Origin: Candidatus Latescibacterota bacterium
GTDB taxonomy: Bacteria; Latescibacterota; UBA2968; GCA-2709665
Direction: 5' to 3'
Assembly: GCA_965203805.1 (NCBI GenBank)
Contig: OZ241917.1
Location: forward strand, 4,896,001 to 4,960,000
DNA length: 64,000 nt
Part shown: positions 1-64,000 of the stretch, piece after piece
Position numbering within the stretch: the stretch's first letter is position 1
How the letters are laid out: each line of letters opens with the position of its first letter
Position numbers and translations under genes: made by a program
Notes under the pieces: model-generated
What the model was told of the DNA's origin: nothing
Databases searched by the model: none
The model's input: the letters and a program-made list of their open reading frames with translations, nothing else

Positions 1-2256
1 GATCGGATAGTCCAGCCGCTGCATGCGCCAGACCGCGCCGGTAAAGCCCCAAAGGCGTTCCGGCGCAAGTTTCCGCATCAGCTCGGGCGGAAACTTGAAG
101 GCGCCAGCGCCGAAGACGTGGGTTCTCAGAAACTCGAACGCCTCCCGCTGCCGGTCCGCCTGGACCGGTTCGAACGGCAGCCGCTTTCCGGGGTCGCCCA
201 CGTGGTCGCGCCGGTGATAGATTCCGCCGATGTATTTGGTGACATTGCGAGCGGCGAGGAAGTACTCCGTCAGGCCCTGCCCGAATACCCTCCTCAACTT
301 CTGGTACCGCCGGCCGGGAACCTCGAACTCGCCCTCCATCTTTCGCCAGAGTTCCTTCGCCAGCGCGATCCGATGCCGGTGGAACGCCAGCGGGTCCGCG
401 CCCAGGTCCCAGCGATTGACCGTCGGGTCGATACCCCGGGGCGCGCCGAAGGCGTCTTCGTCCGTGCCGTACGCGACCCGGGGGTCCGCGACTTTGGACG
501 CGATTCTGTCCAGCTCCTCCCGTTCCGCCTCCGGGTTTTCCGCGTCGATGGGTTTGTAGGCGTATTCGATCGCCCATTTGTCGTAGGGACCGAGTGTTAC
601 GGGAAAATAGTGCCCCTGCTTTGCTCCCACAGCCGCGATATTCGGCGGCAGGTAGTCCATCACCGAACTGGACAGGTCCTTGACGTTGTCTTTGTCCTGA
701 AGGCGTTCCGCGGGATGCAGGGTACTGGCCCTGAAGTTGTGGCGCAGGCCCAGAGTGTGCCCCATTTCGTGTGCGGCGATCATCGTCAGATAGTCGTTGA
801 TGAACTCCTGGCCCTCCTTCCCGGCCAGGTCGATTTCTCCCCGGGCGGCCAGCAGATTTCCCGCGAAGGCGGCCTGGTGGGCGGCGCCTTCGGCGTAGTC
901 GCAGAACCCGCGCAAATTGTGCCGCGTTCGATCCTGCGCCGGCAGTGGGCCGCCGGCTTCGGATACGGGATCCACGAATTCTTCGTATTCGCGGAACATC
1001 ACACGCGGAAAGTCCGCGCTGAAGCGGATGCTCGCGTGGATCAGTTCACCGGTGAGCGGGTTGGCTCGGGAGGGTCCCTGGGCATATATTCTGCGCGGAT
1101 TCACGAACCAGCGGACCATGTTGTATCGCGCGTCCGCGGCATCCCAGTCCGCGTCGTCCGGCTGCTGCCTGACCACGATGGCGTCCTTGAAACCGATGCG
1201 CTCGAAGGCCTCATTCCACATCAGGAGCCCCTTTTTCAAGGCATCCCGGTATTTCACGGGGACCGTCTTTTCCAGCCAGAAGACGATCGGTTTTCTGGGT
1301 TTCGAGAGTCTATCGCGGGGATTCTCCTTCTCCAGGTGCCACCGTTCCACGTACCGCGTGTAGGGCGTCTCCTTCTGAACCGTGCTGTAGTCCTGGTACA
1401 TGGTGAGGAAGTGGCCCACCCGATCGTCTCCCAGACGGGGTCGGTAGCCCGTCCGCGGCAGGGTGGAAAGGCTAAAGTGGTAGACGTGCTGAAAACTGCG
1501 CGGGTCGGGGAACGTGTAGGCCTCGAATTCGGGATTGGCCGTATTGAAGTGCAGAACCACTTCTATTTCCGTATTCAGCGGGAAGGACTTCACCTTTCCG
1601 AAGTAGCTGTTCTTGCCGTCGAACCGGTACTTCACCTTGCTGTTTCTGAACGCCGCCGCCACCATTGCCAGATCCTGAAGGAAGAGGCCGCTTGCATCCA
1701 CTAGAATGCTCTTCCTTTCCGGATGGGGTTCGCTGTCTACAATTTTCGCGACGCTGAGGATGGAATTCGTGACGCTCCGCTCTAACGCCCCCGTGATCGG
1801 GGCGTTTTCATCCGCCCGGAAGTAGACGTTCTTGTGAAGGAACTGCACGTTCTTTCCGACGCGTTTGAGAACAAAGGGAAAGCCGTAGTTCATGAAACTG
1901 GGAATCAGGGCCGTGGCGTCGAAGAAATAGCCGTCGGCCGCCTCGCGGGTGACCGCGCACAGAAAGAGCCTGTCGAACTGTCTGGGCCTGATTTCCATGT
2001 AGACTTTGCCTTCGTCGTCCTTGCGATAAACGGTAAAAAGCCCCGGGACGACTTCGAAGTCCTTCGTGACGTCCTCGAAGGTCTTCTTCTTTTTCTTCTT
2101 GTCTTTTTTCGCGGTCGTGTCCGCTTTCGTCTCTTTGGCTTTGACTTTCGCGGTGTCCGCCGATGTGGTGTCGGGTCTGGCTTCTTCCGCATGTACGGTT
2201 ACGGCCAATAGGGAGGCGAAGAAGATGTGGGTGAGCGTGACGATCGGCGGGCGCAT
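1..2256 (-). CDS. Secreted zinc-dependent metalloprotease (metzincin, DUF5117/DUF4953-like), 3' end outside the window
   Basis: Manual translation of the minus strand: ATG at 2256 with AGGAGGA RBS, signal peptide MRPPIVTLTHIFFASLLAVTVHA, and HEMGHTLGLRHNF (HExxHxxGxxH) followed by the SSVMDY Met-turn. The + strand ORF 118..1704 is its antisense shadow. Confidence 0.9.
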   Translation of the reverse strand, partial: MRPPIVTLTHIFFASLLAVTVHAEEARPDTTSADTAKVKAKETKADTTAKKDKKKKKKTFEDVTKDFEVVPGLFTVYRKDDEGKVYMEIRPRQFDRLFLCAVTREAADGYFFDATALIPSFMNYGFPFVLKRVGKNVQFLHKNVYFRADENAPITGALERSVTNSILSVAKIVDSEPHPERKSILVDASGLFLQDLAMVAAAFRNSKVKYRFDGKNSYFGKVKSFPLNTEIEVVLHFNTANPEFEAYTFPDPRSFQHVYHFSLSTLPRTGYRPRLGDDRVGHFLTMYQDYSTVQKETPYTRYVERWHLEKENPRDRLSKPRKPIVFWLEKTVPVKYRDALKKGLLMWNEAFERIGFKDAIVVRQQPDDADWDAADARYNMVRWFVNPRRIYAQGPSRANPLTGELIHASIRFSADFPRVMFREYEEFVDPVSEAGGPLPAQDRTRHNLRGFCDYAEGAAHQAAFAGNLLAARGEIDLAGKEGQEFINDYLTMIAAHEMGHTLGLRHNFRASTLHPAERLQDKDNVKDLSSSVMDYLPPNIAAVGAKQGHYFPVTLGPYDKWAIEYAYKPIDAENPEAEREELDRIASKVADPRVAYGTDEDAFGAPRGIDPTVNRWDLGADPLAFHRHRIALAKELWRKMEGEFEVPGRRYQKLRRVFGQGLTEYFLAARNVTKYIGGIYHRRDHVGDPGKRLPFEPVQADRQREAFEFLRTHVFGAGAFKFPPELMRKLAPERLWGFTGAVWRMQRLDYPI

Positions 2257-2352
2257 CCTGTCCTCCTGGCAGTTTATGTATTTCCCCGACACCCGATTGC
2301 ATGCGGCTCGCACGTCTGTTATTGGGACCGCGCTTCGTATGGAGGTCCCGGT

Positions 2353-2826
2353 TCATTCCGGACGAGCCGACCACAGCTTCAGTACGACCCGCACGGCGAG
2401 GCCGGTGATGCACCCCGCCGCGGCGGCCGAGAATACCACCCATCCGCCCTCCAGCAACACGAGCAATACGGCGCTGATTCCGAGCGACAACCCCCAGAAG
2501 AGACCCGCGCCGAGACTCCAGTCCAGCAGCACCGACACGAGGCCGACGCCCATGGCCGCGGGTATGGCCGCGACGAACCCCACGATCACCCCGTCGAACG
2601 GGCCCCAGAAGACTCCCGCGCCGACGCCAAGACCCAGCACCATGCCAACACCGGTGCTGATGTCGCTGCCCATCCCCACGATCAAGCCCAGCACGAGACC
2701 CCAACCCAGCCCCAGCCCCGCGGCGTGTTGCCAGCCCGGCTCCCCGACCATATCGTGCGAAAACGGTCCCATCAGGACAAAGGCCACGGCGAAAACGAAT
2801 CCACCGTGGATGACTTGCCGCAACAC
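2353..2826 (-). CDS. Glycine-rich multi-pass membrane protein, unknown function
   Basis: Hydrophobic GxxxG-rich ORF; likely GTG start at 2826 with AGGAG RBS (the ORF-track extension to 2931 runs through a palindromic repeat). Confidence 0.6.
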   Translation of the reverse strand: MLRQVIHGGFVFAVAFVLMGPFSHDMVGEPGWQHAAGLGLGWGLVLGLIVGMGSDISTGVGMVLGLGVGAGVFWGPFDGVIVGFVAAIPAAMGVGLVSVLLDWSLGAGLFWGLSLGISAVLLVLLEGGWVVFSAAAAGCITGLAVRVVLKLWSARPE

Positions 2827-2890
2827 CGCTGCTCCTGTTCCGCTTCGATTGCCCAAACTGTCATGCCGAGTAAGCCGGTTTAAAGGTGGG

Positions 2891-2945
2891 GCCTGCCTGC
2901 AGCGCAGGTCGCTGCGCAGGCAGGCAGACATTCCTGTCTGCCTGC
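2891..2945. repeat. REP/MITE-like palindrome GCCTGCCTGC...GCAGGCAGGC abutting a GGCAGACATTCCTGTCTGCC hairpin
   Basis: gcctgcctgcagcgcaggtcgctgcgcaggcaggc; a near-identical copy in reverse orientation lies at about 63254-63288. Confidence 0.75.
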
Positions 2946-3071
2946 TTCGTTGATCTTTCTGTCGAAATAAAAACAGAAGTGAATCCTGCGGCGTCGAAGG
3001 ACGATCGAAGGCTGATGCGGTGGGGGGGTGTCAGTCCATTCAGCGACCGCTGCAGGGTATGCCGTAATTCA

Positions 3072-3473
3072 TCAGTCGTCGCTGGAGGATGACGCCGGTT
3101 CGACCAACTGATCCATCGATACGCCGAGCGCGCGGCCGAGTCTGCGAAACAGGTCGAGCGTCCCGGACTTGTGCCCGTTCTCGATCTGCGACAGATACCC
3201 CCTGGAGACGCCTGCCAATCCGGCCAGTCCGGCCAGCGTGAACCCGCGGTGCGTTCGCCATGCGCGCAACGGGGATCCGCCGTTCAGTGTGGCCTTAACG
3301 ATGTCGCCAGGAACCGTATCGCCTGCTGCATCATCTGACCAGGCCCTGTCGATGGCGGCGGAATCCTCGGCGTCTTCGAGCGCCGCTGCCATACGGCGGT
3401 ACGCTTCGATCCGAATAACGGCATATTCAGGCTCCCCATCCTTCACTATGATCTGTACGTCTTGATCGCTCAT
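3072..3473 (-). CDS. XRE-family HTH antitoxin (HigA-like)
   Basis: C-terminal HTH (LRAWRTHRGFTLAGLAGLAGVSRGYLSQIENG); 4-bp overlap with the upstream RelE-type toxin. Confidence 0.85.
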   Translation of the reverse strand: MSDQDVQIIVKDGEPEYAVIRIEAYRRMAAALEDAEDSAAIDRAWSDDAAGDTVPGDIVKATLNGGSPLRAWRTHRGFTLAGLAGLAGVSRGYLSQIENGHKSGTLDLFRRLGRALGVSMDQLVEPASSSSDD

Positions 3474-3730
3474 CGGTAAATCTGCCCTCGCGTGTCAATT
3501 TTCGCGACCAGCAGCACCCGTTGCTCGTCGTTGATCGAGTAGATCACCCGCCAGTCACCCAACCTTAGTCGAAAGTCGCGGTCTCTACCCTGAATCTGTG
3601 TGGCGTTCGGATGCCTACCATACGGGTCTGCCGCAATCGCGTCGATCCTGGCGCAGACCCGCTGGGCGGTGCTGCGCGGCATGCCAAATAGCCGGCGTGC
3701 GGCCTGCTTCTGATAGCGGACTTCGTACAT
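3470..3730 (-). CDS. RelE/ParE-family toxin (toxin-first HigBA arrangement)
   Basis: 86 aa with FRLRLGDWRVIYSIND...LLVAKIDTRGQIYR, typical RelE C-terminus. Confidence 0.9.
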   Translation of the reverse strand: MYEVRYQKQAARRLFGMPRSTAQRVCARIDAIAADPYGRHPNATQIQGRDRDFRLRLGDWRVIYSINDEQRVLLVAKIDTRGQIYR

Positions 3731-3736
3731 CCACCA

Positions 3737-3764
3737 AATTTACCCGATGTTTTCTATTTGTCAA
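3737..3764 (-). promoter_or_regulatory. Sigma70-type promoter of the TA operon, probably leaderless
   Basis: TTGACA-N16-TAAATT on the minus strand, ending 6 nt before the ATG at 3730. Confidence 0.5.
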
Positions 3765-4002
3765 CTATTTTATAAAATTAGTTTTCTATTGGTTAATATA
3801 TGATCTGAAGCAAAGGGGAGGATGAACCGACGGAGGCCGCTTTTATGGAATGTATGTATAGCCCAGTTGGCTTTGATGTTGCGGCGATGAACTCACATAG
3901 ATGGACAGGATAAGCACCAGGACCTTTCAATCCCGTTCATCCTGTCGATCCATGTTTCGGTCCTTCATGTTGGGCATCATGCCTACCTCATGCTATCGGT
4001 GT

Positions 4003-5289
4003 CTAACCGGCTCGCAGGACCGTGTCGATGGCGGCGCGGACGATCTTCTCCGACTTTCCCGACACAAAGGCGTCTATTGGCTCATACCCGCCCTCGTCAA
4101 AGGAGGTTTCCATGGTGATGTACCCCGTCCCCTGGTCTCCGTATCCCGCCACGGCGACGAAGGCGTCCGGGCGGCTTTCCTGAGCGTGCAACTGGTATTC
4201 GATGAAGATCTCGCCCGGCAGATTGACCACCGCCACCCGGTCGTTGAGATGCATGCAGGTAATCGGAATGGGTCGCTCGCGGCGGCGCAGATAGGTCAGC
4301 ATGAGCGCGGCTTTGCTGTTTCCCTTTGACCGGCTGGCCGGCTTTGCGATTTGCGCCAGCAGGTTTTCCTCGTCCAGGTCCTCCCGCGGCGGCAGCCGAA
4401 CCGGTTCGACGGTCCAGCGTATCCCCTCCAGCGCCTCGCGCGTACTGCCCTGTTCCGATTCCATCATGGCGGTATGGATACGCCCGGTAAATAGCTCGCG
4501 GTTGTCGGCCACGCCGTCGTTGTACTTTCCGGCGGTGACGTTACCCGCGCACCCGGTGAAGTAGATGTGCGGCACCCCGCTTTCTTCCGTGCGGCGGTTG
4601 CGGGCCAGGCCGACGAACTCAGGCGTGACAAGCCCGGTGCCATCCATGCTGGTTGGATGGGTGGCATAGTAATGAACGAGGGCCACCGGCTCATCCTGAT
4701 GGTAATAACCGATCGTCTTGAGCATGGGGTCGATGACACCCTCGGGCGCTGCCCGCACCTCCGGATCGGGCGTCTTGGTCCAGCGCACGGCGGCCACCTT
4801 CCCGTCCGGCCCCATAACCCGCCTGTTGGAGGCAATCCTGTCGACTCTGGCCTCGCCAGTCGATATATGTGTGCAGGGCTGCAGCCTGTCCATGGCCTCA
4901 CCCGCTGCCTGTGCCGCCCGGGTCCTCACGCTTTCGGCCCAGTCTCCGGCCATAATTACATCGGTATGGCCGTACGAATCGAGAATATGCTGGGCGTCGC
5001 GATCGGGCCACGGGGTATCGTGGGCGTGGGTGCAGTGCACGGCCACGCGGTCCGCCTCGGTGCCTGCCGCCACGGCCAGCGCTTCGCGCCACCGGTCGTA
5101 GTCGCCGTTGCTCAATTCGGCCCAGTCCAGGGCGCACAGGACCATGGGCGGCTGGTCGTCCGGCACGATCACCAGGCCCAGGGCGGCAAGGGGGTCCAGA
5201 ATACCTTTGGCGGAAGGATACCATCCCGCGCAAAGCGGATGCCCCAGCGGCGGGGTCACGTCGGATTGAAAGGTGGCGATCCGGATCAT
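4003..5289 (-). CDS. Neutral/alkaline ceramidase-like hypothetical protein
   Basis: DVTPPLG, HCTHAH, YATHP, GCAGN and LPGEIF motifs typical of this family; ATG at 5289 with GGAG RBS. Confidence 0.7.
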   Translation of the reverse strand: MIRIATFQSDVTPPLGHPLCAGWYPSAKGILDPLAALGLVIVPDDQPPMVLCALDWAELSNGDYDRWREALAVAAGTEADRVAVHCTHAHDTPWPDRDAQHILDSYGHTDVIMAGDWAESVRTRAAQAAGEAMDRLQPCTHISTGEARVDRIASNRRVMGPDGKVAAVRWTKTPDPEVRAAPEGVIDPMLKTIGYYHQDEPVALVHYYATHPTSMDGTGLVTPEFVGLARNRRTEESGVPHIYFTGCAGNVTAGKYNDGVADNRELFTGRIHTAMMESEQGSTREALEGIRWTVEPVRLPPREDLDEENLLAQIAKPASRSKGNSKAALMLTYLRRRERPIPITCMHLNDRVAVVNLPGEIFIEYQLHAQESRPDAFVAVAGYGDQGTGYITMETSFDEGGYEPIDAFVSGKSEKIVRAAIDTVLRAG

Positions 5290-5465
5290 GGCTTCTCCAT
5301 ATTGAGCCGGCCCCGGCATTGCGTGCGGGCTGTGCCGACGCGAAAGGGGATCCCGGGAATTTGAATGAAAAAAGGGTGGGCGAACGGCAAAGTACGGCGG
5401 GGATTACATACTGTCAACCCGAAACATGGATCGAGGCGCTCGAGATAGAGTAGGCAAGAAACTCA

Positions 5466-5490
5466 CATGGATGGACAGGATACACAGGAT
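5466..5490 (+). repeat. Intergenic CATGGATGGACAGGAT(N)ACAGGAT repeat family
   Basis: Related copies at about 3896-3925, 3930-3957 (inverted), 9461-9490 (inverted), 33472-33502 (inverted), and interrupted copies at 29917 and 35335. Confidence 0.7.
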
Positions 5491-5725
5491 AAAGCGCAAA
5501 ACCGACAACAAAATCCCTTACCCGTCAATATCCAACGCTCATTGGGTCCGGGCATCAAGACTGTCTGAATCCACGAGCGTAGGCACTGGATGGATTGAAA
5601 TGGCGCGTGGAAAAAAACCGGTGTCGGCGTATCACTTCGCGTGTTCCATTATCTCCCAGAAGCCGGTATATTTGACGCAGACATCCCAGTGTGATCAATT
5701 CGGATTATCTCGAGTGAGTACCGCG

Positions 5726-7858
5726 ATGGAGCGTTTTTCAGTGGAACATCTGCTTCAGTTGAAGGTGCCGGCTACCCGGGTACCCTTCGATCTCAGTTCC
5801 GATGGGCGTTTTCTGGCGCTTACGATGGTGGCCGTCGGCCGCAACCGATCGGTATTGACATCCGGGGACCCTTCCGGCGTTCCCCAGGAAGTCATGCGGC
5901 CCACGGTTGTCGTCTTCGATACCGAGGCGTCGGATTTCGAATATCCATTCGGCGAAGCCGCGGTCTCCTGGGCGCCTCAGTGGTCTCCGGACGGTCGCCG
6001 TCTTGCAGCCTATGTTCAGGAAGAGGCCAATCCGGCCTGCCTGGCGATATGGGACCGGAACACGTCGACGACGGAAGTGTACGAGAACGCGAAATACGTC
6101 GGCGATTACGGCTTTGAGGTCCCCAGGTGGACAAACGACGGACGCCGGATTCTGATGAAGGCGGATCCGGGGAAACAGGACGCCGGCGCCGAGGATTCCG
6201 GAGAGAATGGCATTCAACGGCGGACTTCCGCCGAATCGGTTGTCGTCCCTATCGATGACTGGGAGAAACGTGGAGACCTCATCGCGGTGGACGTGGGGTC
6301 GGGGGAGGTTTCTGTGCTGGCGGAGAATTGGTCGTTTCGATGCTGGCGCCCGTCTCCCGACGGGACCCGCGTTGCCTGTCTGCGCATCGAGGGGCACAGG
6401 AAGCTATCGGGTGGGAACCTGTGCGATTTGATGGTTATCGACATCGACAGCGGGAAGACGCTGTGCGCCGCCCGAGGGATCGTGCAGTCGTACACGACCG
6501 CATTCAACTGGTCGCCTGATGGCACGCGGCTATGCTATATGACGTGGGGCGGGGAGAACTCCGGCCATCCCCACGTGGTCGGAATGGATGGTGGGAGCCG
6601 ACCGATCGATATCGCAGGTGAAAGCGGTGCGTACGTCAGAAAAATCGACGACTCCTACGAATTGCCTCCCAGGTGGCGTCCGGATTCGAAGGAAATACTG
6701 CTGCCCGTACCGGACGGTATCCGGGTCTTCGATGCGGCCGGAGAGGCCCAGCGAAAACTCTCGGTGCCGGACGGTTACAGGGTGTCGACCTGGCTGCTTC
6801 CACAGGAAGACCCGGTGGCAGATACGCGCAAGGTACCCCTCGCCGTAACTCGAAAGGACGAGACGCTCTGTATCGCGGAGGTGGGCCTCGATAGCGGGGC
6901 GTTTCGTGAAAAGCTGGCGTTAGACGGCGCAATCCAGTCTTGCACGCTGCTGAACGAGGCGTCAGGTGATGATGGTTCGATATTCATCGCGCGGGAGACC
7001 GCAATAAAGCCACCGGAGGTCATCAGAATCAGCCGAAGCGGCGACGTCAGGCGGATTTTCGATCCGCTGCCTTCGATCGAGTCTATCAGTATGGGCACGC
7101 CGGAGCTTGTTGAATTCAACGTGGACGGCAATGAGAGCTACAAGGCGGCTCTGATGCTGCCTCCCGGTTACGATGGAACGCGGCCTGTGCCGGCAATCAC
7201 CGTGGTTTATGGCGATTACGCATACTCTGAGGATATATACAGATTCGGATTTATGGAAACCCCATCCGAGGACAACGCCCATTTTCTGGCACACCGGGGT
7301 TACGCGGTGGTGTACCCGGATACCGACCTCTCGGGACGCGACCCGATGATTGAGATCGCGGCCAGAACGACGCCCGTGATCGAGCACCTGATCGATCGGG
7401 GAACCATCGACCCGAATCGGATCGGACTCTACGGTCACAGTTACGGCGCTTATTCCGTGCTGGCGCTCCTGACGCAGACAAAGCTCTTCAGGGCCGCCGT
7501 ATGCAACGCGCCGATTGCGAATTTGACGAGTTTCTACAGTCAGCAGGACTGGTTCTGGTTCGAGTCGGGACAGGGAGGAATGGGAAAGCCGCCCTGGGGC
7601 GATCCCGTGGCGTACGTCCGCAACTCTCCGTTGTTCCTTCTGGATCAAATTGAGGCGTCGTTGCTGCTCGTCAACGGCAGCGAGGACACAGCCTCTGCAA
7701 GGCAGGCTGAGGAAGTGTTCAAGGGGCTGTTGAGGCTCGGGCGGAAGGTGGAGTGGATCCAATATGAAGGCGCAGACCATTTCACGCCTGAGTGGGAGTA
7801 CACCAAGCTCAGGCATCTGTGCAATACCATGCTCGATTGGTTCGATGAACACCTGTAG
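5726..7858 (+). CDS. S9 family prolyl oligopeptidase / acylaminoacyl peptidase
   Basis: N-terminal WSPDG beta-propeller repeats; catalytic GHSYG, then Asp (GSED) and His (GADH). Confidence 0.9.
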   Translation: MERFSVEHLLQLKVPATRVPFDLSSDGRFLALTMVAVGRNRSVLTSGDPSGVPQEVMRPTVVVFDTEASDFEYPFGEAAVSWAPQWSPDGRRLAAYVQEEANPACLAIWDRNTSTTEVYENAKYVGDYGFEVPRWTNDGRRILMKADPGKQDAGAEDSGENGIQRRTSAESVVVPIDDWEKRGDLIAVDVGSGEVSVLAENWSFRCWRPSPDGTRVACLRIEGHRKLSGGNLCDLMVIDIDSGKTLCAARGIVQSYTTAFNWSPDGTRLCYMTWGGENSGHPHVVGMDGGSRPIDIAGESGAYVRKIDDSYELPPRWRPDSKEILLPVPDGIRVFDAAGEAQRKLSVPDGYRVSTWLLPQEDPVADTRKVPLAVTRKDETLCIAEVGLDSGAFREKLALDGAIQSCTLLNEASGDDGSIFIARETAIKPPEVIRISRSGDVRRIFDPLPSIESISMGTPELVEFNVDGNESYKAALMLPPGYDGTRPVPAITVVYGDYAYSEDIYRFGFMETPSEDNAHFLAHRGYAVVYPDTDLSGRDPMIEIAARTTPVIEHLIDRGTIDPNRIGLYGHSYGAYSVLALLTQTKLFRAAVCNAPIANLTSFYSQQDWFWFESGQGGMGKPPWGDPVAYVRNSPLFLLDQIEASLLLVNGSEDTASARQAEEVFKGLLRLGRKVEWIQYEGADHFTPEWEYTKLRHLCNTMLDWFDEHL

Positions 7859-7921
7859 GATAATTCCCGGTTCTCTACACGCGCTTCCCGCGCATCCTTC
7901 CGCATTCTTCCTATCCCCACC

Positions 7922-7950
7922 TTGACAGTGGGACCGAAAAATACTATACT
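7922..7950 (+). promoter_or_regulatory. Near-consensus sigma70 promoter
   Basis: TTGACA-N17-TATACT. Confidence 0.7.
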
Positions 7951-7979
7951 GATGTGCAGTATATTTCTTTCCCCGTTCC

Positions 7980-8219
7980 GCGGATGATCAACTGAAACTC
8001 GAAGGGATTTTTCATTCCCTACATGATGGCGAAATTATCGAAGATTATCCGCATGATGAACCCTACCCAAGTTGTCTGATATATGGAAATAATGCGGATG
8101 GAGAGCCGATTCATAGCGTATGGGCGTACGATGACCGGAATCAAAGGGCAATTCTGATTACTGTCTATCGACCCAATCCAGGACGATGGATCAATTGGCG
8201 AGAGAGGAGGACCCGGTGA
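7980..8219 (+). pseudogene. 5'-truncated DUF4258-family toxin
   Basis: Frame reads ADDQLKLEGIFHSLHDGEIIEDYPHDEPYPSCLIYG...PIHSVWAYD...LITVYRPNPGRW; no in-frame start found after the promoter; TGA overlaps the ATG of the YgiT gene. Confidence 0.7.
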
Positions 8220-9349
8220 TGGCGTCCTATGAGGAATGTCCGGTTTGTGGCGGTCCGATTGTTGAGGGGGAAATCGAGGAGATTTTACGTGGAGACGTCG
8301 TAAGGGAGACGGCAAGAATCCGGACCGACGTCTGCCTGAAATGTGGGGAACGCCTTTATACGCCGGAGGCGGCACAACGTCTCGAAAACACAAGGTCAAG
8401 GCAAGAGATCAGGAAAACGGCTGTTGTCCAAAACAAGGCGCTTTGTGCCAAAATGGAATACGAGGTCTGGTTTCTCAATTTTCTGGAACAGCGAATCGAC
8501 CGGGCTAGAGAGATCGACCAAAGCCCTGTGCTCAGAATCACGAGCGGAGTTGAACCCTCGAACATCAAGATGACGTTCGTAGATTCATTCTCGAATGATG
8601 CATCGCTCATCCATGCGATGATGCCGCTCACACTTGTTGGTTCCTTCAAAGTGCTCGATATGATCTTCGAATGGGTCCTCGAAGAGAATTGCAAATTGGG
8701 AAAAATCCGACAGGTTCCGTGGCGCTTCACTGATAAGGAAAAGCTACTCAAGAACGTATCCAATCTCCAGTTGCCTCCTCTCTTAGTGAAGAATGCACAC
8801 TTTTTCACCTATGCCAGGGCGCTTTTTCTCACACTGGCGCGATTTCGGAATGAGGTCGTGCACAGCAATAGCTTTTCCGTATCCAGAGATACATTGACTC
8901 TGTCGAGTTCCCGATCTGGCGCCAACCTGACCCTGTCCGGGAAACAGATGGACTGTCTGGTGAGGTTCGTGCGCATTCTCGCCCGTTCGCTAATCGGCGA
9001 GGTTTCTGTCGACGCATACAAGCACAGGTTGATTCGCTCTTGCCTCGACGTACTCGCGCCTGTTCACGGGTTGGGGACGTTCAATCAACAGATGCCTCGA
9101 TTCGCGCGCGTGGAATTCACCGTGCCCAGAAAAGGACCCGCTTTCCCAGCGAATTTGAAACAGGTGAGGGAGTTGATTTCGAAGACATTTCGAGATCAGG
9201 AAGTGTTCTTTGACCTCAAGGTGCGGGCTGTCGACGGCGACAATCTCGTCGCCAGGTGGCATTTTTCGCCGGATGAAGTGCCGGACGGGGACCAGTTGAC
9301 GCTCTACGAAGAATCCCACAAGACAAACCGGGTAGAAGTCGTCAGCTAA
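8219..9349 (+). CDS. YgiT/MqsA-type zinc finger fused to a putative HEPN-like domain
   Basis: CPVCGG...VCLKCGERLYTPE zinc ribbon, then about 300 aa containing RNEVVH (Rx4H). Confidence 0.65.
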   Translation: MASYEECPVCGGPIVEGEIEEILRGDVVRETARIRTDVCLKCGERLYTPEAAQRLENTRSRQEIRKTAVVQNKALCAKMEYEVWFLNFLEQRIDRAREIDQSPVLRITSGVEPSNIKMTFVDSFSNDASLIHAMMPLTLVGSFKVLDMIFEWVLEENCKLGKIRQVPWRFTDKEKLLKNVSNLQLPPLLVKNAHFFTYARALFLTLARFRNEVVHSNSFSVSRDTLTLSSSRSGANLTLSGKQMDCLVRFVRILARSLIGEVSVDAYKHRLIRSCLDVLAPVHGLGTFNQQMPRFARVEFTVPRKGPAFPANLKQVRELISKTFRDQEVFFDLKVRAVDGDNLVARWHFSPDEVPDGDQLTLYEESHKTNRVEVVS

Positions 9350-9515
9350 GAGTCAACCTACGGATTCTAGTGATTTCAGGTCTGGTTCTGTAATTCCCTT
9401 GTGCGGGTTGTTCCCCGCATAGTCAGTATAATCCGCAGTCTGTCGTATTGGTTTTTCGCTTTCATCCTGTTTATCCTGTGCATCCATGTTTCCCGTCTGA
9501 GCAGAGGGCATCTCA

Positions 9516-10313
9516 ATGTCCCGCAAGAGCGCTATCGAGTGGACCAACGCGACCTGGAATCCGGTTACCGGATGCACGAAGGTGAGCGCCGGCTGCGACC
9601 ACTGTTACGCCGAACGGCTTTCCGAGCGGTTTCGAGGCGTTAAGGGACACCCGTTCGAGACCGGCTTCGAACTGACGCTTCGACCCGCGCGCCTGGAACA
9701 GCCGCTGGGGTGGCGGCGGCCGCAGCTCATTTTCGTCAATTCGATGAGCGACCTGTTCCACAAGGATATTCCTGCGGACTACATTCATGGCGTATTCGAC
9801 ACCATGGAACGCGCGGACTGGCACATCTATCAGGTGCTCACCAAGCGCAGTTCCCTGATGCGCCGGTTCGTCGAAGAAAGGTATCCGAACGGACCGGCGC
9901 CACCACATATCTGGCTTGGCGTCTCCATTGAGAACGACACGGCGCTCACGCGGCTCCGACACCTCAAGGAGACCAACGCGTCCGTACGTTTCGTCTCATT
10001 CGAGCCATTGCTGGGCCCGATCGGGACGGTGAATCTTGAGGATGTTCACTGGGTGATTGCGGGAGGGGAAAGCGGACCCAGAGCACGTCCGATTGAGGCG
10101 GAATGGGTACGTGAATTGCGGAACCAGTGCGAGACCCAGCGCGTCGCCTTCTTCTTCAAACAATGGGGCGGGAGGACCCCGAAAGCGAACGGCAATACGC
10201 TGGACGGAAGGGAATGGATGGAGTATCCGGAGAGCGGAGGAAGGGGCGTGGACATTGAAACGATTCCGCAGTCGCATCACCAATCATTCACGACACTTGA
10301 TAAGCTATCCTGA
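9516..10313 (+). CDS. Phage Gp37/Gp68-family (DUF5131) radical-SAM-like protein
   Basis: SAIEWTNATWNPVTGCTKVSAGCDHCYA, FVNSMSDLFH, WVIAGGESG, FFFKQWGG. Confidence 0.95.
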   Translation: MSRKSAIEWTNATWNPVTGCTKVSAGCDHCYAERLSERFRGVKGHPFETGFELTLRPARLEQPLGWRRPQLIFVNSMSDLFHKDIPADYIHGVFDTMERADWHIYQVLTKRSSLMRRFVEERYPNGPAPPHIWLGVSIENDTALTRLRHLKETNASVRFVSFEPLLGPIGTVNLEDVHWVIAGGESGPRARPIEAEWVRELRNQCETQRVAFFFKQWGGRTPKANGNTLDGREWMEYPESGGRGVDIETIPQSHHQSFTTLDKLS

Positions 10314-10327
10314 CGTCCTAGGACATG

Positions 10328-10528
10328 CTACGTCTGGAGTGCTTCTCTAATCGCTTTCTCCATTTGCGGACGAACCTTTTCCATACTCTGACGCGCGGAA
10401 TCCTCTGCCATTTGCAGAATTTCCGCAAGCACTTCCCCTTCAGGTTCGGGCGGAGTCACTACCTCAGGAGTCAGATACTTCTCTTTTCCTTCCCGCGCCG
10501 GTTTCACCTGACGAGATGTCCGAGCCAT
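10328..10528 (-). CDS. Small 66-aa hypothetical protein, partner of the Ntn-hydrolase-like gene
   Basis: AGGAGGA RBS 6 nt before the ATG; overlaps the 3' end of the upstream gene. Confidence 0.6.
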   Translation of the reverse strand: MARTSRQVKPAREGKEKYLTPEVVTPPEPEGEVLAEILQMAEDSARQSMEKVRPQMEKAIREALQT

Positions 10529-11870
10529 GGCGTGTCCTCCTGTATGAAGTTCTCTCGAAATAAGATGGATTTAACTCAGGTGAAAAATAGTGTTTTCGCT
10601 TTATCCAAATCAACCCGTCGCCCTTGGTAATCAACGCTACGTCAGTTGGGCCACCTACCGTCTCTTCCTCGCTTGATACACGTCTCTTTAGGACAGTCAG
10701 ATTAACAAGTGATTCAGCCATTTCCGCCAGTTGCTCTTTTGGCAACGCTGCCACGACTTTTACGATCGGCTGCGCGAAATATTGCGAACCGACTTTTCTA
10801 ATTTCCTCGACAAAAGAATCTGCCAACTGTGGGTAATATTGCGCCAGCACTTCGTGCAATTTATCCGTGTCTATTTCCAAATTTTCATCCAATATATCCA
10901 GCAAGTCGTCGGTATATCTTCTCAAGTGTGATATTACGGACTGGTGTAGATATGGGATATAATCACGTGAAATACCTTCCATGAATTGATAGACCATATC
11001 GATCTGGGCAAACGGAACAATCCAAGTTGGATTGTCTGTACTTAGTGCCACGTGCTTGATCGAATGCACCTTGAGTATATCTTTGACCATCCCCTCGATT
11101 TGAAACATTGAAATCGCTGGAAATATGTCCTGGTCGCCGAACCCGGAGACGACGACACCCGAAGTGAGTCCGGAAGGTGGATAGCCTTTAACTTGATCAA
11201 AGTAGCCACAGATTGCCTTTACAGCGATATAATTGAGCTTCTGAGGGAATCCCCGTCTAAATTGGAGTTGGCCAAACACGGACGCGCGCTTGTCTCGAAG
11301 GTGCTTGCGCATCGATTCCCGCGTTGTTTTCTCGAAATCACCCGGAGCACTTTCAATTAGATCGGCTTTTTTCGCCCTTGCGTGAAACTCATTCACAACT
11401 TCCTCAGTCAATTCACATTCTAACTGTCCGACTTCTTCGATTTCAAATCGGCCGGTTTGTTCGGTCGCCTGAGCGATCGTCTTATCCAACCGCCTCTGTA
11501 TTTCCTGCCTAATCTCAGAAAAAATCTGCTCGGCCAAGTGAATTGCATAATCCAGTTGATGTTGGTCGCTTATTCGGTCGCCTATTTCCCGTTCCAGGAA
11601 TTCGCAGAAATCGTCAGCGTACTCGTGGAGTTTAGTAAAGGTCCTATTCCCCAGAATACGCCTGTACTCCTTCACAATCGTTTCCCAGGGAATTGACATG
11701 AAACCGGCGTTGCCATAAACAAGGATTCCAACTGGTGCAACCTCGGAGAGAGCGAAGAGTTTATTCGCTGAAGAGAAGATCTTCTGATTGCCGCCTGGAT
11801 ATGTTGTAATTGCGCTATCGGCTGCCAATGCAACAGCTTGGAGATTCAGGATGGCTATTTCGGCTGTCAT
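10464..11870 (-). CDS. Proteasome-beta/HslV-like Ntn-hydrolase with a large helical insertion
   Basis: N-terminal M-T, AADS, NKLF lysine and C-terminal VGGPTDVALITK motif. Confidence 0.65.
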   Translation of the reverse strand: MTAEIAILNLQAVALAADSAITTYPGGNQKIFSSANKLFALSEVAPVGILVYGNAGFMSIPWETIVKEYRRILGNRTFTKLHEYADDFCEFLEREIGDRISDQHQLDYAIHLAEQIFSEIRQEIQRRLDKTIAQATEQTGRFEIEEVGQLECELTEEVVNEFHARAKKADLIESAPGDFEKTTRESMRKHLRDKRASVFGQLQFRRGFPQKLNYIAVKAICGYFDQVKGYPPSGLTSGVVVSGFGDQDIFPAISMFQIEGMVKDILKVHSIKHVALSTDNPTWIVPFAQIDMVYQFMEGISRDYIPYLHQSVISHLRRYTDDLLDILDENLEIDTDKLHEVLAQYYPQLADSFVEEIRKVGSQYFAQPIVKVVAALPKEQLAEMAESLVNLTVLKRRVSSEEETVGGPTDVALITKGDGLIWIKRKHYFSPELNPSYFERTSYRRTRHGSDISSGETGAGRKREVSDS

Positions 11871-12419
11871 ATTCTTAAGAGCTTCTGTTATTATCCGAGC
11901 CCCGGTTGAATAGTACTCTGGTATCGGGGAAAAAAACCCAGAGCACTCAGGTGCTCCTGAAACATCACGGTGTCCCGGTCGCTATAGCTGTCTGAATATA
12001 ATTTCGAGACAATAGACAGAAAAGTCAATTCTACCCGCGTCGGAAACCGCTCGATACCAGTGTGAATGCAAAAAAGACAATTGCCTTACAACTGCCTCAA
12101 ATAGACAGGATCTATATCTGCAGAACCCGACCCTTCCATAGATAGCGGTGCCAAAACAATATCCGATCCTTCAGAGTAATTCGGATGCCAGACTACATGG
12201 ACGGCCAATATTGCACGGGCTAGGTCAACCACGTCAACCCCCGTAAGATATAATAACTGAAGCCGCAGCCAACGCGCAAGTCGGGATTCGGCTTTTGTGG
12301 CCAACATGCAGCGGCTACACTTTCGTCAATTCACCCCGTCGCTTTATGCGCTCAGCTAACGCAAGTCCGAACCCGCGTTGTCTTTTCTCACTTCGAATCA
12401 GCAATATATGTGCCGCCCC

Positions 12420-12614
12420 TCAGCATTGCCCCTGATTCTTCGACTCAGAGGTAATGCGGCGAGCATGATTGCGGACGTACTCACGGCCGGAAACGCTTTG
12501 TCTGGCTTGAATGTCTCTGAAAATCGCCCTAATGTCGTAGCCAAACCGAGCCGCGTGTTCGTCCCGGACAGCCCGAACTTCGGCGATAATCGGGTCTATC
12601 TGACGTTTCTTCAT
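12420..12614 (-). CDS. Small protein resembling PIN-toxin partners (orphan)
   Basis: DPIIAEVRAVRDEHAARFGYDIRAIF pattern; no intact PIN gene upstream. Confidence 0.6.
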   Translation of the reverse strand: MKKRQIDPIIAEVRAVRDEHAARFGYDIRAIFRDIQARQSVSGREYVRNHARRITSESKNQGQC

Positions 12615-12768
12615 TTAATTCGAGTATCCTATTGCCGGATCTTGCGAGTCCAGACCGTGCCCCAACCCCACCACCAATGACCGGCTTTTTGCACAATCTT
12701 CGATGCGCCCGATTTACGGCGCCAAAACTCCGCTGAAGACTCGTATCACTGAATTTTGTCGGGTAGGG

Positions 12769-14100
12769 TCAGATTGTCGACCGGCGTGGCCGGTCTGGAT
12801 GCCGGTATCTGATGCCGGCGATCTTTTCTTCCTGGTCCTCCCAGTAGTCGTGTATAAAGGCGACGATATGCACGGCGTTCTCGACGACTATGTGGAGATG
12901 GTTCTCGTAGAACTTCGCTCGGGGGTAGGAGCGCCATCTGACGATTGGACCTTGGGCAGACCAGACGTCGCTATCGCTGCGGTAAACGTGCAGTTGATCG
13001 GATGTCTCAAGCAGAATTCCGAAGTACGCCAGACCGGCCTTGATTGCGTCGGTTTTTTCTTTGAGGGGAATTGAACCGACGGAACCGAAGGGAGATTCAC
13101 GGTGCTGGAGGCGGGCTTCGTTCCTCGCCTCGGAGCCGGAGGCAGTCATCGTCTTGTCAGAAACCAGCAACGCTTTGGGCGCGTCGATTTCTGGCTTTGT
13201 GACGTTTTTCTGCACATATCGCATCACGGTTACTTCGCCACTGGAGATGCCGCAAATCTTGTCTCCGGCGCCCCAGCTTAAGCCGTTTACACGTTCTGTC
13301 CGAAGTATCTCCGATCCATCGAATTCACGAATGAACTCCCGCCGGAGACGCCCCGACCTGGCAGGATCCGGTTGCCAGCCGAAAGCCAGCAGACAGGATT
13401 CTCCAACCAGTGACGTGCTGTAGACACTCGCAAATGCCCAGTCCGCATAGGAAGAATGTCGGGACGTCAATTGCCTAACGCTGCCATTTTTGCCATCGGA
13501 TCCCGAAAAGTAGACGTTTCCGCCATTCGTATCATCATCGCGCGAACGAAGGTCCAATTCGAAGAGTCCGTCATCGCCAGCAGAAAGAGCCATTCGTCCT
13601 TGTGATGCCGAGGCCGAATAGACCTGGGCATCCCAGTGCTTCTTCGGTCTGGAACTGACCGGGTACCGCCGGTTATTTCGATGGGCTGTAGCAGACCAGA
13701 GCCCGCCATAGGTGACGAGATAGAGTCTATTATTGAAAATCAACGTGTCCGTGGGGAGTTCCGAGACCGGATTGTCCTGTTCGCCATATAGGGCCTTATT
13801 CAGTAATCCTGGCGTTATGACCGGAGCTTCAGCCCTGAGCTTAACAAGACTCGTATCAAGCAGCTTCCGAAATGACGGATCGTCGAACACAGCGAGAACG
13901 TCTGGATTGTACAGGGAGTTTCCACGTAACCAAGCCGCTTTGACTGCGAGGGACCCACCGGCTTTTGGATACGCCAGATCGATCAGTCTCTCCCAGTCGT
14001 ACACGGAAAGACGGCCATTATAGTGCCAGAGGTACAAGCGACCTCGGTAGATCTGCACATCCCAGAAATCGCCCGGAATCGAAAGTATCAAAGGTTGCAT
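12769..14100 (-). CDS. Hypothetical beta-rich (propeller-like) protein
   Basis: 443-aa ORF from ATG 14100 with purine-rich RBS; Trp/Tyr-rich strands; overlaps the stop of the upstream small gene. Confidence 0.7.
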   Translation of the reverse strand: MQPLILSIPGDFWDVQIYRGRLYLWHYNGRLSVYDWERLIDLAYPKAGGSLAVKAAWLRGNSLYNPDVLAVFDDPSFRKLLDTSLVKLRAEAPVITPGLLNKALYGEQDNPVSELPTDTLIFNNRLYLVTYGGLWSATAHRNNRRYPVSSRPKKHWDAQVYSASASQGRMALSAGDDGLFELDLRSRDDDTNGGNVYFSGSDGKNGSVRQLTSRHSSYADWAFASVYSTSLVGESCLLAFGWQPDPARSGRLRREFIREFDGSEILRTERVNGLSWGAGDKICGISSGEVTVMRYVQKNVTKPEIDAPKALLVSDKTMTASGSEARNEARLQHRESPFGSVGSIPLKEKTDAIKAGLAYFGILLETSDQLHVYRSDSDVWSAQGPIVRWRSYPRAKFYENHLHIVVENAVHIVAFIHDYWEDQEEKIAGIRYRHPDRPRRSTI

Positions 14101-14455
14101 TTCTTCCCTCCGGATATCTTCGCGACGTGGTGCTTCTGAAGGAGCCCCTGCTTGACCCAAATCTTGAGCACACATATAGGCGGACGATCCTGGGTGCGTC
14201 TCCGATAATCCGCAGGATAACCGTGCCATTTGGATATGGTACTACCGTCAACGAACTTCCCGAAGAATAGTGATTCCCTGTGAACATTGATTCCGACTGT
14301 CCGAAGGCGACGACCTCCGGGCTCGGCCGCCCAACAAATCTGACCTGGACTGCGCGCCGTAGGTAACGCAGCCTTAAACAAGGCGACTTCGTCATCTATG
14401 GAAATTGTCCACGTGCAGCTTTCGCTCGTTGGCGATCCACGGTGCTTTGGATGGA
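14088..14455 (-). CDS. Small toxin-like protein with HPKHR and WHGYP motifs; start uncertain, possibly 5'-truncated
   Basis: Frame extends upstream of the track's 14381 start: FHPKHRGSPTSESCTWTISIDDEVALF...KWHGYPADY; the 5' end runs into a DUF5131 fragment. Confidence 0.55.
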
Positions 14456-14480
14456 AGGCAATGGATGGAGTATTCGGAAA
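14447..14480 (+). repeat. Degenerate direct repeat of the DUF5131 gene 3' end
   Basis: TTGGATGGAAGGCAATGGATGGAGTATTCGGA (LDGRQWMEYSE) versus CTGGACGGAAGGGAATGGATGGAGTATCCGGA (LDGREWMEYPE) at about 10200-10231. Confidence 0.75.
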
Positions 14481-14549
14481 GAGTAAACAAACGTCACACT
14501 TCGACTATAACGACTATTTCGGCTTGAGTGAATCGCGAAAAAAATAGCG

Positions 14550-14578
14550 TTGACTTGATAAATCGTATTCTGTATATT
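14550..14578 (+). promoter_or_regulatory. Sigma70 promoter upstream of the SDH protease
   Basis: TTGACT-N17-TATATT. Confidence 0.55.
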
Positions 14579-14784
14579 TTTGATAGTCGCTCCTGTAGCA
14601 AAATTAGTGCCATGAATGGGATCAATGCTATAGATTTAACCCGATACCCAAAAACAGTTGGGGCGATCGAAGTTGATTTTGCTGCGGTTTCGACAATCCA
14701 TCCTTGAAATTGTCTCAATCCAGCGCGTATCCTCACAATACAAAGCCTATTTTCCTTTCTTTGTAATTTTCAAATCCTCAAGCA

Positions 14785-15684
14785 ATGGATCATCCAATTG
14801 CACCTCCTAAGGGAGCCAATTCCCTTGTTGAAGCACGCTTATCCGAACTCCTCAAGGAAATTGAGAAAGAGACAGACACCGATTGCCTTTTTTACAGTGG
14901 GCCTATCGCTTTCGGTGCAGATAATCGGATTCGCGACGCCGTAGAGTCTTTCGATGTACGACGGGGAAAGCTTCTTTTTATCTTGGAGACGTCCGGTGGA
15001 TTTGCAGAAGATGCGCGTCGCGTTTCAGATGTTCTAAGGCATCACTTCTGTGAAGTCGACTTTCTGATACCCAGCCATGCGATGTCCGCCGGCACGATAC
15101 TGGCGTTGTCTGGAAATGCAATATGGATGGATTACTACTCAGTACTTGGCCCGATCGATCCGCAGGTACCCAGTCAAGATGGTAGACAGTTTGTTCCTGC
15201 CCTTGGGTATCTGGTCAGGTATGAAGAGTTGGTCGACAAAGCAAATCGTGGAGAAGCAGGTGCTGCCGAACTGCAGATTCTGGTAAATAGCTTTGATCAA
15301 GGTGAACTTTACAAATATACGCAGTCACGCGATTTGTCTGTCGCACTCTTGGTTGAGTGGCTAGAGAAATACAAGTTTAAATACTGGAACAAAACAGAGT
15401 CCCGCAAAAAGCGAGTAACTCGGAAGATGAAGAAAGAACGCGCGCGGGAAATTGCGAATGAATTGAATAATCCAAATAGATGGAACTCACATGGAATTGG
15501 TATCAACATGGAGGTGCTTCGACGCGAACTTAAGTTGCACATTGATGATTTTGGAGAGAGCCAGCCATTAAGAATCGCAGTCCGGAATTACCATAAGCTT
15601 GTAACGGACTATGCACTAAATATGCGGTTCGACAGCCTTGTGCAAACTCGTGAGATCGTCGACGGTCGACGATGGGGAGAGTAA
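14785..15684 (+). CDS. SDH-family ClpP/crotonase-fold serine protease
   Basis: ILETSGG, AMSAGTILAL (catalytic Ser), SVLGPIDPQ, SHGIGI. Confidence 0.85.
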   Translation: MDHPIAPPKGANSLVEARLSELLKEIEKETDTDCLFYSGPIAFGADNRIRDAVESFDVRRGKLLFILETSGGFAEDARRVSDVLRHHFCEVDFLIPSHAMSAGTILALSGNAIWMDYYSVLGPIDPQVPSQDGRQFVPALGYLVRYEELVDKANRGEAGAAELQILVNSFDQGELYKYTQSRDLSVALLVEWLEKYKFKYWNKTESRKKRVTRKMKKERAREIANELNNPNRWNSHGIGINMEVLRRELKLHIDDFGESQPLRIAVRNYHKLVTDYALNMRFDSLVQTREIVDGRRWGE

Positions 15685-15885
15685 GTGATGTTAGATATCG
15701 ATGCACTTTTGAAGAAAAATCCTGGTGCAAAAGAGATTTATGAGAAAAACCAGGCATTGCTTTCTGAGTGCCCACAAGCAAAAAAGGCGAAATACAGACT
15801 TGGAGATCCTTATGGATCTCGACGTCCGGCCGACGATACTTATGGTAGCGAACCCAAGCCAAAAGCGAGCTATATTGTTAACTAA
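15685..15885 (+). CDS. Small 66-aa hypothetical protein, partner of the SDH protease
   Basis: Starts immediately after the protease stop, GGGGAG RBS; followed by a terminator. Confidence 0.6.
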   Translation: MMLDIDALLKKNPGAKEIYEKNQALLSECPQAKKAKYRLGDPYGSRRPADDTYGSEPKPKASYIVN

Positions 15886-15912
15886 AGTTCGTGAGTTCGT
15901 TTAGCGAAAAAG

Positions 15913-15951
15913 AGAGGCCGGGGCTTATAATAGCCTCGGCTTCTGTTTTTT
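15913..15951 (+). terminator. Rho-independent terminator
   Basis: AGAGGCCGGGGCT-tataat-AGCCTCGGCTTCT stem followed by GTTTTTT. Confidence 0.7.
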
Positions 15952-16016
15952 GTGCGAATTAATATGAAAATGTCTAACCGACGCCCCCTCGAATCGCCGT
16001 TGGCCAATTTGTGCGC

Positions 16017-16907
16017 TCACCGCCGAAACCGTGGCGTCCAACTCTCTTCCAGCGCTTCGTCTGAATCTTCCACTTCGAAATAGTCCTCATCAGCGAATTC
16101 TGGGCAAGAGAGAACAGTAAGTACGCGTCCGTAACTTCCAAGCCCGATTACTTCCTCCCAAGCTTGGAGCGAATCTTGGCCTCCAAGCCAGGTAGCGATT
16201 TCGACCTCACCCTCCGCACGGGCTTCCTCTTGCTCTACATCCGATCTGCGTTGTATAGACTCGGTAACAGTATCCGACGGCACCAGCATACCCTTTCTCG
16301 GCCAATCTATACCTCTCAACGACTTCATCTTATCGGACATAAAACAATAGTCAACTGTGCCACTGCTGCTGACAACGATGGCCACAGCCTCGTCTGTAAG
16401 CCCAACATATCGGATCGCCGCTGCTGTAAGAGAGGCTATCGCCTTTTCTCGAACGGCCTCGATACCTTTGAGACCGGCATCCGAGCCATATATGACTTGG
16501 CGAACGAGAGTAGTCGGCATCAAGAGACCAGCTGCGAAGTAGTCTGCCTCACGTTCGTAACGATCAATAGAGACAAATTCTGCCCGTGAATGGTGTTCAT
16601 CCTCTTCGAAAGGAATATGATCAAGATGACCGTCGATAAAGTAGTGCCCGAGTTCATGGGCGATGCTGAATCGCTGAAAACCTTCGTTCGGAACTCGAGT
16701 GGAGTAAAGAATCCCAAAGGAATCGCCATGGCGAAGCAGCATGCCCGATACGCCTTTTCTTGGCGATTGCATCGTTTGTACAATTATCCCGCGGGTCTGT
16801 GCTAATGTCTTTAGATCCACGGGCAGAGCCAGAAGGCTTTCTTCTTTAAGTAACCGTTCGGCTTGGCGCAGAAGCGACTTACCTCGATGTTCGGATACGA
16901 GATTCAT
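16017..16907 (-). CDS. capP: ImmA/IrrE-family metallopeptidase, CapP-like CBASS regulator
   Basis: RFSIAHELGH (HExxH), EREADYFAAGLLMP; coupled to an HTH gene and divergent from CBASS. Confidence 0.8.
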   Translation of the reverse strand: MNLVSEHRGKSLLRQAERLLKEESLLALPVDLKTLAQTRGIIVQTMQSPRKGVSGMLLRHGDSFGILYSTRVPNEGFQRFSIAHELGHYFIDGHLDHIPFEEDEHHSRAEFVSIDRYEREADYFAAGLLMPTTLVRQVIYGSDAGLKGIEAVREKAIASLTAAAIRYVGLTDEAVAIVVSSSGTVDYCFMSDKMKSLRGIDWPRKGMLVPSDTVTESIQRRSDVEQEEARAEGEVEIATWLGGQDSLQAWEEVIGLGSYGRVLTVLSCPEFADEDYFEVEDSDEALEESWTPRFRR

Positions 16908-17263
16908 CGCTCCTCACTGTCGTGTTGCCCACGGTCTCGAGCGGCCAGAAAGCGCAAGAAGTCCTCGGCGGTTTGGCGGTTCTCGCCGGTAAGATTCACA
17001 ACGTCACGATACAGCGGGTCGGCCGAAACCGCCGTGTTGGGATCATCAGCTCTTCCAACTAGATAATCCGTCGTCACATTAAGTGCGTTTGCTAGTTTTC
17101 TAAGGTTGTCAAACGACGGCTTTCTGTTGCCGCCCTCGAAATGGGCGATGGAACTGGGTGGCAGCCCGACCGCTCTTGCGAGCTCAGCTTGAGTCATGCG
17201 TCGCAGGTTTTCTCGTGCTGAACGCAGGCGGTATTGGAAAAATTCGGACGGTCTTTGGGGCAT
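16904..17263 (-). CDS. capH: XRE HTH repressor, CapH-like
   Basis: MTQAELARAVGLPPSSIAHFEGGNRKPSFDNLRKLANALNVTTDYLVGR; divergent from the CBASS operon. Confidence 0.8.
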   Translation of the reverse strand: MPQRPSEFFQYRLRSARENLRRMTQAELARAVGLPPSSIAHFEGGNRKPSFDNLRKLANALNVTTDYLVGRADDPNTAVSADPLYRDVVNLTGENRQTAEDFLRFLAARDRGQHDSEER

Positions 17264-17280
17264 TTTTCTCTTTTTATGTC

Positions 17281-17326
17281 GATTTCGACAATATAACTTG
17301 ACGAATATATCGAAATCCTGTATCTT
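17281..17326 (+). promoter_or_regulatory. CBASS promoter with overlapping inverted-repeat operator
   Basis: TTGACG(17298)-N17-TATCTT(17321); GATTTCGA (17281) and TCGAAATC (17310) flank the -35 box. Confidence 0.6.
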
Positions 17327-17420
17327 CATTTATCAAGATAACATAACAGGGGTCATTTTTGCAAGCGCCAATTTTTCCAACGGGATTTTGTGGCTTTCTG
17401 TAGGGGAGAAAACCGAAAAT

Positions 17421-18404
17421 ATGTGTAAGCCTTTTCACATTTTGTCCATTGATGGCGGCGGACACCGTGGGATTTTTGCTGCCCACATATTGAAGAGAAT
17501 GGAAGAGGAGTGGCAGATTGATTGGCAACGACAATTCGGAATGCTGGCAGGCACCAGCACAGGTGCAATTTTGGCTGCCGGATTGGCTTCTCAAATTTCA
17601 GCAACGCACCTAACTGAATTCTACGAGACCCATGGAAGCGACATTTTCACGCCAAGAAGACGGGCGTACCCAGATCCTTTCAAGCTATTCACGAGCCGGT
17701 ATTCAAGCCCGAAGCTAAAGAAACTCCTTGAGAAGGAGTTCGGTGAAACGCTGCTTGGCGAGATAAAGATCCCGCTCATTCTACCTGCTGTCGACGTCGG
17801 CAACGGATGCGTACATGTCCTTAAGTCCAGGTACGATCCTTCGTTTACCAGGGACTATAGGGTGCGTGTGTCGGATGCTGTTCTAGCGTCGTGCTCTGCG
17901 CCGACCTACTTCGACCCTGTTGTAATTGACGACAAATACCGGCTTGTTGATGGAGGACTCTGGGCTAACAGTCCGTCTCTAGTGGCAGCAATTGATGCCA
18001 ACTACCGCCTCAAAATTCCACTTGAGAAAATCAGAGTGCTTTCCATTGGTACCGGAAAAAGCAAAGTGTTCTATCCTAGGAGCGATGGTAGGTTTAGAGA
18101 CTACTTACTTCGAAGTTGGCAGGGTTGGGGCTTTGTGACTCGTTGGCAGCGCAGTAAGTTCATCGATCTAATCCTGAATCTTCAGTCAGAAAATGCCCAC
18201 AACACGCTCTGCCTTATGTTTGGCGAGAGTCCGATCAATCCGAAACGGGTTCTCCGCTTAAATTTCGAATCGGATCGGCCGTTGCCCCTGGACTCAGTTA
18301 GAAAGCAAAGCGACTGGATTTCTGAAGCGGACCGTACTTTCACCCACCAGTCGGATAAAATAGCACGATTCTTGTCTGTCAAAGGAGGAAATCAAGATGA
18401 ATAG
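17421..18404 (+). CDS. capV: CBASS patatin-like phospholipase effector
   Basis: DGGGHRG, GTSTG, SAPTYF and DGGL motifs; directly upstream of the CD-NTase. Confidence 0.9.
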   Translation: MCKPFHILSIDGGGHRGIFAAHILKRMEEEWQIDWQRQFGMLAGTSTGAILAAGLASQISATHLTEFYETHGSDIFTPRRRAYPDPFKLFTSRYSSPKLKKLLEKEFGETLLGEIKIPLILPAVDVGNGCVHVLKSRYDPSFTRDYRVRVSDAVLASCSAPTYFDPVVIDDKYRLVDGGLWANSPSLVAAIDANYRLKIPLEKIRVLSIGTGKSKVFYPRSDGRFRDYLLRSWQGWGFVTRWQRSKFIDLILNLQSENAHNTLCLMFGESPINPKRVLRLNFESDRPLPLDSVRKQSDWISEADRTFTHQSDKIARFLSVKGGNQDE

Positions 18405-19632
18405 TTGGGACCGTCACCGGCAATTGAATCAGATCTTTGAAGATCTTGTGGAGGAAATCGCTCTACCACCGTCGCGGTACCACGAGGCCAGAGAGCGCTA
18501 CAACGCGGTCGGAGCTTGGTTGGATGCACCGGACTCCGAACTTGCGCTGTACAAACCCATCATTTCCCCGCAGGGATCATTCGCGTTAGGCACGGCTGTG
18601 CGCCCTATCGGCAGTGATGAGACCGACGTAGATGCCGTGTGCCTGCTCCAGCTTTCCCCCATTCAGGTCACCCAGAGGCAGTTAAAGGATTTGGTTGGCG
18701 ATCGCCTCAAGCATCCACAAAGCCGTTACAAGAACATGATTGAACCCAAAGGAGGCGGACGCCGCTGTTGGACGATTCGGTACGCGGACCAAGCCAGATT
18801 TCATCTGGATGTGCTCCCGGCTATTCCGGACGACTATCGGTGGCTTGTGAACTTAGGGGTTCCGGAAGTGTGGGCTGAGACAGCCATCCGCATTACCGAT
18901 AGAGAGACGTGGGATATCGACCCGGAGTGGCCGCGAAGCAATCCAAAAGGCTATGCGGCTTGGTTCATTAGCCGCATGCAGACGCGTCTCGATGAGGCCA
19001 AATACGCCCATGCAAGGGAAACACGCAAGGACCTCGACGAGACCATTTACGCACACGAGATGGAAATTCGCGCAGAAGTAGAGAAGATTCAAGATTTCGA
19101 CGTAAGTACACCCCTGCAGCAACTCATACAGATCCTCAAGCGTCACCGTGACCTGCGCTACAACGGTGACGACGATAAACCCATTTCGATCATCATTACC
19201 ACTCTCGCAGCGATGGCGTACGATAACGAAGCCAGCATCGGAGAAGCGATAGCGAATGTCGTACCGAATATGCGAACAGCAATTGAGTACCGTAACGGTG
19301 TCTACTGGGTTTCAAATCCTGTGAATCCTAAGGAGAACTTTGCCGACAAGTGGGACGAATGCCCACGAAAAGCCGAGCTGTTTTTCGAATGGCTAAACGC
19401 CGTAGAGCGGGAATACCAGAATCTCCTTACCGATACAGGATTCGAAAAAGTTGGAGGGTATCTGATCGAAACGTTCGGACGCAGAGAAAGCGAGGAGACA
19501 ATGGCGAAATTTGTAGCCCGGACGTCTCCCGGTGTTGCGCCAGCAGTGGTACTCACTCCGCGCAAGACCCAGCAGACAGCCAAACCAAAGATTGAGGCAC
19601 CATCGAATCCAAGCAAACCTTGGGGACGTTGA
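18397..19632 (+). CDS. cGAS/DncV-like nucleotidyltransferase (CD-NTase)
   Basis: QGSFALGTAVRP, DVD, FHLDVLPA, SNPKGYAAWF, LKRHRD, NPVNPKENFADKW; C-terminus KPWGR. Confidence 0.92.
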   Translation: MNSWDRHRQLNQIFEDLVEEIALPPSRYHEARERYNAVGAWLDAPDSELALYKPIISPQGSFALGTAVRPIGSDETDVDAVCLLQLSPIQVTQRQLKDLVGDRLKHPQSRYKNMIEPKGGGRRCWTIRYADQARFHLDVLPAIPDDYRWLVNLGVPEVWAETAIRITDRETWDIDPEWPRSNPKGYAAWFISRMQTRLDEAKYAHARETRKDLDETIYAHEMEIRAEVEKIQDFDVSTPLQQLIQILKRHRDLRYNGDDDKPISIIITTLAAMAYDNEASIGEAIANVVPNMRTAIEYRNGVYWVSNPVNPKENFADKWDECPRKAELFFEWLNAVEREYQNLLTDTGFEKVGGYLIETFGRRESEETMAKFVARTSPGVAPAVVLTPRKTQQTAKPKIEAPSNPSKPWGR

Positions 19633-19636
19633 TCCA

Positions 19637-20398
19637 ATGGAAGAGGCAACCGCGCTGCTGGTGATGAGCCAGATGACAGAGGTCCAAGCTCAACATCCGA
19701 GTCTGGAACTTATGCTTAAATCAGGTGAAGTGAGGATTCGTGGGGAGATAGGTTTCTGTTTGGACCATAACTCCCGCACGATTGAAGATACCTACCAAGT
19801 CGAGATTCATATACCGGATGACTATCCAGAATCGCCGCCAAACGCGTTTGAAACCGGAAATAAGATCGACGAAAGTTTTGAACACTTCTTGATCGATGGG
19901 AGCCTATGTCTCGGGGCTCCACTTGAGATACGCCGAAAATTCCTGCAACACATGAATCTCCTTCGGTTCATTAACGAACTGCTTGTCCCGTACCTATTTT
20001 CGTATAGTTGCAAGCGAGACTTCGGTGAGACACCGTTCGGCGAACTTGCCCATGGCTGTACGGGAATAAGACAATACTACCAGGATTTGTTTCGGGTTGA
20101 GGATTACGTAGCAGTACTCGGCCTACTGAAAGTGTTGGCGGACGACAACTACCGGGGCCACCTTAAATGTCCCTGCGGAGCACGATCGAATGTGCGCCGA
20201 TGTCATGGGTCACAGTTGCGGGAACTCTCTTCCTTTCAGTCTTGCGATCAGTTTATTTGGGACGCAATTTCTGTTTATGAAACTCTTTCCGAGAACGAGC
20301 GTAAAGTAGCAATTGGCAGAAAACTATTGCCGAAGAGACTATTGAAGAAAAAAAACCGAATGGCGGGATCCAGACAGTATCGAGCAGAGGCGAAATAG
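19637..20398 (+). CDS. CBASS-associated E2 (ubiquitin-conjugating-like) protein with C-terminal SEC-C zinc motif
   Basis: IPDDYPESPP, H-FLIDGSLCLG (E2 catalytic Cys), CPCG...RRCHG. Confidence 0.8.
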   Translation: MEEATALLVMSQMTEVQAQHPSLELMLKSGEVRIRGEIGFCLDHNSRTIEDTYQVEIHIPDDYPESPPNAFETGNKIDESFEHFLIDGSLCLGAPLEIRRKFLQHMNLLRFINELLVPYLFSYSCKRDFGETPFGELAHGCTGIRQYYQDLFRVEDYVAVLGLLKVLADDNYRGHLKCPCGARSNVRRCHGSQLRELSSFQSCDQFIWDAISVYETLSENERKVAIGRKLLPKRLLKKKNRMAGSRQYRAEAK

Positions 20399-20522
20399 CA
20401 ATTCGATCAAACATCACCAGTCCATAAATGGATAGGTTTCTCGAAGACACGATATGGCGTCTTCAAAATGCGCGACTCCTATGACGCTATTTTTCAGATT
20501 TCCCGCCTAGACGACAACTCTG

Positions 20523-23500
20523 TCACTCCACACTTTTTCCTGTCAACATCAATATCCCCGCAATCCTCCGCGCGACCTCTGCAAAGTACTGTACTTCCTC
20601 GGCGTTGAGCGCTCGATCGAGCACCTTGTGTTCACGATATGACAGCCATTTCTTGAGTACCTGATAGCCACCGAGTTTGTAGTTCCAGACCGAGGCGGGT
20701 ATGTTGCGCCAGAATGCTCTGTCGCTCAGATATATGTCAAACGTACTGTCACCCAGTACCGATTTCGGCGCGCCCAGCGCTTGGTTTTCATCCGCCGTGT
20801 ATTCTCGTTTTTCGATTCGTCCTTGCCCCGGCATCACTGCTTCGCCAGCCCCGTAATGGCCCCATCCTGCGGTAAGCGCGAAATCATCACCGGACATATT
20901 GCGGCTATCAATGGTCGAGGGTACAGCGATGTTGGAAATCCCAGATTGCAGAGGAGTCTCGATTAAGCCCTTTACACGCTTGCTTGGATCAAGCAGAGAG
21001 GCAATTTTGCGGCCCTTTTCCGCCGATCTGCGAAGGGCGTCGGCGGCACCTTCGGCCTTTCCATCAGGCCAATCCGGAATCGGTATTCGTGGCCAGCCCA
21101 TGCGTATTGCATCTGCGTTGGTTTCCCGATACGACGGATCATGTAAAACTGCCAATAAATGGTGGAACAGATCCTCTACATACAGACCGAGTCGTTTTAC
21201 GTATTCTTCGGCAGTAGCCGAAAGGTTGGGCCGACGTCGAAGTCGATTGTCGCTTAGCCCGAGACCGTCGTCTCGGAGATAGGCTGGGAACATTGCGGCA
21301 CCTCTTTCTATTAGGTGAAAGGACCCAACGTGTGTTGTGAAGAAGGCTTGTGGTTCCGACGCACCTTTCCGCAGATGTTTAGCCGAAGAAAGCCATAAGT
21401 TACCCTTGAAGACATGTGGTTTGTAATCAGGTGCAGGTGCAGTAAGCAGTCGACGGTCTGGCTCCCAATAAAGCCAGCGGATGTCAAATGGCCTATATGA
21501 GATTCGAATAAACCCGGAATCATTCGGACCGCCGCGTAAGAGAAGTGCATCACGTGTAGCCCGTGAATCGGAAATCTTGAACGCGGATGAATCTCTCATC
21601 GCCGCAGGACACAATCGCCCAATTTCTTCATGTGAAATCGCTGGATTGAAGTAGTCTGAGACTTGCTTCTTTAGGCGATCCTCGTCAATTCCAACGAGGA
21701 GACTATCGCGCCCGGTATGGACACCGGGAAATGAATGAGGCATCAGATCGGGCAACGCCGGCCAATCAAACCAGTCCTTACTCATTGCCATCGGTTTGAA
21801 TGGCAAGCCTAGTCGAAGGTTGGGTTGCAGCCCAATATAGCCATCATCTATTTCCGCCGACTGGACGCTTTCCAACAACGCCTTTCGTCTTTCATCCGCC
21901 TTTGCCTGCGGAAAATCCCGATAAAGAACGCGAGAGACTATTGAATCTTCGAGGCTGTTGCCCGACTTCGAGAGTAACGCGATGCTCGTTCCAACCTTGA
22001 TGCCCGGAGATTGTCCCTGAAGTGCGAACACTGTTTCGCTGGTTCTTCCGTCGGGCGCATATTCGGATATGATACGGTCGCCATGAAGATTGTCTATTCG
22101 AATCGCTCCAAACGTATCCAGAAAGCGCTCTCGCATCCCGGAAAAGGACATACCGTCAAGCCACGAATAGTTGGAGATGAAGCATACAACACCTTGCCCA
22201 GTTTTTTCTGTGATGCGACGTTCCGAAACGCGAAAGAACCGTACGTAGAGATCATTCAAAGCCCTTGAATCAGAGAGACTTACTTGCGTGGGTGTTCTGT
22301 ACGCCTCCAATAGTTCTTTTTCCTCTTCGATCGCAACACCAGCAAAGCCGTTGTATGGCGGATTGCCGAGGATTACCAGGATTGGCTTTTCCTGCTTTAT
22401 TTCACCGGCGAGGTCCCTTTCATTCTTTAGTTGAGGAAAAGCGTCCATTTGCGATCCCTCGCCCGTTCCCTCCCAGTCTGTCAGCGCATTGGTGAGAAAG
22501 ATGCCGGGTCGCTCGTTTCCATTATACGAAAGGGCCGCATCGAGATCTCTCAATGCAAGGTCCACCTGAAGGTGCGCGACGACGAAAGGCGCAGGCATGA
22601 TCTCGAAGCCAAAGACGCGCTTTGTCGCTGCCTGTCGGACCTTTTCTCCGGTGAGTGCACCGAGGCCGTGTCCTTGCAGATTAGTCGCGATGCGCTGCAG
22701 CACTTCAGCAAGAAAGGCCCCGGTGCCGCAGCATGGATCGAGAACGTAGACGTTTTCGGCGGCCAACCCTTCGGCGATGCCTAAATCCTCCTTGAGTGCT
22801 CTATCTACGCGGGCGACCATGTATCGCACGACTTCAGACGGCGTATACCAGACGCCCAATTCCTTGCGAAGTTTTGGGTCGAAGGCTTCCAAGAATGGTT
22901 CGTAGAAATAGGTAACCGAGTCCCCTTCTTGAAAACGTGCAAAGAAGGCGTCGCGATCCACACGGTCAAGCGCTGCCGATGTGCAGTCCAATACGTCTGT
23001 CAAGTTTAGCGGATCCAGGTACTCAGGGTCTGATAGCCGATGAAACAACTCCCGCAGCACCGGTGCTCGTAAATGCCGAACCGCCGTGAGCCACACAAAC
23101 CTGTCTCTTCCATTTGCCGTTCGCGCCCATAATACCCAAGCAGAAAACATGCCATAGAAGAGCGTCTGAACGAGGGCAGAGTGAAAAAACTCGTTTCCTT
23201 TCTTACCCTCAAAATGGACCCCAAGCGACTCCTCCAGCGCTGAGCGGATCGCTACGAGCGACTTCGGATCGTCAGCAGCGTCCACCCGCGCCAGAGCGTC
23301 GCGGGCGTACGAGGCGAGCAACCATGCAAGATCTTTTGGCTCGGTGATCGCCGCCTGGTGAGACAGCGCGCGAATGAGGTATTCGCTTAGACCTGCGCCG
23401 ACCTCGTTTGCAAAGGCGCGCGGCTTTTGCAGCCTGCGGTTAAACTCCTCGTCGGTGCCAGCGAGGCTATAGGATTCGAAGTCGGTCTCATTTCCGGCTC

Positions 23501-23909
23501 CGTCGCGACCGACGAGAGTAAATCCACGAAAGTTGGTCATCAACACCAGGTGGTACCGGGTCCAATATCGTGTCACCTGACCACGAACCTCCGGCGTGTC
23601 CATATTTTCCGCTGTAGACTTTACTTCTACGACGCCGCGTTCCGGTATCTGCCCGGGGCGCGGATTGCGCTTCTGCACCTGATTTGCGGTGTAAAGACCG
23701 AAATCCGGATGTCCCTCTCCCTGGTCTGCCAATTCGCTTACACAGAACACCTTCGGCTTCAGCGTCTCCCCGACTGCGTTCAGCAGATTGGCCAATGGTG
23801 TATAGCTTGAGCGTTCGCCAGTTCCGCCACCTGAGGCGCGGATCAATCGTAGTCCCGTGAAGTATTTCGCAACCGCTGGCGTGAGTTTGGCCGTTGTTTT
23901 GGTCATCAT
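20523..23909 (-). CDS. Type ISP/IIG-like restriction-modification enzyme (N6-adenine MTase plus TRD, no helicase)
   Basis: PDF...VEVK nuclease-like motif, GVWYTP, LDPCCGTG, GNPPY, WNYKLGGYQVLKKWLSYR. Confidence 0.88.
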   Translation of the reverse strand: MMTKTTAKLTPAVAKYFTGLRLIRASGGGTGERSSYTPLANLLNAVGETLKPKVFCVSELADQGEGHPDFGLYTANQVQKRNPRPGQIPERGVVEVKSTAENMDTPEVRGQVTRYWTRYHLVLMTNFRGFTLVGRDGAGNETDFESYSLAGTDEEFNRRLQKPRAFANEVGAGLSEYLIRALSHQAAITEPKDLAWLLASYARDALARVDAADDPKSLVAIRSALEESLGVHFEGKKGNEFFHSALVQTLFYGMFSAWVLWARTANGRDRFVWLTAVRHLRAPVLRELFHRLSDPEYLDPLNLTDVLDCTSAALDRVDRDAFFARFQEGDSVTYFYEPFLEAFDPKLRKELGVWYTPSEVVRYMVARVDRALKEDLGIAEGLAAENVYVLDPCCGTGAFLAEVLQRIATNLQGHGLGALTGEKVRQAATKRVFGFEIMPAPFVVAHLQVDLALRDLDAALSYNGNERPGIFLTNALTDWEGTGEGSQMDAFPQLKNERDLAGEIKQEKPILVILGNPPYNGFAGVAIEEEKELLEAYRTPTQVSLSDSRALNDLYVRFFRVSERRITEKTGQGVVCFISNYSWLDGMSFSGMRERFLDTFGAIRIDNLHGDRIISEYAPDGRTSETVFALQGQSPGIKVGTSIALLSKSGNSLEDSIVSRVLYRDFPQAKADERRKALLESVQSAEIDDGYIGLQPNLRLGLPFKPMAMSKDWFDWPALPDLMPHSFPGVHTGRDSLLVGIDEDRLKKQVSDYFNPAISHEEIGRLCPAAMRDSSAFKISDSRATRDALLLRGGPNDSGFIRISYRPFDIRWLYWEPDRRLLTAPAPDYKPHVFKGNLWLSSAKHLRKGASEPQAFFTTHVGSFHLIERGAAMFPAYLRDDGLGLSDNRLRRRPNLSATAEEYVKRLGLYVEDLFHHLLAVLHDPSYRETNADAIRMGWPRIPIPDWPDGKAEGAADALRRSAEKGRKIASLLDPSKRVKGLIETPLQSGISNIAVPSTIDSRNMSGDDFALTAGWGHYGAGEAVMPGQGRIEKREYTADENQALGAPKSVLGDSTFDIYLSDRAFWRNIPASVWNYKLGGYQVLKKWLSYREHKVLDRALNAEEVQYFAEVARRIAGILMLTGKSVE

Positions 23910-24000
23910 TTCTTGTTCCGTGTTTAATCACTCGGTATAAATTTACCGAACCGAACGAAGATTCTGGATGGCGACAATTTCAGTCATTTCTCTCAACGAG

Positions 24001-27000
24001 CTATGTATATCCCCGTCTTGCCGCAAGCTCTTGTAGTTTAAGCTTTAATTTATCGGGTATGTTCGCTTCACGGAGTATTCCTATGAGTTCCCTTTCTTCA
24101 GTGCTCGCATAGGATTCGGAACTGATGTGTTCTAGAAAAATCAAGAGTTTAGCCACGGACTCTGGATGATTTTCGCACAGGTCGCTTTTTCTTATCCGAT
24201 ATAACACCTCGCCGTCGTGCTTCACATTGTCTGTTGGCATCCCAACTGCCAACGTAACCGCTTCTACAAAGACCGACTCCAGATTGGGTAGCCATCGAAA
24301 CATGGCCTCGACTTCATCGCTATTTAGAGATCTCGGAACACCATTCAACCGGTTTGCCCAATATTTCTTGAGCCAGCGATCCCACCATTCCTGCTGCTGC
24401 AGACCGCTCATATTGCTCAGACGGTCATCTATATGCCATGCGAAGGCGCATCGCGCACTTTCGTCGGCATGAGCAAAAAGCCTTGGTATCCATACTTCTT
24501 GAGGGTCTTCAACAAAGTACGTTAGCAGGGTAACGTAACGGCGCATGAAGGATTTCTGACGCTCACCTAAAGGATCGTTCACGATTCGTGAAACGGCCCC
24601 AAGTAAAGCGTCTTTCATCAGTTCAGCCGAACTTGAGCTAAGATTGCCATACAAGAACCCATCCCAAACTGCCAAATAATCGCCTGATTCAGCGTAATCG
24701 CTGAATAAGGGAAGTAGATTCGACTTTGTCCATTCTTCATCGGAAGTTAGCAGGAAAGAAAAATAACGAGCAAGAACCGAGCGCCCCAATCTTCCAAGGA
24801 CAGTATCGTCTCTAACGATATCGGACAAAGCGGTTCGATATACCTCCTTCAGTACATCTGGCTTGGGATCTTGATGATTTCGCCAGTTCTCTAGGCTATG
24901 CAGCCAGAAATATGCGAGAATCCCGGCGGTATGATTTCTGGCGCGTGTCAGCCAATGCTCAAAATGAAAAACTACAGGTTCAGGTTTGAGATGCCGTCGT
25001 AAGTTCGTCGCTATCTCGTTGGCTTGTGGCAGCAATTTGTGTACAAGCTGGGTATCACGATCTCTAACAAGAGTAAAAAGAAAATCGGCAATTGGACGCG
25101 CGTATTTTTCGTGTAGATCGTTCCTTTCCAATCGCTTAAGTACATTGCAAGTCATAATTTCATCGAGTTCTGTCTCCGACCACAACCGCATTAGAGTGTT
25201 CCATAAATCGGTATCCCAGTTCCGCCTCTTGGCCACCGCATCCGCCAAATCGAGTCCCCACTGGAAATCACGCTTTGCCGCATCCGAGACCGCTATGTCA
25301 AGCCCGAGACGGTCTGGTTCATTAATTCCTGTATCCTGGAATGACAATAGTTCGTCGGCCCATTCTTCAGCGGGTTTCGAAAGGAGTTCGCCTACGGTCC
25401 AGGGACTCTGGTGGCCTCCCGGGACGGAACTCATCCAGTGAGTTAGATCTGGATGTGCTCGCGGTTTAAATTTGGGGTTTCGCATCAATATATCTTCCAG
25501 ATCTGCCTTGGCGATGCGACAATCGGGCGCAGCATTATGTAGCCAATGTAGCCAGGTAAAATGATCGTAGGCAGCGTCGACTTCCTCGGTGTTTTCGTGT
25601 TCCGGAGATTGCTGGCAATTGGCCTGTATGGCTTCAATAACGGACCTTCGGTGATCCTCGTCAGCTTTCGGGTATGTCGACTTCATGAACTGAAACAACT
25701 CATGATGTGCCGAAATGTCGTTCAGGTTCATGCAATTTAACAACCAATCAATCTTCTCGTTCGGATTCAGATCCGGGCGCAGGCATAATGTATGCACTGC
25801 CAGCCGGCGAAGAAGAGGTGACGTTTTATGCACGAGTTGATTGCACCATGATGCCGCAACCTTGGGGTTATTTTTCGCTAGCCATTCCAGGCAGTCTCGA
25901 GCGGCATCGATCAATACGTCAATGGTCTTTGGATACTCGTCCTGCTCGTGCGGTTCGATGGCGCTTCGTGAAAAACTTGCGGGACTCCAATCGCGTGTCG
26001 CCTTCTGCCATGCCTCGAATGTCCGGTATTGTACCTCCAGGTGCTTGAAAACGGATGTAAGTAGCGGCTCGGCTACACGATCGAGATTTGGTTTCAAATT
26101 GTTAATCCATAGTTTCTTGATCGTGGAGGGATCGCTCACAAACCCCAATTCCACATCAATGCGTGGACTCTGTTCCTCCTCATCGGAATCAGGCGAGGAA
26201 AAGCCCCGCTTGACCACAAGTTGGCTTGCGGCCATCGCATCGAAGACGTCGACGGCACGATCGAAAAGTTCACTCTTCACGCAATATTCCCCTAACCACA
26301 GCAAAGGATGTTCCTTTTTCATTCCTGCAGGCGCAGTAACAAGGAGAAGGGAAACCCAGCGGGACAAAGTATGCGCATCAGACGCCGGTTCATTTCGCAA
26401 TGCGACGTTTCGACACAGTGCGTCCCAGAATTTAGGATGCGGCTGCTCATACCTCCTTCCAATCATTAGAAAAAGCTCATCTGGATGTCTGTATGCGAAT
26501 TTCTCCGCGAGCCATTGTACCAATAGTCCATCACGCTCACTTAGCTCGCTGGTTCCAAAGAGGCCGGCAAGATGATTGCGCTTGTCGAGCCAATCGACCC
26601 ATTCAATGGAAACGGCGGCAGCCGTAAAGAAGCGTGTCTTCACTGGATCCCTGAGCGCGTCGTCAATGATGTCTATTTCTTCTTCATCGAGCGGAGGGGG
26701 ATTCGCGGCGATTTCCGTAATCTCTCGCCTCCAGTCAAGGATGCTGCGCCTCGTATTCTTCGCAAGACCGTTAACACCCCTATATAGAGCGCTATGGTCA
26801 TTGTCGGACGATTTCACATAGGTGATTGGCTCAATCCCGAGATACTGCCAATTATTGTCGTCAGTTTCGTGGGTGAGCACGAATCGACTCTCTGTTTGGT
26901 CTGCCGGCAAAGCACGTGACAGATAGTTCATGATCGTATCGCTATGGCTGTAGCCCACGAAGAGAACTGTATAGGATCTAAATACATCCACAAGAAATCG

Positions 27001-27546
27001 CCGTGCCCAACCCTCAGTTAGATACGCACGGCCGAAGTCTGCGTCCGTGAGAACGATGTCTTGTGGCCGACTGAGCGCCCCGTGCACATGGACGATTCCG
27101 GTGAAGTGTCCACCTAGTGGCAGGGCAGGAGATGTAAAGACTTCAGTCTGTGATACTAACGAACAGTCTCCCGCTTGCTCGAATAGCGTATCGAAATTGG
27201 TTGTGACGATGCGAGGCGCCATGGATTCCGGATGCAGCTTCAGCAGATCTCGATGCAGGTCAGTGGGTTTCGGGATTTTTTTACAACAGTTTTTATTCAG
27301 CACTTCTGCTGCAATCTTATGTACGTCGACACCTTGGTGTTTCAACCTGCCGAGAAACCGATCCTCGGGTTCGTTTTTTTTCTTCTCTACCCCAGTGCCT
27401 TTCGCAATCGCCTTCGCCAACTTTGTGAAGCTTGGAAGACTCGCAGGTTTTCCCATTGAAACTCCCGCGCCGGCGAAAACGACAAGCTTGTCGTCACGCA
27501 ATGCGTTTAATATTGGTCGCGGGAAATCTAAGCCGCCTATTTTCAT
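24001..27546 (-). CDS. SIR2-family NADase with long C-terminal region (Dsr1/DUF4020-like defence sirtuin)
   Basis: VFAGAGVS, TTNFD, HVHG, FVGYSHSD; C-terminal WWDRWLKKYWANRLNGVP. Confidence 0.85.
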   Translation of the reverse strand: MKIGGLDFPRPILNALRDDKLVVFAGAGVSMGKPASLPSFTKLAKAIAKGTGVEKKKNEPEDRFLGRLKHQGVDVHKIAAEVLNKNCCKKIPKPTDLHRDLLKLHPESMAPRIVTTNFDTLFEQAGDCSLVSQTEVFTSPALPLGGHFTGIVHVHGALSRPQDIVLTDADFGRAYLTEGWARRFLVDVFRSYTVLFVGYSHSDTIMNYLSRALPADQTESRFVLTHETDDNNWQYLGIEPITYVKSSDNDHSALYRGVNGLAKNTRRSILDWRREITEIAANPPPLDEEEIDIIDDALRDPVKTRFFTAAAVSIEWVDWLDKRNHLAGLFGTSELSERDGLLVQWLAEKFAYRHPDELFLMIGRRYEQPHPKFWDALCRNVALRNEPASDAHTLSRWVSLLLVTAPAGMKKEHPLLWLGEYCVKSELFDRAVDVFDAMAASQLVVKRGFSSPDSDEEEQSPRIDVELGFVSDPSTIKKLWINNLKPNLDRVAEPLLTSVFKHLEVQYRTFEAWQKATRDWSPASFSRSAIEPHEQDEYPKTIDVLIDAARDCLEWLAKNNPKVAASWCNQLVHKTSPLLRRLAVHTLCLRPDLNPNEKIDWLLNCMNLNDISAHHELFQFMKSTYPKADEDHRRSVIEAIQANCQQSPEHENTEEVDAAYDHFTWLHWLHNAAPDCRIAKADLEDILMRNPKFKPRAHPDLTHWMSSVPGGHQSPWTVGELLSKPAEEWADELLSFQDTGINEPDRLGLDIAVSDAAKRDFQWGLDLADAVAKRRNWDTDLWNTLMRLWSETELDEIMTCNVLKRLERNDLHEKYARPIADFLFTLVRDRDTQLVHKLLPQANEIATNLRRHLKPEPVVFHFEHWLTRARNHTAGILAYFWLHSLENWRNHQDPKPDVLKEVYRTALSDIVRDDTVLGRLGRSVLARYFSFLLTSDEEWTKSNLLPLFSDYAESGDYLAVWDGFLYGNLSSSSAELMKDALLGAVSRIVNDPLGERQKSFMRRYVTLLTYFVEDPQEVWIPRLFAHADESARCAFAWHIDDRLSNMSGLQQQEWWDRWLKKYWANRLNGVPRSLNSDEVEAMFRWLPNLESVFVEAVTLAVGMPTDNVKHDGEVLYRIRKSDLCENHPESVAKLLIFLEHISSESYASTEERELIGILREANIPDKLKLKLQELAARRGYT

Positions 27547-27657
27547 TGCATATCTATCCAGATTGTTAGATTAAGTATAAGTTACGATTGCGGTACGGCG
27601 CTCAATTCGGCCCTTCGCCGACGGCGTTCTTTTTCCCAGATTCCCCCAAGGCGTAGT

Positions 27658-27744
27658 CCGCCGCACCATCGCGCGGATTCGTCGAAGTTCTGTTAAATAT
27701 CGCTCAACCGCTGTCGTGAGTTTGGTCGTTGTTCTGGTCATGAT
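27658..27744 (-). pseudogene. Remnant 5' end of a second Type ISP/IIG-like MTase gene
   Basis: Encodes MTRTTTKLTTAVERYLTELRRIRA versus MTKTTAKLTPAVAKYFTGLRLIRA at 23824-23909; similarity is then lost. Confidence 0.75.
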
Positions 27745-27875
27745 ACGCGTCTTTCAAGGCTCCGGGTGTCTACGGCACTTGAATTTTGCAGTTTGTTCCC
27801 ATATTTTTGGATGTCGCCGGTGTGATAACTGTCATTAGCCCGAGAAAACTTCCTTTCCGTACGCAGGTCGTCGAA

Positions 27876-28304
27876 ATGCAAAAGAATCCCTTCCAATCCC
27901 TGGAACAGCGTATTGCGAGCCTGCTCGAACCCCGTCCGGAGGTTCTGGAGGCTTATCTGTTTGGCTCCCACGCTGGTGGTGTGGCACAGCCCCACAGCGA
28001 TGTCGATGTCGCTGTATATGTCGAAGAAGCCAAAGTCAAAGAAAGCACTTTCGGGTATCGGGCGCAACTGACGACGGAAATAATAGCCGGCCTCCACAAC
28101 AACGACGTCGATCTACTGATTCTAAACCAGGCTCCCCCGGTTCTTTACTACCATGTGCTGCGAGACGGTATCCGGCTCCTGTCCCGTGATCTGGCGGCGA
28201 CAACGACGCGGGAAGGCTACGCGGTTTCCCGATATTGCGACTTCGTTCCCCAGCTTGCAAAAATGGATGCGGTTTGGCGTTTGCGCGCCGGTGGTGAACG
28301 GTGA
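27876..28304 (+). CDS. mntA: MntA-family minimal nucleotidyltransferase antitoxin
   Basis: YLFGSHA...SDVDVAV, VDLLILNQAPP. Confidence 0.88.
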   Translation: MQKNPFQSLEQRIASLLEPRPEVLEAYLFGSHAGGVAQPHSDVDVAVYVEEAKVKESTFGYRAQLTTEIIAGLHNNDVDLLILNQAPPVLYYHVLRDGIRLLSRDLAATTTREGYAVSRYCDFVPQLAKMDAVWRLRAGGER

Positions 28305-28738
28305 CTCCCGGACGCCCGAATGCCCTCGTCGTGCGGCGGCATCTGACCGCGTTGAGGTCCGCCGTTGGCAACCTGCGTCGGCATTCGGATTTAACTGGCG
28401 CTCAGCTCCGCGACAATTCCGACCTTCGCTGGTTGGTCGAACGCGGCCTTCATCTCTGTGCCCAGAACGCGCTCGACATAGCAACCCATCTGGCATTGTC
28501 CGCCGGCCTTGATGCGCCGGATTACGCAACCGCCATAGACCGACTTGCAGAGATAGAGGTGTTACCCGAAGATTTCGCGGCGCACTTCCGAGCAGTAGCG
28601 GGTTTCCGCAACGTACTCGTCCACGGCTACCTTGACGTCGACCTCGATCTGATCGGGCAACTCCTGGCCCGACAACTGGATGACTTCGAGACGTTTGCTC
28701 GCCACGTCGAACGATCGCTTGCCAGCCCTGGCGAGTGA
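28301..28738 (+). CDS. hepT: HepT/DUF86 HEPN RNase toxin
   Basis: GFRNVLVHGY (Rx4HxY); 4-bp overlap with mntA. Confidence 0.9.
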   Translation: MTPGRPNALVVRRHLTALRSAVGNLRRHSDLTGAQLRDNSDLRWLVERGLHLCAQNALDIATHLALSAGLDAPDYATAIDRLAEIEVLPEDFAAHFRAVAGFRNVLVHGYLDVDLDLIGQLLARQLDDFETFARHVERSLASPGE

Positions 28739-28767
28739 GGAACTGTGCATTGACAGGAGCCCACCCC

Positions 28768-29868
28768 TCAATCCGTCCCTTCGCTGACGCTGTCCCTTTC
28801 CCAGATTTCCCCGTGCGCGTATTCCTCCACCCATGAGTCGAGGTCTTCGGCCTGGGTCCTTTTGAATTCCGTGGTTTCATTGTTGCGTTCCACGACCACG
28901 ATATCGTCCGCGTCGAAGCTGTCGACGAAGGCGCTGGACTGCGTGCTGACGAGCACCTGCGCGTGCTGGCTTACGGAACGGAACAGAGAGGCAATCACGT
29001 CCACAGCGCAGGGGTCCAGTCCGAGTTCCGGTTCATCCACGACAATCAATGACGGGAGTTTTTCAGCCGGCTGTAACAGAAGCGATATCAGACACATAGC
29101 CCGCACGGTGCCGTCCGAAAGCTGGTGCGGCCCGAAAACGAGATCGGACTCCCGGTGCCGCCAGTTGAGAATAATATCTCTCGTATCGGCGGGCTCCAGA
29201 TCGAAGTCTTCGAAGAACGGCGCCACCTGCCGGACTGTGGTCACAATACGCCGGTAATCGGCTTCACCACTTAACTTGAGCGCGTAGAGTATCGCCGCCA
29301 GGTTGCCCGCGTCGGGCTTGAGCCAGCGGTTGTCTCCCATATAGCCGTATTGCCGGACTCTCGACGTTGGCGAAGTATTGTGAAAGTGATAGACGCGGCA
29401 ACGATTCAGCAAAACTCTCAGTGTTTTTGCCGTGGGCTCTCCGGTTTCCGCCACTTCTCCAATCTTCGTCTCCAGATGGCCGACGCCCAGTTGAACGATC
29501 TTGGGGCTGGGATAACCTTCCTGATGGAACGCAGCTGTTTCTTCCGCGAATATGAGCGCATCGCCCGCGGCGTGGAAGAGTCTCATATGGTAGGTGTCCG
29601 TTCCGTTCTCCACCTCAAACACCATTCTCGCTTCCAGTTGGGGGGTCACTCCCGGGCCGAAGTGCAGGTTCCCCGTGGCCCCACCCGTCGCGCCGACGTG
29701 CTGCTGAAGGCGTCCGCCCATCAGTTCATTCACCAGCTTGAAAAAGGCAATGAGATTGCTCTTGCCGGCTCCGTTTGCGCCGATGAGGACGTTGAGCGGC
29801 TTGAGCCCCAAATTCATCTCTTTAATGGAGCGAAATCCCTTAATTTCGACATTGTTTAGCGTTGTCAT
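28768..29868 (-). CDS. ABC/SMC-like AAA ATPase (AAA_21/AbiEii-like)
   Basis: GANGAGKSN Walker A, LSDGT signature, VVDEPE Walker B, STQS. Confidence 0.88.
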   Translation of the reverse strand: MTTLNNVEIKGFRSIKEMNLGLKPLNVLIGANGAGKSNLIAFFKLVNELMGGRLQQHVGATGGATGNLHFGPGVTPQLEARMVFEVENGTDTYHMRLFHAAGDALIFAEETAAFHQEGYPSPKIVQLGVGHLETKIGEVAETGEPTAKTLRVLLNRCRVYHFHNTSPTSRVRQYGYMGDNRWLKPDAGNLAAILYALKLSGEADYRRIVTTVRQVAPFFEDFDLEPADTRDIILNWRHRESDLVFGPHQLSDGTVRAMCLISLLLQPAEKLPSLIVVDEPELGLDPCAVDVIASLFRSVSQHAQVLVSTQSSAFVDSFDADDIVVVERNNETTEFKRTQAEDLDSWVEEYAHGEIWERDSVSEGTD

Positions 29869-29916
29869 GGTGTTTCCTCCAAACTTGGAACACGATCCTC
29901 TTAAATTCCGAATTTA

Positions 29917-29995
29917 CATGGATGGATCTGCCTGCCTGTCCAGCCAGCGCAGCCAGGCGGGCTGAAGCAGGCGAGGCAGGCAGGATGAACAGGAC
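29917..29995 (+). repeat. Nested REP/MITE-like element, copy 1
   Basis: Near-identical to 35335-35413. Confidence 0.85.
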
Positions 29996-30253
29996 AATGA
30001 ACTCAAGAAACAGGAATGCTTCATTTTCCTGCAAATTGCGATGAACCCGTGCGCCATAGACTGCGCGACGTCGCGCCGACCACCCCGATTCCAAAACCTG
30101 AAGGCTGTTGTTACGGCCTACGCCGAATTCTCAATGAAACAACCGCTCATTCAAGAAAGCCACCTCCTTTCGTGGATTACTTGCACGATAAAACGTACGA
30201 CGCGAATCCGCCAGCCGCTAAGGGTTCCTTGACGCCGGCGTCCCCGACAGCGC

Positions 30254-33200
30254 TCAAAATATGTACCTCATGCCGACCTGGACTTCACGCGGGTAGCCGA
30301 GGCCGGACTGGACGGTGCCGTCGAAGTTGAACAGCAGGCCCGACGTGGAAGGGTCGCGGTAGTTGTCCGTGTTGAGCAGGTTGAAGACCTCGACAATGGC
30401 CTCAAGCGTGCCGGTGCCCATCGAAATCGGGCGCGTGAGGCGCACGTCCCACGAGAAGAACCCGTGGTCCTTGCGGAGCGTGTTGCGCTGGACGATGCCG
30501 CCGTCCGCGCAGATCCGGTCCGAAGTGGGTCCCCACGGGTTGGTCGTGACGCGGCTGGACGGCCGGTTGTTGCCGCCGCACGCGGCGGAGATCGGCTGCG
30601 GCGAATGGAAGCTCACACGGTTGTTCATATAGAGGTCGCCGGGAAGTATGGCCAGCCCCCAGGCGTTGAAGCGATGGCGCTGGTCGCGGTCCGAAAGCCC
30701 CCATTCGCGGTCCAGCCGGGTGGGATCCACGTAGCGGAACGTGAACGGGTCGCGCTCGTTATCGTCGTCGGACCGGTCCCGGGACATTGTGTAGTTGACT
30801 TGGAACTGCAAGTGTTCGTGCATCGTCCGCCTCAGCCCCAGACTGAGGCCGTGGTAGCGCGATTTCGCTGTGCTCTCGGCTGTAATCAGGTTGCCGATGC
30901 CGTTTCCCCCGTCCGGACCCAGGCCGGTTGACCACGGAGAACCGAATGCCGCGTCGTTTCGGTTGACGAAACGCGTAAGATTGTCGGTACGTGCGTAGGT
31001 AAAATCGACGGAGCCCACAAGTCCCGATTCCTGAAACTCGTGCTCGATACCCGCGTTCAGGCTGAAGGTCCGCGGGTTCTGAAAGTTCTCATCGAAGACG
31101 TGGATGTTGGGCTGGAACGGGCCGCCTTCAGGCGAGGGCAGCAATTCGCCGTACGCAGGGGGCGGACCCAGGACCGGGGTCAACTCGCTGGACCGGAAGA
31201 GAGATTGCCCGCGGGAGCCGTTGGTCGAGCGGGTGCTGGCCAGGACCAGCCCCGGAATACGGGCAAAGTAGATCCCGGCACTGGCGCGCAAGAGGGTCCT
31301 GTTGTCGCCGTGCGGGTCGTAGGCCAGGCCGATCCGCGGCTGGAGCATATCCACGTCGGACGGAATCCTGCCGTTGGAGGGAAATCTGTGGGCGCCCGCG
31401 TCGTTGGTTACGGTTTTACCGATGAAATCGGCGAAGAAGACGTTGGAAGGATCGGTGATTGGGTGGGGCTGGATCTGCGCCTCCCAGCGCAACCCGTAGT
31501 TGACCGTCAGTCCGCCGGACACCTGCCAGCTGTCCTGCACGAACAGGGCCAGTTCGTGTTGCGGAATGCTCTGGGTCCCTGCGTCTTCCGCGGTCAGCCC
31601 GCCAACGCCTGCCTGCTCCATGTAGAACAGCACCGGTCCCGTGATTCGCGCGCCCGCGGCGCAAACGCCCTCGGTGCTGACGCTTCCATCCGAACATTCC
31701 ACGTAGCGGTTGCCGTTTTCCACGAAGCTGAGAAATCCGTCCACCGAGTCGAAAATGAACCGTCCGTTCGCGAAGCCGATAAAGGTCTGCACGGACTCGA
31801 CGCGATTCCACTCAATGCCGGCCTTGAACAGGTGGCCGCCCCTGGCAAGCGATATGTTGTTGAGCAACTGAACGCGGGTGTCGTAATATTCGATCGGAAT
31901 GAAGAACGGCATCCCGAAGCGATATCCGTGGTCAAAGTCCATGCCGGTATCGGGGAAGGGTCGCCCGGTATGGGGATTGACCGGTCCCGCATAGGGACGC
32001 GGACGGTCCTCGCGAGAGAACTGAAATCGGAACTCGTTGATCGTGTTGGGTGAGAGAAGCGATACGAGGCTGCCGTTGAACGCGTGCGACCAGTCTCTTT
32101 CAATCGCGTTGGCGCTGCGCGCCCAGGTGTCCACGTCGAAGGTGCCGTTTTCCTGCTCAGACCATGTATAGTTGTATTTGAAGGTGGCGGAGTGGTCTTT
32201 CGAGAGGCGGAGGTCCACCTTGGCCAGGAAAGCGCGGGCGTCGTCGGTACGGTCGATGGGGCCGTAGTCTCCCCGCAGCGCTCCGTTGAACGCCGTGTCC
32301 ATAAAGTCTCGCAAACGGGGGCCCATGCGCCCCGCGTCGCTCTGCCGGGTGTCTCTCAATACCTGCTGATCGTACGCGATGAAGAAGAACGCCTTGTCCC
32401 GCTTCAGCGGGCCGCCGAGCGTGAAGCCGAACTGCCCCTGGCGGAAGCGGGGCCGGCGCTCGGCGCCATTGTGCCTGGCGATTTCGGACAACGCGTCGTG
32501 CTTGCCGAAAAAATGCGCCGATCCGCTGAGTTTGTTCGTGCCCGACTTGGTGATGACGTTCACGAAGCCGCCGCTGGAGCGCCCGAATTCCGCGTTTGCG
32601 CCCTGGGGAACCACAACGATTTCCGCAACGGCGTCCAGATTGAAGGTGAAGGCGGGGCGCTGACCCCCGCGCTGCTCGCCGAAGAACGGGTTGTTGAAAT
32701 CCGCGCCGTCCACCGAGATGTTGTTGTGGATGCCGCGCTGGCCGGCAATGGTCAGCTCGTCGCCGTCCGGCCCCTGCACGATGCTCACGCCCGGGGTCAG
32801 GAGCGTGAGATTCAGAAAATTGCGCCCGTTGTTGGGCAGGTCGCTTACGGCTTCCTCGGGCAGGCGCGTGGCCGTCTCCGTTCGGGTGACGTCGACCGCG
32901 GGCCTCCTGGCCACAACCACGAACTCCTCTATTTCAATAATCATCTTGATGACCAGTTCAACCGTCTCTCCAACCCGGACTTGCACACCACTCTGCCGTG
33001 CTTCGGCCCATCCCTCGGCGCGTACCGTGACGTCGTAGAAGCCGAGAGGAAGCAGCGTCGCGGTGAACAGTCCCACGTCGGACGTCGCGAGGATTCTCCG
33101 GTAATTGGTGCCCGCCTCCCGCAGGATGACGGTAGCGCCTTCGACGGGATTGTCGAACTGGTCGCATACGAGGCCCCGGATAACGCCCGTGGTCGCCTGG

Positions 33201-33292
33201 GACTGGGCATCCGCGTGGCGGCACGTCAGGCTCATCGACAACAGAAGAATGGACAGCGTGCGTATCGGGGATTGGAGTCGGTGACAGGTCAT
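30254..33292 (-). CDS. TonB-dependent receptor (Oar-like, carboxypeptidase-regulatory N-domain)
   Basis: Signal peptide, LPNNGRNF, AEFGRSSGG, TKSGTN, terminal Phe. Confidence 0.92.
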   Translation of the reverse strand: MTCHRLQSPIRTLSILLLSMSLTCRHADAQSQATTGVIRGLVCDQFDNPVEGATVILREAGTNYRRILATSDVGLFTATLLPLGFYDVTVRAEGWAEARQSGVQVRVGETVELVIKMIIEIEEFVVVARRPAVDVTRTETATRLPEEAVSDLPNNGRNFLNLTLLTPGVSIVQGPDGDELTIAGQRGIHNNISVDGADFNNPFFGEQRGGQRPAFTFNLDAVAEIVVVPQGANAEFGRSSGGFVNVITKSGTNKLSGSAHFFGKHDALSEIARHNGAERRPRFRQGQFGFTLGGPLKRDKAFFFIAYDQQVLRDTRQSDAGRMGPRLRDFMDTAFNGALRGDYGPIDRTDDARAFLAKVDLRLSKDHSATFKYNYTWSEQENGTFDVDTWARSANAIERDWSHAFNGSLVSLLSPNTINEFRFQFSREDRPRPYAGPVNPHTGRPFPDTGMDFDHGYRFGMPFFIPIEYYDTRVQLLNNISLARGGHLFKAGIEWNRVESVQTFIGFANGRFIFDSVDGFLSFVENGNRYVECSDGSVSTEGVCAAGARITGPVLFYMEQAGVGGLTAEDAGTQSIPQHELALFVQDSWQVSGGLTVNYGLRWEAQIQPHPITDPSNVFFADFIGKTVTNDAGAHRFPSNGRIPSDVDMLQPRIGLAYDPHGDNRTLLRASAGIYFARIPGLVLASTRSTNGSRGQSLFRSSELTPVLGPPPAYGELLPSPEGGPFQPNIHVFDENFQNPRTFSLNAGIEHEFQESGLVGSVDFTYARTDNLTRFVNRNDAAFGSPWSTGLGPDGGNGIGNLITAESTAKSRYHGLSLGLRRTMHEHLQFQVNYTMSRDRSDDDNERDPFTFRYVDPTRLDREWGLSDRDQRHRFNAWGLAILPGDLYMNNRVSFHSPQPISAACGGNNRPSSRVTTNPWGPTSDRICADGGIVQRNTLRKDHGFFSWDVRLTRPISMGTGTLEAIVEVFNLLNTDNYRDPSTSGLLFNFDGTVQSGLGYPREVQVGMRYIF

Positions 33293-33590
33293 GGCGTATG
33301 ATAGCGTCCGTGTGGTAATGTCGGCTTAGGAGTCACTTATTTTTCGATTTTCGTCCGGTAACGTCTCGCCGTGGAAGGGGTTTCTTTTACAGTCGAGGGC
33401 CTGCGAAGGATACCCTCACGATCGGAATTGGCCATTTCCCAGGATCGAGACAACTCTTCGGGGCTTGTGGGTTTTATCCTGTGCATCCTGTGCATGCATG
33501 TAAATTGTCGCACTTCGACTTCAATTGGCCAACAAAAAAAGCGACCCGTAAGTCGCCTTGGTTCACGTCACTCAGCCGTCTGCGCCGCGG

Positions 33591-34103
33591 TCATGCCGCG
33601 GAGCCCGGCCGGCGCAACTCGACCCGGCCGTGTTCGAGAAGGGTGACCACCCTGGCCTCCGAACACTGCATCTGCGCGGCGATCTGCGCGATGGTCTTTC
33701 CTTCGTCCCGATAGAGGCGCACGGCCTCGTCCCGGTCGATTCCAGGCACGTATCCTTTGGCGCCCTTCAAACCGGCGTGTTTGGTCACCTGGATATCTCC
33801 GGTCACGTCCACCTGGCAAGCAAGGCGCAGGTTCCCCTTAAGCAGCAGAAAGCGAAGGTTCTCCCTGGCGCCTTTGACGCTTAGGCCGTCCTGCGGGACG
33901 ACCTCGACCGTACAGGTACCGCACAGCCCGTTGCCTTCGCAGTTCACGAACCGGGTGATTCCGTTATAAAGATTGATATCGTTGTCTATTGCCAGTTGCC
34001 GGAGGTTGGTGTGCGGTTTGCACTCGACCGACTTGTCCCAGTTGGTGAACGTAACCTTGCAGACCTTTTTGCGCTCGGGCAGGCTGCCAATAAAGGTGGA
34101 CAT
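33591..34103 (-). CDS. 2Fe-2S ferredoxin with a C-terminal HTH-like extension
   Basis: CEGNGLCGTC...RLACQ; tail LYRDEGKTIAQIAAQMQCSEARVVTLL. Confidence 0.8.
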   Translation of the reverse strand: MSTFIGSLPERKKVCKVTFTNWDKSVECKPHTNLRQLAIDNDINLYNGITRFVNCEGNGLCGTCTVEVVPQDGLSVKGARENLRFLLLKGNLRLACQVDVTGDIQVTKHAGLKGAKGYVPGIDRDEAVRLYRDEGKTIAQIAAQMQCSEARVVTLLEHGRVELRRPGSAA

Positions 34104-34417
34104 AGAACCTCAAGAGAGCAATCAGCGATCAGCCGTCAGCCAAAAACAAAAATCGAAAACCAGAGAGCAATTTTATTCGGCAAACGCAGGCTTTGCAGGG
34201 GCAACCCTTGTGGTCGCCCGGGCATTGGATTCTCGCGGCCTACAAGGTATTGATTTTCGCCGTTGAACACAAGTGGAAAACGGCGTCGTGAGCGATCCCG
34301 CCGAAAATCGATTGATACGTGCACGCGCCTGTCGATTTTGGTATATTCAGGTGCATCCGAAAGGCAGGCCCCTTTATGGAAACCCGCGATTGAAGGTAAC
34401 GAGGATGCAGACGCCCT

Positions 34418-35320
34418 ATGAACGATAGCGGAACATCGTCGACGCCATCCGGCGAGACGGCCGTGCGTCGTGCCGTCACCTCACACCCGAGGCTGTTCGA
34501 GAACAACCGGTACGTCTATCCAGTACTTTCCCGGCGTTCCGGGGGCATCTCGATCGGGATCAATCTGAATCCCGACAAGATCTGCAACTTCGACTGCATC
34601 TATTGCCAGGTGGACCGCGTGGTCCCGCCCGTGCTGCGCGATGTGGACGAAGACCGGGTCATCCAGGAACTGGAGGCCCTTCTGGGCGACGTACTGAGCG
34701 GCAGGATCTTCCAGCACACGGCATTCCGTGAAATCCCCGATCGGCTCAAGCGGATCAACGATATCGCTTTCTCGGGCGACGGCGAACCCACAACCTATCC
34801 CCGGTTCAGGGAGATCGTTGAAAAAACCGCGGACGTCAAGGGGCGGTTCGGCCTTGATGACGTCAAGATCACCGCCATCACCAACTGCACGCGCTTTCAC
34901 GTCCCCGCGGTGCTCGAAGCCTTCGAAATCATGCACCGGAACAACGGCGAGATCTGGGCCAAACTGGAGGCAGGCACGGCCGAATACTATCATCTGGTGG
35001 AACGTACCCGCATCTCCTTCGAGCGGACTATCGACAACCTTAAACTGGCCGCGTGCAGATGGCCCCTGGTCATCCAGAGCCTGTTCATGCGCGTTCACGG
35101 CGAGCCCCCGCCGGATGAAGAGATCCTCGCCTTCTGCAACGTCCTCTCCAACGTGCTGGACGAGGGCGGTCAACTGAAGAACATCCAGATCTACACGGTC
35201 GCACGAAAGCCCGCGGAATCGTACGTGACCGCCCTGACCGACGCCGAAGTCGACCGCATCGCCGAAGTCACACGCAAGAACCTGCCCGGCGTCCCCGTCG
35301 AATCCTACTACGGCGCGTAA
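34418..35320 (+). CDS. Radical SAM protein
   Basis: YPVLSRRSGGISIGINL, CNFDCIYC, FSGDGEPT. Confidence 0.9.
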   Translation: MNDSGTSSTPSGETAVRRAVTSHPRLFENNRYVYPVLSRRSGGISIGINLNPDKICNFDCIYCQVDRVVPPVLRDVDEDRVIQELEALLGDVLSGRIFQHTAFREIPDRLKRINDIAFSGDGEPTTYPRFREIVEKTADVKGRFGLDDVKITAITNCTRFHVPAVLEAFEIMHRNNGEIWAKLEAGTAEYYHLVERTRISFERTIDNLKLAACRWPLVIQSLFMRVHGEPPPDEEILAFCNVLSNVLDEGGQLKNIQIYTVARKPAESYVTALTDAEVDRIAEVTRKNLPGVPVESYYGA

Positions 35321-35334
35321 CCCGCAACAACCTG

Positions 35335-35413
35335 CATGGATGGACCTGCCTGCCTGTCCAGCCAGCGCAGCCAGGCGGGCTGAAGCAGGCGAGGCAGGCA
35401 GGATGAACAGGAT
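35335..35413 (+). repeat. Nested REP/MITE-like element, copy 2
   Basis: Near-identical to 29917-29995. Confidence 0.85.
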
Positions 35414-35567
35414 TGATGCGGTGTGGTGTCAATCCAGTCCGGCCACATCCCCGCCGTTCCGTATATGTACATCCAGACTGCGTTACAGCTCTTGTTCGGA
35501 TTCTTGCTTGATTTTAATCGATTCTCGATGTGTCTTCATTGTATCTACTAAACAACGGAGGAACGAT

Positions 35568-35810
35568 ATGGAAACCCGGGTGCAAAAGTGGGGCAACAGT
35601 CTGGCCTTGCGTATTCCCAAACCACTCGCCAACCAGATTGGACTTGAACCAAATTCACCGGTCGAATTATCGTTGCGTGGCGATAAGCTGATGATTGAAC
35701 TTGTAACGCCGCCCGAATTGAATCTGGACGACCTTTTGGCCCGTGTGACCAGGGACAATATACACGGTGAGGTGGATACCGGACCTCCGATTGGCCGCGA
35801 AGTATGGTGA
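35568..35810 (+). CDS. mazE: AbrB/MazE antitoxin
   Basis: VQKWGNSLALRIPK; GGAGG RBS. Confidence 0.92.
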   Translation: METRVQKWGNSLALRIPKPLANQIGLEPNSPVELSLRGDKLMIELVTPPELNLDDLLARVTRDNIHGEVDTGPPIGREVW

Positions 35811-36163
35811 GGCTTAGCGAGTACGTACCACAGCGCGGTGACGCGGTTTGGATTGACTTCAATCCACAGGCTGGACATGAACAAGCAGATCGGCGCCCAG
35901 CCGTTGTGCTTTCGAAGGGGGTTTACAATGGGAAGACCCGTCTGGCAATACTCTGCCCAATTACCAGTCAAGTGAAGGGGTATCCCTTTGAGGTCGTCAT
36001 CCCCGCAGGATTGGACGTCTCGGGTGCTATTCTGTCGGATCAGGTAAAAAGCATGGATTGGCGGGCGAGAAATGCAACGCTGATATGTCCATTGCCGACA
36101 GAGGTAGTGGATGCGGTATTGCAAAGAGTCGAAACGCTCTTGTCGAGGGAATATGGGATGTGA
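35804..36163 (+). CDS. mazF: MazF endoribonuclease toxin
   Basis: YVPQRGD...FNPQAGHEQADRRPAVVLS, CPITSQVKGYPFEV. Confidence 0.95.
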   Translation: MVRLSEYVPQRGDAVWIDFNPQAGHEQADRRPAVVLSKGVYNGKTRLAILCPITSQVKGYPFEVVIPAGLDVSGAILSDQVKSMDWRARNATLICPLPTEVVDAVLQRVETLLSREYGM

Positions 36164-36321
36164 CGAAAATAACCCACCGTCAAGACCGGCTGCATATCAA
36201 TTTCGGCTAATTCTGCTGACTGGCATACCCTTCGAGTCGTATTGTTGTACCTGAACATAGTTGGGAATATATCCAAAACACGGTCCGGCATTCCTTTTGC
36301 GTCTGCGAACACTGAGGTAGA

Positions 36322-36570
36322 ATGATGAAGATATCTCTTCATGATCTGGGACGACGCGTGAACGAAGTACTTCTCGCGCTCGACCGGAACGAATCGGTCG
36401 CCGTCTATTTTCGAGGCAAGGAAAAGGCCATCCTGACGCCCAGCCACCAGCGAACGGAGAGATCCGTATCGGACCATACGGCCTTCGGAATGTGGCGGGA
36501 CAGGAAAGATATGGCGGACGTCGGTGCGTACGTCCGCAATCTGCGCAAAGGCCGCCTGGCTGATCCTTGA
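36322..36570 (+). CDS. Phd/YefM-like antitoxin followed by a few codons of a truncated PIN toxin
   Basis: Phd-like N-terminus, AFGMWRDRKDM; the overlapping frame reads LILDTDV and then degenerates. Confidence 0.65.
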   Translation: MMKISLHDLGRRVNEVLLALDRNESVAVYFRGKEKAILTPSHQRTERSVSDHTAFGMWRDRKDMADVGAYVRNLRKGRLADP

Positions 36571-36689
36571 TACCGATGTTTCGATCATCCCGTCGGCATC
36601 CACTGTCAGAATCAGAACAGGACAACACACCTGCAGCGTGCGTTGTCCTGTTCTTTCGTTTCAGGCTCCGAGCTTTCAGAGAATGGAAC

Positions 36690-37100
36690 TCATTCCGGTT
36701 CTTTATCCAGCATTTCACCGAACGCGTCGAGATCGGATACCTGAACTGCCGCTCGGTGCAACGCCTTGAGACGCTGCGCGTCGTCGACGTTCCCAACCCG
36801 AGCGGCGTATGGATGCGACGCAGCGAGATCGAATCGGACCTCCAGTACGGCGAGGATACTCTCCCGCAGCCCTTGTTCGACGCCCTGGCGGGTGAGGTAT
36901 CGGGCAAAGGATGATTCACGTATGAGATCCATCATGCCCTCCTTCGAAATGATATCGGAAATGGTTTCCGGCGCGTATACCAACCCGCTGAGCAACGACA
37001 TGCCGACCATGAAATCCGCTTTTGCCGTCGGCGCCATCGGACGCGCGTGAGCGGTGTGCAAGCAGTGAAGCAACCACGCCCGTGAAGCCATTCCTCCAGG
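36690..37100 (-). pseudogene. C-terminal fragment of an Rpn/DUF4351-like protein
   Basis: IRESSF...QGVEQGLRESILAVLEVRF...LKALHRAAV tail without the N-terminal domain. Confidence 0.55.
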
Positions 37101-37298
37101 CGGCTCCGCGTAGACATGATACGGGATCAGGGCGGAAAGTCAATTGGATCACGGGAATAATCGAATAATCATACGCAGGCCCGGCAGGTACACACCATCC
37201 AGACCATCGGGGCCGATCAGCGACATTTGGAAGTCCGGACCGACGACAATTGGAATTCCATTTTACACCAACCGGTTCGCATATCAACACACACAATG

Positions 37299-37331
37299 AA
37301 GCCCAACGGTCATAGCGAAACCGTTGGGCTT
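37299..37331. other. Perfect 12-bp-stem hairpin downstream of the DUF3800 gene
   Basis: AAGCCCAACGGT-catagcgaa-ACCGTTGGGCTT. Confidence 0.6.
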
Positions 37332-37436
37332 TCTTGATTTGTGCCTCAAAATCGCACATCCTGGCAGATACCGACATTATCAGGTACATAATCTCCAAAA
37401 CGAACCGTTTACAAATCGAAGACCCGGATACAATGC

Positions 37437-38258
37437 TCACCGATAGTTGCTGTTTCTGTCACAGCTTTGGCCGTTCATCATCATCTGCATCAGTTTAGTT
37501 GAGTACCCTGTCGCGTCGCCGAAGTTCGCCATTCCTGCCTCACGGAGGACATCCATTGGTTCGCACGAATACCTGGGATTGTCCGATCTCAGAAATGCTC
37601 GGCTGATTACGCTGGCGACGACATCGACAAGTCGCTTTCTACGTGAGTCCTCAACCAGAAGCTGCAAACGAGCTATCGATTTGGGTTGACCCAAATGGTA
37701 TTCAGCACAAAGTGACGATATGTGGCTATCCAAGAACATTGCCCGATACCCAAGATAGATTTCAACGTCGGCTTCAGGAATAGACCAATTGTCGATGTAG
37801 ACGGAGAACTCAGCATCCCCTCCGCCGGCCTCGAAACAACCGGTAATTGAATGATATAGACAGTGGTCAAGAACGTGCGAATGGATGATTTGTGCGATGG
37901 GTCGTTCACGGACTTTCGGTCTATGAATTGCCCGGGCTTTTTTTGCAAAACGCTTGTAATTCCTGACAATTCTACGGAATTCTGAATCCGTCGTATCTAT
38001 ACCCGATACATATATCGACAGAGGTAAATCCGTCAGGATTCTGACTATTCGAATAGCGCGATCGATCGAGATGCGGTTGTTTTTCATCGGCTTGTTCTTA
38101 GATAGTCCAACCGCCTCGTTGCACCTGGCAAAGACTTCGGTCTCTGTCGATTGTTCGTACCAGACACCGCAGCCAAGAAACCATTCGTTCCGATTCTTGC
38201 CGACAATCTGTGGCGTTCCGGACTCATCGAAAAGCACTGTCACGTCTTTTCCAACCAT
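37437..38258 (-). CDS. DUF3800-like (RNase H-fold) protein
   Basis: N-terminal FDESG, YID, C-terminal DS...LVDVVAS. Confidence 0.7.
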   Translation of the reverse strand: MVGKDVTVLFDESGTPQIVGKNRNEWFLGCGVWYEQSTETEVFARCNEAVGLSKNKPMKNNRISIDRAIRIVRILTDLPLSIYVSGIDTTDSEFRRIVRNYKRFAKKARAIHRPKVRERPIAQIIHSHVLDHCLYHSITGCFEAGGGDAEFSVYIDNWSIPEADVEIYLGYRAMFLDSHISSLCAEYHLGQPKSIARLQLLVEDSRRKRLVDVVASVISRAFLRSDNPRYSCEPMDVLREAGMANFGDATGYSTKLMQMMMNGQSCDRNSNYR

Positions 38259-38344
38259 TATGCTCCCCGTTATTTCGGAGCGACGAAGGAAAAAAGCACG
38301 ATGGTTTGTCACGCGCTTTGGACTCAGGTAGTGATTCAGCCGGG

Positions 38345-38566
38345 TTACTCCGAGACCAGGACTTTTCGTCGCGCCTGGACGAACCACGTCTTGCCCGTGA
38401 GGCGGTCCACTTCGTAAGCGAAGTTTCCTCCCGTTCCGGCAAGATGATATCGGTTGTGTGATGACCATATATAGGTGACGATAACGATGCCCGCTGAGAG
38501 CAGAAAAGCTGGTATCACAATGGCGCCTGCGATAACGATCGTCCTTCTGTCCATCTGTGGCTCCAA
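38345..38566 (-). CDS. Small membrane-anchored hypothetical protein
   Basis: One TM helix, then NRY...DRLTGKTW. Confidence 0.5.
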   Translation of the reverse strand: MEPQMDRRTIVIAGAIVIPAFLLSAGIVIVTYIWSSHNRYHLAGTGGNFAYEVDRLTGKTWFVQARRKVLVSE

Positions 38567-38598
38567 TCTTATCTGCGAGATTGGCAGCGTCGATAGAT

Positions 38599-39636
38599 TT
38601 ACGGATCCATCATCTCACTCTCCGTATACTCCCGTACCTGGTTCCCGTTTCTCCCTCTCAGCCGGATGACGTGGTTCACGTCGAGGGTTTCGTTCTCCTT
38701 GGGCTCATCGCCCTTCTCCGTGTCAATTTGCGCCACGCTCTTGATCCCCTTGAATTTTTCGGCGCCGGCGATCGCCTTTGCATCACCGCCGTAGTAGTCA
38801 AACCAGGGCAGGCCCGCTTCCGTATATTCCTTCGCAGTCGGTGGCCTGGTCGGCGGCGGATCACCGGTGATTGCGAGCCACTGAGCGGAATTCACGATGG
38901 TGACGAAACATCGACTCGCGTGCACCTGATCCCACGCGTCGATGCCGTAATGATCGTCGTAGATTTCCTGTTTCATCCGGCCGCCCGGGGCAAGGCCCAT
39001 GCTTGGCATGCGTAAACATAGCATAGACGCCGAGGAAGTTTCGAAGAGATGAGAAAATTCGGCACGCGGAGCAATCAACTCCTCGTAGCGTTCGGCCTTC
39101 ATCGGATAGGCGACAATCTGAATCCCTCCGTACTCCGCGGCGCCCGTAAGCTGTTCCTCCACGGTGTAGTCCTCGCCCAGCGGCAGGGCGACGAACTGTC
39201 GGATCACGCCCTTTTCGATGCAATACCCGTCGAGCCAGGGCTGTTTGGGCACCACGACGTAGTCTTGTGGATCGCTACTCAATCCATTGAACCAGGTGTC
39301 GCCCGTGATCGCGCAGATCTTTCCTGCCGCTATTTTGATAGCGAACGGATAACTCTGGCGGTAACGATAACTGTTCGGCGACTCGAAGTTGATCCACATC
39401 GCTTCGGACTGGTGCATCGGCATGACCACACCGCCCCGCTTTTGCCATTCATCCGGCAGACGCGACACGTAGTCGTCCAGATGCCGCAACGGAAATCCTC
39501 CCAGACCGGGCGGCAAGGGATAGTCGCGTTCGTCATCGGGAATTCGTAACGTACGCTGGAATTCGATCCCGCAAACTGCATGTTTGTGAACGTCCGGAAA
39601 TCTGAAAACCAGTCTGCTGCGCTCAAGCGTGATCAT
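38599..39636 (-). CDS. Conserved hypothetical protein (FQRTLRIPDD / LPPGLG / GLPWFDYY family)
   Basis: Recognisable conserved motifs QPWLDG, YTVEEQLTG, MGLAPGG; AGGAG RBS. Confidence 0.8.
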   Translation of the reverse strand: MITLERSRLVFRFPDVHKHAVCGIEFQRTLRIPDDERDYPLPPGLGGFPLRHLDDYVSRLPDEWQKRGGVVMPMHQSEAMWINFESPNSYRYRQSYPFAIKIAAGKICAITGDTWFNGLSSDPQDYVVVPKQPWLDGYCIEKGVIRQFVALPLGEDYTVEEQLTGAAEYGGIQIVAYPMKAERYEELIAPRAEFSHLFETSSASMLCLRMPSMGLAPGGRMKQEIYDDHYGIDAWDQVHASRCFVTIVNSAQWLAITGDPPPTRPPTAKEYTEAGLPWFDYYGGDAKAIAGAEKFKGIKSVAQIDTEKGDEPKENETLDVNHVIRLRGRNGNQVREYTESEMMDP

Positions 39637-39670
39637 TGTCTCCTGCTCCCTTCGCCATGAAGGTTGCGAT

Positions 39671-40033
39671 TTACCAGTCTCCATCCCTTACTTCCCGCAC
39701 CACACGGAGGACGGCGTGATCCGGCGCCTCCTTAAGCTGCCTGATCAGCTCTGCAAACAGCCTCGGTCGCTTGCGGATGACTTCCAGGAGATCTCCCGAG
39801 ACCTTTCCGGCCATTGCCAGGAACACGTCCGGATCCTGGCCGAGTTCGTGCGCTAGTCGCACCGTGGTCTTTTCAGATGGCGGAGGCACGTCATTTCGCT
39901 CGATCTTGCTCAGGTAGGCCGGTTCAATCCCGATTCGATGGGCCACCTGGCGCAATGAAAAACGCCGGTCCTTGCTTCGGAGCTCCTCCCGAAGCTTTCG
40001 TACAAGATCGCCAAAATCCTCTGGATGTGTCAT
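39671..40033 (-). CDS. XRE-family transcriptional regulator
   Basis: FSLRQVAHRIGIEPAYLSKIERN. Confidence 0.88.
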   Translation of the reverse strand: MTHPEDFGDLVRKLREELRSKDRRFSLRQVAHRIGIEPAYLSKIERNDVPPPSEKTTVRLAHELGQDPDVFLAMAGKVSGDLLEVIRKRPRLFAELIRQLKEAPDHAVLRVVREVRDGDW

Positions 40034-40039
40034 GTGTCA

Positions 40040-40068
40040 TATATACTTTACACTATGCCATTTGTCAA
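40040..40068 (-). promoter_or_regulatory. Sigma70 promoter, leaderless geometry
   Basis: TTGACA-N17-TATATA ending 6 nt before the ATG at 40033. Confidence 0.6.
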
Positions 40069-40385
40069 GAAAAATAGATCAAAATGGCGAAGACGCGCGC
40101 CGAATCAATAGGGTAGACGGTTACGTACCTGATCAACTGTCAGGACGGTTGGTGCGGGATCTTCGTGCAGCCAATCAGGAAAAAACAGTGTGAGATATAG
40201 CGGCAGGAGGGTAGGCAGGTGAGGTGGAGCTCAAGGTTATTATTTCATGAGCTGAAGCGATACAGGGATAGGATATTTGGACGCATCAATTACTACGATG
40301 CGGATATAATTCAGCCGATTGGAAGAACTGCCACCGCTGTGCAAGACAAACGGCTGACATTTAAGGATTAACCAGGTAAAATGCC

Positions 40386-40667
40386 CTACTTGGTGTGTCC
40401 GTTATCAAGAAAAGGCGGGGGCGTCTGAAATCCTTCCGGACCCTTTTTTTTCTCGCTTTCAAACCATTGCTTTACCAATCTATCTCGTTCGTTTTGGCCC
40501 TTCTTCACACCTCTTTCAAATTGCCATTTCTTGAACGCCTCGGTAAGTACAAACACGAAATCCACCCCCTTCAAGATGAAAAAAGCAGTCGTAGCGGCAA
40601 ATACACCGATACTCAGAAGATCCTTTACGGTTTCAAAACCCCATTGTATTTCAATCGGCGCGCGCAA
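40386..40667 (-). CDS. Small hypothetical membrane protein
   Basis: 93-aa ORF with one hydrophobic segment; its start lies within a repeat. Confidence 0.35.
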   Translation of the reverse strand: MRAPIEIQWGFETVKDLLSIGVFAATTAFFILKGVDFVFVLTEAFKKWQFERGVKKGQNERDRLVKQWFESEKKKGPEGFQTPPPFLDNGHTK

Positions 40668-40740
40668 ACTAACAGTTTGCGCTACGGAAAACGCAGGTAA
40701 CGCTTAGAAAGCGCTTGCGAAAACGAGCGAGTTAAAGCGC
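40658..40740 (+). repeat. GTAG-type REP repeat unit, copy 1
   Basis: GCGCAAACTAACAGTTTGCGCTAC (reverse complement GTAGCGCAAACTGTTAGTTTGCGC) plus tail; copies at about 40958 and 43268. Confidence 0.8.
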
Positions 40741-40923
40741 GAGCATTTCGACAGGCTCAATGAGACCGCGCTTGACTACCGCTGGGTGCTTTATAGCTCC
40801 TCGCCGACCCTTCGTCAAGCTCAGGGAGTGGCTCGGGACCCCCCACCGGCGCGGCTGCCTGTCTGCCGGGCCAACGGCACAGGCAGGCGGGCTGGCGGTC
40901 TTGCCATGTCGCTTCACCTCAGC

Positions 40924-41040
40924 GGGGGAGTGATGGAGAGGCGAGGTGCGAAATTGACGCGCGCAAACTAACAGTTTGCGCTACGGAAAACGCGGGTAAC
41001 GCGCAGGGAGCGCTTGCGAGAACGAGCGAGTCGAAGCGCC
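40924..41040 (+). repeat. GTAG-type REP repeat unit, copy 2
   Basis: GGGGGAGTGATGGAGAGG...GCGCGCAAACTAACAGTTTGCGCTACG...AAAACGCGGGTAACGC. Confidence 0.8.
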
Positions 41041-41349
41041 CTTTGTGCGTAAATAAATGAGACAATTTCCGTTCAAGAATTAAGCAATTATGAACAGGGC
41101 TAAGGAGTACCGAACGATGAGGGATGTATCAGTAGTGACGCTTGGGCGAGACGGGATGGAGAACGCGTGTGTTACGCAGCTTCTTTTAATTCAAGAAATT
41201 ACCGCTTTACTAGAATCTTTAATAAGGTTTCCAGAATGCATAAAGACATATTAAAGACAAGTATTTGTAAAATATAAGGATTTCCGGTCTACCTTTTATA
41301 AACCACTTCTATTCAGCCTCGATTTATTCTACCAAGAAATCCTTCCTTG

Positions 41350-43014
41350 TTACGCCTCTGTAAGTACCCATGCTGGTTGAGAGCGGGTTCCCTGGTTGAC
41401 AATCAAGCCGGAGCGACGCAGTTCCTGTATGAGATTCTGAACTTTCCTATTCTTCTGCTTGTCTAACAGCCGATCAGGAAGCTTCGGCATCAGTGCCTGA
41501 TCGATATCTCTGCGATCAACCGGACCATACTCTCGTACCAAGGCCAAAATTAGATCCAGGTAGTACTGCTTGTCAAGCCCAGTTTCTCGGATGTGACGAC
41601 CAGCGTCGCCCGTCGCTTTGGCAATCGATCCAGCGACTACAAGGTTCGGGTAACGGCCTTCAACGAGGCCGGTGGACTTGAGATAGCGATGATCTTTCCG
41701 ATCAATACGCAGACCCTTCTGCACGTGATCAAGAAGCATGGCCTGAGCAAGACTCAGATCGGTGCGTTCCATGAGAAGCCGAGTGTAGTACTCGTCAAGG
41801 ATTCGACCATGAATGTGCACAGCTACGCTGCCGATCTGACTCAAATCGTAGTCCGGGAGCGGGAAAAAGCGTCTCCTCTGCGTATCGAACATGCGCTTAA
41901 TGCCGCCACCCTGCGTGTCAATCAGGTTTAGTTCAACCATCGCGTCGGCCAGGAATGGATTGCGGTAGATTGCCTGAGGGGCGTCCTGTCGGATGACCGT
42001 CTCGACGTCGCCGGGCAGAAAATCGCCGACATTGGTCAGCAGGATTCGGTCGGGAAATTCGACGACGACTATCCGTCCGCGCAGATGATAGTCCTGATGT
42101 GCGATGCAGTTATGCAGGGCCTCCCGGATTACCCATTGGTCGTACTGGGTAATTTCCTGAGGGAAAAGAGTCCCACTCGGAAGGGCGCGTACAGTGAGGT
42201 TGCGAACGCGCTTAAGCAGGCGATCTCCGGCAAGCAGGAACGGCGGCGCGATATGCATATAATCCAACTCGCGTTCGTGGTCGTCTTTGAGCACCTATGA
42301 GATCTTGGCTACCATCGGCGCGAGAAAAGTCGATGATTCCGGTCGCCCCAACAACAGTAGAGCAGCGTTTGTCACTTCACCTTGCCTTAAAATTCGGGCT
42401 TTGTTGAGAAACGTCGCGTTGTCCCATTCCTTGGCTACTTCCGCCTGCGCTGGATGCTTGACGGCAAACTGTTCTCGTGCCGTTACCAGCGCATCAGGGT
42501 CAAGATCATCAAGTCCCGCCTGTTCGCAAACCAAGGAGGACCAGTCGCTTCCCCGCGTCCAAATCACACGCGCCTTTTCTGGATGCCTACCGAGTTCGGT
42601 CTTGCTGGCACCTACACGTACGTATGCCTTCCCGTAAAAGCTAATCGGCTGGTCTCTTGCGGCCCTGACCTCGAAGACAACAACCCGGCCATCCGGATGA
42701 TCAATAACACGTGGCTCGAATCCAATATTCGGACGCAGCCCCGCCCCAATCCATGGTAATAGATCCTGATTGCCCTTCGCTTTGGTTTTATAAGGATCGA
42801 AATCCGTACCGACGACTTCATGAGTGTCATCGTCGATACCGAAAACCAGATAACCGGCAGGCTGTGCAATGATGCAGGCCGAATTGGCAAGTGCAGACAG
42901 ATACTCCCCGATTTGATGGGGTTCGTAGCGGTTGCGCTTGAACTCAAACCACTCGGTCTCTGCTGACAGACTGCGCAACTCGTCAATGCGCGCAATGTCC
43001 CAGCTATTACTCAT
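41350..43014 (-). pseudogene. AlbA_2 (Schlafen) + HATPase + wHTH protein interrupted by an in-frame TAG
   Basis: ETEWFEFK and LSALAN in the first half, IREALHNCIAHQDY and YRNPFLA in the second; same frame, KIS*VLKD with TAG at 42295-42297. Confidence 0.85.
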
Positions 43015-43232
43015 GGCATAGTTACCCGACGAACATCTGTCACGCTGGTCAAAATCACATGAAATACTACATTCGCCTGGAATCTCGAGTTCGACATGTC
43101 GAAACGAGTTTGCGAAAGAGAATGAGTCGAAGGGCCGAACCTTCGGCCATCCGGCAAGATCAGGAAACTGTTTCAGGCCCCCCACCGGCTCGGCTGGGGA
43201 CTGGCGCCCTTGCCTGGCCGATTCCCCCTCAA

Positions 43233-43315
43233 GGGGGAGTGATGGAGAGGTGAGGGTGCGTAATCAACGCGCGCAAACTAACAGTTTGCGCTACGAAAAC
43301 GCGGGTAACGCTCAG
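43233..43315 (+). repeat. GTAG-type REP repeat unit, copy 3
   Basis: Direct repeat of 40924-41005. Confidence 0.8.
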
Positions 43316-43327
43316 GCGAATGCTCGG

Positions 43328-44110
43328 CTACGGCCAGACCTGGGGGAAGTGTTCGCCTTCCATCGGCGCGCCGTTAGGGACCTCAACGAAGGGTTTCATG
43401 ACGTGCTGTCCGGACGCCACGTAACGTGTCTCGTCGGTCATATAGTGGATGGCGATGGCGCGGCGGGGGCGTTGGCTCGTGTTGGCGTGGGACCCGTGCC
43501 ATGTCAGCGCGTGGTGGTAGTGCACCTCGCCCTTTCTCACAGGACACCTGACGATTTCCACGCGGCGTCCGTTCCATTCCCCTGGCATGTCCTCGTAGTT
43601 CTCAACCGACCTGATGAATTCAATCTGGTTTCCCCACCGATGAGATCCCGGGACCATACTCATACATCCGTTCTCCTCGTCCACGTCGTCCAGGGCCACC
43701 CACGCGCTCACCTCCGTCATCGGCTCGATAATCGGCCACAGGGGCGCATCCTGGTGCCACATGGTGACGCCGCCCCGCTCCGCGGGCTTGTACTGGATCT
43801 GATCGTGCCACACCCGCAACCGCTTCGCGCGGGTCAGTTGAGCCACATCCTCCACGATCCTGCGAATGCCGATCAGTTCCCTGAACGGATCGCTCGCGGC
43901 CCAGATATTGACGATCTGCCAGACCGGCGTCTCCGGATTCCGGTTCAGGTTTCGCAGGTGGACAGGCTGCGGCACGTCCGTCCGGTCCCTGTCGGCGATG
44001 ACCCGATCCAGTTCGCGCCGTAGCGAGTCAACCCTGTCGCCGTCCAGGAGCCGACCTCCGTTCAGGAAGCCGTGTTCGTGAAATTCGGAGATCTGTGCTT
44101 CGGTCAGCAT
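43328..44110 (-). CDS. Phytanoyl-CoA dioxygenase (PhyH) family protein
   Basis: WHQD, SAWVALDD, HHALTWHGSHAN. Confidence 0.92.
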   Translation of the reverse strand: MLTEAQISEFHEHGFLNGGRLLDGDRVDSLRRELDRVIADRDRTDVPQPVHLRNLNRNPETPVWQIVNIWAASDPFRELIGIRRIVEDVAQLTRAKRLRVWHDQIQYKPAERGGVTMWHQDAPLWPIIEPMTEVSAWVALDDVDEENGCMSMVPGSHRWGNQIEFIRSVENYEDMPGEWNGRRVEIVRCPVRKGEVHYHHALTWHGSHANTSQRPRRAIAIHYMTDETRYVASGQHVMKPFVEVPNGAPMEGEHFPQVWP

Positions 44111-44151
44111 CGCTCTGCATTCCTTTTGAGAAGGGAATTCGATCATTCCTG

Positions 44152-44964
44152 TTACGGCGTACCCGCGAGGACCGGATGCAGCGGATGTTCCCATGGCCCG
44201 CCCGCCGTCATCTCGTCGCCGGCCCCGGCCGCTTCGCTTCCTCCCGTGAACCGGACGAAATCGGGAATGTAGATAACCGCGAACGCCCGTCGGGGATGTT
44301 CGGTCTGGTTGGCGCCCGCGTGATGGAAGTTGCAGCCGTGATGAAAGGTCACCCCGCCCGCGGGCATCTCCATCACGACGGGTTCGGCCACCTCGTGCCC
44401 CCTCTCCGCCATCTTGTCCACGATGCTCTCACCGGCTACACCCAGCGCGATCGGCTCCTGCGGGCCCAGTTTATGCGAGCCCGGCACAAAGTGAAGGCAT
44501 CCGTTTTCGACTGTTACGTCATCCACAGCTACCCAGGCAGACAGCGCGCCGTCCGGCTCCATGGGCCAGTAGGGCAGATCCTGGTGCCAGTTGGTCGCGC
44601 GGCTGCCGGCCCCGCCGGGTTTGACCATGGCGTGGTCGTGATAGATACGCACGTGACGGCAGCCCGTGAGGCGCCGCGCGGTTTCGGCCAGCGCGCGGCT
44701 GAACGAATAGGCTTTCACGCACGGGAAATCCGTCCAGAGATTCACCATCTGGTTGAAGACCTTCTCGTACGCCTCGGAACTCCGACCCCCGCCCGGCGCG
44801 CCGACAATCCGCTCCCTGTTGGTCTCGATTGCCCTGTCGATGGCCTCCCTCAACGCCGCCACCTCGTCTCGTGAGAAAAACCCGGGATACGCGATATATC
44901 CGTTTTCCCGGTAAAACAACTCGTCGCCGGGCGTCGCGGGGCTTTGTTTTTCCTCAACCTTCAT
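44152..44964 (-). CDS. Phytanoyl-CoA dioxygenase (PhyH) family protein
   Basis: WHQD, NGCLHFVPGSH, HHAGAN. Confidence 0.92.
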   Translation of the reverse strand: MKVEEKQSPATPGDELFYRENGYIAYPGFFSRDEVAALREAIDRAIETNRERIVGAPGGGRSSEAYEKVFNQMVNLWTDFPCVKAYSFSRALAETARRLTGCRHVRIYHDHAMVKPGGAGSRATNWHQDLPYWPMEPDGALSAWVAVDDVTVENGCLHFVPGSHKLGPQEPIALGVAGESIVDKMAERGHEVAEPVVMEMPAGGVTFHHGCNFHHAGANQTEHPRRAFAVIYIPDFVRFTGGSEAAGAGDEMTAGGPWEHPLHPVLAGTP

Positions 44965-45117
44965 TGGAGTCTCCCTGAATCGCATTCCGCGCGCATCCAT
45001 ATCCCACCAAAAAAAACCGCCGATATCCGATGCCCAAAATACGCATTTCCGGCATTGGTACCAACGGTTATCTGGAATGTCGGATTCCTGCGGCCGATGG
45101 ATTCCAGGCCCGGCGGT

Positions 45118-45318
45118 TCAATAGGCGATCCGATGTTTATCGCGGACAATAAGCCGGTAGCCCAGGTAGATCAACAAAAGCGGAACGGCGAGCTTGATCG
45201 CGAACCAGATCAGGCCCAACGCGATGCCGATGAGTCCGCCCAGCAGAAACAGCGCAACCAGCCCGCCGGCAGCCAGCAGACAGAATCCCAGGAATTTTAC
45301 CACGGATTTACCCTCCAC
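45118..45318 (-). CDS. Small hydrophobic membrane protein downstream of pspA
   Basis: Two TM helices; GGAGG RBS. Confidence 0.65.
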   Translation of the reverse strand: MEGKSVVKFLGFCLLAAGGLVALFLLGGLIGIALGLIWFAIKLAVPLLLIYLGYRLIVRDKHRIAY

Positions 45319-45549
45319 GAGAAATAGCTTTCAGCAGTCAGCGGTCAGCCGTCAGCCAAAAGCAAAAGGCGAAAGCAACGTCAAGAGCGCCGCTGACAGC
45401 ACCGATGTTGAATCTGAAGAGGCGGTTCGAGAACCGCTCACACAGCAGCGCAGGATCAACGAATCCCTTACCAACTACACATGGCAAGCCCGGTTGCGCG
45501 AAGACGTCATCTCCCGTCTCACGTCTCCCCTCTCCCCATCATAATGCAG

Positions 45550-46224
45550 TCAACTGTCATCGGCCAGCTTCTGTTTCATCGACTTCAACTGCGCCTCGAT
45601 CCGCTGCTTGCGCGCCAACGCTTCACAACGTTCGTCGAGGTCCGCGTCCTTACCGGCGATTTCCACATAAATCTCCGCCGCAGCCTCTTCATGGTCAACC
45701 CGCCGGCAGAGCGCGTCAAACCGCTCGAATGCCTCTTCGTCGATCCGAACCCGGGAACCCGCGGCGGAGACGTATCCTCCCGCCGCGCGGCTTCTGGCCA
45801 GGAGGGTCCTTCGACGCGCCGTGGCCTCCCGGAGACGTTGCTTCAGTTGCGCGCATTGCCGCTCGAGTTGTCCGGTCGCTTTCCCGGCTTCGGCCAGCGC
45901 CTTCTCAAGCGCTGCAACTTCCGCCTCCACCTCTGTCTTCCGCTCCAGGGCCAGGCGGGCCAGATCGTCGTCGCCCTGCGAGACGGACCGCACGGCCGTT
46001 CGGTTCCAGGCTGCCGCATCCGCCTGCCGCGCCTTCAGCCTTCGTTCAAGAAGCCGCTTGCCTGCCATGGCTTCGGCAACGGCGGTGACGGCATCGTTCA
46101 CGGCGTCCTCCATCTCCGTCAACATCAGGCGCGACATCTTCTCCGGGTCTTCGATCCGGTTCAGCAGATCGTCCACGTCCGCCCGGATGATATTTCCGAT
46201 CCGCGACAATGTGCCCCCTGCCAT
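45550..46224 (-). CDS. pspA: PspA/IM30 family protein
   Basis: SRIGNIIRA...IEDPEKM, DDLARLALERK, coiled coil. Confidence 0.9.
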   Translation of the reverse strand: MAGGTLSRIGNIIRADVDDLLNRIEDPEKMSRLMLTEMEDAVNDAVTAVAEAMAGKRLLERRLKARQADAAAWNRTAVRSVSQGDDDLARLALERKTEVEAEVAALEKALAEAGKATGQLERQCAQLKQRLREATARRRTLLARSRAAGGYVSAAGSRVRIDEEAFERFDALCRRVDHEEAAAEIYVEIAGKDADLDERCEALARKQRIEAQLKSMKQKLADDS

Positions 46225-46296
46225 GAGAGTCTCCTTTCACAAGTGGGTGATCTATCGACTACCGCGGATGGTTTTGTCCATCCTTCCCCCTGTGAA

Positions 46297-46312
46297 TACA
46301 AATGGCGTGCCA
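46297..46312 (-). promoter_or_regulatory. Sigma54-type promoter of pspA
   Basis: TGGCAC-N5-TTGTA (consensus TGGCAC-N5-TTGCW). Confidence 0.6.
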
Positions 46313-46512
46313 GAAGTTCAATGTGAGAATAAATTAATGTTTAATAAAGGTTTATAGAGAACATAAAAAAATACCGCCCGGGATGTTGGCGCGAAACGCC
46401 TACCCGGGCGGCCGAATTCACCTCTTCAGAAGCAGTGAAAGCGAAGAATATAAACGTGAGACAAGGCGAGATAGGCCGTTGGTGTGGTCTTCTTCCTTCA
46501 CTGTCTTTGGTA

Positions 46513-47628
46513 CTATGACGCCGCGCTAGCGCCCGCCAGCGACCTCGCCCCGTGCGTGGGCTTGCCGCCGGAGCGGCGCGCCTGGATGAGTTCGGAGACC
46601 ACGCTGATGGCAATTTCCTCCGGGGAATCCGCGCCGATGTCCAGCCCGATGGGCGCGTGAATCTCGTCGAGGCGCTCCCTGCTGATTCCCTTCGCCTCCA
46701 GTTCCTTCCACATCAACGCAATCTTGCGCCTGCTGCCGATCATGCCGATGTAGGCGGCGTCCGTCCATACCGCCTGTTCCACCACCGGCTTGTCGTGCTG
46801 GTGTCCCCGGGTCACCGCCACGATATAGGACAGGTCGTCGATTTCCAGATGTTCGAACGCCGTCTCCATGTCCAGCGTGAGGGTCTCGCCCGCCATCGGA
46901 AAGCGCTCCTTATTGGCGAACATGGGGCGGTCGTCGATGACGACGATTCGAAAGCCCACGGTGGCCGCGATCCGGGCGATGGCGAACGAAACGTGCCCGC
47001 CGCCGAACAGGTAGAGCGTGGGCTCCGGGCAGACCGACTCCATGAAGACCTTCAAGGGGCCGCCGGAATCGGCCGCGTCCAGCGAGACCACCTCCAGCAG
47101 GTCCTCCGGGATCGTTTCCATTTCCGCCACTTCGCTCAGGATCGCGTTGTCGGCCTCCGGGCACCCCAGCGACCCCACGGTTGTCCCGTCGGCGCGCACC
47201 AGCAGCTTGGCGCCCCACTTCGAGGAATCCCCTCCGGACACGAGTGTGGCCAGCACCGCCGATTCCCGTGTCTTTCGGACCTCCGCCACGGTCTCGAGCA
47301 TGTCTTCGGACTGTCCCCGGTACAGAGGCTCCGTGAAAATCTCAACGTTGCCACCACAGTTCAATCCGTTTTCGCCCGCATGTTCCTCGGTCAGGATAAA
47401 GCGCTGAAGCGTGGGAACACCCGTTTCCATCACGTCACGGGCTTCGGCCCAGACGTCCGCCTCGAGGCAGCCGCCGCCAACCGTACCCACAATCTGGCCG
47501 TCGGGACGAACCAGCATCTTGGCCTTCTTGCTCATCGGCAAGGATCCCTTGCTGGAGACAATCGTTGACAGCGCCGCATTCTGTCCCGACGAAATCAGGT
47601 CCAGGGCTTCTGAAAAAACGTCTTTCAT
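46513..47628 (-). CDS. xdhC: XdhC/CoxF-family molybdoenzyme accessory protein
   Basis: GTVGGGCLE, CGG, FGGGHV, YIGMIGSRRK, PIGLDIGADSPEEIA. Confidence 0.92.
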   Translation of the reverse strand: MKDVFSEALDLISSGQNAALSTIVSSKGSLPMSKKAKMLVRPDGQIVGTVGGGCLEADVWAEARDVMETGVPTLQRFILTEEHAGENGLNCGGNVEIFTEPLYRGQSEDMLETVAEVRKTRESAVLATLVSGGDSSKWGAKLLVRADGTTVGSLGCPEADNAILSEVAEMETIPEDLLEVVSLDAADSGGPLKVFMESVCPEPTLYLFGGGHVSFAIARIAATVGFRIVVIDDRPMFANKERFPMAGETLTLDMETAFEHLEIDDLSYIVAVTRGHQHDKPVVEQAVWTDAAYIGMIGSRRKIALMWKELEAKGISRERLDEIHAPIGLDIGADSPEEIAISVVSELIQARRSGGKPTHGARSLAGASAAS

Positions 47629-47692
47629 CAGAACCACCCCCTTCAGTTGGGATGCCGGGTTTGGGATTCGGTGATTTTGAGTATCGACGGTC

Positions 47693-48856
47693 TCATCGCC
47701 AGACCGAACGCAACGTCTTCGCCAGTTGCACGAGACTCTCCAGATTGTGCGCGGCCATGAAATGATCCAGGTAAGGCAACGCCGTCTTCATGCCCAGACA
47801 AAGCGGCTGGTACCCGGGGCTGCCCAACAAAGGGTTCAGCCACATCAGCTTATGGACGCGTCTGCGCAGGCGCTCCATTTCGCGCCGCATGAGGTCCGCG
47901 TCTCCGCGGTCCCAGCCGTCGCTGACGATGATCATGACGGTCTTGGCTTTCAACATCTCCCGGGCGAACCGGTCGTTGAACTCCCGCAGACAGCCGCCTA
48001 TATCCGTTCCCCCGGCCCAGTCGTGGACCGTATCGGCTACTTCCCGGAGCGATTCTTCCACGCTCTTGTTCTTCAGCAGCCTGGAGATCGGGGTCATCCG
48101 CGTGGAAAAAACCCCCACCTCGACGTCGCGTATTTCCCGCTTCAGCGCGTAGATGAATTGAATCAGGAACTGGCTGTAGCAGTCCATTGACCCGCTGACG
48201 TCGCACAGCAGCATCAGCTTCGTTTTCTTGATCCGCCGCCTGCGCCTGGCGAGGGCGACGCCGTCCCGCCCGTAAAGGGCGTTTCTGCGCCAGGTCCTCC
48301 TGAAGTCGATCTCCACGCCGCGTTTCTGCGGCTCCCTGCGCCGGCTGCGCCGGTTGGCGATGATGTCGACGATCTGCGCGATGACCTGCCGGGCCTTCTC
48401 GATTTCCTTGTCGTTCATCGCGGCCAGATCCTTGTGCATCAACACTTCATCGGGGCTGTACCCAATCTCGTCGGAATCGCCCTCTCCCTCCGGCTCCTCC
48501 TCTTCCTCGGTCACGGTGTCGACCGGTTCATCCAGTTGATCCGACACTTCGAGGTTCTGATCGTCGGCGTCCTCGTCTGTGACTTCCATCTCCATGGTAC
48601 TGATTGGAGCACTCCAGAATGCGTGAAAAACGCGATCGAACGTTTCCAGATCGTCGAAGCGGGACACCAGCGTGGCCCGTGCTGCCGCGTAGAAATCCCC
48701 CCGCCTGCCGATTTCGATAAACCTGAAACTCTGGCAGAAGTCGATCAGATTGCCGGAATTCACATCCACACCGGCCCTGTGCAATGCCCGAGAAAAGGCC
48801 ACGACCCGGCCCATCATGCTCCTGTTTTCGACCTTTTCCGTGTTCATAAGGTCCAT
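47693..48856 (-). CDS. coxE: CoxE-like VWA domain protein
   Basis: DVSGSM MIDAS, WAGGTDIG, SDGWDRG, WLNPL. Confidence 0.88.
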   Translation of the reverse strand: MDLMNTEKVENRSMMGRVVAFSRALHRAGVDVNSGNLIDFCQSFRFIEIGRRGDFYAAARATLVSRFDDLETFDRVFHAFWSAPISTMEMEVTDEDADDQNLEVSDQLDEPVDTVTEEEEEPEGEGDSDEIGYSPDEVLMHKDLAAMNDKEIEKARQVIAQIVDIIANRRSRRREPQKRGVEIDFRRTWRRNALYGRDGVALARRRRRIKKTKLMLLCDVSGSMDCYSQFLIQFIYALKREIRDVEVGVFSTRMTPISRLLKNKSVEESLREVADTVHDWAGGTDIGGCLREFNDRFAREMLKAKTVMIIVSDGWDRGDADLMRREMERLRRRVHKLMWLNPLLGSPGYQPLCLGMKTALPYLDHFMAAHNLESLVQLAKTLRSVWR

Positions 48857-48888
48857 CCCGTGGAAACGTCCGTTGTTCTATCGTGCGG

Positions 48889-49803
48889 TCAATTCTTCAG
48901 CCGCATCGCCCGATCCTTTAACGCGCGCGCCTTTTCGATGATTTGGGGCAGACCGTCCTCCTGGAGCTTCTCGATGTCTTCCTTGTACTTCAGCACGCAA
49001 CCCAGAGTGGCATTCACGGTGTCGGAATCGAGTTCGTCGATTTCCATCTGCATCAGTGCCAGCGCCCAATCGATGGTCTCCGCGATACCCGGCCGCTTGT
49101 AGAAATCCCGTGTGCGCATCAGCTGCATAAACCCGCAGACCTGCTGCGCAAGGCCCGTTTGAATGCGGGGAACCCGGGACGCGACGATTTCCATCTCTTT
49201 CCTGAACGTGGGATAGTCGATCCACAGGTAGAGGCAACGCCGTTTGAGCGCGTCGTGCAGTTCGCGGGTCCGGTTGGAGGTGAGCACGACAAACGGCACT
49301 TTCTGCGCGGAAATCGTGCCGATCTCGGGGATGGTAATCTGGAAATCTGACAGCACTTCCAGCAGAAATGCCTCGAACTCTTCGTCTGACCGGTCCACCT
49401 CGTCGATCAGCAGCACCGGCGGGTTGCTTCCGCTGCCCTGAATAGCCCGGAGAAGCGGCCGTTTCAGCAGGAAATCCTCGCTGAAAATACTGCGGCCAAT
49501 CTCCTGTTTTTCGATGCCCCGGGCCTCTTCCAGGCGCATCTCCAGCATCTGCCGCGGATAATTCCACTCGTACAGCGCCGTATTGGCATCCAGACCTTCG
49601 TAACACTGCAGCCGGATCAGATCCGTGTCGAGGACCTGCGCCATGACCTTGGCGACCTCTGTTTTGCCTACCCCCGGCTCTCCCTCCAGAAATATCGGTT
49701 TTCCCAGCGCCACGGCCAGGTAGACCGTCGTAGCCAGCGTCCGGTCGGCGATATACCCCTCGCGACCGAACCGCGTCTCCACCTCCTCGATTGATCTTAA
49801 CAT
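48889..49803 (-). CDS. coxD: CoxD-like MoxR AAA+ ATPase
   Basis: GEPGVGKT, RLQCYEGLD, LIDEVDR, ALKRRC. Confidence 0.9.
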   Translation of the reverse strand: MLRSIEEVETRFGREGYIADRTLATTVYLAVALGKPIFLEGEPGVGKTEVAKVMAQVLDTDLIRLQCYEGLDANTALYEWNYPRQMLEMRLEEARGIEKQEIGRSIFSEDFLLKRPLLRAIQGSGSNPPVLLIDEVDRSDEEFEAFLLEVLSDFQITIPEIGTISAQKVPFVVLTSNRTRELHDALKRRCLYLWIDYPTFRKEMEIVASRVPRIQTGLAQQVCGFMQLMRTRDFYKRPGIAETIDWALALMQMEIDELDSDTVNATLGCVLKYKEDIEKLQEDGLPQIIEKARALKDRAMRLKN

Positions 49804-49824
49804 CCGACCCGTATCTCCCCTTTC

Positions 49825-50379
49825 TCAACCCCCGGACCGATCCATTGAACGGCAGTTTGCCGCAAACCGCGCCACCCATGCGCGAAGCGCTTCGTCCGTA
49901 CTTCGAAATGCCAGCTCAGACCAGGGAATCCGGCCTGGAGGGTACGTTCGGACCTCCAGTGTCTCGAAGTTTCCCTGCAGATAGCCTCCCACCGCGACGC
50001 CGGTGTACACGATCAATACCGTTGTTTCGTTGGGGTATGAATAGATGCCGAGCAGATCTTCGATCTCGACTTCAAGCCCCACCTCCTCCATGGCTTCCCG
50101 TGCCGCTGCGGCTTTCACCGGTTCGCCCCGGTCGACGTATCCGCCGGGAAAGACCCACTTCCCCATCCCGGGTTCGATGCTCCGCTTCAGGAGCACCACC
50201 TCGTCATCCAGCGTAACGATCACGCCGGCCGCTACTTTCGGGTCCAGGTAGACGACGAACTCACAGGCCGGACAGACCGGCCTGTCGCGGTCTTCGACCC
50301 GCCTTGTCACGAGCGCCGCACCGCACCGCTCGCAGAAGCGGGCGCCGTCGCCGTGATGCGCGGTATGGTCGCTCGCCAC
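49825..50379 (-). CDS. NUDIX hydrolase with N-terminal zinc ribbon
   Basis: FCERCG...CPAC; GGYVDRGE...AREAMEEVG Nudix box. Confidence 0.9.
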   Translation of the reverse strand: MASDHTAHHGDGARFCERCGAALVTRRVEDRDRPVCPACEFVVYLDPKVAAGVIVTLDDEVVLLKRSIEPGMGKWVFPGGYVDRGEPVKAAAAREAMEEVGLEVEIEDLLGIYSYPNETTVLIVYTGVAVGGYLQGNFETLEVRTYPPGRIPWSELAFRSTDEALRAWVARFAANCRSMDRSGG

Positions 50380-50594
50380 CGAGTAAAAACCCTCCGGCAG
50401 AATGGGGCCGATCGTCTAAATATACGGGTTTGGAACCGCATCACAAGCCCTTTTTCCTAACCATGCAGGCACGGGCTATCCACAAAAAACCGCAGCCGGC
50501 TAGCGGCATGCGGTCGTAAATCCAGACGTAAGGGGTCCGTGGGCGCCACGTCGCTCGACGCATTGCGTTCGTTCGGTTTCGCACAAACCCCGGT

Positions 50595-51275
50595 CTATAC
50601 TTCCTCTCCGATATTCTCCTTCTGGTGGCGCACAATCCGGCCCTGCACCAGGAACACCACGTTCTCGGCGATGTTGGACGCGTGGTCGCCCATACGCTCA
50701 AGATGCCTCGAAACCAGAATCAGGTGAATCGCTCGATCAATGGCATCGTTTTCCGCCCTGTAATGCAGGTAAGTGAGCAATTCCCTGAAGATTTGATCTC
50801 TCAAACCGTCCACCACGTCGTCTCGCCTGCGCACGTCGTTTGCCAGATCCACGTTCCGGTTGACAAATGCGTCCAGCGCATCCTTGACCATCCCGCGGAC
50901 GAGTTCCGCCATTCTGGGGATGTCGATCAGCGGCTTCAAGAGGATTGCACGGTTCAGTACAAACGCCCGCTGTGCGATATTCACCGACTGATCGTTGATC
51001 CTCTCCAGGTCGTAATTGATCTTCATCAGGGTCGCCATCAGGCGCAAGTCGCCGGCCACGGGTTGCCGCACCGCCAGCAGCTTCAGGCACGCGTCTTCGA
51101 TGCGCACCTCCCAATCGTCAATTGCCGCGCCGCCGGCAATTACGGTATTGGCGAGATCGTTGTCACGTTCGAGCAAGCTCTTCACTGCCTGATCGATGGA
51201 CTCCTCCACCGCGCCGCCCATTGACAGCAACTCGCTCTTCAACTGTTCCAACTGCTGATCCAATGTCCGTTCCAT
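50595..51275 (-). CDS. phoU: Phosphate signalling protein PhoU
   Basis: QPVAGDLR, DLERIND, LERMGDHASNIAE. Confidence 0.95.
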   Translation of the reverse strand: MERTLDQQLEQLKSELLSMGGAVEESIDQAVKSLLERDNDLANTVIAGGAAIDDWEVRIEDACLKLLAVRQPVAGDLRLMATLMKINYDLERINDQSVNIAQRAFVLNRAILLKPLIDIPRMAELVRGMVKDALDAFVNRNVDLANDVRRRDDVVDGLRDQIFRELLTYLHYRAENDAIDRAIHLILVSRHLERMGDHASNIAENVVFLVQGRIVRHQKENIGEEV

Positions 51276-51313
51276 AGTCAGCCCCGTTCATTGAAATCCG
51301 ACCGACCTGCCGG

Positions 51314-52108
51314 CTATCCGAACCTGCCGGTCACGTAATCCTCCGTCTGCTGCAGATTCGGGTTCGTAAACATCTCTTCGGTACGAGCGTATTCAACCAG
51401 CTTGCCGAGGTAAAAGAATGCAGTCCGGTCCGAGATACGGGAAGCCTGCTGGAGATTGTGAGTCACAATAACGATCGTATACGTGCTCTTCAACTCATTG
51501 ATCGTCTCTTCAATGCGTCCGGTGGCTATCGGATCCAGCGCGGAACACGGCTCGTCCATCAGGATGACCGACGGCTCCACCGCGATCGCGCGCGCGATGC
51601 AGAGCCGCTGCTGCTGTCCCCCGGACAACCCCAGCGCGGATTCGTCGAGTCGATCCTTGACCTCGTCCCAGAGTGCCGCCGCCCTGAGGCTTCTCTCGGC
51701 CACCTCGTCCAGAACGGGACGCCGGTTCTCCCCGGCGATGCGCAACCCGTACACGACGTTTTCGAAGATTGACTTGGGAAACGGATTCGACTTCTGAAAT
51801 ACCATACCCACCAGCCGCCGGAGTGATATGACATCGTATCCCTGGGCATAGATGTCTTCTCCTTCGATCCGGACCCCGCCATCGATCCTTACCGAGTCGA
51901 TCAGATCGTTCAAGCGGTTCATACAGCGCAGCAGCGTAGACTTCCCGCAACCGGACGGTCCGATAAACGCGGTGACGTTGTGTCGGGGTACGTTCAGACT
52001 GATGTCGTACAACGCCTGGGCGTCGCCGTAGTGCAGACTCAGGGATTCGACCTCGACGACCGGTTTCTCAGATGCGGTGATGACCTGCTTCGTGGGTTCC
52101 ACGCCCAT
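51314..52108 (-). CDS. pstB: Phosphate ABC transporter ATPase
   Basis: [32 protein letters not shown]. Confidence 0.97.
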
Positions 52109-52158
52109 CCTTGTTGACTCCTGATTGATAGACCGTCTCGAGAACCGTCGAGATGCCG

Positions 52159-53763
52159 CTACAGACCGATTTTCTGGTATCGCTTGCGCAAGCGCGACCT
52201 GACCTGGATCGCCGTCAGATTCAGCGCCAGCACAATAAACATCAGCAACAGCGTCGTGGTATACACCATCGGGCGGGCCGCCTCGACATTGGGCGACTGA
52301 AATCCCACGTCATAGATGTGAAAGCCCAGATGCATGAACTTCCGCTCCAGGTGAAAAAACGGCCAGTTGGCGTCCACGGGCAGCGTGGGCGCGAGTTTAA
52401 CCACCCCCGTAATCATCAGCGGCGCAACCTCGCCCGCGCCCCTGGCCACCACCAGCACGATGCCCGTCAGAATGCCGGGCAACGCCGCGGGCAGAACGAC
52501 TCGCCAGATGGTCTGGAACTGGGTCGCGCCCAGCGCAAGAGAACCCTCCCGGACCTCTCTGGGGACGGATGCCAGCGCCTCCTCAGAAGCCACGATCATC
52601 ACCGGTACGGTCAACAGCGCCAGCGTCAGCGAGGCCCACAAAATGCCCCCGGTGCCGAACGTGGGCGCAGGCAGCGCCTCGGGGAAAAAGAGCAGGTCCA
52701 GACTCCCGCCCACGCCGTAGACGAAGAATCCGAGTCCGAACATGCCGAAAACGATCGAAGGTACTCCTGCGAGGTTATTCACGGCGATCCGGATCGCACG
52801 CACAAGCGGCCCCTGCCTCGCGTATTCACGCAGATACAGCGCCGCCAGGACGCCAAACGGCACCGCCGCCAGACTCATCAGAATGACCATCATGACCGTA
52901 CCGAAAATCGCGGGAAACACGCCGCCTTCGGTGTTGGACTCGCGCGGTTCCGCAGAAAGGAATTCCCAGACCCTCTCCAGGTATACGCCCGTCTTGCCGA
53001 AGACACCCAACCGATTGGGCCGGTACGCGCGCACGACGTCAGCCACCGCCAACCGTCGTATCTCTCCGCCAGCCAGCCGGACCTTCAAATGAGGGACTTC
53101 GCTCTCCGCCCTGAGTCGGTTCAGGTCAGCGGCCAACGATTCATAGCGCGTCCAATATCGGCGGCTTTTCGCGTCCAGCTGCAAAATCCGGTCCTGCTGC
53201 GCGTCATCCGTCAGTTCAAGCTTTCGTTTCTCCAGGCGAAGCCGTTCGATTCGCCGGTTGAGATCAGATATGGCGTCGTACTCGATGTCGCGGATTCGAT
53301 CCAGAAGCACGCCCGTTCGCCGCAACTGCTTCTGAAACGCCGCCCAGCCGGCCGCGCCGCCTCCGGCGACTCTCTCCTCACCCTCGAACACGCCGTCCAG
53401 AAATCCGAACAGTTGTCCCCATTCGCGCCGCTCGAACACAACCGCGCTTTCGGGAAATGTCCGGTCCTGAATCCGCGACTCGTCGATCCACCGGAAGTCA
53501 ACGCCGTACGCGTCCCGGTTCGCCACTTTCAGTTGAACCCGGAATTCCCCGTCCCGGTTGGGAATCTCCTGCCTGTCCCACATCTGCCCCATCACAACCG
53601 CGTTGTCTTTCAGGCCAAGTGCGGTCAGGTCGGCCGGCCAGAAAAAGCCGAGCCCGTTATAGATGACGAGGCCGATCAGCCCGACGATCATCAGCACACA
53701 GAATGCGAGCGCGCCGCCCGTCAGCCAGATATATGCCTGCCCTGATTTCCAGAATCCGTTCAT
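52159..53763 (-). CDS. pstA: Phosphate ABC transporter permease PstA (long form)
   Basis: [28 protein letters not shown]. Confidence 0.95.
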
Positions 53764-53789
53764 TCAACTCACTCCGGACGGATCGGGAT

Positions 53790-56042
53790 TCATATCCTGC
53801 TGTACCGTTCGCGTAGCCGCTGCCGCACGATTTCCGCGAGGGTGTTGACGACGAAGGTGACTCCCGCAAGCAGCAGGCCGGTGAGAAACAGGACCCGGTA
53901 GAGCGTTCCTTCGTGCGGCGCCTCCGGGATTTCCACGGCGATATTGGCCGACATGGTTCGCATCCCGTTGAAGATGCTCCAGTCCATAATCGGCGTGTTC
54001 CCGGTCGCCATCAAGACGATCATGGTTTCACCGACCGCCCGCCCGAAACCGATCATCGTTGCAGAAAAAACGCCCGGACTGGCGGTAGGGAGCACGACGC
54101 GGACCGCGGTCTGCCACGGCGTGGCGCCCAGCGCCAGAGACGCGGCGCGAAGGTGTGACGGAACGCTCGTCAACGCGTCTTCGCAGATCGTGTAGATGAT
54201 CGGAATGACCGCAAAACCCATCGCGAATCCCACAACGATGCAATTCCTCTGGTCGTAGCGGGTACCGGCGGAATCCGCGAGCCATCGCTGGAAATTCCCG
54301 CCCCATAATGCGCCTTCCAGCCATGGACCGAGGGCCAGTGCCAGCCAGGTCCCGATGAGGGACACCAATACGTAGAAAATCTCCGGGCCCGGCAGACGGT
54401 TCATTGCGCGGCGCGGCAGCCGGGACCAGACCCAGGAAGCCGCAATCACCGTGAGCGCAACCGTCGGCAGCAGCAGCAGAACCCCCACCACCTGGCGTTC
54501 CAGCAACGGCGCCAGCCAGAGGCCCCCGAGAAATCCGAGAATCACGCTTGGCAGCGATGCCATCAGTTCCACCGTGGGTTTGACGACGTTGCGCACGCTC
54601 GGGCGGGCGAACTCGGACGTATAGATGGCGGCCAGTACAGCCAGCGGAAGGGCGAAAAACATCGCGTAGAACGTGCCCTTGGCCGTGCCGTACGCCAGGG
54701 GGACGATGCTCAGCTTCGACTCGAATTCGTCGGTGCCGCCGGTGGACTGCCAGACGTACTCGGGTTCGGTATATCCCTCGTACCACAGTTTGCCGAACAG
54801 CGTTTTCAGCGTCACTTCCGGGTGCGGATTGGACAGCCGGTAATGGTTTAAAGTGCGGCCGGCGTCCAGAGAAAGGAAGCCGTCTGCCTTGGGTGCGAAC
54901 GCCAGATCGGTGACGCCGGATCCGTCCACGAGTTCGAAAAAAGTCTGACCCGATGTCATATGGTGCAGCATGACGTGTCCACCCGCGCTGCCGGTCAAAA
55001 ACTGCTTGTCGCGGGCGGACGGCGCAATCGCATTCACGGCGGTGCGATGAGACCGGAATTCGTGGACGTTCCGGTAGGTCGCGATGCCGGCCCCGGCGGG
55101 TCCGCGCACCGGAGACCACGTACTCACACGGCCTCCGGCGTCGCCTATCGCCACGGATACGTCGCCAAGCAAAAACGCGACCGCCGTAATCGCCAGGTCC
55201 GATGCACGAAATCGCTGCACGAGGGACGGGGCCGCCTTGGCGTTCGAAACGTCCCAGCAGTACACCTCTCCGCGGTCCGTACCCGCCAGAAGACGGCGAC
55301 TGCTTCCGTCGATCAGAACCGTTGTCGGCCTGCCGTGAACTTCATTCGTCAATTCGTGGACGTATGTGTCAAGCTTACCCCCGCCCAGCAGCCCCCTCTT
55401 CTTCTGTCTGCAGGCCACGAGCAGCCGGCCGGACGCCGTGATTCCGGCCGCGGTGGACCGCCGTGGCCCGTCGGAGCGAAATACAACCTGAACGATCGGT
55501 TCGCCCATGACGTCCAACGGCACATGTTCCTTGACCTGAAACTCGGGCGTGACCCGTCGTTTGCCATCCGGGTAGGTTATACGATAGTTCACCGCTGCCA
55601 CGGCGACGCGGCCATCCGACATACCCAGACCATGATTTCCGTCGGTAAGCGACGAATGGACCGATACCACACGCCGGTCCTGAAATTCGTCGCCACGCAC
55701 CCGGCTGATCTTTGCGCCGGATGCCAGTCGGATGAAGTCAATGCCTTCCGGCCGGACCAGAAACCCCACTTCACGATAGGGGTCCGTGCCCACGGCCAGG
55801 GTCCGTTGGGCATCGCTGCCGTCGAGGGTGTGGCGATTCACAATCGTCGCCGGGGCAGGCGACAGGAACAGCGGAAAGGATTCACGAAATACGAAGGCCA
55901 GAATGCCCAGGACCACCAGGATGACCCCGACGCCGCCTACGGCGATCACCCATCGGCCGAGACGGTCCATTGTCCGCGCCGCGGGCGTGATGCCGGGGCG
56001 CGTGCGGGGTTCACGTGGACTTTTGTCGTTCGGTTGCGCCAT
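53790..56042 (-). CDS. pstC: Phosphate ABC transporter permease PstC with periplasmic WD40-like domain
   Basis: WYEGYTEPEYVWQSTGGTD, GRAVGETMIVLMATGN. Confidence 0.93.
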   Translation of the reverse strand: MAQPNDKSPREPRTRPGITPAARTMDRLGRWVIAVGGVGVILVVLGILAFVFRESFPLFLSPAPATIVNRHTLDGSDAQRTLAVGTDPYREVGFLVRPEGIDFIRLASGAKISRVRGDEFQDRRVVSVHSSLTDGNHGLGMSDGRVAVAAVNYRITYPDGKRRVTPEFQVKEHVPLDVMGEPIVQVVFRSDGPRRSTAAGITASGRLLVACRQKKRGLLGGGKLDTYVHELTNEVHGRPTTVLIDGSSRRLLAGTDRGEVYCWDVSNAKAAPSLVQRFRASDLAITAVAFLLGDVSVAIGDAGGRVSTWSPVRGPAGAGIATYRNVHEFRSHRTAVNAIAPSARDKQFLTGSAGGHVMLHHMTSGQTFFELVDGSGVTDLAFAPKADGFLSLDAGRTLNHYRLSNPHPEVTLKTLFGKLWYEGYTEPEYVWQSTGGTDEFESKLSIVPLAYGTAKGTFYAMFFALPLAVLAAIYTSEFARPSVRNVVKPTVELMASLPSVILGFLGGLWLAPLLERQVVGVLLLLPTVALTVIAASWVWSRLPRRAMNRLPGPEIFYVLVSLIGTWLALALGPWLEGALWGGNFQRWLADSAGTRYDQRNCIVVGFAMGFAVIPIIYTICEDALTSVPSHLRAASLALGATPWQTAVRVVLPTASPGVFSATMIGFGRAVGETMIVLMATGNTPIMDWSIFNGMRTMSANIAVEIPEAPHEGTLYRVLFLTGLLLAGVTFVVNTLAEIVRQRLRERYSRI

Positions 56043-56094
56043 TGCCCAAACTCACAATTTCCCTGCCGGACCCGAAACCGGGTTCGGCCGCGGA

Positions 56095-57072
56095 CTACAT
56101 ATCGGACGATTCCAGCTTCGCCAGTTCTTCTTTAACGACTTCAAACGGCACCGGCATATAACCGTCCTTGATGATGACTTCCTGGCCCTCTCTTGAAAAG
56201 ATATACCTGCAGAACTCACGCACCATCGGGTCGAGGGGCTTACCGGGCGCTTTGTTGATGTAGATGAACAGAAACCGGCCCAGCGGATAGGTGCCGTCCA
56301 GTACGTTCCCCATGGTGGCATCCCTGAATCCTTCCTCCGGATCCTCAGCAAGAGGCACCACACGCACATTCGACGTCTTGTACCCTATTCCACTGTATCC
56401 AATCCCGTACCGGTCCTCCGCCACCCCCTGGACGACCGAAGCCGACCCCGGCTGTTCCTTGACCTCATCCTTGAAATCCCCCTTTGAAAGGGCGTTCTTC
56501 TTGAAGAAGCCATAGGTGCCGGAGGCCGAATTGCGGCCGTACATGCTGATCATCGCGGATGCTTCCTCTCCGGTCCATCCCACCTCGTTCCAGCGCGTGA
56601 TATCCTTTGGATGGCCCTTTCGGCGGGTCTTCGAAAAAATCGCGTCGACCTGCTTCAGCGTCAATCCCTTGACCGGATTGTCCTTGTTCACGAAAACCGC
56701 CAGCGCGTCCAGTGCCGTTCGCAACGCCGTGGGCGGGTAGCCGAATGCCTGCTCGAACTTATCCACCTCCGTCGCCTTCATCGCACGCGACATGGGTCCG
56801 AACTGCGCTGTGCCTTCGATCAGCGCCGGCGGAGCGGTACTGGATCCCTTGCCTTCAATCTGGACGTTCACATTCGGATAGTGTCTCCGGAAGCCCTCGA
56901 GCCACAGGGCCATCAGGTTATTCATCGTATCCGATCCAATGCTGCTGGCGCTTCCCAAAATTCCCCTCGCTTTTGTGTATGCCGGAATTCTCGGGTCGAC
57001 CTCCACGGTCTGCGCGCTTGCAGGAACAACGGCGAACAACAGAAAAATCAGACCGGCGACTGTACGAAACAT
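56095..57072 (-). CDS. pstS: Phosphate-binding periplasmic protein
   Basis: GSDTM, GKGSSTAPPAL, GRNSASGT. Confidence 0.95.
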   Translation of the reverse strand: MFRTVAGLIFLLFAVVPASAQTVEVDPRIPAYTKARGILGSASSIGSDTMNNLMALWLEGFRRHYPNVNVQIEGKGSSTAPPALIEGTAQFGPMSRAMKATEVDKFEQAFGYPPTALRTALDALAVFVNKDNPVKGLTLKQVDAIFSKTRRKGHPKDITRWNEVGWTGEEASAMISMYGRNSASGTYGFFKKNALSKGDFKDEVKEQPGSASVVQGVAEDRYGIGYSGIGYKTSNVRVVPLAEDPEEGFRDATMGNVLDGTYPLGRFLFIYINKAPGKPLDPMVREFCRYIFSREGQEVIIKDGYMPVPFEVVKEELAKLESSDM

Positions 57073-57140
57073 GTCTGCACTCCTCCGTGTTTTCAGGGTG
57101 ATCGTCTAACGATATTCGGGCGTCAATTTAACCGGCCAAT

Positions 57141-57156
57141 GTTACGTTCGTGTGTC
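57141..57156 (-). promoter_or_regulatory. Putative Pho box upstream of pstS
   Basis: Minus-strand GACAC and GTAAC half-sites 11 bp apart. Confidence 0.45.
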
Positions 57157-57316
57157 GATTGCCGGACGACCGGAGAAACCCGCTAGCCTGCTTGGGTGCG
57201 CGATTTTGTTGCATTTGAGTCAAGTTTCATGCTGACAGCGCTCAACCAGGGCTTGTCTTACTTACACGTCTACATTGACGCAACAACACGTCTTGGCGGT
57301 CTGAGGCGAAGCCTCG

Positions 57317-58291
57317 TTAGAATTTGTAGAACACCGTCATACGCGGGACGACCACGGTATCCGCGTCCGAGGACGCGTAAATCGTTGCCATTACATTGGG
57401 CATGATGTGAATATTCCCGGCCGGCGCGATGTCGACGCCTCCGATGACCATGGTTTCCTCGTCCTGCCCCCTGCTCGCGCCGGGATCGTAATAATCCAGG
57501 CGGGCGAATACATCGACCCGGGGCCTGACGTTCGCTGCGCCGAATACCGATACACCTCGTATCTGTACGTGCCCGCCTCCGCTCCCGTTCCGGTTATTTC
57601 TAACAAACGCTTCAATTCCGCCGCGGAAATCCCCGCCTGACATTCCCAGCATCCCGGCAAACGTGACGCGATCTCTCCCTTCGGGTTTGCCTTCCCAGTC
57701 CAGGTAGACCGTGGCTTCGATGGCGTCCGTCGGTTTAACGTGAAGAAGCGTGTACAGTTTCTTGCCGTTGTCGGCTTCCGGGCGCTGCCCGCTCCCGTTG
57801 CCGAGCATCAGTTGGACGTTCACCCTGCCCGAACCATCCAGCCTTCCTTTGAATCCCACCCCGATGTCTGCGGACGAGCCGATCTTGCGCATATCCATGA
57901 TCGTTTTTGCGATCGACCGGTATCCCCAGATTCGCTCGGATACGTTCCAGGTGGGTGTGCCGAACAGCCCCATGTTGACGGCCCGACCGTTGGCACGGTA
58001 CCGCAGATAACCGTGCTTCACGAACGGCCGCATCTTGTCCTCTCGGCCAAATCCCGCATCATTGGCTTCGTAACGTACCCGGCCGGACCAGCGGTCGTTC
58101 CATTTCATATCGTACGTCAGGTATATGCGCCGGAACCTGAAGCCGTTTTCGTTCTTGTCAGTTCCGGTCGTGACAAAGTAATAATCGCCAAAAGCCACCC
58201 CCTTGATCTTGCCTTCGACGCCTTCGGCAGTTCCGAACAGGCCGAGGCTCAACACGGCGACGATTCCCAGGATGGTCCCGTTTAGTCGCAT
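57317..58291 (-). CDS. Outer-membrane porin (phosphate-selective porin-like)
   Basis: Signal peptide, GFRFRRIYLTYD, terminal YKF; GGAGGAG RBS; upstream of pstS. Confidence 0.75.
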   Translation of the reverse strand: MRLNGTILGIVAVLSLGLFGTAEGVEGKIKGVAFGDYYFVTTGTDKNENGFRFRRIYLTYDMKWNDRWSGRVRYEANDAGFGREDKMRPFVKHGYLRYRANGRAVNMGLFGTPTWNVSERIWGYRSIAKTIMDMRKIGSSADIGVGFKGRLDGSGRVNVQLMLGNGSGQRPEADNGKKLYTLLHVKPTDAIEATVYLDWEGKPEGRDRVTFAGMLGMSGGDFRGGIEAFVRNNRNGSGGGHVQIRGVSVFGAANVRPRVDVFARLDYYDPGASRGQDEETMVIGGVDIAPAGNIHIMPNVMATIYASSDADTVVVPRMTVFYKF

Positions 58292-58472
58292 TTCTCCTCC
58301 CTGCTGTCTTCGGTTTATCGATCGACCCGCGCCGATTCCCGGCGGTTGCGGCGGTTCACCCCGTGATGGTCCGGGGCGGCGGCTCGCCCGGAAGGCTGAA
58401 CGCACGAATTTTGAACTCGAACGCAGACCCGTTGCCCCCGTCTTCCTCACCCTGAACCAAGATGTACAATAT

Positions 58473-58521
58473 GTTACGCTTTCGTTACGATCGGGTGGCA
58501 ATTGTGTGACGAACAGGTTAC
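58473..58521 (-). promoter_or_regulatory. Five 11-bp-phased Pho-box-like half-sites
   Basis: Plus-strand GTTAC 58473, GTTAC 58484, GTGGC 58495, GTGAC 58506, GTTAC 58517. Confidence 0.7.
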
Positions 58522-58622
58522 GATCTCCGGGTCGGACCCCGCCAGAACGCGGCGGAAGCCGGCGGAGGCACAAGCGGCAGTCCCGTCCCGGAATCAACCC
58601 CCGTCGGATACCCTGCGAAAAC

Positions 58623-58649
58623 GTCATTGAATCGTAACGATTCCGTAAC
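58623..58649 (+). promoter_or_regulatory. Three 11-bp-phased Pho-box-like half-sites upstream of the TonB receptor
   Basis: GTCAT 58623, GTAAC 58634, GTAAC 58645. Confidence 0.7.
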
Positions 58650-58756
58650 CCGGTCTAAACAACCGGTTGGTTACTTTGACGCCGATCAGAGGCAGCGGGG
58701 CCTTGAATCCGGAACGCGACGGCCTGAAGGAACATCACCCGAGGAGCGAGAACCCC

Positions 58757-61549
58757 ATGTTACGAATCGTGATCATGCTGTTGTCTGCCGCATTGGCGCT
58801 TTCACTCTCCGCTGAGGAGATGGGAGTTGCTCGGGGACTGATTGTCGACGGCGAGACAGGCGAGCCGCTCGTTGGGGCCAACCTGATCGTCTACGACGCC
58901 GGGGGCCGGCCGGCCTTCGGCACGACAACCAACCTGGACGGAAGGTTCAGCCTCAGATTGCCATCCGGCAGGCACAGCATCGAGATTTCCTATGTGTCCT
59001 ACGCGACGAAAACGGTTACCGGCGTTGAGGTAAACACCGACCGGCCGTTCCAACTCAGCGAAGCGCTTACGCCGGAAGCCATCGAAGTCCAGGCGATTAC
59101 GGTCACGGCTAGGCCCGAGCGCTCCAGCGAAGTATCGATGCTGGTTATCCAGCAGAAGGCCGGCGTGGTAACCGACGGCATCAGTTCGGAACTGATGAGC
59201 AAGGCGTCGTCTTCGGACGCCGGGGACGCGCTCAAGAGGGTGACTGGTATTACCGTGGTGGGCGGGCGCTACGTATACGTGCGCGGCCTGGGAGAACGTT
59301 ACAGCAATACACAGGTCAATGGCGCGCAGATGCCCAGCCCCGAGCCGAACCGGCGCGTGGTTCCCATGGACATTTTTCCGGCGGGACTCCTTGAAAATAT
59401 CCAGGTGGCCAAGACCTTCTCTCCCGACCAGCCGGGCGACTTCTCGGGCGGGTCGGTCCAGATCAGAACCAAGGACTTTCCGGACCAACTGACGCTCTCG
59501 CTCTCGGCCTCGACCAGTTTCCATACACAAACCAGCTTCAAAGATATCCAGAGCTATACGGGCGGTTCCTGGGACTTCCTGGGCGTGGATGACGGCGGCC
59601 GAGACCTGCCGGGTTTGGTAAGAACCCAGGCCTCCGAACAGGCGGTCCGCAAGCGCGGGCGCTTTTCCACCTCGGGGTTTACGTCTAAGGAAATTCAAAC
59701 TTTCGGTCGGTCATTCAGCAATGTCTGGTCACCTGAAACGCGGACGGCTCCTTTGAACCAGAGCTACAGCTTCAGCGTCGGAAACGCCCTTTCTTCCGAA
59801 AACAGGGAACTGGGCTTCGTGCTGTCCCTGACGTACGACAACAGCTACAGGAACGGGAGCCAGGAATGGAACAGCTACCGGCTCACGGCCAGGGACGGGC
59901 GCGAATTCCTCTCGCCATTCACGAGTTACACAGTCAGCGGCACCACGAATAACGTGCTGTGGGGCGCCCTATTCAACAGCAGCTTCCGTTTCTCGCCGCT
60001 TCACAAGATCAGCCTGAAGACAATCTACAACCGCAACACCGACGACGAAGCCCGCGGTTATACCGGGTTCAACTCCGACCGCGGCACCGACCTTCGCAAC
60101 TTCAGGCTTCGCTTCGTGGAGCGCGGCGTTTTTACGGGGCAGCTTGGCGGGGAACATCACCTCGACCCCCTGTTTAAGTCGAACCTGAACTGGCAGGTCG
60201 GCTTTGCCGAAGCCACGCGCGACGAACCTGACAACCGCGAAGTCGTTTACGAAATGCGGAATCAGCGTTGGACCTTTTTCGACATCACCCAGAGCGGAAG
60301 CCGGTTCTATTTCGATCTTGCGGACCGGGAGTGGAGCGCAAAGCTCGACTGGACGGCGCCAATAAAATCTCCCGCCGGCCTGCCCGCCAAATTCAAACTC
60401 GGGGGTGTCCGGCGAATGAAAGACCGCACCTTCGACGCCCGGCGCTTCCGCTTCGAACAGTCCAGCGCAATCCAGCGGCACGTGGACCTGACGGCAGACC
60501 CGGAAATCATCTTTGCGGAGGAGAATATCGCGCCCGGGCGCTTCGAACTCAGGGAAACCACCCGCGCCAACGACAACTATTCGGCCAGGCAGGATCTCCG
60601 GGCGGGTTATATGATGGTGGACATGCCCGTCGCGGCATCGTGGCGCCTGGTGACCGGCATCAGGGTTGAATCATCCAGACAGGAACTGAGATCATTCGAC
60701 CCATTCGCGGTCAACACCGAGCCCATCGTGGTCATACTTGACAACACCGATCTGCTGCCGGGCGTCAATCTCGTACGGCGCCTTTCCGACCGGTCCAATC
60801 TGCGGGCAGCCTATTCCCGCACCCTCGCGCGACCGGATTTCCGGGAACTGGCTCCCTTCGAATTCACCGACTTCGTGGGTGGCCGGGCGGTCGTCGGGGA
60901 CACGTCGCTGACCCGCACCGTTGTCGACAACTACGATCTCCGATGGGAGAACTTTCCCAGACTGGGCGAGCTGGCGGCGGTCAGCGTTTTCTACAAGAAA
61001 TTCCACGATCCCATCGAGCAAATCATCCAGCCCACCGCCCAACTCCGGGTCAGCTATGCAAATGCGGCATCTGCCAACAACTACGGCGTCGAGTTCGAGT
61101 ACCGCCGCAGACTGGACGCCCTCGTTCCCGACCTGGAGAATCTCTCGTTGAGCGCGAACGTTACGCTGGTCAAGTCCAAGGTGGAAATCGATCCCTCCAG
61201 CGGGGTGCAGACCTCTTCCGAACGGGCACTGCAGGGCCAGTCGCCCTTCGTGGTCAACGTGATTCTGGGTTACGACAATGTCGAAGCGGGCGCGTCGGCG
61301 AATCTGCTATACAACGTGGTCGGTCGGCGTATCAGCGAAGTAGGCGCCCAGAGACTGCCGGACGTTTTCGAACAGCCCCGCCACCAGGTCGATTTTACGT
61401 TCAAGCAGAGAATAACGCCCGTTGTGAGGCTCAAACTTTCCGCGAAAAACCTGCTCGACTCGACCGTCCTCTACAAGCAGCAGCAGGAAGTTTTCACACG
61501 GTACAAAAGAGGTCGGTCCATCTCCGTCGGAATCGTCTACGATCTCTAG
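58757..61549 (+). CDS. TonB-dependent receptor
   Basis: Signal peptide, VYVRGLGERYS, AKTFSPDQPGDFSGG, RPDFRELAPF. Confidence 0.93.
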   Translation: MLRIVIMLLSAALALSLSAEEMGVARGLIVDGETGEPLVGANLIVYDAGGRPAFGTTTNLDGRFSLRLPSGRHSIEISYVSYATKTVTGVEVNTDRPFQLSEALTPEAIEVQAITVTARPERSSEVSMLVIQQKAGVVTDGISSELMSKASSSDAGDALKRVTGITVVGGRYVYVRGLGERYSNTQVNGAQMPSPEPNRRVVPMDIFPAGLLENIQVAKTFSPDQPGDFSGGSVQIRTKDFPDQLTLSLSASTSFHTQTSFKDIQSYTGGSWDFLGVDDGGRDLPGLVRTQASEQAVRKRGRFSTSGFTSKEIQTFGRSFSNVWSPETRTAPLNQSYSFSVGNALSSENRELGFVLSLTYDNSYRNGSQEWNSYRLTARDGREFLSPFTSYTVSGTTNNVLWGALFNSSFRFSPLHKISLKTIYNRNTDDEARGYTGFNSDRGTDLRNFRLRFVERGVFTGQLGGEHHLDPLFKSNLNWQVGFAEATRDEPDNREVVYEMRNQRWTFFDITQSGSRFYFDLADREWSAKLDWTAPIKSPAGLPAKFKLGGVRRMKDRTFDARRFRFEQSSAIQRHVDLTADPEIIFAEENIAPGRFELRETTRANDNYSARQDLRAGYMMVDMPVAASWRLVTGIRVESSRQELRSFDPFAVNTEPIVVILDNTDLLPGVNLVRRLSDRSNLRAAYSRTLARPDFRELAPFEFTDFVGGRAVVGDTSLTRTVVDNYDLRWENFPRLGELAAVSVFYKKFHDPIEQIIQPTAQLRVSYANAASANNYGVEFEYRRRLDALVPDLENLSLSANVTLVKSKVEIDPSSGVQTSSERALQGQSPFVVNVILGYDNVEAGASANLLYNVVGRRISEVGAQRLPDVFEQPRHQVDFTFKQRITPVVRLKLSAKNLLDSTVLYKQQQEVFTRYKRGRSISVGIVYDL

Positions 61550-61647
61550 AGACCGGCCGCCGAGGGGCGGGCTGACTGGCGTTCCATCCATCGCATTCAC
61601 AGGGGATAGTCCCCAGGAGTAAACCTCAATCACCAAGGAGTCGCGCT

Positions 61648-63135
61648 GTGACGTTGACAACACGTTTTGCACTTTTCGTCTTCCTGACGCTGGGCTTTCC
61701 CGCTTTGCTTCAGGCGCAGACCATGTCCCCGGCCCGGGTCGATTTCGACGGCGACGGTTCGATCGGGTTCGGGGATTTCATTCTGTTCAGCCAGTATTTT
61801 CAGTCCGACCACCCGATGTACGATCTAAGCGGCGACGGCGCGGTGGGTTTTCCCGACTTTGTCGCATTCGCGAGCGCCTTCGGTCAGACAGTCGCCCGGA
61901 TGGAACGACCGGGAATGGTCTCTGGCAATATCACCTCGAACGAAGTCTGGACCTCGGACCGCGACTATCTGCTCTCCGGTCCGGTCTTCGTCCGGGACGG
62001 CGCCACCCTCATTATCATGCCCGGCACGACGGTCTATGGCGAGGGGGCAACCAACGGCACGCTGATCGTCGCGCAGGGCGGCAAACTCATCGCTGACGGA
62101 ACTGCTCGAAATCCGATCGTGTTCACGAGCGATCAGTTCGAGGGCGAACGAGACAGGGGGCAGTGGGGCGGTCTGATCATCAATGGCCGTGCGCCGGTCA
62201 ACACGGGGCTGCCCGCTTTCGGCGAGGGCGACACGGGCGAATACGGCGGCACAGACCCGGAGGACAGCAGCGGCATCCTGCGCTACGTCCGAGTGGAGTT
62301 CGCCGGCATCGAGTTTTCTCCGGACAACGAACTGAACGGCATCGCCTTTCAGGGGGTGGGTTCGGGCACGGTGGTGGAGCACGTACAGGTGCACTTCAAC
62401 CAGGACGACGGCATCGAGTTCTTCGGCGGGACGGTCAACGCCAAGTATCTGATATGCACGGGGATCCGGGACGACTCGTTCGACTGGACGGACGGATGGA
62501 CGGGCAAGGGACAGTTCTGGGTGGCGCAGCAGCGCGGCGACGACGCGGACAACGGGTTCGAAGCCGACAACAACGGCGACGACAACGAGGCGAGCCCGCG
62601 TTCGAACCCGACGATCTACAACGTGACGGTGGTAGGGGATCCGGACGGACCGGAAAGCGATACGGGTCTGCTGCTACGCGAGGGCACGGCGGCGACGCTG
62701 CGAAACTTTATCGTGATCGGGTTCAACGCGGGCGGCCTTGACGTCGATACGGAATCGTCGATCACACTGGCAAACAACGGTGATCTGTCGTTGCGGAACT
62801 CGATTTTCTACAACAACGCGACGGACGTGGACGAGCAGGGCATGCGTACGATGGGCAATTTCAACACGGACGGCGACGGGTTCGACGAGGGGACGTGGGC
62901 GATGATGTCGGGCTTCGACAACTCGGATGCGGACCCGGACCTGCGGGCGCCTTACAGCATTCGCTCGCCCAGCTTCCAGCCGTCTTCCTCTTCGCCGGCG
63001 GTGAACGGGTCGGTGCCCGTCGCGAGTCCGCCTTCGGACGGGTTCTTCGAAGCCGTGGACTTTATCGGCGCGATGAGTGCGGACGACGACTGGACCGCGG
63101 GATGGATCACGACGGAACAGCCCGCGGGAGAGTAG
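61648..63135 (+). CDS. Secreted protein with EF-hand/dockerin-like repeats and a beta-helix (pectin-lyase-like) domain
   Basis: DFDGDGSIGFGDF and DLSGDGAVGFPDF; PIVFTS, WGGLII, SGILRYVRVEFAG, DDGIEFFGG. Confidence 0.85.
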   Translation: MTLTTRFALFVFLTLGFPALLQAQTMSPARVDFDGDGSIGFGDFILFSQYFQSDHPMYDLSGDGAVGFPDFVAFASAFGQTVARMERPGMVSGNITSNEVWTSDRDYLLSGPVFVRDGATLIIMPGTTVYGEGATNGTLIVAQGGKLIADGTARNPIVFTSDQFEGERDRGQWGGLIINGRAPVNTGLPAFGEGDTGEYGGTDPEDSSGILRYVRVEFAGIEFSPDNELNGIAFQGVGSGTVVEHVQVHFNQDDGIEFFGGTVNAKYLICTGIRDDSFDWTDGWTGKGQFWVAQQRGDDADNGFEADNNGDDNEASPRSNPTIYNVTVVGDPDGPESDTGLLLREGTAATLRNFIVIGFNAGGLDVDTESSITLANNGDLSLRNSIFYNNATDVDEQGMRTMGNFNTDGDGFDEGTWAMMSGFDNSDADPDLRAPYSIRSPSFQPSSSSPAVNGSVPVASPPSDGFFEAVDFIGAMSADDDWTAGWITTEQPAGE

Positions 63136-63160
63136 ACACGACTCTCCGGGCGGAAAGTTG

Positions 63161-63208
63161 AAAAAAGGGGGAGGAAACCTCGCTCCCATCTCGCTCCCCT
63201 CCCCCTTT
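63161..63208 (+). terminator. Possible terminator hairpin
   Basis: AAAGGGGGAGG...CCTCCCCCTTT inverted repeat after the stop codon. Confidence 0.45.
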
Positions 63209-63253
63209 GAAGCTGTCTTGAAAACCCGGCGGTTGTCGCTCGGATCCAAAAGC

Positions 63254-63288
63254 GCCTGCCTGCGCAGCGTACTGCGCTGCAGGCAGGC
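63254..63288. repeat. REP/MITE-like palindrome, inverted copy of the 2891 element
   Basis: gcctgcctgcgcagcgtactgcgctgcaggcaggc. Confidence 0.75.
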
Positions 63289-63474
63289 CGGCCGGGAACG
63301 CACCAGGGATTTTGAGACAGTTTCCAGGAGACCGGACGGGCTCGAACGAAGCGTGACCGCTTCAGCGCCTGTTCGGTCTTTCTTGTCTTTTTTGCCGGTT
63401 CAACGTATTATTCAGTTGGAGATGCGATGATTTTTTTCAATGGAGAAAGAAACGGTCGTCGTAGCTTATTCTCA

Positions 63475-63945
63475 ATGACGAAGCGGATTTTCCGGGGCGC
63501 GCTCGCCGTCCTGCTGGCATCGGGTTGCGTCGACACCAATGGGGATACGGACTCGCCGGAGGGGCTCGCACGCGCGGTCGTCGCCGCCCTCAACAAGGAA
63601 GACATCGCGGCGCTTCATAGCCTCCGGGTCCACAGGGAAGAATACCTCAAGAACATCCTGCCGGCATTTCCACCCATCAATTTCTCTCCGGAATTCGCCT
63701 GGAACAACCTGAACAAGAGATCCATCATCGGCGTGAACAAATGGATCAGACGATACGGAGGAGAGAGCCTGAGTTTTGCCGGCATCCGTTTCGAGAAGCC
63801 GGAGGAAACCTATAAGGGTCTGAAACTCCTGCGTGGGACCGTGTTGAGCGTGCGAACCCAGAGGGGCAAACACGTGGATCTGCGCATCCTCGGATCGGTG
63901 GTTCTCAGAGACGGCCGGTACAGGCTTCTGAGCTATGACGACTGA
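63475..63945 (+). CDS. Hypothetical lipoprotein
   Basis: Lipobox-like LLASGC after a hydrophobic stretch. Confidence 0.7.
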   Translation: MTKRIFRGALAVLLASGCVDTNGDTDSPEGLARAVVAALNKEDIAALHSLRVHREEYLKNILPAFPPINFSPEFAWNNLNKRSIIGVNKWIRRYGGESLSFAGIRFEKPEETYKGLKLLRGTVLSVRTQRGKHVDLRILGSVVLRDGRYRLLSYDD

Positions 63946-64000
63946 ACGAAATGCCTTCAGGGAAGCGCGAAACAGGCTGATGTCTCTGGGCATCGGCCTT

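Follow-up and report, generated by a model that had tools for sequence, protein, structure and literature searches.

Proteasome homologues outside 20S, HslV and Anbu make up a large set of enzymes without a known function. Proteasome-like proteins are defined by a Thr1 or Ser1 nucleophile together with Asp17 and Lys33, and one set of them has been named 'Proteasome homologs with Multiple Insertions', or PMI (Fuchs, Alva and Lupas 2021, PMC8665760). According to that paper, PMI-3 and PMI-4 are defined by a long insertion after H1/H2 and a second one between H3 and H4, and the published models predict that the insertions block ring and double-ring assembly. PMI-4 is described there from many bacterial phyla, Euryarchaeota and phages, and the authors report no informative gene context. 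Here we compare with these proteins a pair of overlapping genes in the window, by which we mean the whole 64,000-nucleotide stretch of DNA that was analysed. The larger gene encodes a protein with a predicted proteasome-beta-like fold that probably belongs to PMI-4, and the smaller one encodes a partner that is retained with it at nearly all related loci.

A first-pass annotation made from the sequence had pointed to a 468-aa protein beginning MTAE, with AADS, NKLF and VGGPxDV motifs, followed by an overlapping 66-aa ORF behind an AGGAGGA ribosome-binding site, and had taken the two for an uncharacterised two-gene defence system. Both ORFs were found as described. The ORF list of the window holds the protease gene at 10464..11870 on the minus strand; its product starts with MTAE and carries AADS at residues 16-19, NKLF at residues 36-39 and ETVGGPTDV at residues 403-411. 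The partner gene lies at 10328..10528, also on the minus strand, and shares 65 nt with the 3′ end of the protease gene. Its Shine-Dalgarno sequence AGGAGGA (10535..10541, minus strand) falls within the protease coding sequence, 6 nt before the partner ATG (10528-10526). The large gene is supported by its ORF, AlphaFold, Foldseek and PHROG 5990, and the small one by its ORF, its relatives, pN/pS and positional equivalents at other loci, and it is confirmed that both are real genes, beyond chance. A consensus scan placed a terminator-like hairpin with a T-run (11940..11957, minus strand) some 70 nt before the start codon of the protease gene, where it is a possible upstream boundary of the two-gene module; the scan returned 4 sites compared with a mean of 2.6 in shuffled sequence, so the hairpin alone is weak evidence.

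We found no match to the protease in Pfam, PADLOC or NCBIfam, PF00227 being absent even at E<=1, and a full-length protease profile searched against PDB sequences retrieved chance helical or coiled-coil matches only (SURF1-like, FtsY, Rop). PHROG 5990 matched the protease over its full length (E 7.6e-105). AlphaFold models were obtained for the window protease (pLDDT 80.8) and for an archaeal homologue 37% identical to it (pLDDT 93.2, pTM 0.90). When both models were compared with the PDB by Foldseek, the top matches listed were all proteasome subunits (beta) or Anbu, with probabilities of 0.98-1.00, E values down to 8e-5 and target-normalised TM scores of 0.38-0.56; the homologue model had 38 matches at E<=1e-3, the highest target-normalised TM among them being 0.56. 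The top viral structural match was a phage 'proteasome beta type-2 subunit' (target-normalised TM 0.65), and the closest named ESM-Atlas family was PF00227, at a score of 0.89. The two models thus show the large protein with a predicted proteasome-beta (Ntn) fold, an alpha-beta-beta-alpha sandwich of S1-S11 and H1-H4, in agreement with the fold that had been proposed from the sequence.

It had also been suggested that about 300 aa of helical sequence form one large inserted domain. The helical content is borne out by the models, but a single block is not: a four-strand beta-sheet at residues 237-288 of the window model, replicated in the homologue model, separates two helical insertions. DSSP of the window model places the helices of insertion I at residues 102-139, 144-168, 179-199 and 208-228, and the insertion as a whole spans approximately residues 100-232 (11175..11573, minus strand, limits approximate). 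It follows H1/H2, which are present as helices 62-73 and 82-99, and the models have merely a short beta-hairpin between S2 and S4. In the archaeal homologue, insertion I is modelled as four helices at 101-212 with pLDDT > 95. Insertion II, approximately residues 300-377 (10740..10973, minus strand, limits likewise approximate), lies between H3 and H4 and consists in the window model of helices 304-330 and 335-375, after H3 (290-298) and before the last helix (378-398), which precedes S10; the homologue model has helices at 288-357 in the same layout. Helices therefore occupy both sites that define PMI-3 and PMI-4 (102-228 and 304-375 in the window protease, 101-212 and 288-357 in the homologue), and the protease family is thus one that has already been described bioinformatically (PMC8665760). 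Going by the modelled insertion architecture and the described distribution, the window family is probably PMI-4. An ESM-Atlas search with residues 62-232, which span insertion I, gave no family above 0.9, and a search for longer, fused protease relatives (820-2340 aa) found none, which is weak evidence.

The catalytic Thr, Asp and Lys residues proposed in the first-pass annotation proved to be conserved throughout the family. Across 245 full-length members, D18, S19, K30 and K37 are invariant (100%) and T2 reaches 95%; 221/245 begin with Met-Thr. The codons of the proposed catalytic residues, placed by family conservation and profile register, lie within 11760..11867 on the minus strand (Thr2, 11865-11867; Asp18, 11817-11819; Lys37, 11760-11762). 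The putative equivalence of D18 to Asp17 and of K37 to Lys33 rests on strand order in the models and on an N-terminal profile in register with proteasome alpha-3, a sub-threshold alignment (E 0.5) in which D18 lines up with the position of Asp17, and K37 with that of Lys33. K30 was set aside as the Lys33 equivalent in favour of K37 on this register; it is equally invariant and may be catalytic too. Residues E403, T404, V405, G407, P408, D410 and V411 are each kept in at least 96% of the 245 proteins, and the ETVGGPTDV motif (codons at 10638..10664, minus strand, leading into strand S10) served as the pattern for the homologue search of genome contigs.

Among 8000 scored candidates, 4341 were relatives of the protease at E<=1e-3, and the family comprises 5107 clusters at 50% identity. 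Our locus sample consisted of the best 80 of 568 confirmed stretches in genome contigs, all of them bacterial and archaeal, and these 80 cover more than 15 bacterial phyla as well as Methanobacteriota, Hydrothermarchaeota and Woesearchaeota. Homologues are also present in records of phages or satellites (13) and of plasmids (10). A quick tree of the protease interleaves archaea and bacteria in well-supported pairs, one of which, Methanolobus with Petrotogales, has a support of 100. The gene is carried at accessory sites: in a lambdoid phage it lies between Q/dam and the holin gene, satellites of phages have it at their end, and plasmids carry it too. In Stenotrophomonas and Providencia phages it adjoins the lysis cassette. 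Moreover, the cassette interrupts operons that are otherwise conserved, sitting between fabD and fabG at locus L012 and between cdhC and cdhD at locus L044. Apart from the small ORF, there was no conserved neighbour among 847 neighbouring ORFs at the 80 loci. Since no neighbour is conserved across loci, the 486-aa upstream gene (12769-14229) and the DUF5131 gene (9516-10313) of the window were rejected family-wide as further components. The pair is best explained as a self-contained module that moves horizontally.

Conservation of the partner ORF had been named beforehand as a point on which the two-gene idea could fail, and it held up. We identified a small same-strand ORF abutting or overlapping the protease stop at 76/78 loci, compared with 77/309 control genes (Fisher p 1e-34), and at the 76 positive loci its start lies from -78 to +34 nt relative to the stop codon of the protease gene. 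The window partner has 23 relatives at 63-79% identity, and pN/pS over its codons 23-66, which lie outside the overlap, was 0.17-0.30 against two close loci; the partner is under purifying selection. At the protein level the partners fall into clusters of 56, 10 and 7 ORFs, each of the two minor clusters corresponds to one clade of the protease tree (quick tree, SH-aLRT 99), and partner and protease are co-inherited. Records of a lambdoid Providencia phage, a Streptococcus phage satellite, a Porphyromonas phage and an E. faecium plasmid annotate the partner as a CDS of 55-58 aa that follows the homologue. Partners of the main cluster share the consensus yrSxeEfekxyFP followed by a helix, and the window clade reads VTPPEPEGE in place of the FP of the main clade. 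In most partners a hydrophobic-hydrophobic-Pro motif precedes an amphipathic helix, and the C-terminus is variable across loci. An HMM of the main cluster reached the window partner at E=0.04 in a 95-sequence set and the phage partners at E 0.003 and 0.22. Because these scores are weak, we do not claim the partners as one sequence family and treat them as a positionally and clade-wise conserved gene only. A Pfam search of 76 partners, including that of the window, gave no family above threshold for any of them. Co-folding of the protease (A1) with the partner (A2), run without controls, gave a best score of 0.15, short of the 0.32 mark, and carries no weight either way on the question of binding. 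The pairing of a PMI-type protease with a small gene is new here, and it is not described in PMC8665760.

With regard to the genomic setting, the first-pass annotation had placed the pair in a low-GC island among CBASS, SIR2 and R-M genes, and this description stands. GC is 0.46-0.55 over 8-28 kb of the window compared with 0.56-0.64 in the flanks, and the CBASS, Dsr1 and type IIG R-M genes lie at 16-30 kb, where the window encodes CapP, a patatin effector, a CD-NTase, E2, a type IIG R-M enzyme, a Dsr1-like SIR2 protein and HEC-01A. The low-GC island also holds DUF5131/PDC-M30B.

To view the setting across the family, PADLOC matches were counted among the two neighbours on either side of each locus. 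At a cut-off of E<=1e-8, 36/275 neighbours (at 29/80 loci) were matched compared with 9/136 control ORFs (OR 2.1, one-sided p=0.032), the control being E. coli K-12 ORFs called alike and not the genomes concerned; 5/280 neighbour references were left out for out-of-range coordinates. At a 150-bit cut-off the counts were 17/275 and, again for E. coli K-12 ORFs, 3/136 (p=0.059). The matched neighbours include SspE, DrmMI, TIR, bSEFIR, HmaC and type I and III R-M proteins. When the loci were divided into halves, the first half gave 26/147 and the second (L041-L080) gave 10/128, which is at the baseline. Of 60 immediate neighbours with a Pfam annotation, 14 were of R-M or defence type, 6 were transposases or integrases (6/146 of all immediate neighbours) and 40 were neither, most of these 40 being ordinary or housekeeping genes such as fabD/fabG, cdhC/cdhD, PCNA, recR and dnaK. 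No family of PADLOC-DB v2.0.0 (2023) matched either the protease or the partner at E<=1, and literature searches found no proteasome-like or Ntn defence system and met PMI-4 in PMC8665760 only. The original idea of a defence system is weakly favoured by the PADLOC excess among neighbours and weakened by a second half of loci at baseline and by the many copies among housekeeping genes; a defence role of the module is a hypothesis for which the evidence is at most suggestive. The accompanying statement that this is no named system agrees with PADLOC-DB v2.0.0, but the protease family itself was already known in bioinformatic terms, as PMI-type proteins and as PHROG 5990.

We tentatively propose that the locus is a mobile two-gene threonine-protease module in which the partner is a regulator and which acts in an abortive-infection- or toxin-antitoxin-like manner, a proposal that we consider quite possible while stopping short of calling it probable. 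Upon removal of Met, Thr1 would become the nucleophile of a substrate-specific, non-compartmentalised threonine protease, and the helical insertions might serve as a lid or as a module for recognition. The cognate regulator of the protease would be the small protein, most likely a stoichiometric inhibitor sitting in the substrate cleft, where a Pro following the scissile position would make it resistant to cleavage. The partner would be depleted or displaced upon infection or when the element is lost, and the protease would then cut specific proteins of the cell or of a virus. This explanation is at its weakest where it assigns a role in defence to the module and an inhibitory one to the partner. 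It is doubtful whether one may go further and see here a module for immunity or abortive infection that is the first to use a proteasome-type threonine protease, that is, a non-ring enzyme restrained by a co-translated pseudo-substrate mini-protein, released by infection to cut specific targets, and spread horizontally among bacteria, archaea, plasmids, temperate phages and satellites.

The strict pairing (76/78 loci) and the co-inheritance would also fit a partner that is the dedicated substrate of the protease, either cut at its hydrophobic-Pro region or ligated by transpeptidation, as in connectase-like reactions or precursor-peptide maturation, with the product as the active species. A short conserved motif, yrSxeEfekxyFP, with a helix behind it is in keeping with such a role, and connectase is itself a monomeric proteasome homologue with helical insertions that acts as a sequence-specific ligase, as reported in PMC8665760 and PMC7980362. 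However, the partner diverges fast between clades, with no shared recognition motif evident (VTPPEPEGE as against FP), its C-terminus is not conserved, unlike that of tag-type proteins, and the connectase architecture is absent from the window protease, in which H1/H2 are present, so that we regard a substrate role as unlikely. Another view is that the protease is an ordinary cellular one and its partner a small factor for assembly or specificity, the two being engaged in regulated proteolysis or stress response, and that their carriage in defence islands and mobile elements is incidental to frequent horizontal transfer. This would account for the 40/60 Pfam-annotated immediate neighbours that are mostly housekeeping genes and for the second half of loci without a PADLOC excess (10/128 compared with 9/136), and it suits a very large, old-looking family found in both domains, as well as the report of the PMI authors (PMC8665760) that they found no informative context. 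We nevertheless think it improbable, given that no neighbourhood is conserved at all, that the tree is at odds with taxonomy (the Methanolobus-Petrotogales pair), that the gene occupies accessory positions in a lambdoid phage, phage satellites and plasmids, and that the cassette sits inside the conserved fabD-fabG and cdhC-cdhD operons.

Homologue and small ORF occur together in the 13 phage or satellite and 10 plasmid records, the family is PHROG 5990, and the Stenotrophomonas and Providencia phage copies adjoin the lysis cassette, all of which could mean that the module serves the mobile element itself, by addiction (post-segregational killing) or as a tool with which a phage or satellite degrades proteins of host defence or of competitors. 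We hold this to be quite improbable, in that the best 80 of 568 loci are bacterial and archaeal genome contigs, transposases and integrases amount to 6/146 immediate neighbours, and, set against the size of the family, there are few records from phages and plasmids. Moreover, accessory genes borne by prophages and satellites are often defence genes themselves, which also counts against a purely element-serving module.

Whichever reading applies, the strict, co-inherited mini-gene provides a concrete handle on these enzymes, its product being a candidate for an inhibitor, a substrate or an adaptor. Should the module be defensive, the Ntn threonine protease would be a new catalytic class among prokaryotic protease-based immune effectors, and the proteasome fold would be tied to immunity in bacteria and archaea. 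If the abortive-infection reading is true, it would supply the first function and the first partner for the largest 'orphan' group of proteasome homologues, the PMI type. Even without a defensive role, the pair would be a compact two-gene unit of very wide distribution, and its insertion into fab and cdh operons and its carriage by phages and satellites call for an explanation.

We further compared the pair with known systems. Its layout is that of a type II toxin-antitoxin locus, with two adjacent, co-oriented genes, one of them small, and a partner start at -78 to +34 nt of the stop; enzyme-first, as here, is the less common gene order in toxin-antitoxin pairs, a point against that reading. 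Protease-based two-gene defence or toxin-antitoxin modules (e.g. CapP/CapH regulators and protease-activated abortive infection) likewise form compact operons with translational overlap, have a small fast-evolving partner and occur in variable contexts that include defence islands, prophages and satellites. Unlike in those modules, the catalytic type here, an Ntn threonine protease, is absent from PADLOC-DB v2.0.0 and from the literature found. Pup resembles the window partner in its length of about 60 aa, its predicted largely unstructured nature, its C-terminal helix and its position beside a proteasome-family gene. An identity with Pup was rejected, since there was no Pup Pfam match in 76 partners, no conserved C-terminal Gly-Gly-Gln/Glu and no ligase or depupylase neighbour.

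The predicted fold of the protease is common to 20S proteasome beta subunits, Anbu and HslV, with 20S beta and Anbu as the top structural matches, and in HslV and Anbu the N-terminal Thr is exposed by Met removal, as is proposed for the window protease. The window protease differs from these proteins by carrying, at two sites, about 200 additional helical residues that the published models predict to clash with ring and double-ring assembly, by having no PF00227 match and no HslV profile similarity, and by having no HslU or other ATPase neighbour. HslV itself was rejected as an identity, being a protein of about 175 aa with an HslU partner, whereas the protease has 468 aa and two insertions; hhalign of the protease alignment (A1) against E. 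coli HslV gave a probability of 0.1%, a value that is uninformative because one side was a single sequence. Connectase and the window protease are both proteasome-family members, probably non-ring and substrate-specific, with helical insertions near the active site, and connectase is not known to have a dedicated small partner gene. In connectase, H1/H2 are missing and two helices are inserted between S3 and S4 (PMC8665760), and the identity was rejected on both models, in which H1/H2 are present and the insertions lie at other sites.

The closest likeness is to the PMI proteins as described in PMC8665760. PMI-3, PMI-4 and the window family have in common the proteasome-like core (Thr1, Asp17, Lys33), both insertions and the lack of a propeptide, and PMI-4 and the window family share a spread over many bacterial phyla, archaea and phages with no associated AAA+ partner. 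The window family is about 10 times the size reported there, with 5107 clusters at 50% identity compared with 501 nr90 sequences, and, whereas no informative context is reported for PMI-4, it is accompanied by a small partner gene in 76/78 loci.

The protease gene encodes a protein of 468 residues that begins with MTAE, and our ORF listing places it on the minus strand of the window (10464-11870). The same listing places the 66-aa partner ORF at 10328-10528 on that strand, with its first 65 nt inside the 3′ end of the protease ORF, and a Shine-Dalgarno sequence, AGGAGGA, was read from the sequence 6 nt before the partner ATG (10541-10535, minus strand). A terminator-like hairpin was identified about 70 nt upstream of the protease ORF, a kind of site that is no commoner here than in shuffled sequence. 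Neither protein had a match in Pfam, PADLOC-DB v2.0.0 or NCBIfam. The motifs named in the first-pass annotation were all found, with AADS at residues 16-19, NKLF at 36-39 and ETVGGPTDV at 403-411.

The superfamily core carries a Thr1/Ser1, Asp17 and Lys33 triad and an oxyanion hole at Gly47, as given in section 3.3 of Fuchs, Alva and Lupas 2021 (PMC8665760). When a profile of protease residues 1-62 was searched against the PDB, proteasome alpha-3 chains were the top 9 of 11 matches at a sub-threshold E of ~0.5, and this alignment kept register, D18 falling where the superfamily has Asp17 and K37 where it has Lys33. Across 245 full-length members of the family, D18, S19, K30 and K37 were conserved in 100% and G48 in 96%, while the ETVGGPxDV stretch showed 96-100% conservation per position. 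The Thr-Asp-Lys set is intact: T2 was kept in 95% of these members, most exceptions resembling mis-called starts, and 221 of the 245 start with Met-Thr. The protease has no propeptide. Because methionine aminopeptidase tolerates Thr at the second position, we infer that the nucleophile Thr would be exposed by ordinary methionine removal.

The proposed proteasome-beta (Ntn) fold was borne out by structure prediction and Foldseek searches with two models. The AlphaFold model of the window protease, built on a 37-sequence alignment, reached a pLDDT of 80.8 and a pTM of 0.74, and its best listed PDB matches were all proteasome subunits or Anbu (probability 0.98-1.00, E ~1e-3, target-normalised TM 0.38-0.51). 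A replicate model of the Methanolobus bombayensis homologue (37% identical; 127-sequence alignment) reached a pLDDT of 93.2 and a pTM of 0.90; it gave 38 PDB matches at E<=1e-3, all those listed being proteasome beta subunits or Anbu, with a top target-normalised TM of 0.56 against the Thermoplasma proteasome. Among predicted viral structures, the best match was a phage 'proteasome beta type-2 subunit' (target-normalised TM 0.65). In the ESM Atlas, the closest cluster that bears a name has PF00227 in 75% of its members, and its score of 0.89 is a lead only. The full-length profile against PDB sequences gave only chance helical matches, and hhalign found no similarity between the protease and E. 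coli HslV. The large inserted domain of the first-pass annotation exists as helical sequence, but in both models it is two separate insertions and not one. The N-terminal part comprises S1-S5, H1 (62-73) and H2 (82-99), followed by a helix bundle to about residue 230; then come a second sheet (237-288), H3, two long helices to about residue 375 and one final helix before S10 and S11 (409-425), with a further helix at the C-terminus.

The family is large. A word-indexed search in which 8000 candidates were scored recovered 4341 relatives at E<=1e-3; among the matches listed, nearly all are 430-490 aa long, and the few that are named are called hypothetical. An exhaustive search of 50%-identity representatives gave 5107 clusters at E<=1e-3, of which 2308 passed E<=1e-30. 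Scanning one genome per species matched at least 601 stretches, of which 568 were confirmed, and the best 80 of these 568 were used as loci. These 80 represent more than 15 bacterial phyla as well as archaea (Methanobacteriota, Hydrothermarchaeota, Woesearchaeota), and the window protease has its nearest relatives among them in two Latescibacterota MAGs (identities of 77% and 73%). In two loci the homologue is split in two frames (L022 8001-9316, 108 + 331 aa; L077 8001-9304, 149 + 246 aa), which may reflect frameshift pseudogenes or MAG assembly errors. When 72 full-length copies were placed in a quick maximum-likelihood tree, archaea and bacteria intermingled in well-supported pairs; for instance, a Petrotogales bacterium grouped with Methanolobus (support 100), and a Methanobacteriota archaeon with a member of the Dehalococcoidia (support 97). 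This mixing indicates that the family moves horizontally.

We then counted partners as same-strand ORFs of 50-100 aa starting -100 to +40 nt from the homologue stop codon, at the 78 loci where the homologue is intact and the downstream sequence long enough, leaving out the apparently frameshifted L022 and L077. Such an ORF was present in 76 of 78 loci, versus 77 of 309 for the remaining genes of these loci that encode 300 aa or more (Fisher p ~1e-34), so that the small gene is strictly linked to the protease; the other two loci have a 40-aa ORF (L010) and a 93-aa ORF at -102 (L073). Together with a pN/pS of 0.17-0.30 over the non-overlapping codons 23-66, calculated between the window and its two closest loci, this supports a real and conserved partner ORF. 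We consider both the proteasome fold and the protease-partner pairing close to certain. The 76 partners had no Pfam match above threshold. At protein level, BLAST grouped the candidate ORFs into one cluster of 56 (from 54 loci), one of 10 (from 8 loci) and one of 7 (the window and L001-L006). The main-cluster consensus opens with a basic N-terminus and then yrSxeEfekxyFP, which a variable linker separates from an amphipathic helix (dP..G..lA.e.L..ir..l); the window clade has VTPPEPEGE, then LAEILQMAEDSAR..M.KVRP.ME.AIR. An HMM of the main cluster matched the window partner at only E=0.04; therefore, we claim positional and clade-wise conservation for what may be more than one sequence family. 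Each minor cluster corresponds to one clade of the protease tree (support 99), indicating that the two genes are inherited together, which does not by itself demonstrate co-evolution. In the protein database the window partner has 23 relatives (63-79% identity) and no identical entry, whereas the protease has an identical entry, which suggests that the partner gene was left uncalled in the source genome's annotation. An annotated 55-58-aa CDS follows the homologue in four records: a lambdoid Providencia phage, Streptococcus satellite phage Javan103, a Porphyromonas phage and an E. faecium plasmid.

The pair shares a low-GC stretch of the window with several defence genes, and the CBASS, SIR2 and R-M genes reported for this island were all located, at 16-28 kb. 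A DUF5131 gene (9516-10313, plus strand; PADLOC candidates PDC-M30B/M41B, 339 bits) adjoins the pair. The CBASS locus consists of a gene for a CapP-like M78 peptidase (16017-16907, minus strand), transcribed divergently from the patatin effector, CD-NTase and E2-only genes (17196-20398, plus strand). Three more defence genes follow in a row at 20523-29868: a type IIG/ISP R-M enzyme of 1128 aa (20523-23909), a Dsr1-like SIR2 protein of 1181 aa with a DUF4020 C-terminus (24001-27546) and HEC-01A of 366 aa (28768-29868). PADLOC matched none of the 16 proteins that were scanned from the window beyond 9.5-30 kb.

Several other features were observed in this region. The DUF5131 gene is convergent with the module, its stop 14 nt from the partner stop; DUF5131 occurs within two genes of the homologue in three of the six closest loci (L001 9561-10649; L002 11466-12227, with a PDC-M30A-like neighbour; L004 6779-7654) and within that distance in none of the other 74. 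The 387-aa gene upstream of DUF5131 (8186-9349) had no matches. The gene immediately upstream of the module, in the same orientation and inside the island, is a 486-aa ORF (12769-14229, minus strand); it matched nothing significantly in Pfam, PADLOC, NCBIfam or PHROGs and is not conserved beside homologues. A ClpP-like SDH-type serine protease gene that PADLOC did not recognise (14785-15684) lies just upstream of CBASS, a Polbeta-family nucleotidyltransferase (27786-28304) lies among the downstream defence genes, and HEC-01A overlaps a 252-aa ORF without a match. Two adjoining genes with Schlafen/AlbA_2 and HATPase_c_4 domains (41350-43185, minus strand) border another low-GC patch (40-42 kb) and resemble an ATP-dependent DNA-binding protein in split or tandem form.

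Across the family the defence signal is weaker than in the window. Beyond the partner, the 847 ORFs of the 80 loci contained no conserved neighbour, the largest homologous group covering six loci at scattered positions, and the pair has no ATPase partner. PADLOC matches at E<=1e-8 were obtained for 36 of 275 neighbours within two genes (29 of 80 loci), compared with 9 of 136, all housekeeping proteins, in three arbitrary 50-kb E. coli K-12 regions with ORFs called identically (OR 2.1, one-sided p=0.032); at a 150-bit cut-off the counts were 17 of 275 and 3 of 136 (p=0.059). The excess sits in the first half of the loci (26/147), the second half (10/128) having none. Strong and specific matches included SspE, DrmMI, a TIR protein (PDC-S66), bSEFIR, HmaC, type I and type III R-M subunits, SoFic, PDC-S01 and PDC-S03. 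Of 146 immediate neighbours, 60 had a Pfam match at E<=1e-6: 14 were of R-M or defence type, six were transposases or integrases, and 40 were neither, most of them ordinary genes.

Homologues were also found in 10 plasmid and 13 phage records. Seven of the latter are Streptococcus phage satellites, in which the pair forms the last two genes of the element, and satellites are known to carry defence genes. In the lambdoid Providencia phage, the Q antiterminator/dam genes and the holin flank the pair, and in a Stenotrophomonas phage it adjoins the lysis cassette on the opposite strand; accessory 'moron' genes typically occupy such positions. The module is found often, though not universally, in defence islands and mobile elements. 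The cassette was also observed between fabD and fabG in a Cloacimonadota MAG (L012 2472-3945) and between the acetyl-CoA synthase subunit genes cdhC and cdhD in an ANME-1 archaeon (L044 8001-9486). Both operons are normally contiguous, which points to a very small mobile unit inserting precisely, without its own recombinase nearby.

We propose that the enzyme may be a non-compartmentalised, substrate-specific threonine protease whose helical insertions would serve as a lid or as a surface for recognition. Overlapping or abutting frames would yield the partner in fixed ratio, and the partner would regulate the enzyme. The conserved hydrophobic-Pro motif leads us to favour an inhibitor occupying the substrate cleft, although this role is a guess. 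Infection or loss of the element might then release the protease for targeted proteolysis in abortive-infection or toxin-antitoxin style. Taken as a whole, this chain falls somewhat short of an even chance, and a defence role for the module stands at about even. The small protein could instead be a substrate or ligation partner of the enzyme, which we think unlikely, and we give the same low weight to an ordinary cellular protease with an accessory factor. An addiction or counter-defence function serving the element is slightly less probable still.

The protease family itself is already known, as a published architecture and as PHROG 5990 (unknown function; end-to-end match, E 7.6e-105). Among 22 new proteasome homologues, Fuchs, Alva and Lupas (PMC8665760) described 'Proteasome homologs with Multiple Insertions' (PMI), and PMI-4 is a large group of 501 nr90 sequences from many bacterial phyla, Euryarchaeota and phages. 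The authors argue that the insertions of PMI-3 and PMI-4 would clash with ring and double-ring assembly, and state that no genomic context or co-occurrence pattern indicated a function. The obligatory partner, the joint inheritance and the defence-island and satellite context all appear new; the open-access literature yielded no proteasome-like or Ntn-type defence system and no PMI-4 follow-up. PMI-3 and PMI-4 are described as having long insertions both after H1/H2 and between H3/H4, and the window protease resembles them in its helical insertions at these two sites. Compared by published description and not by sequence, it fits PMI-4 on every feature examined.
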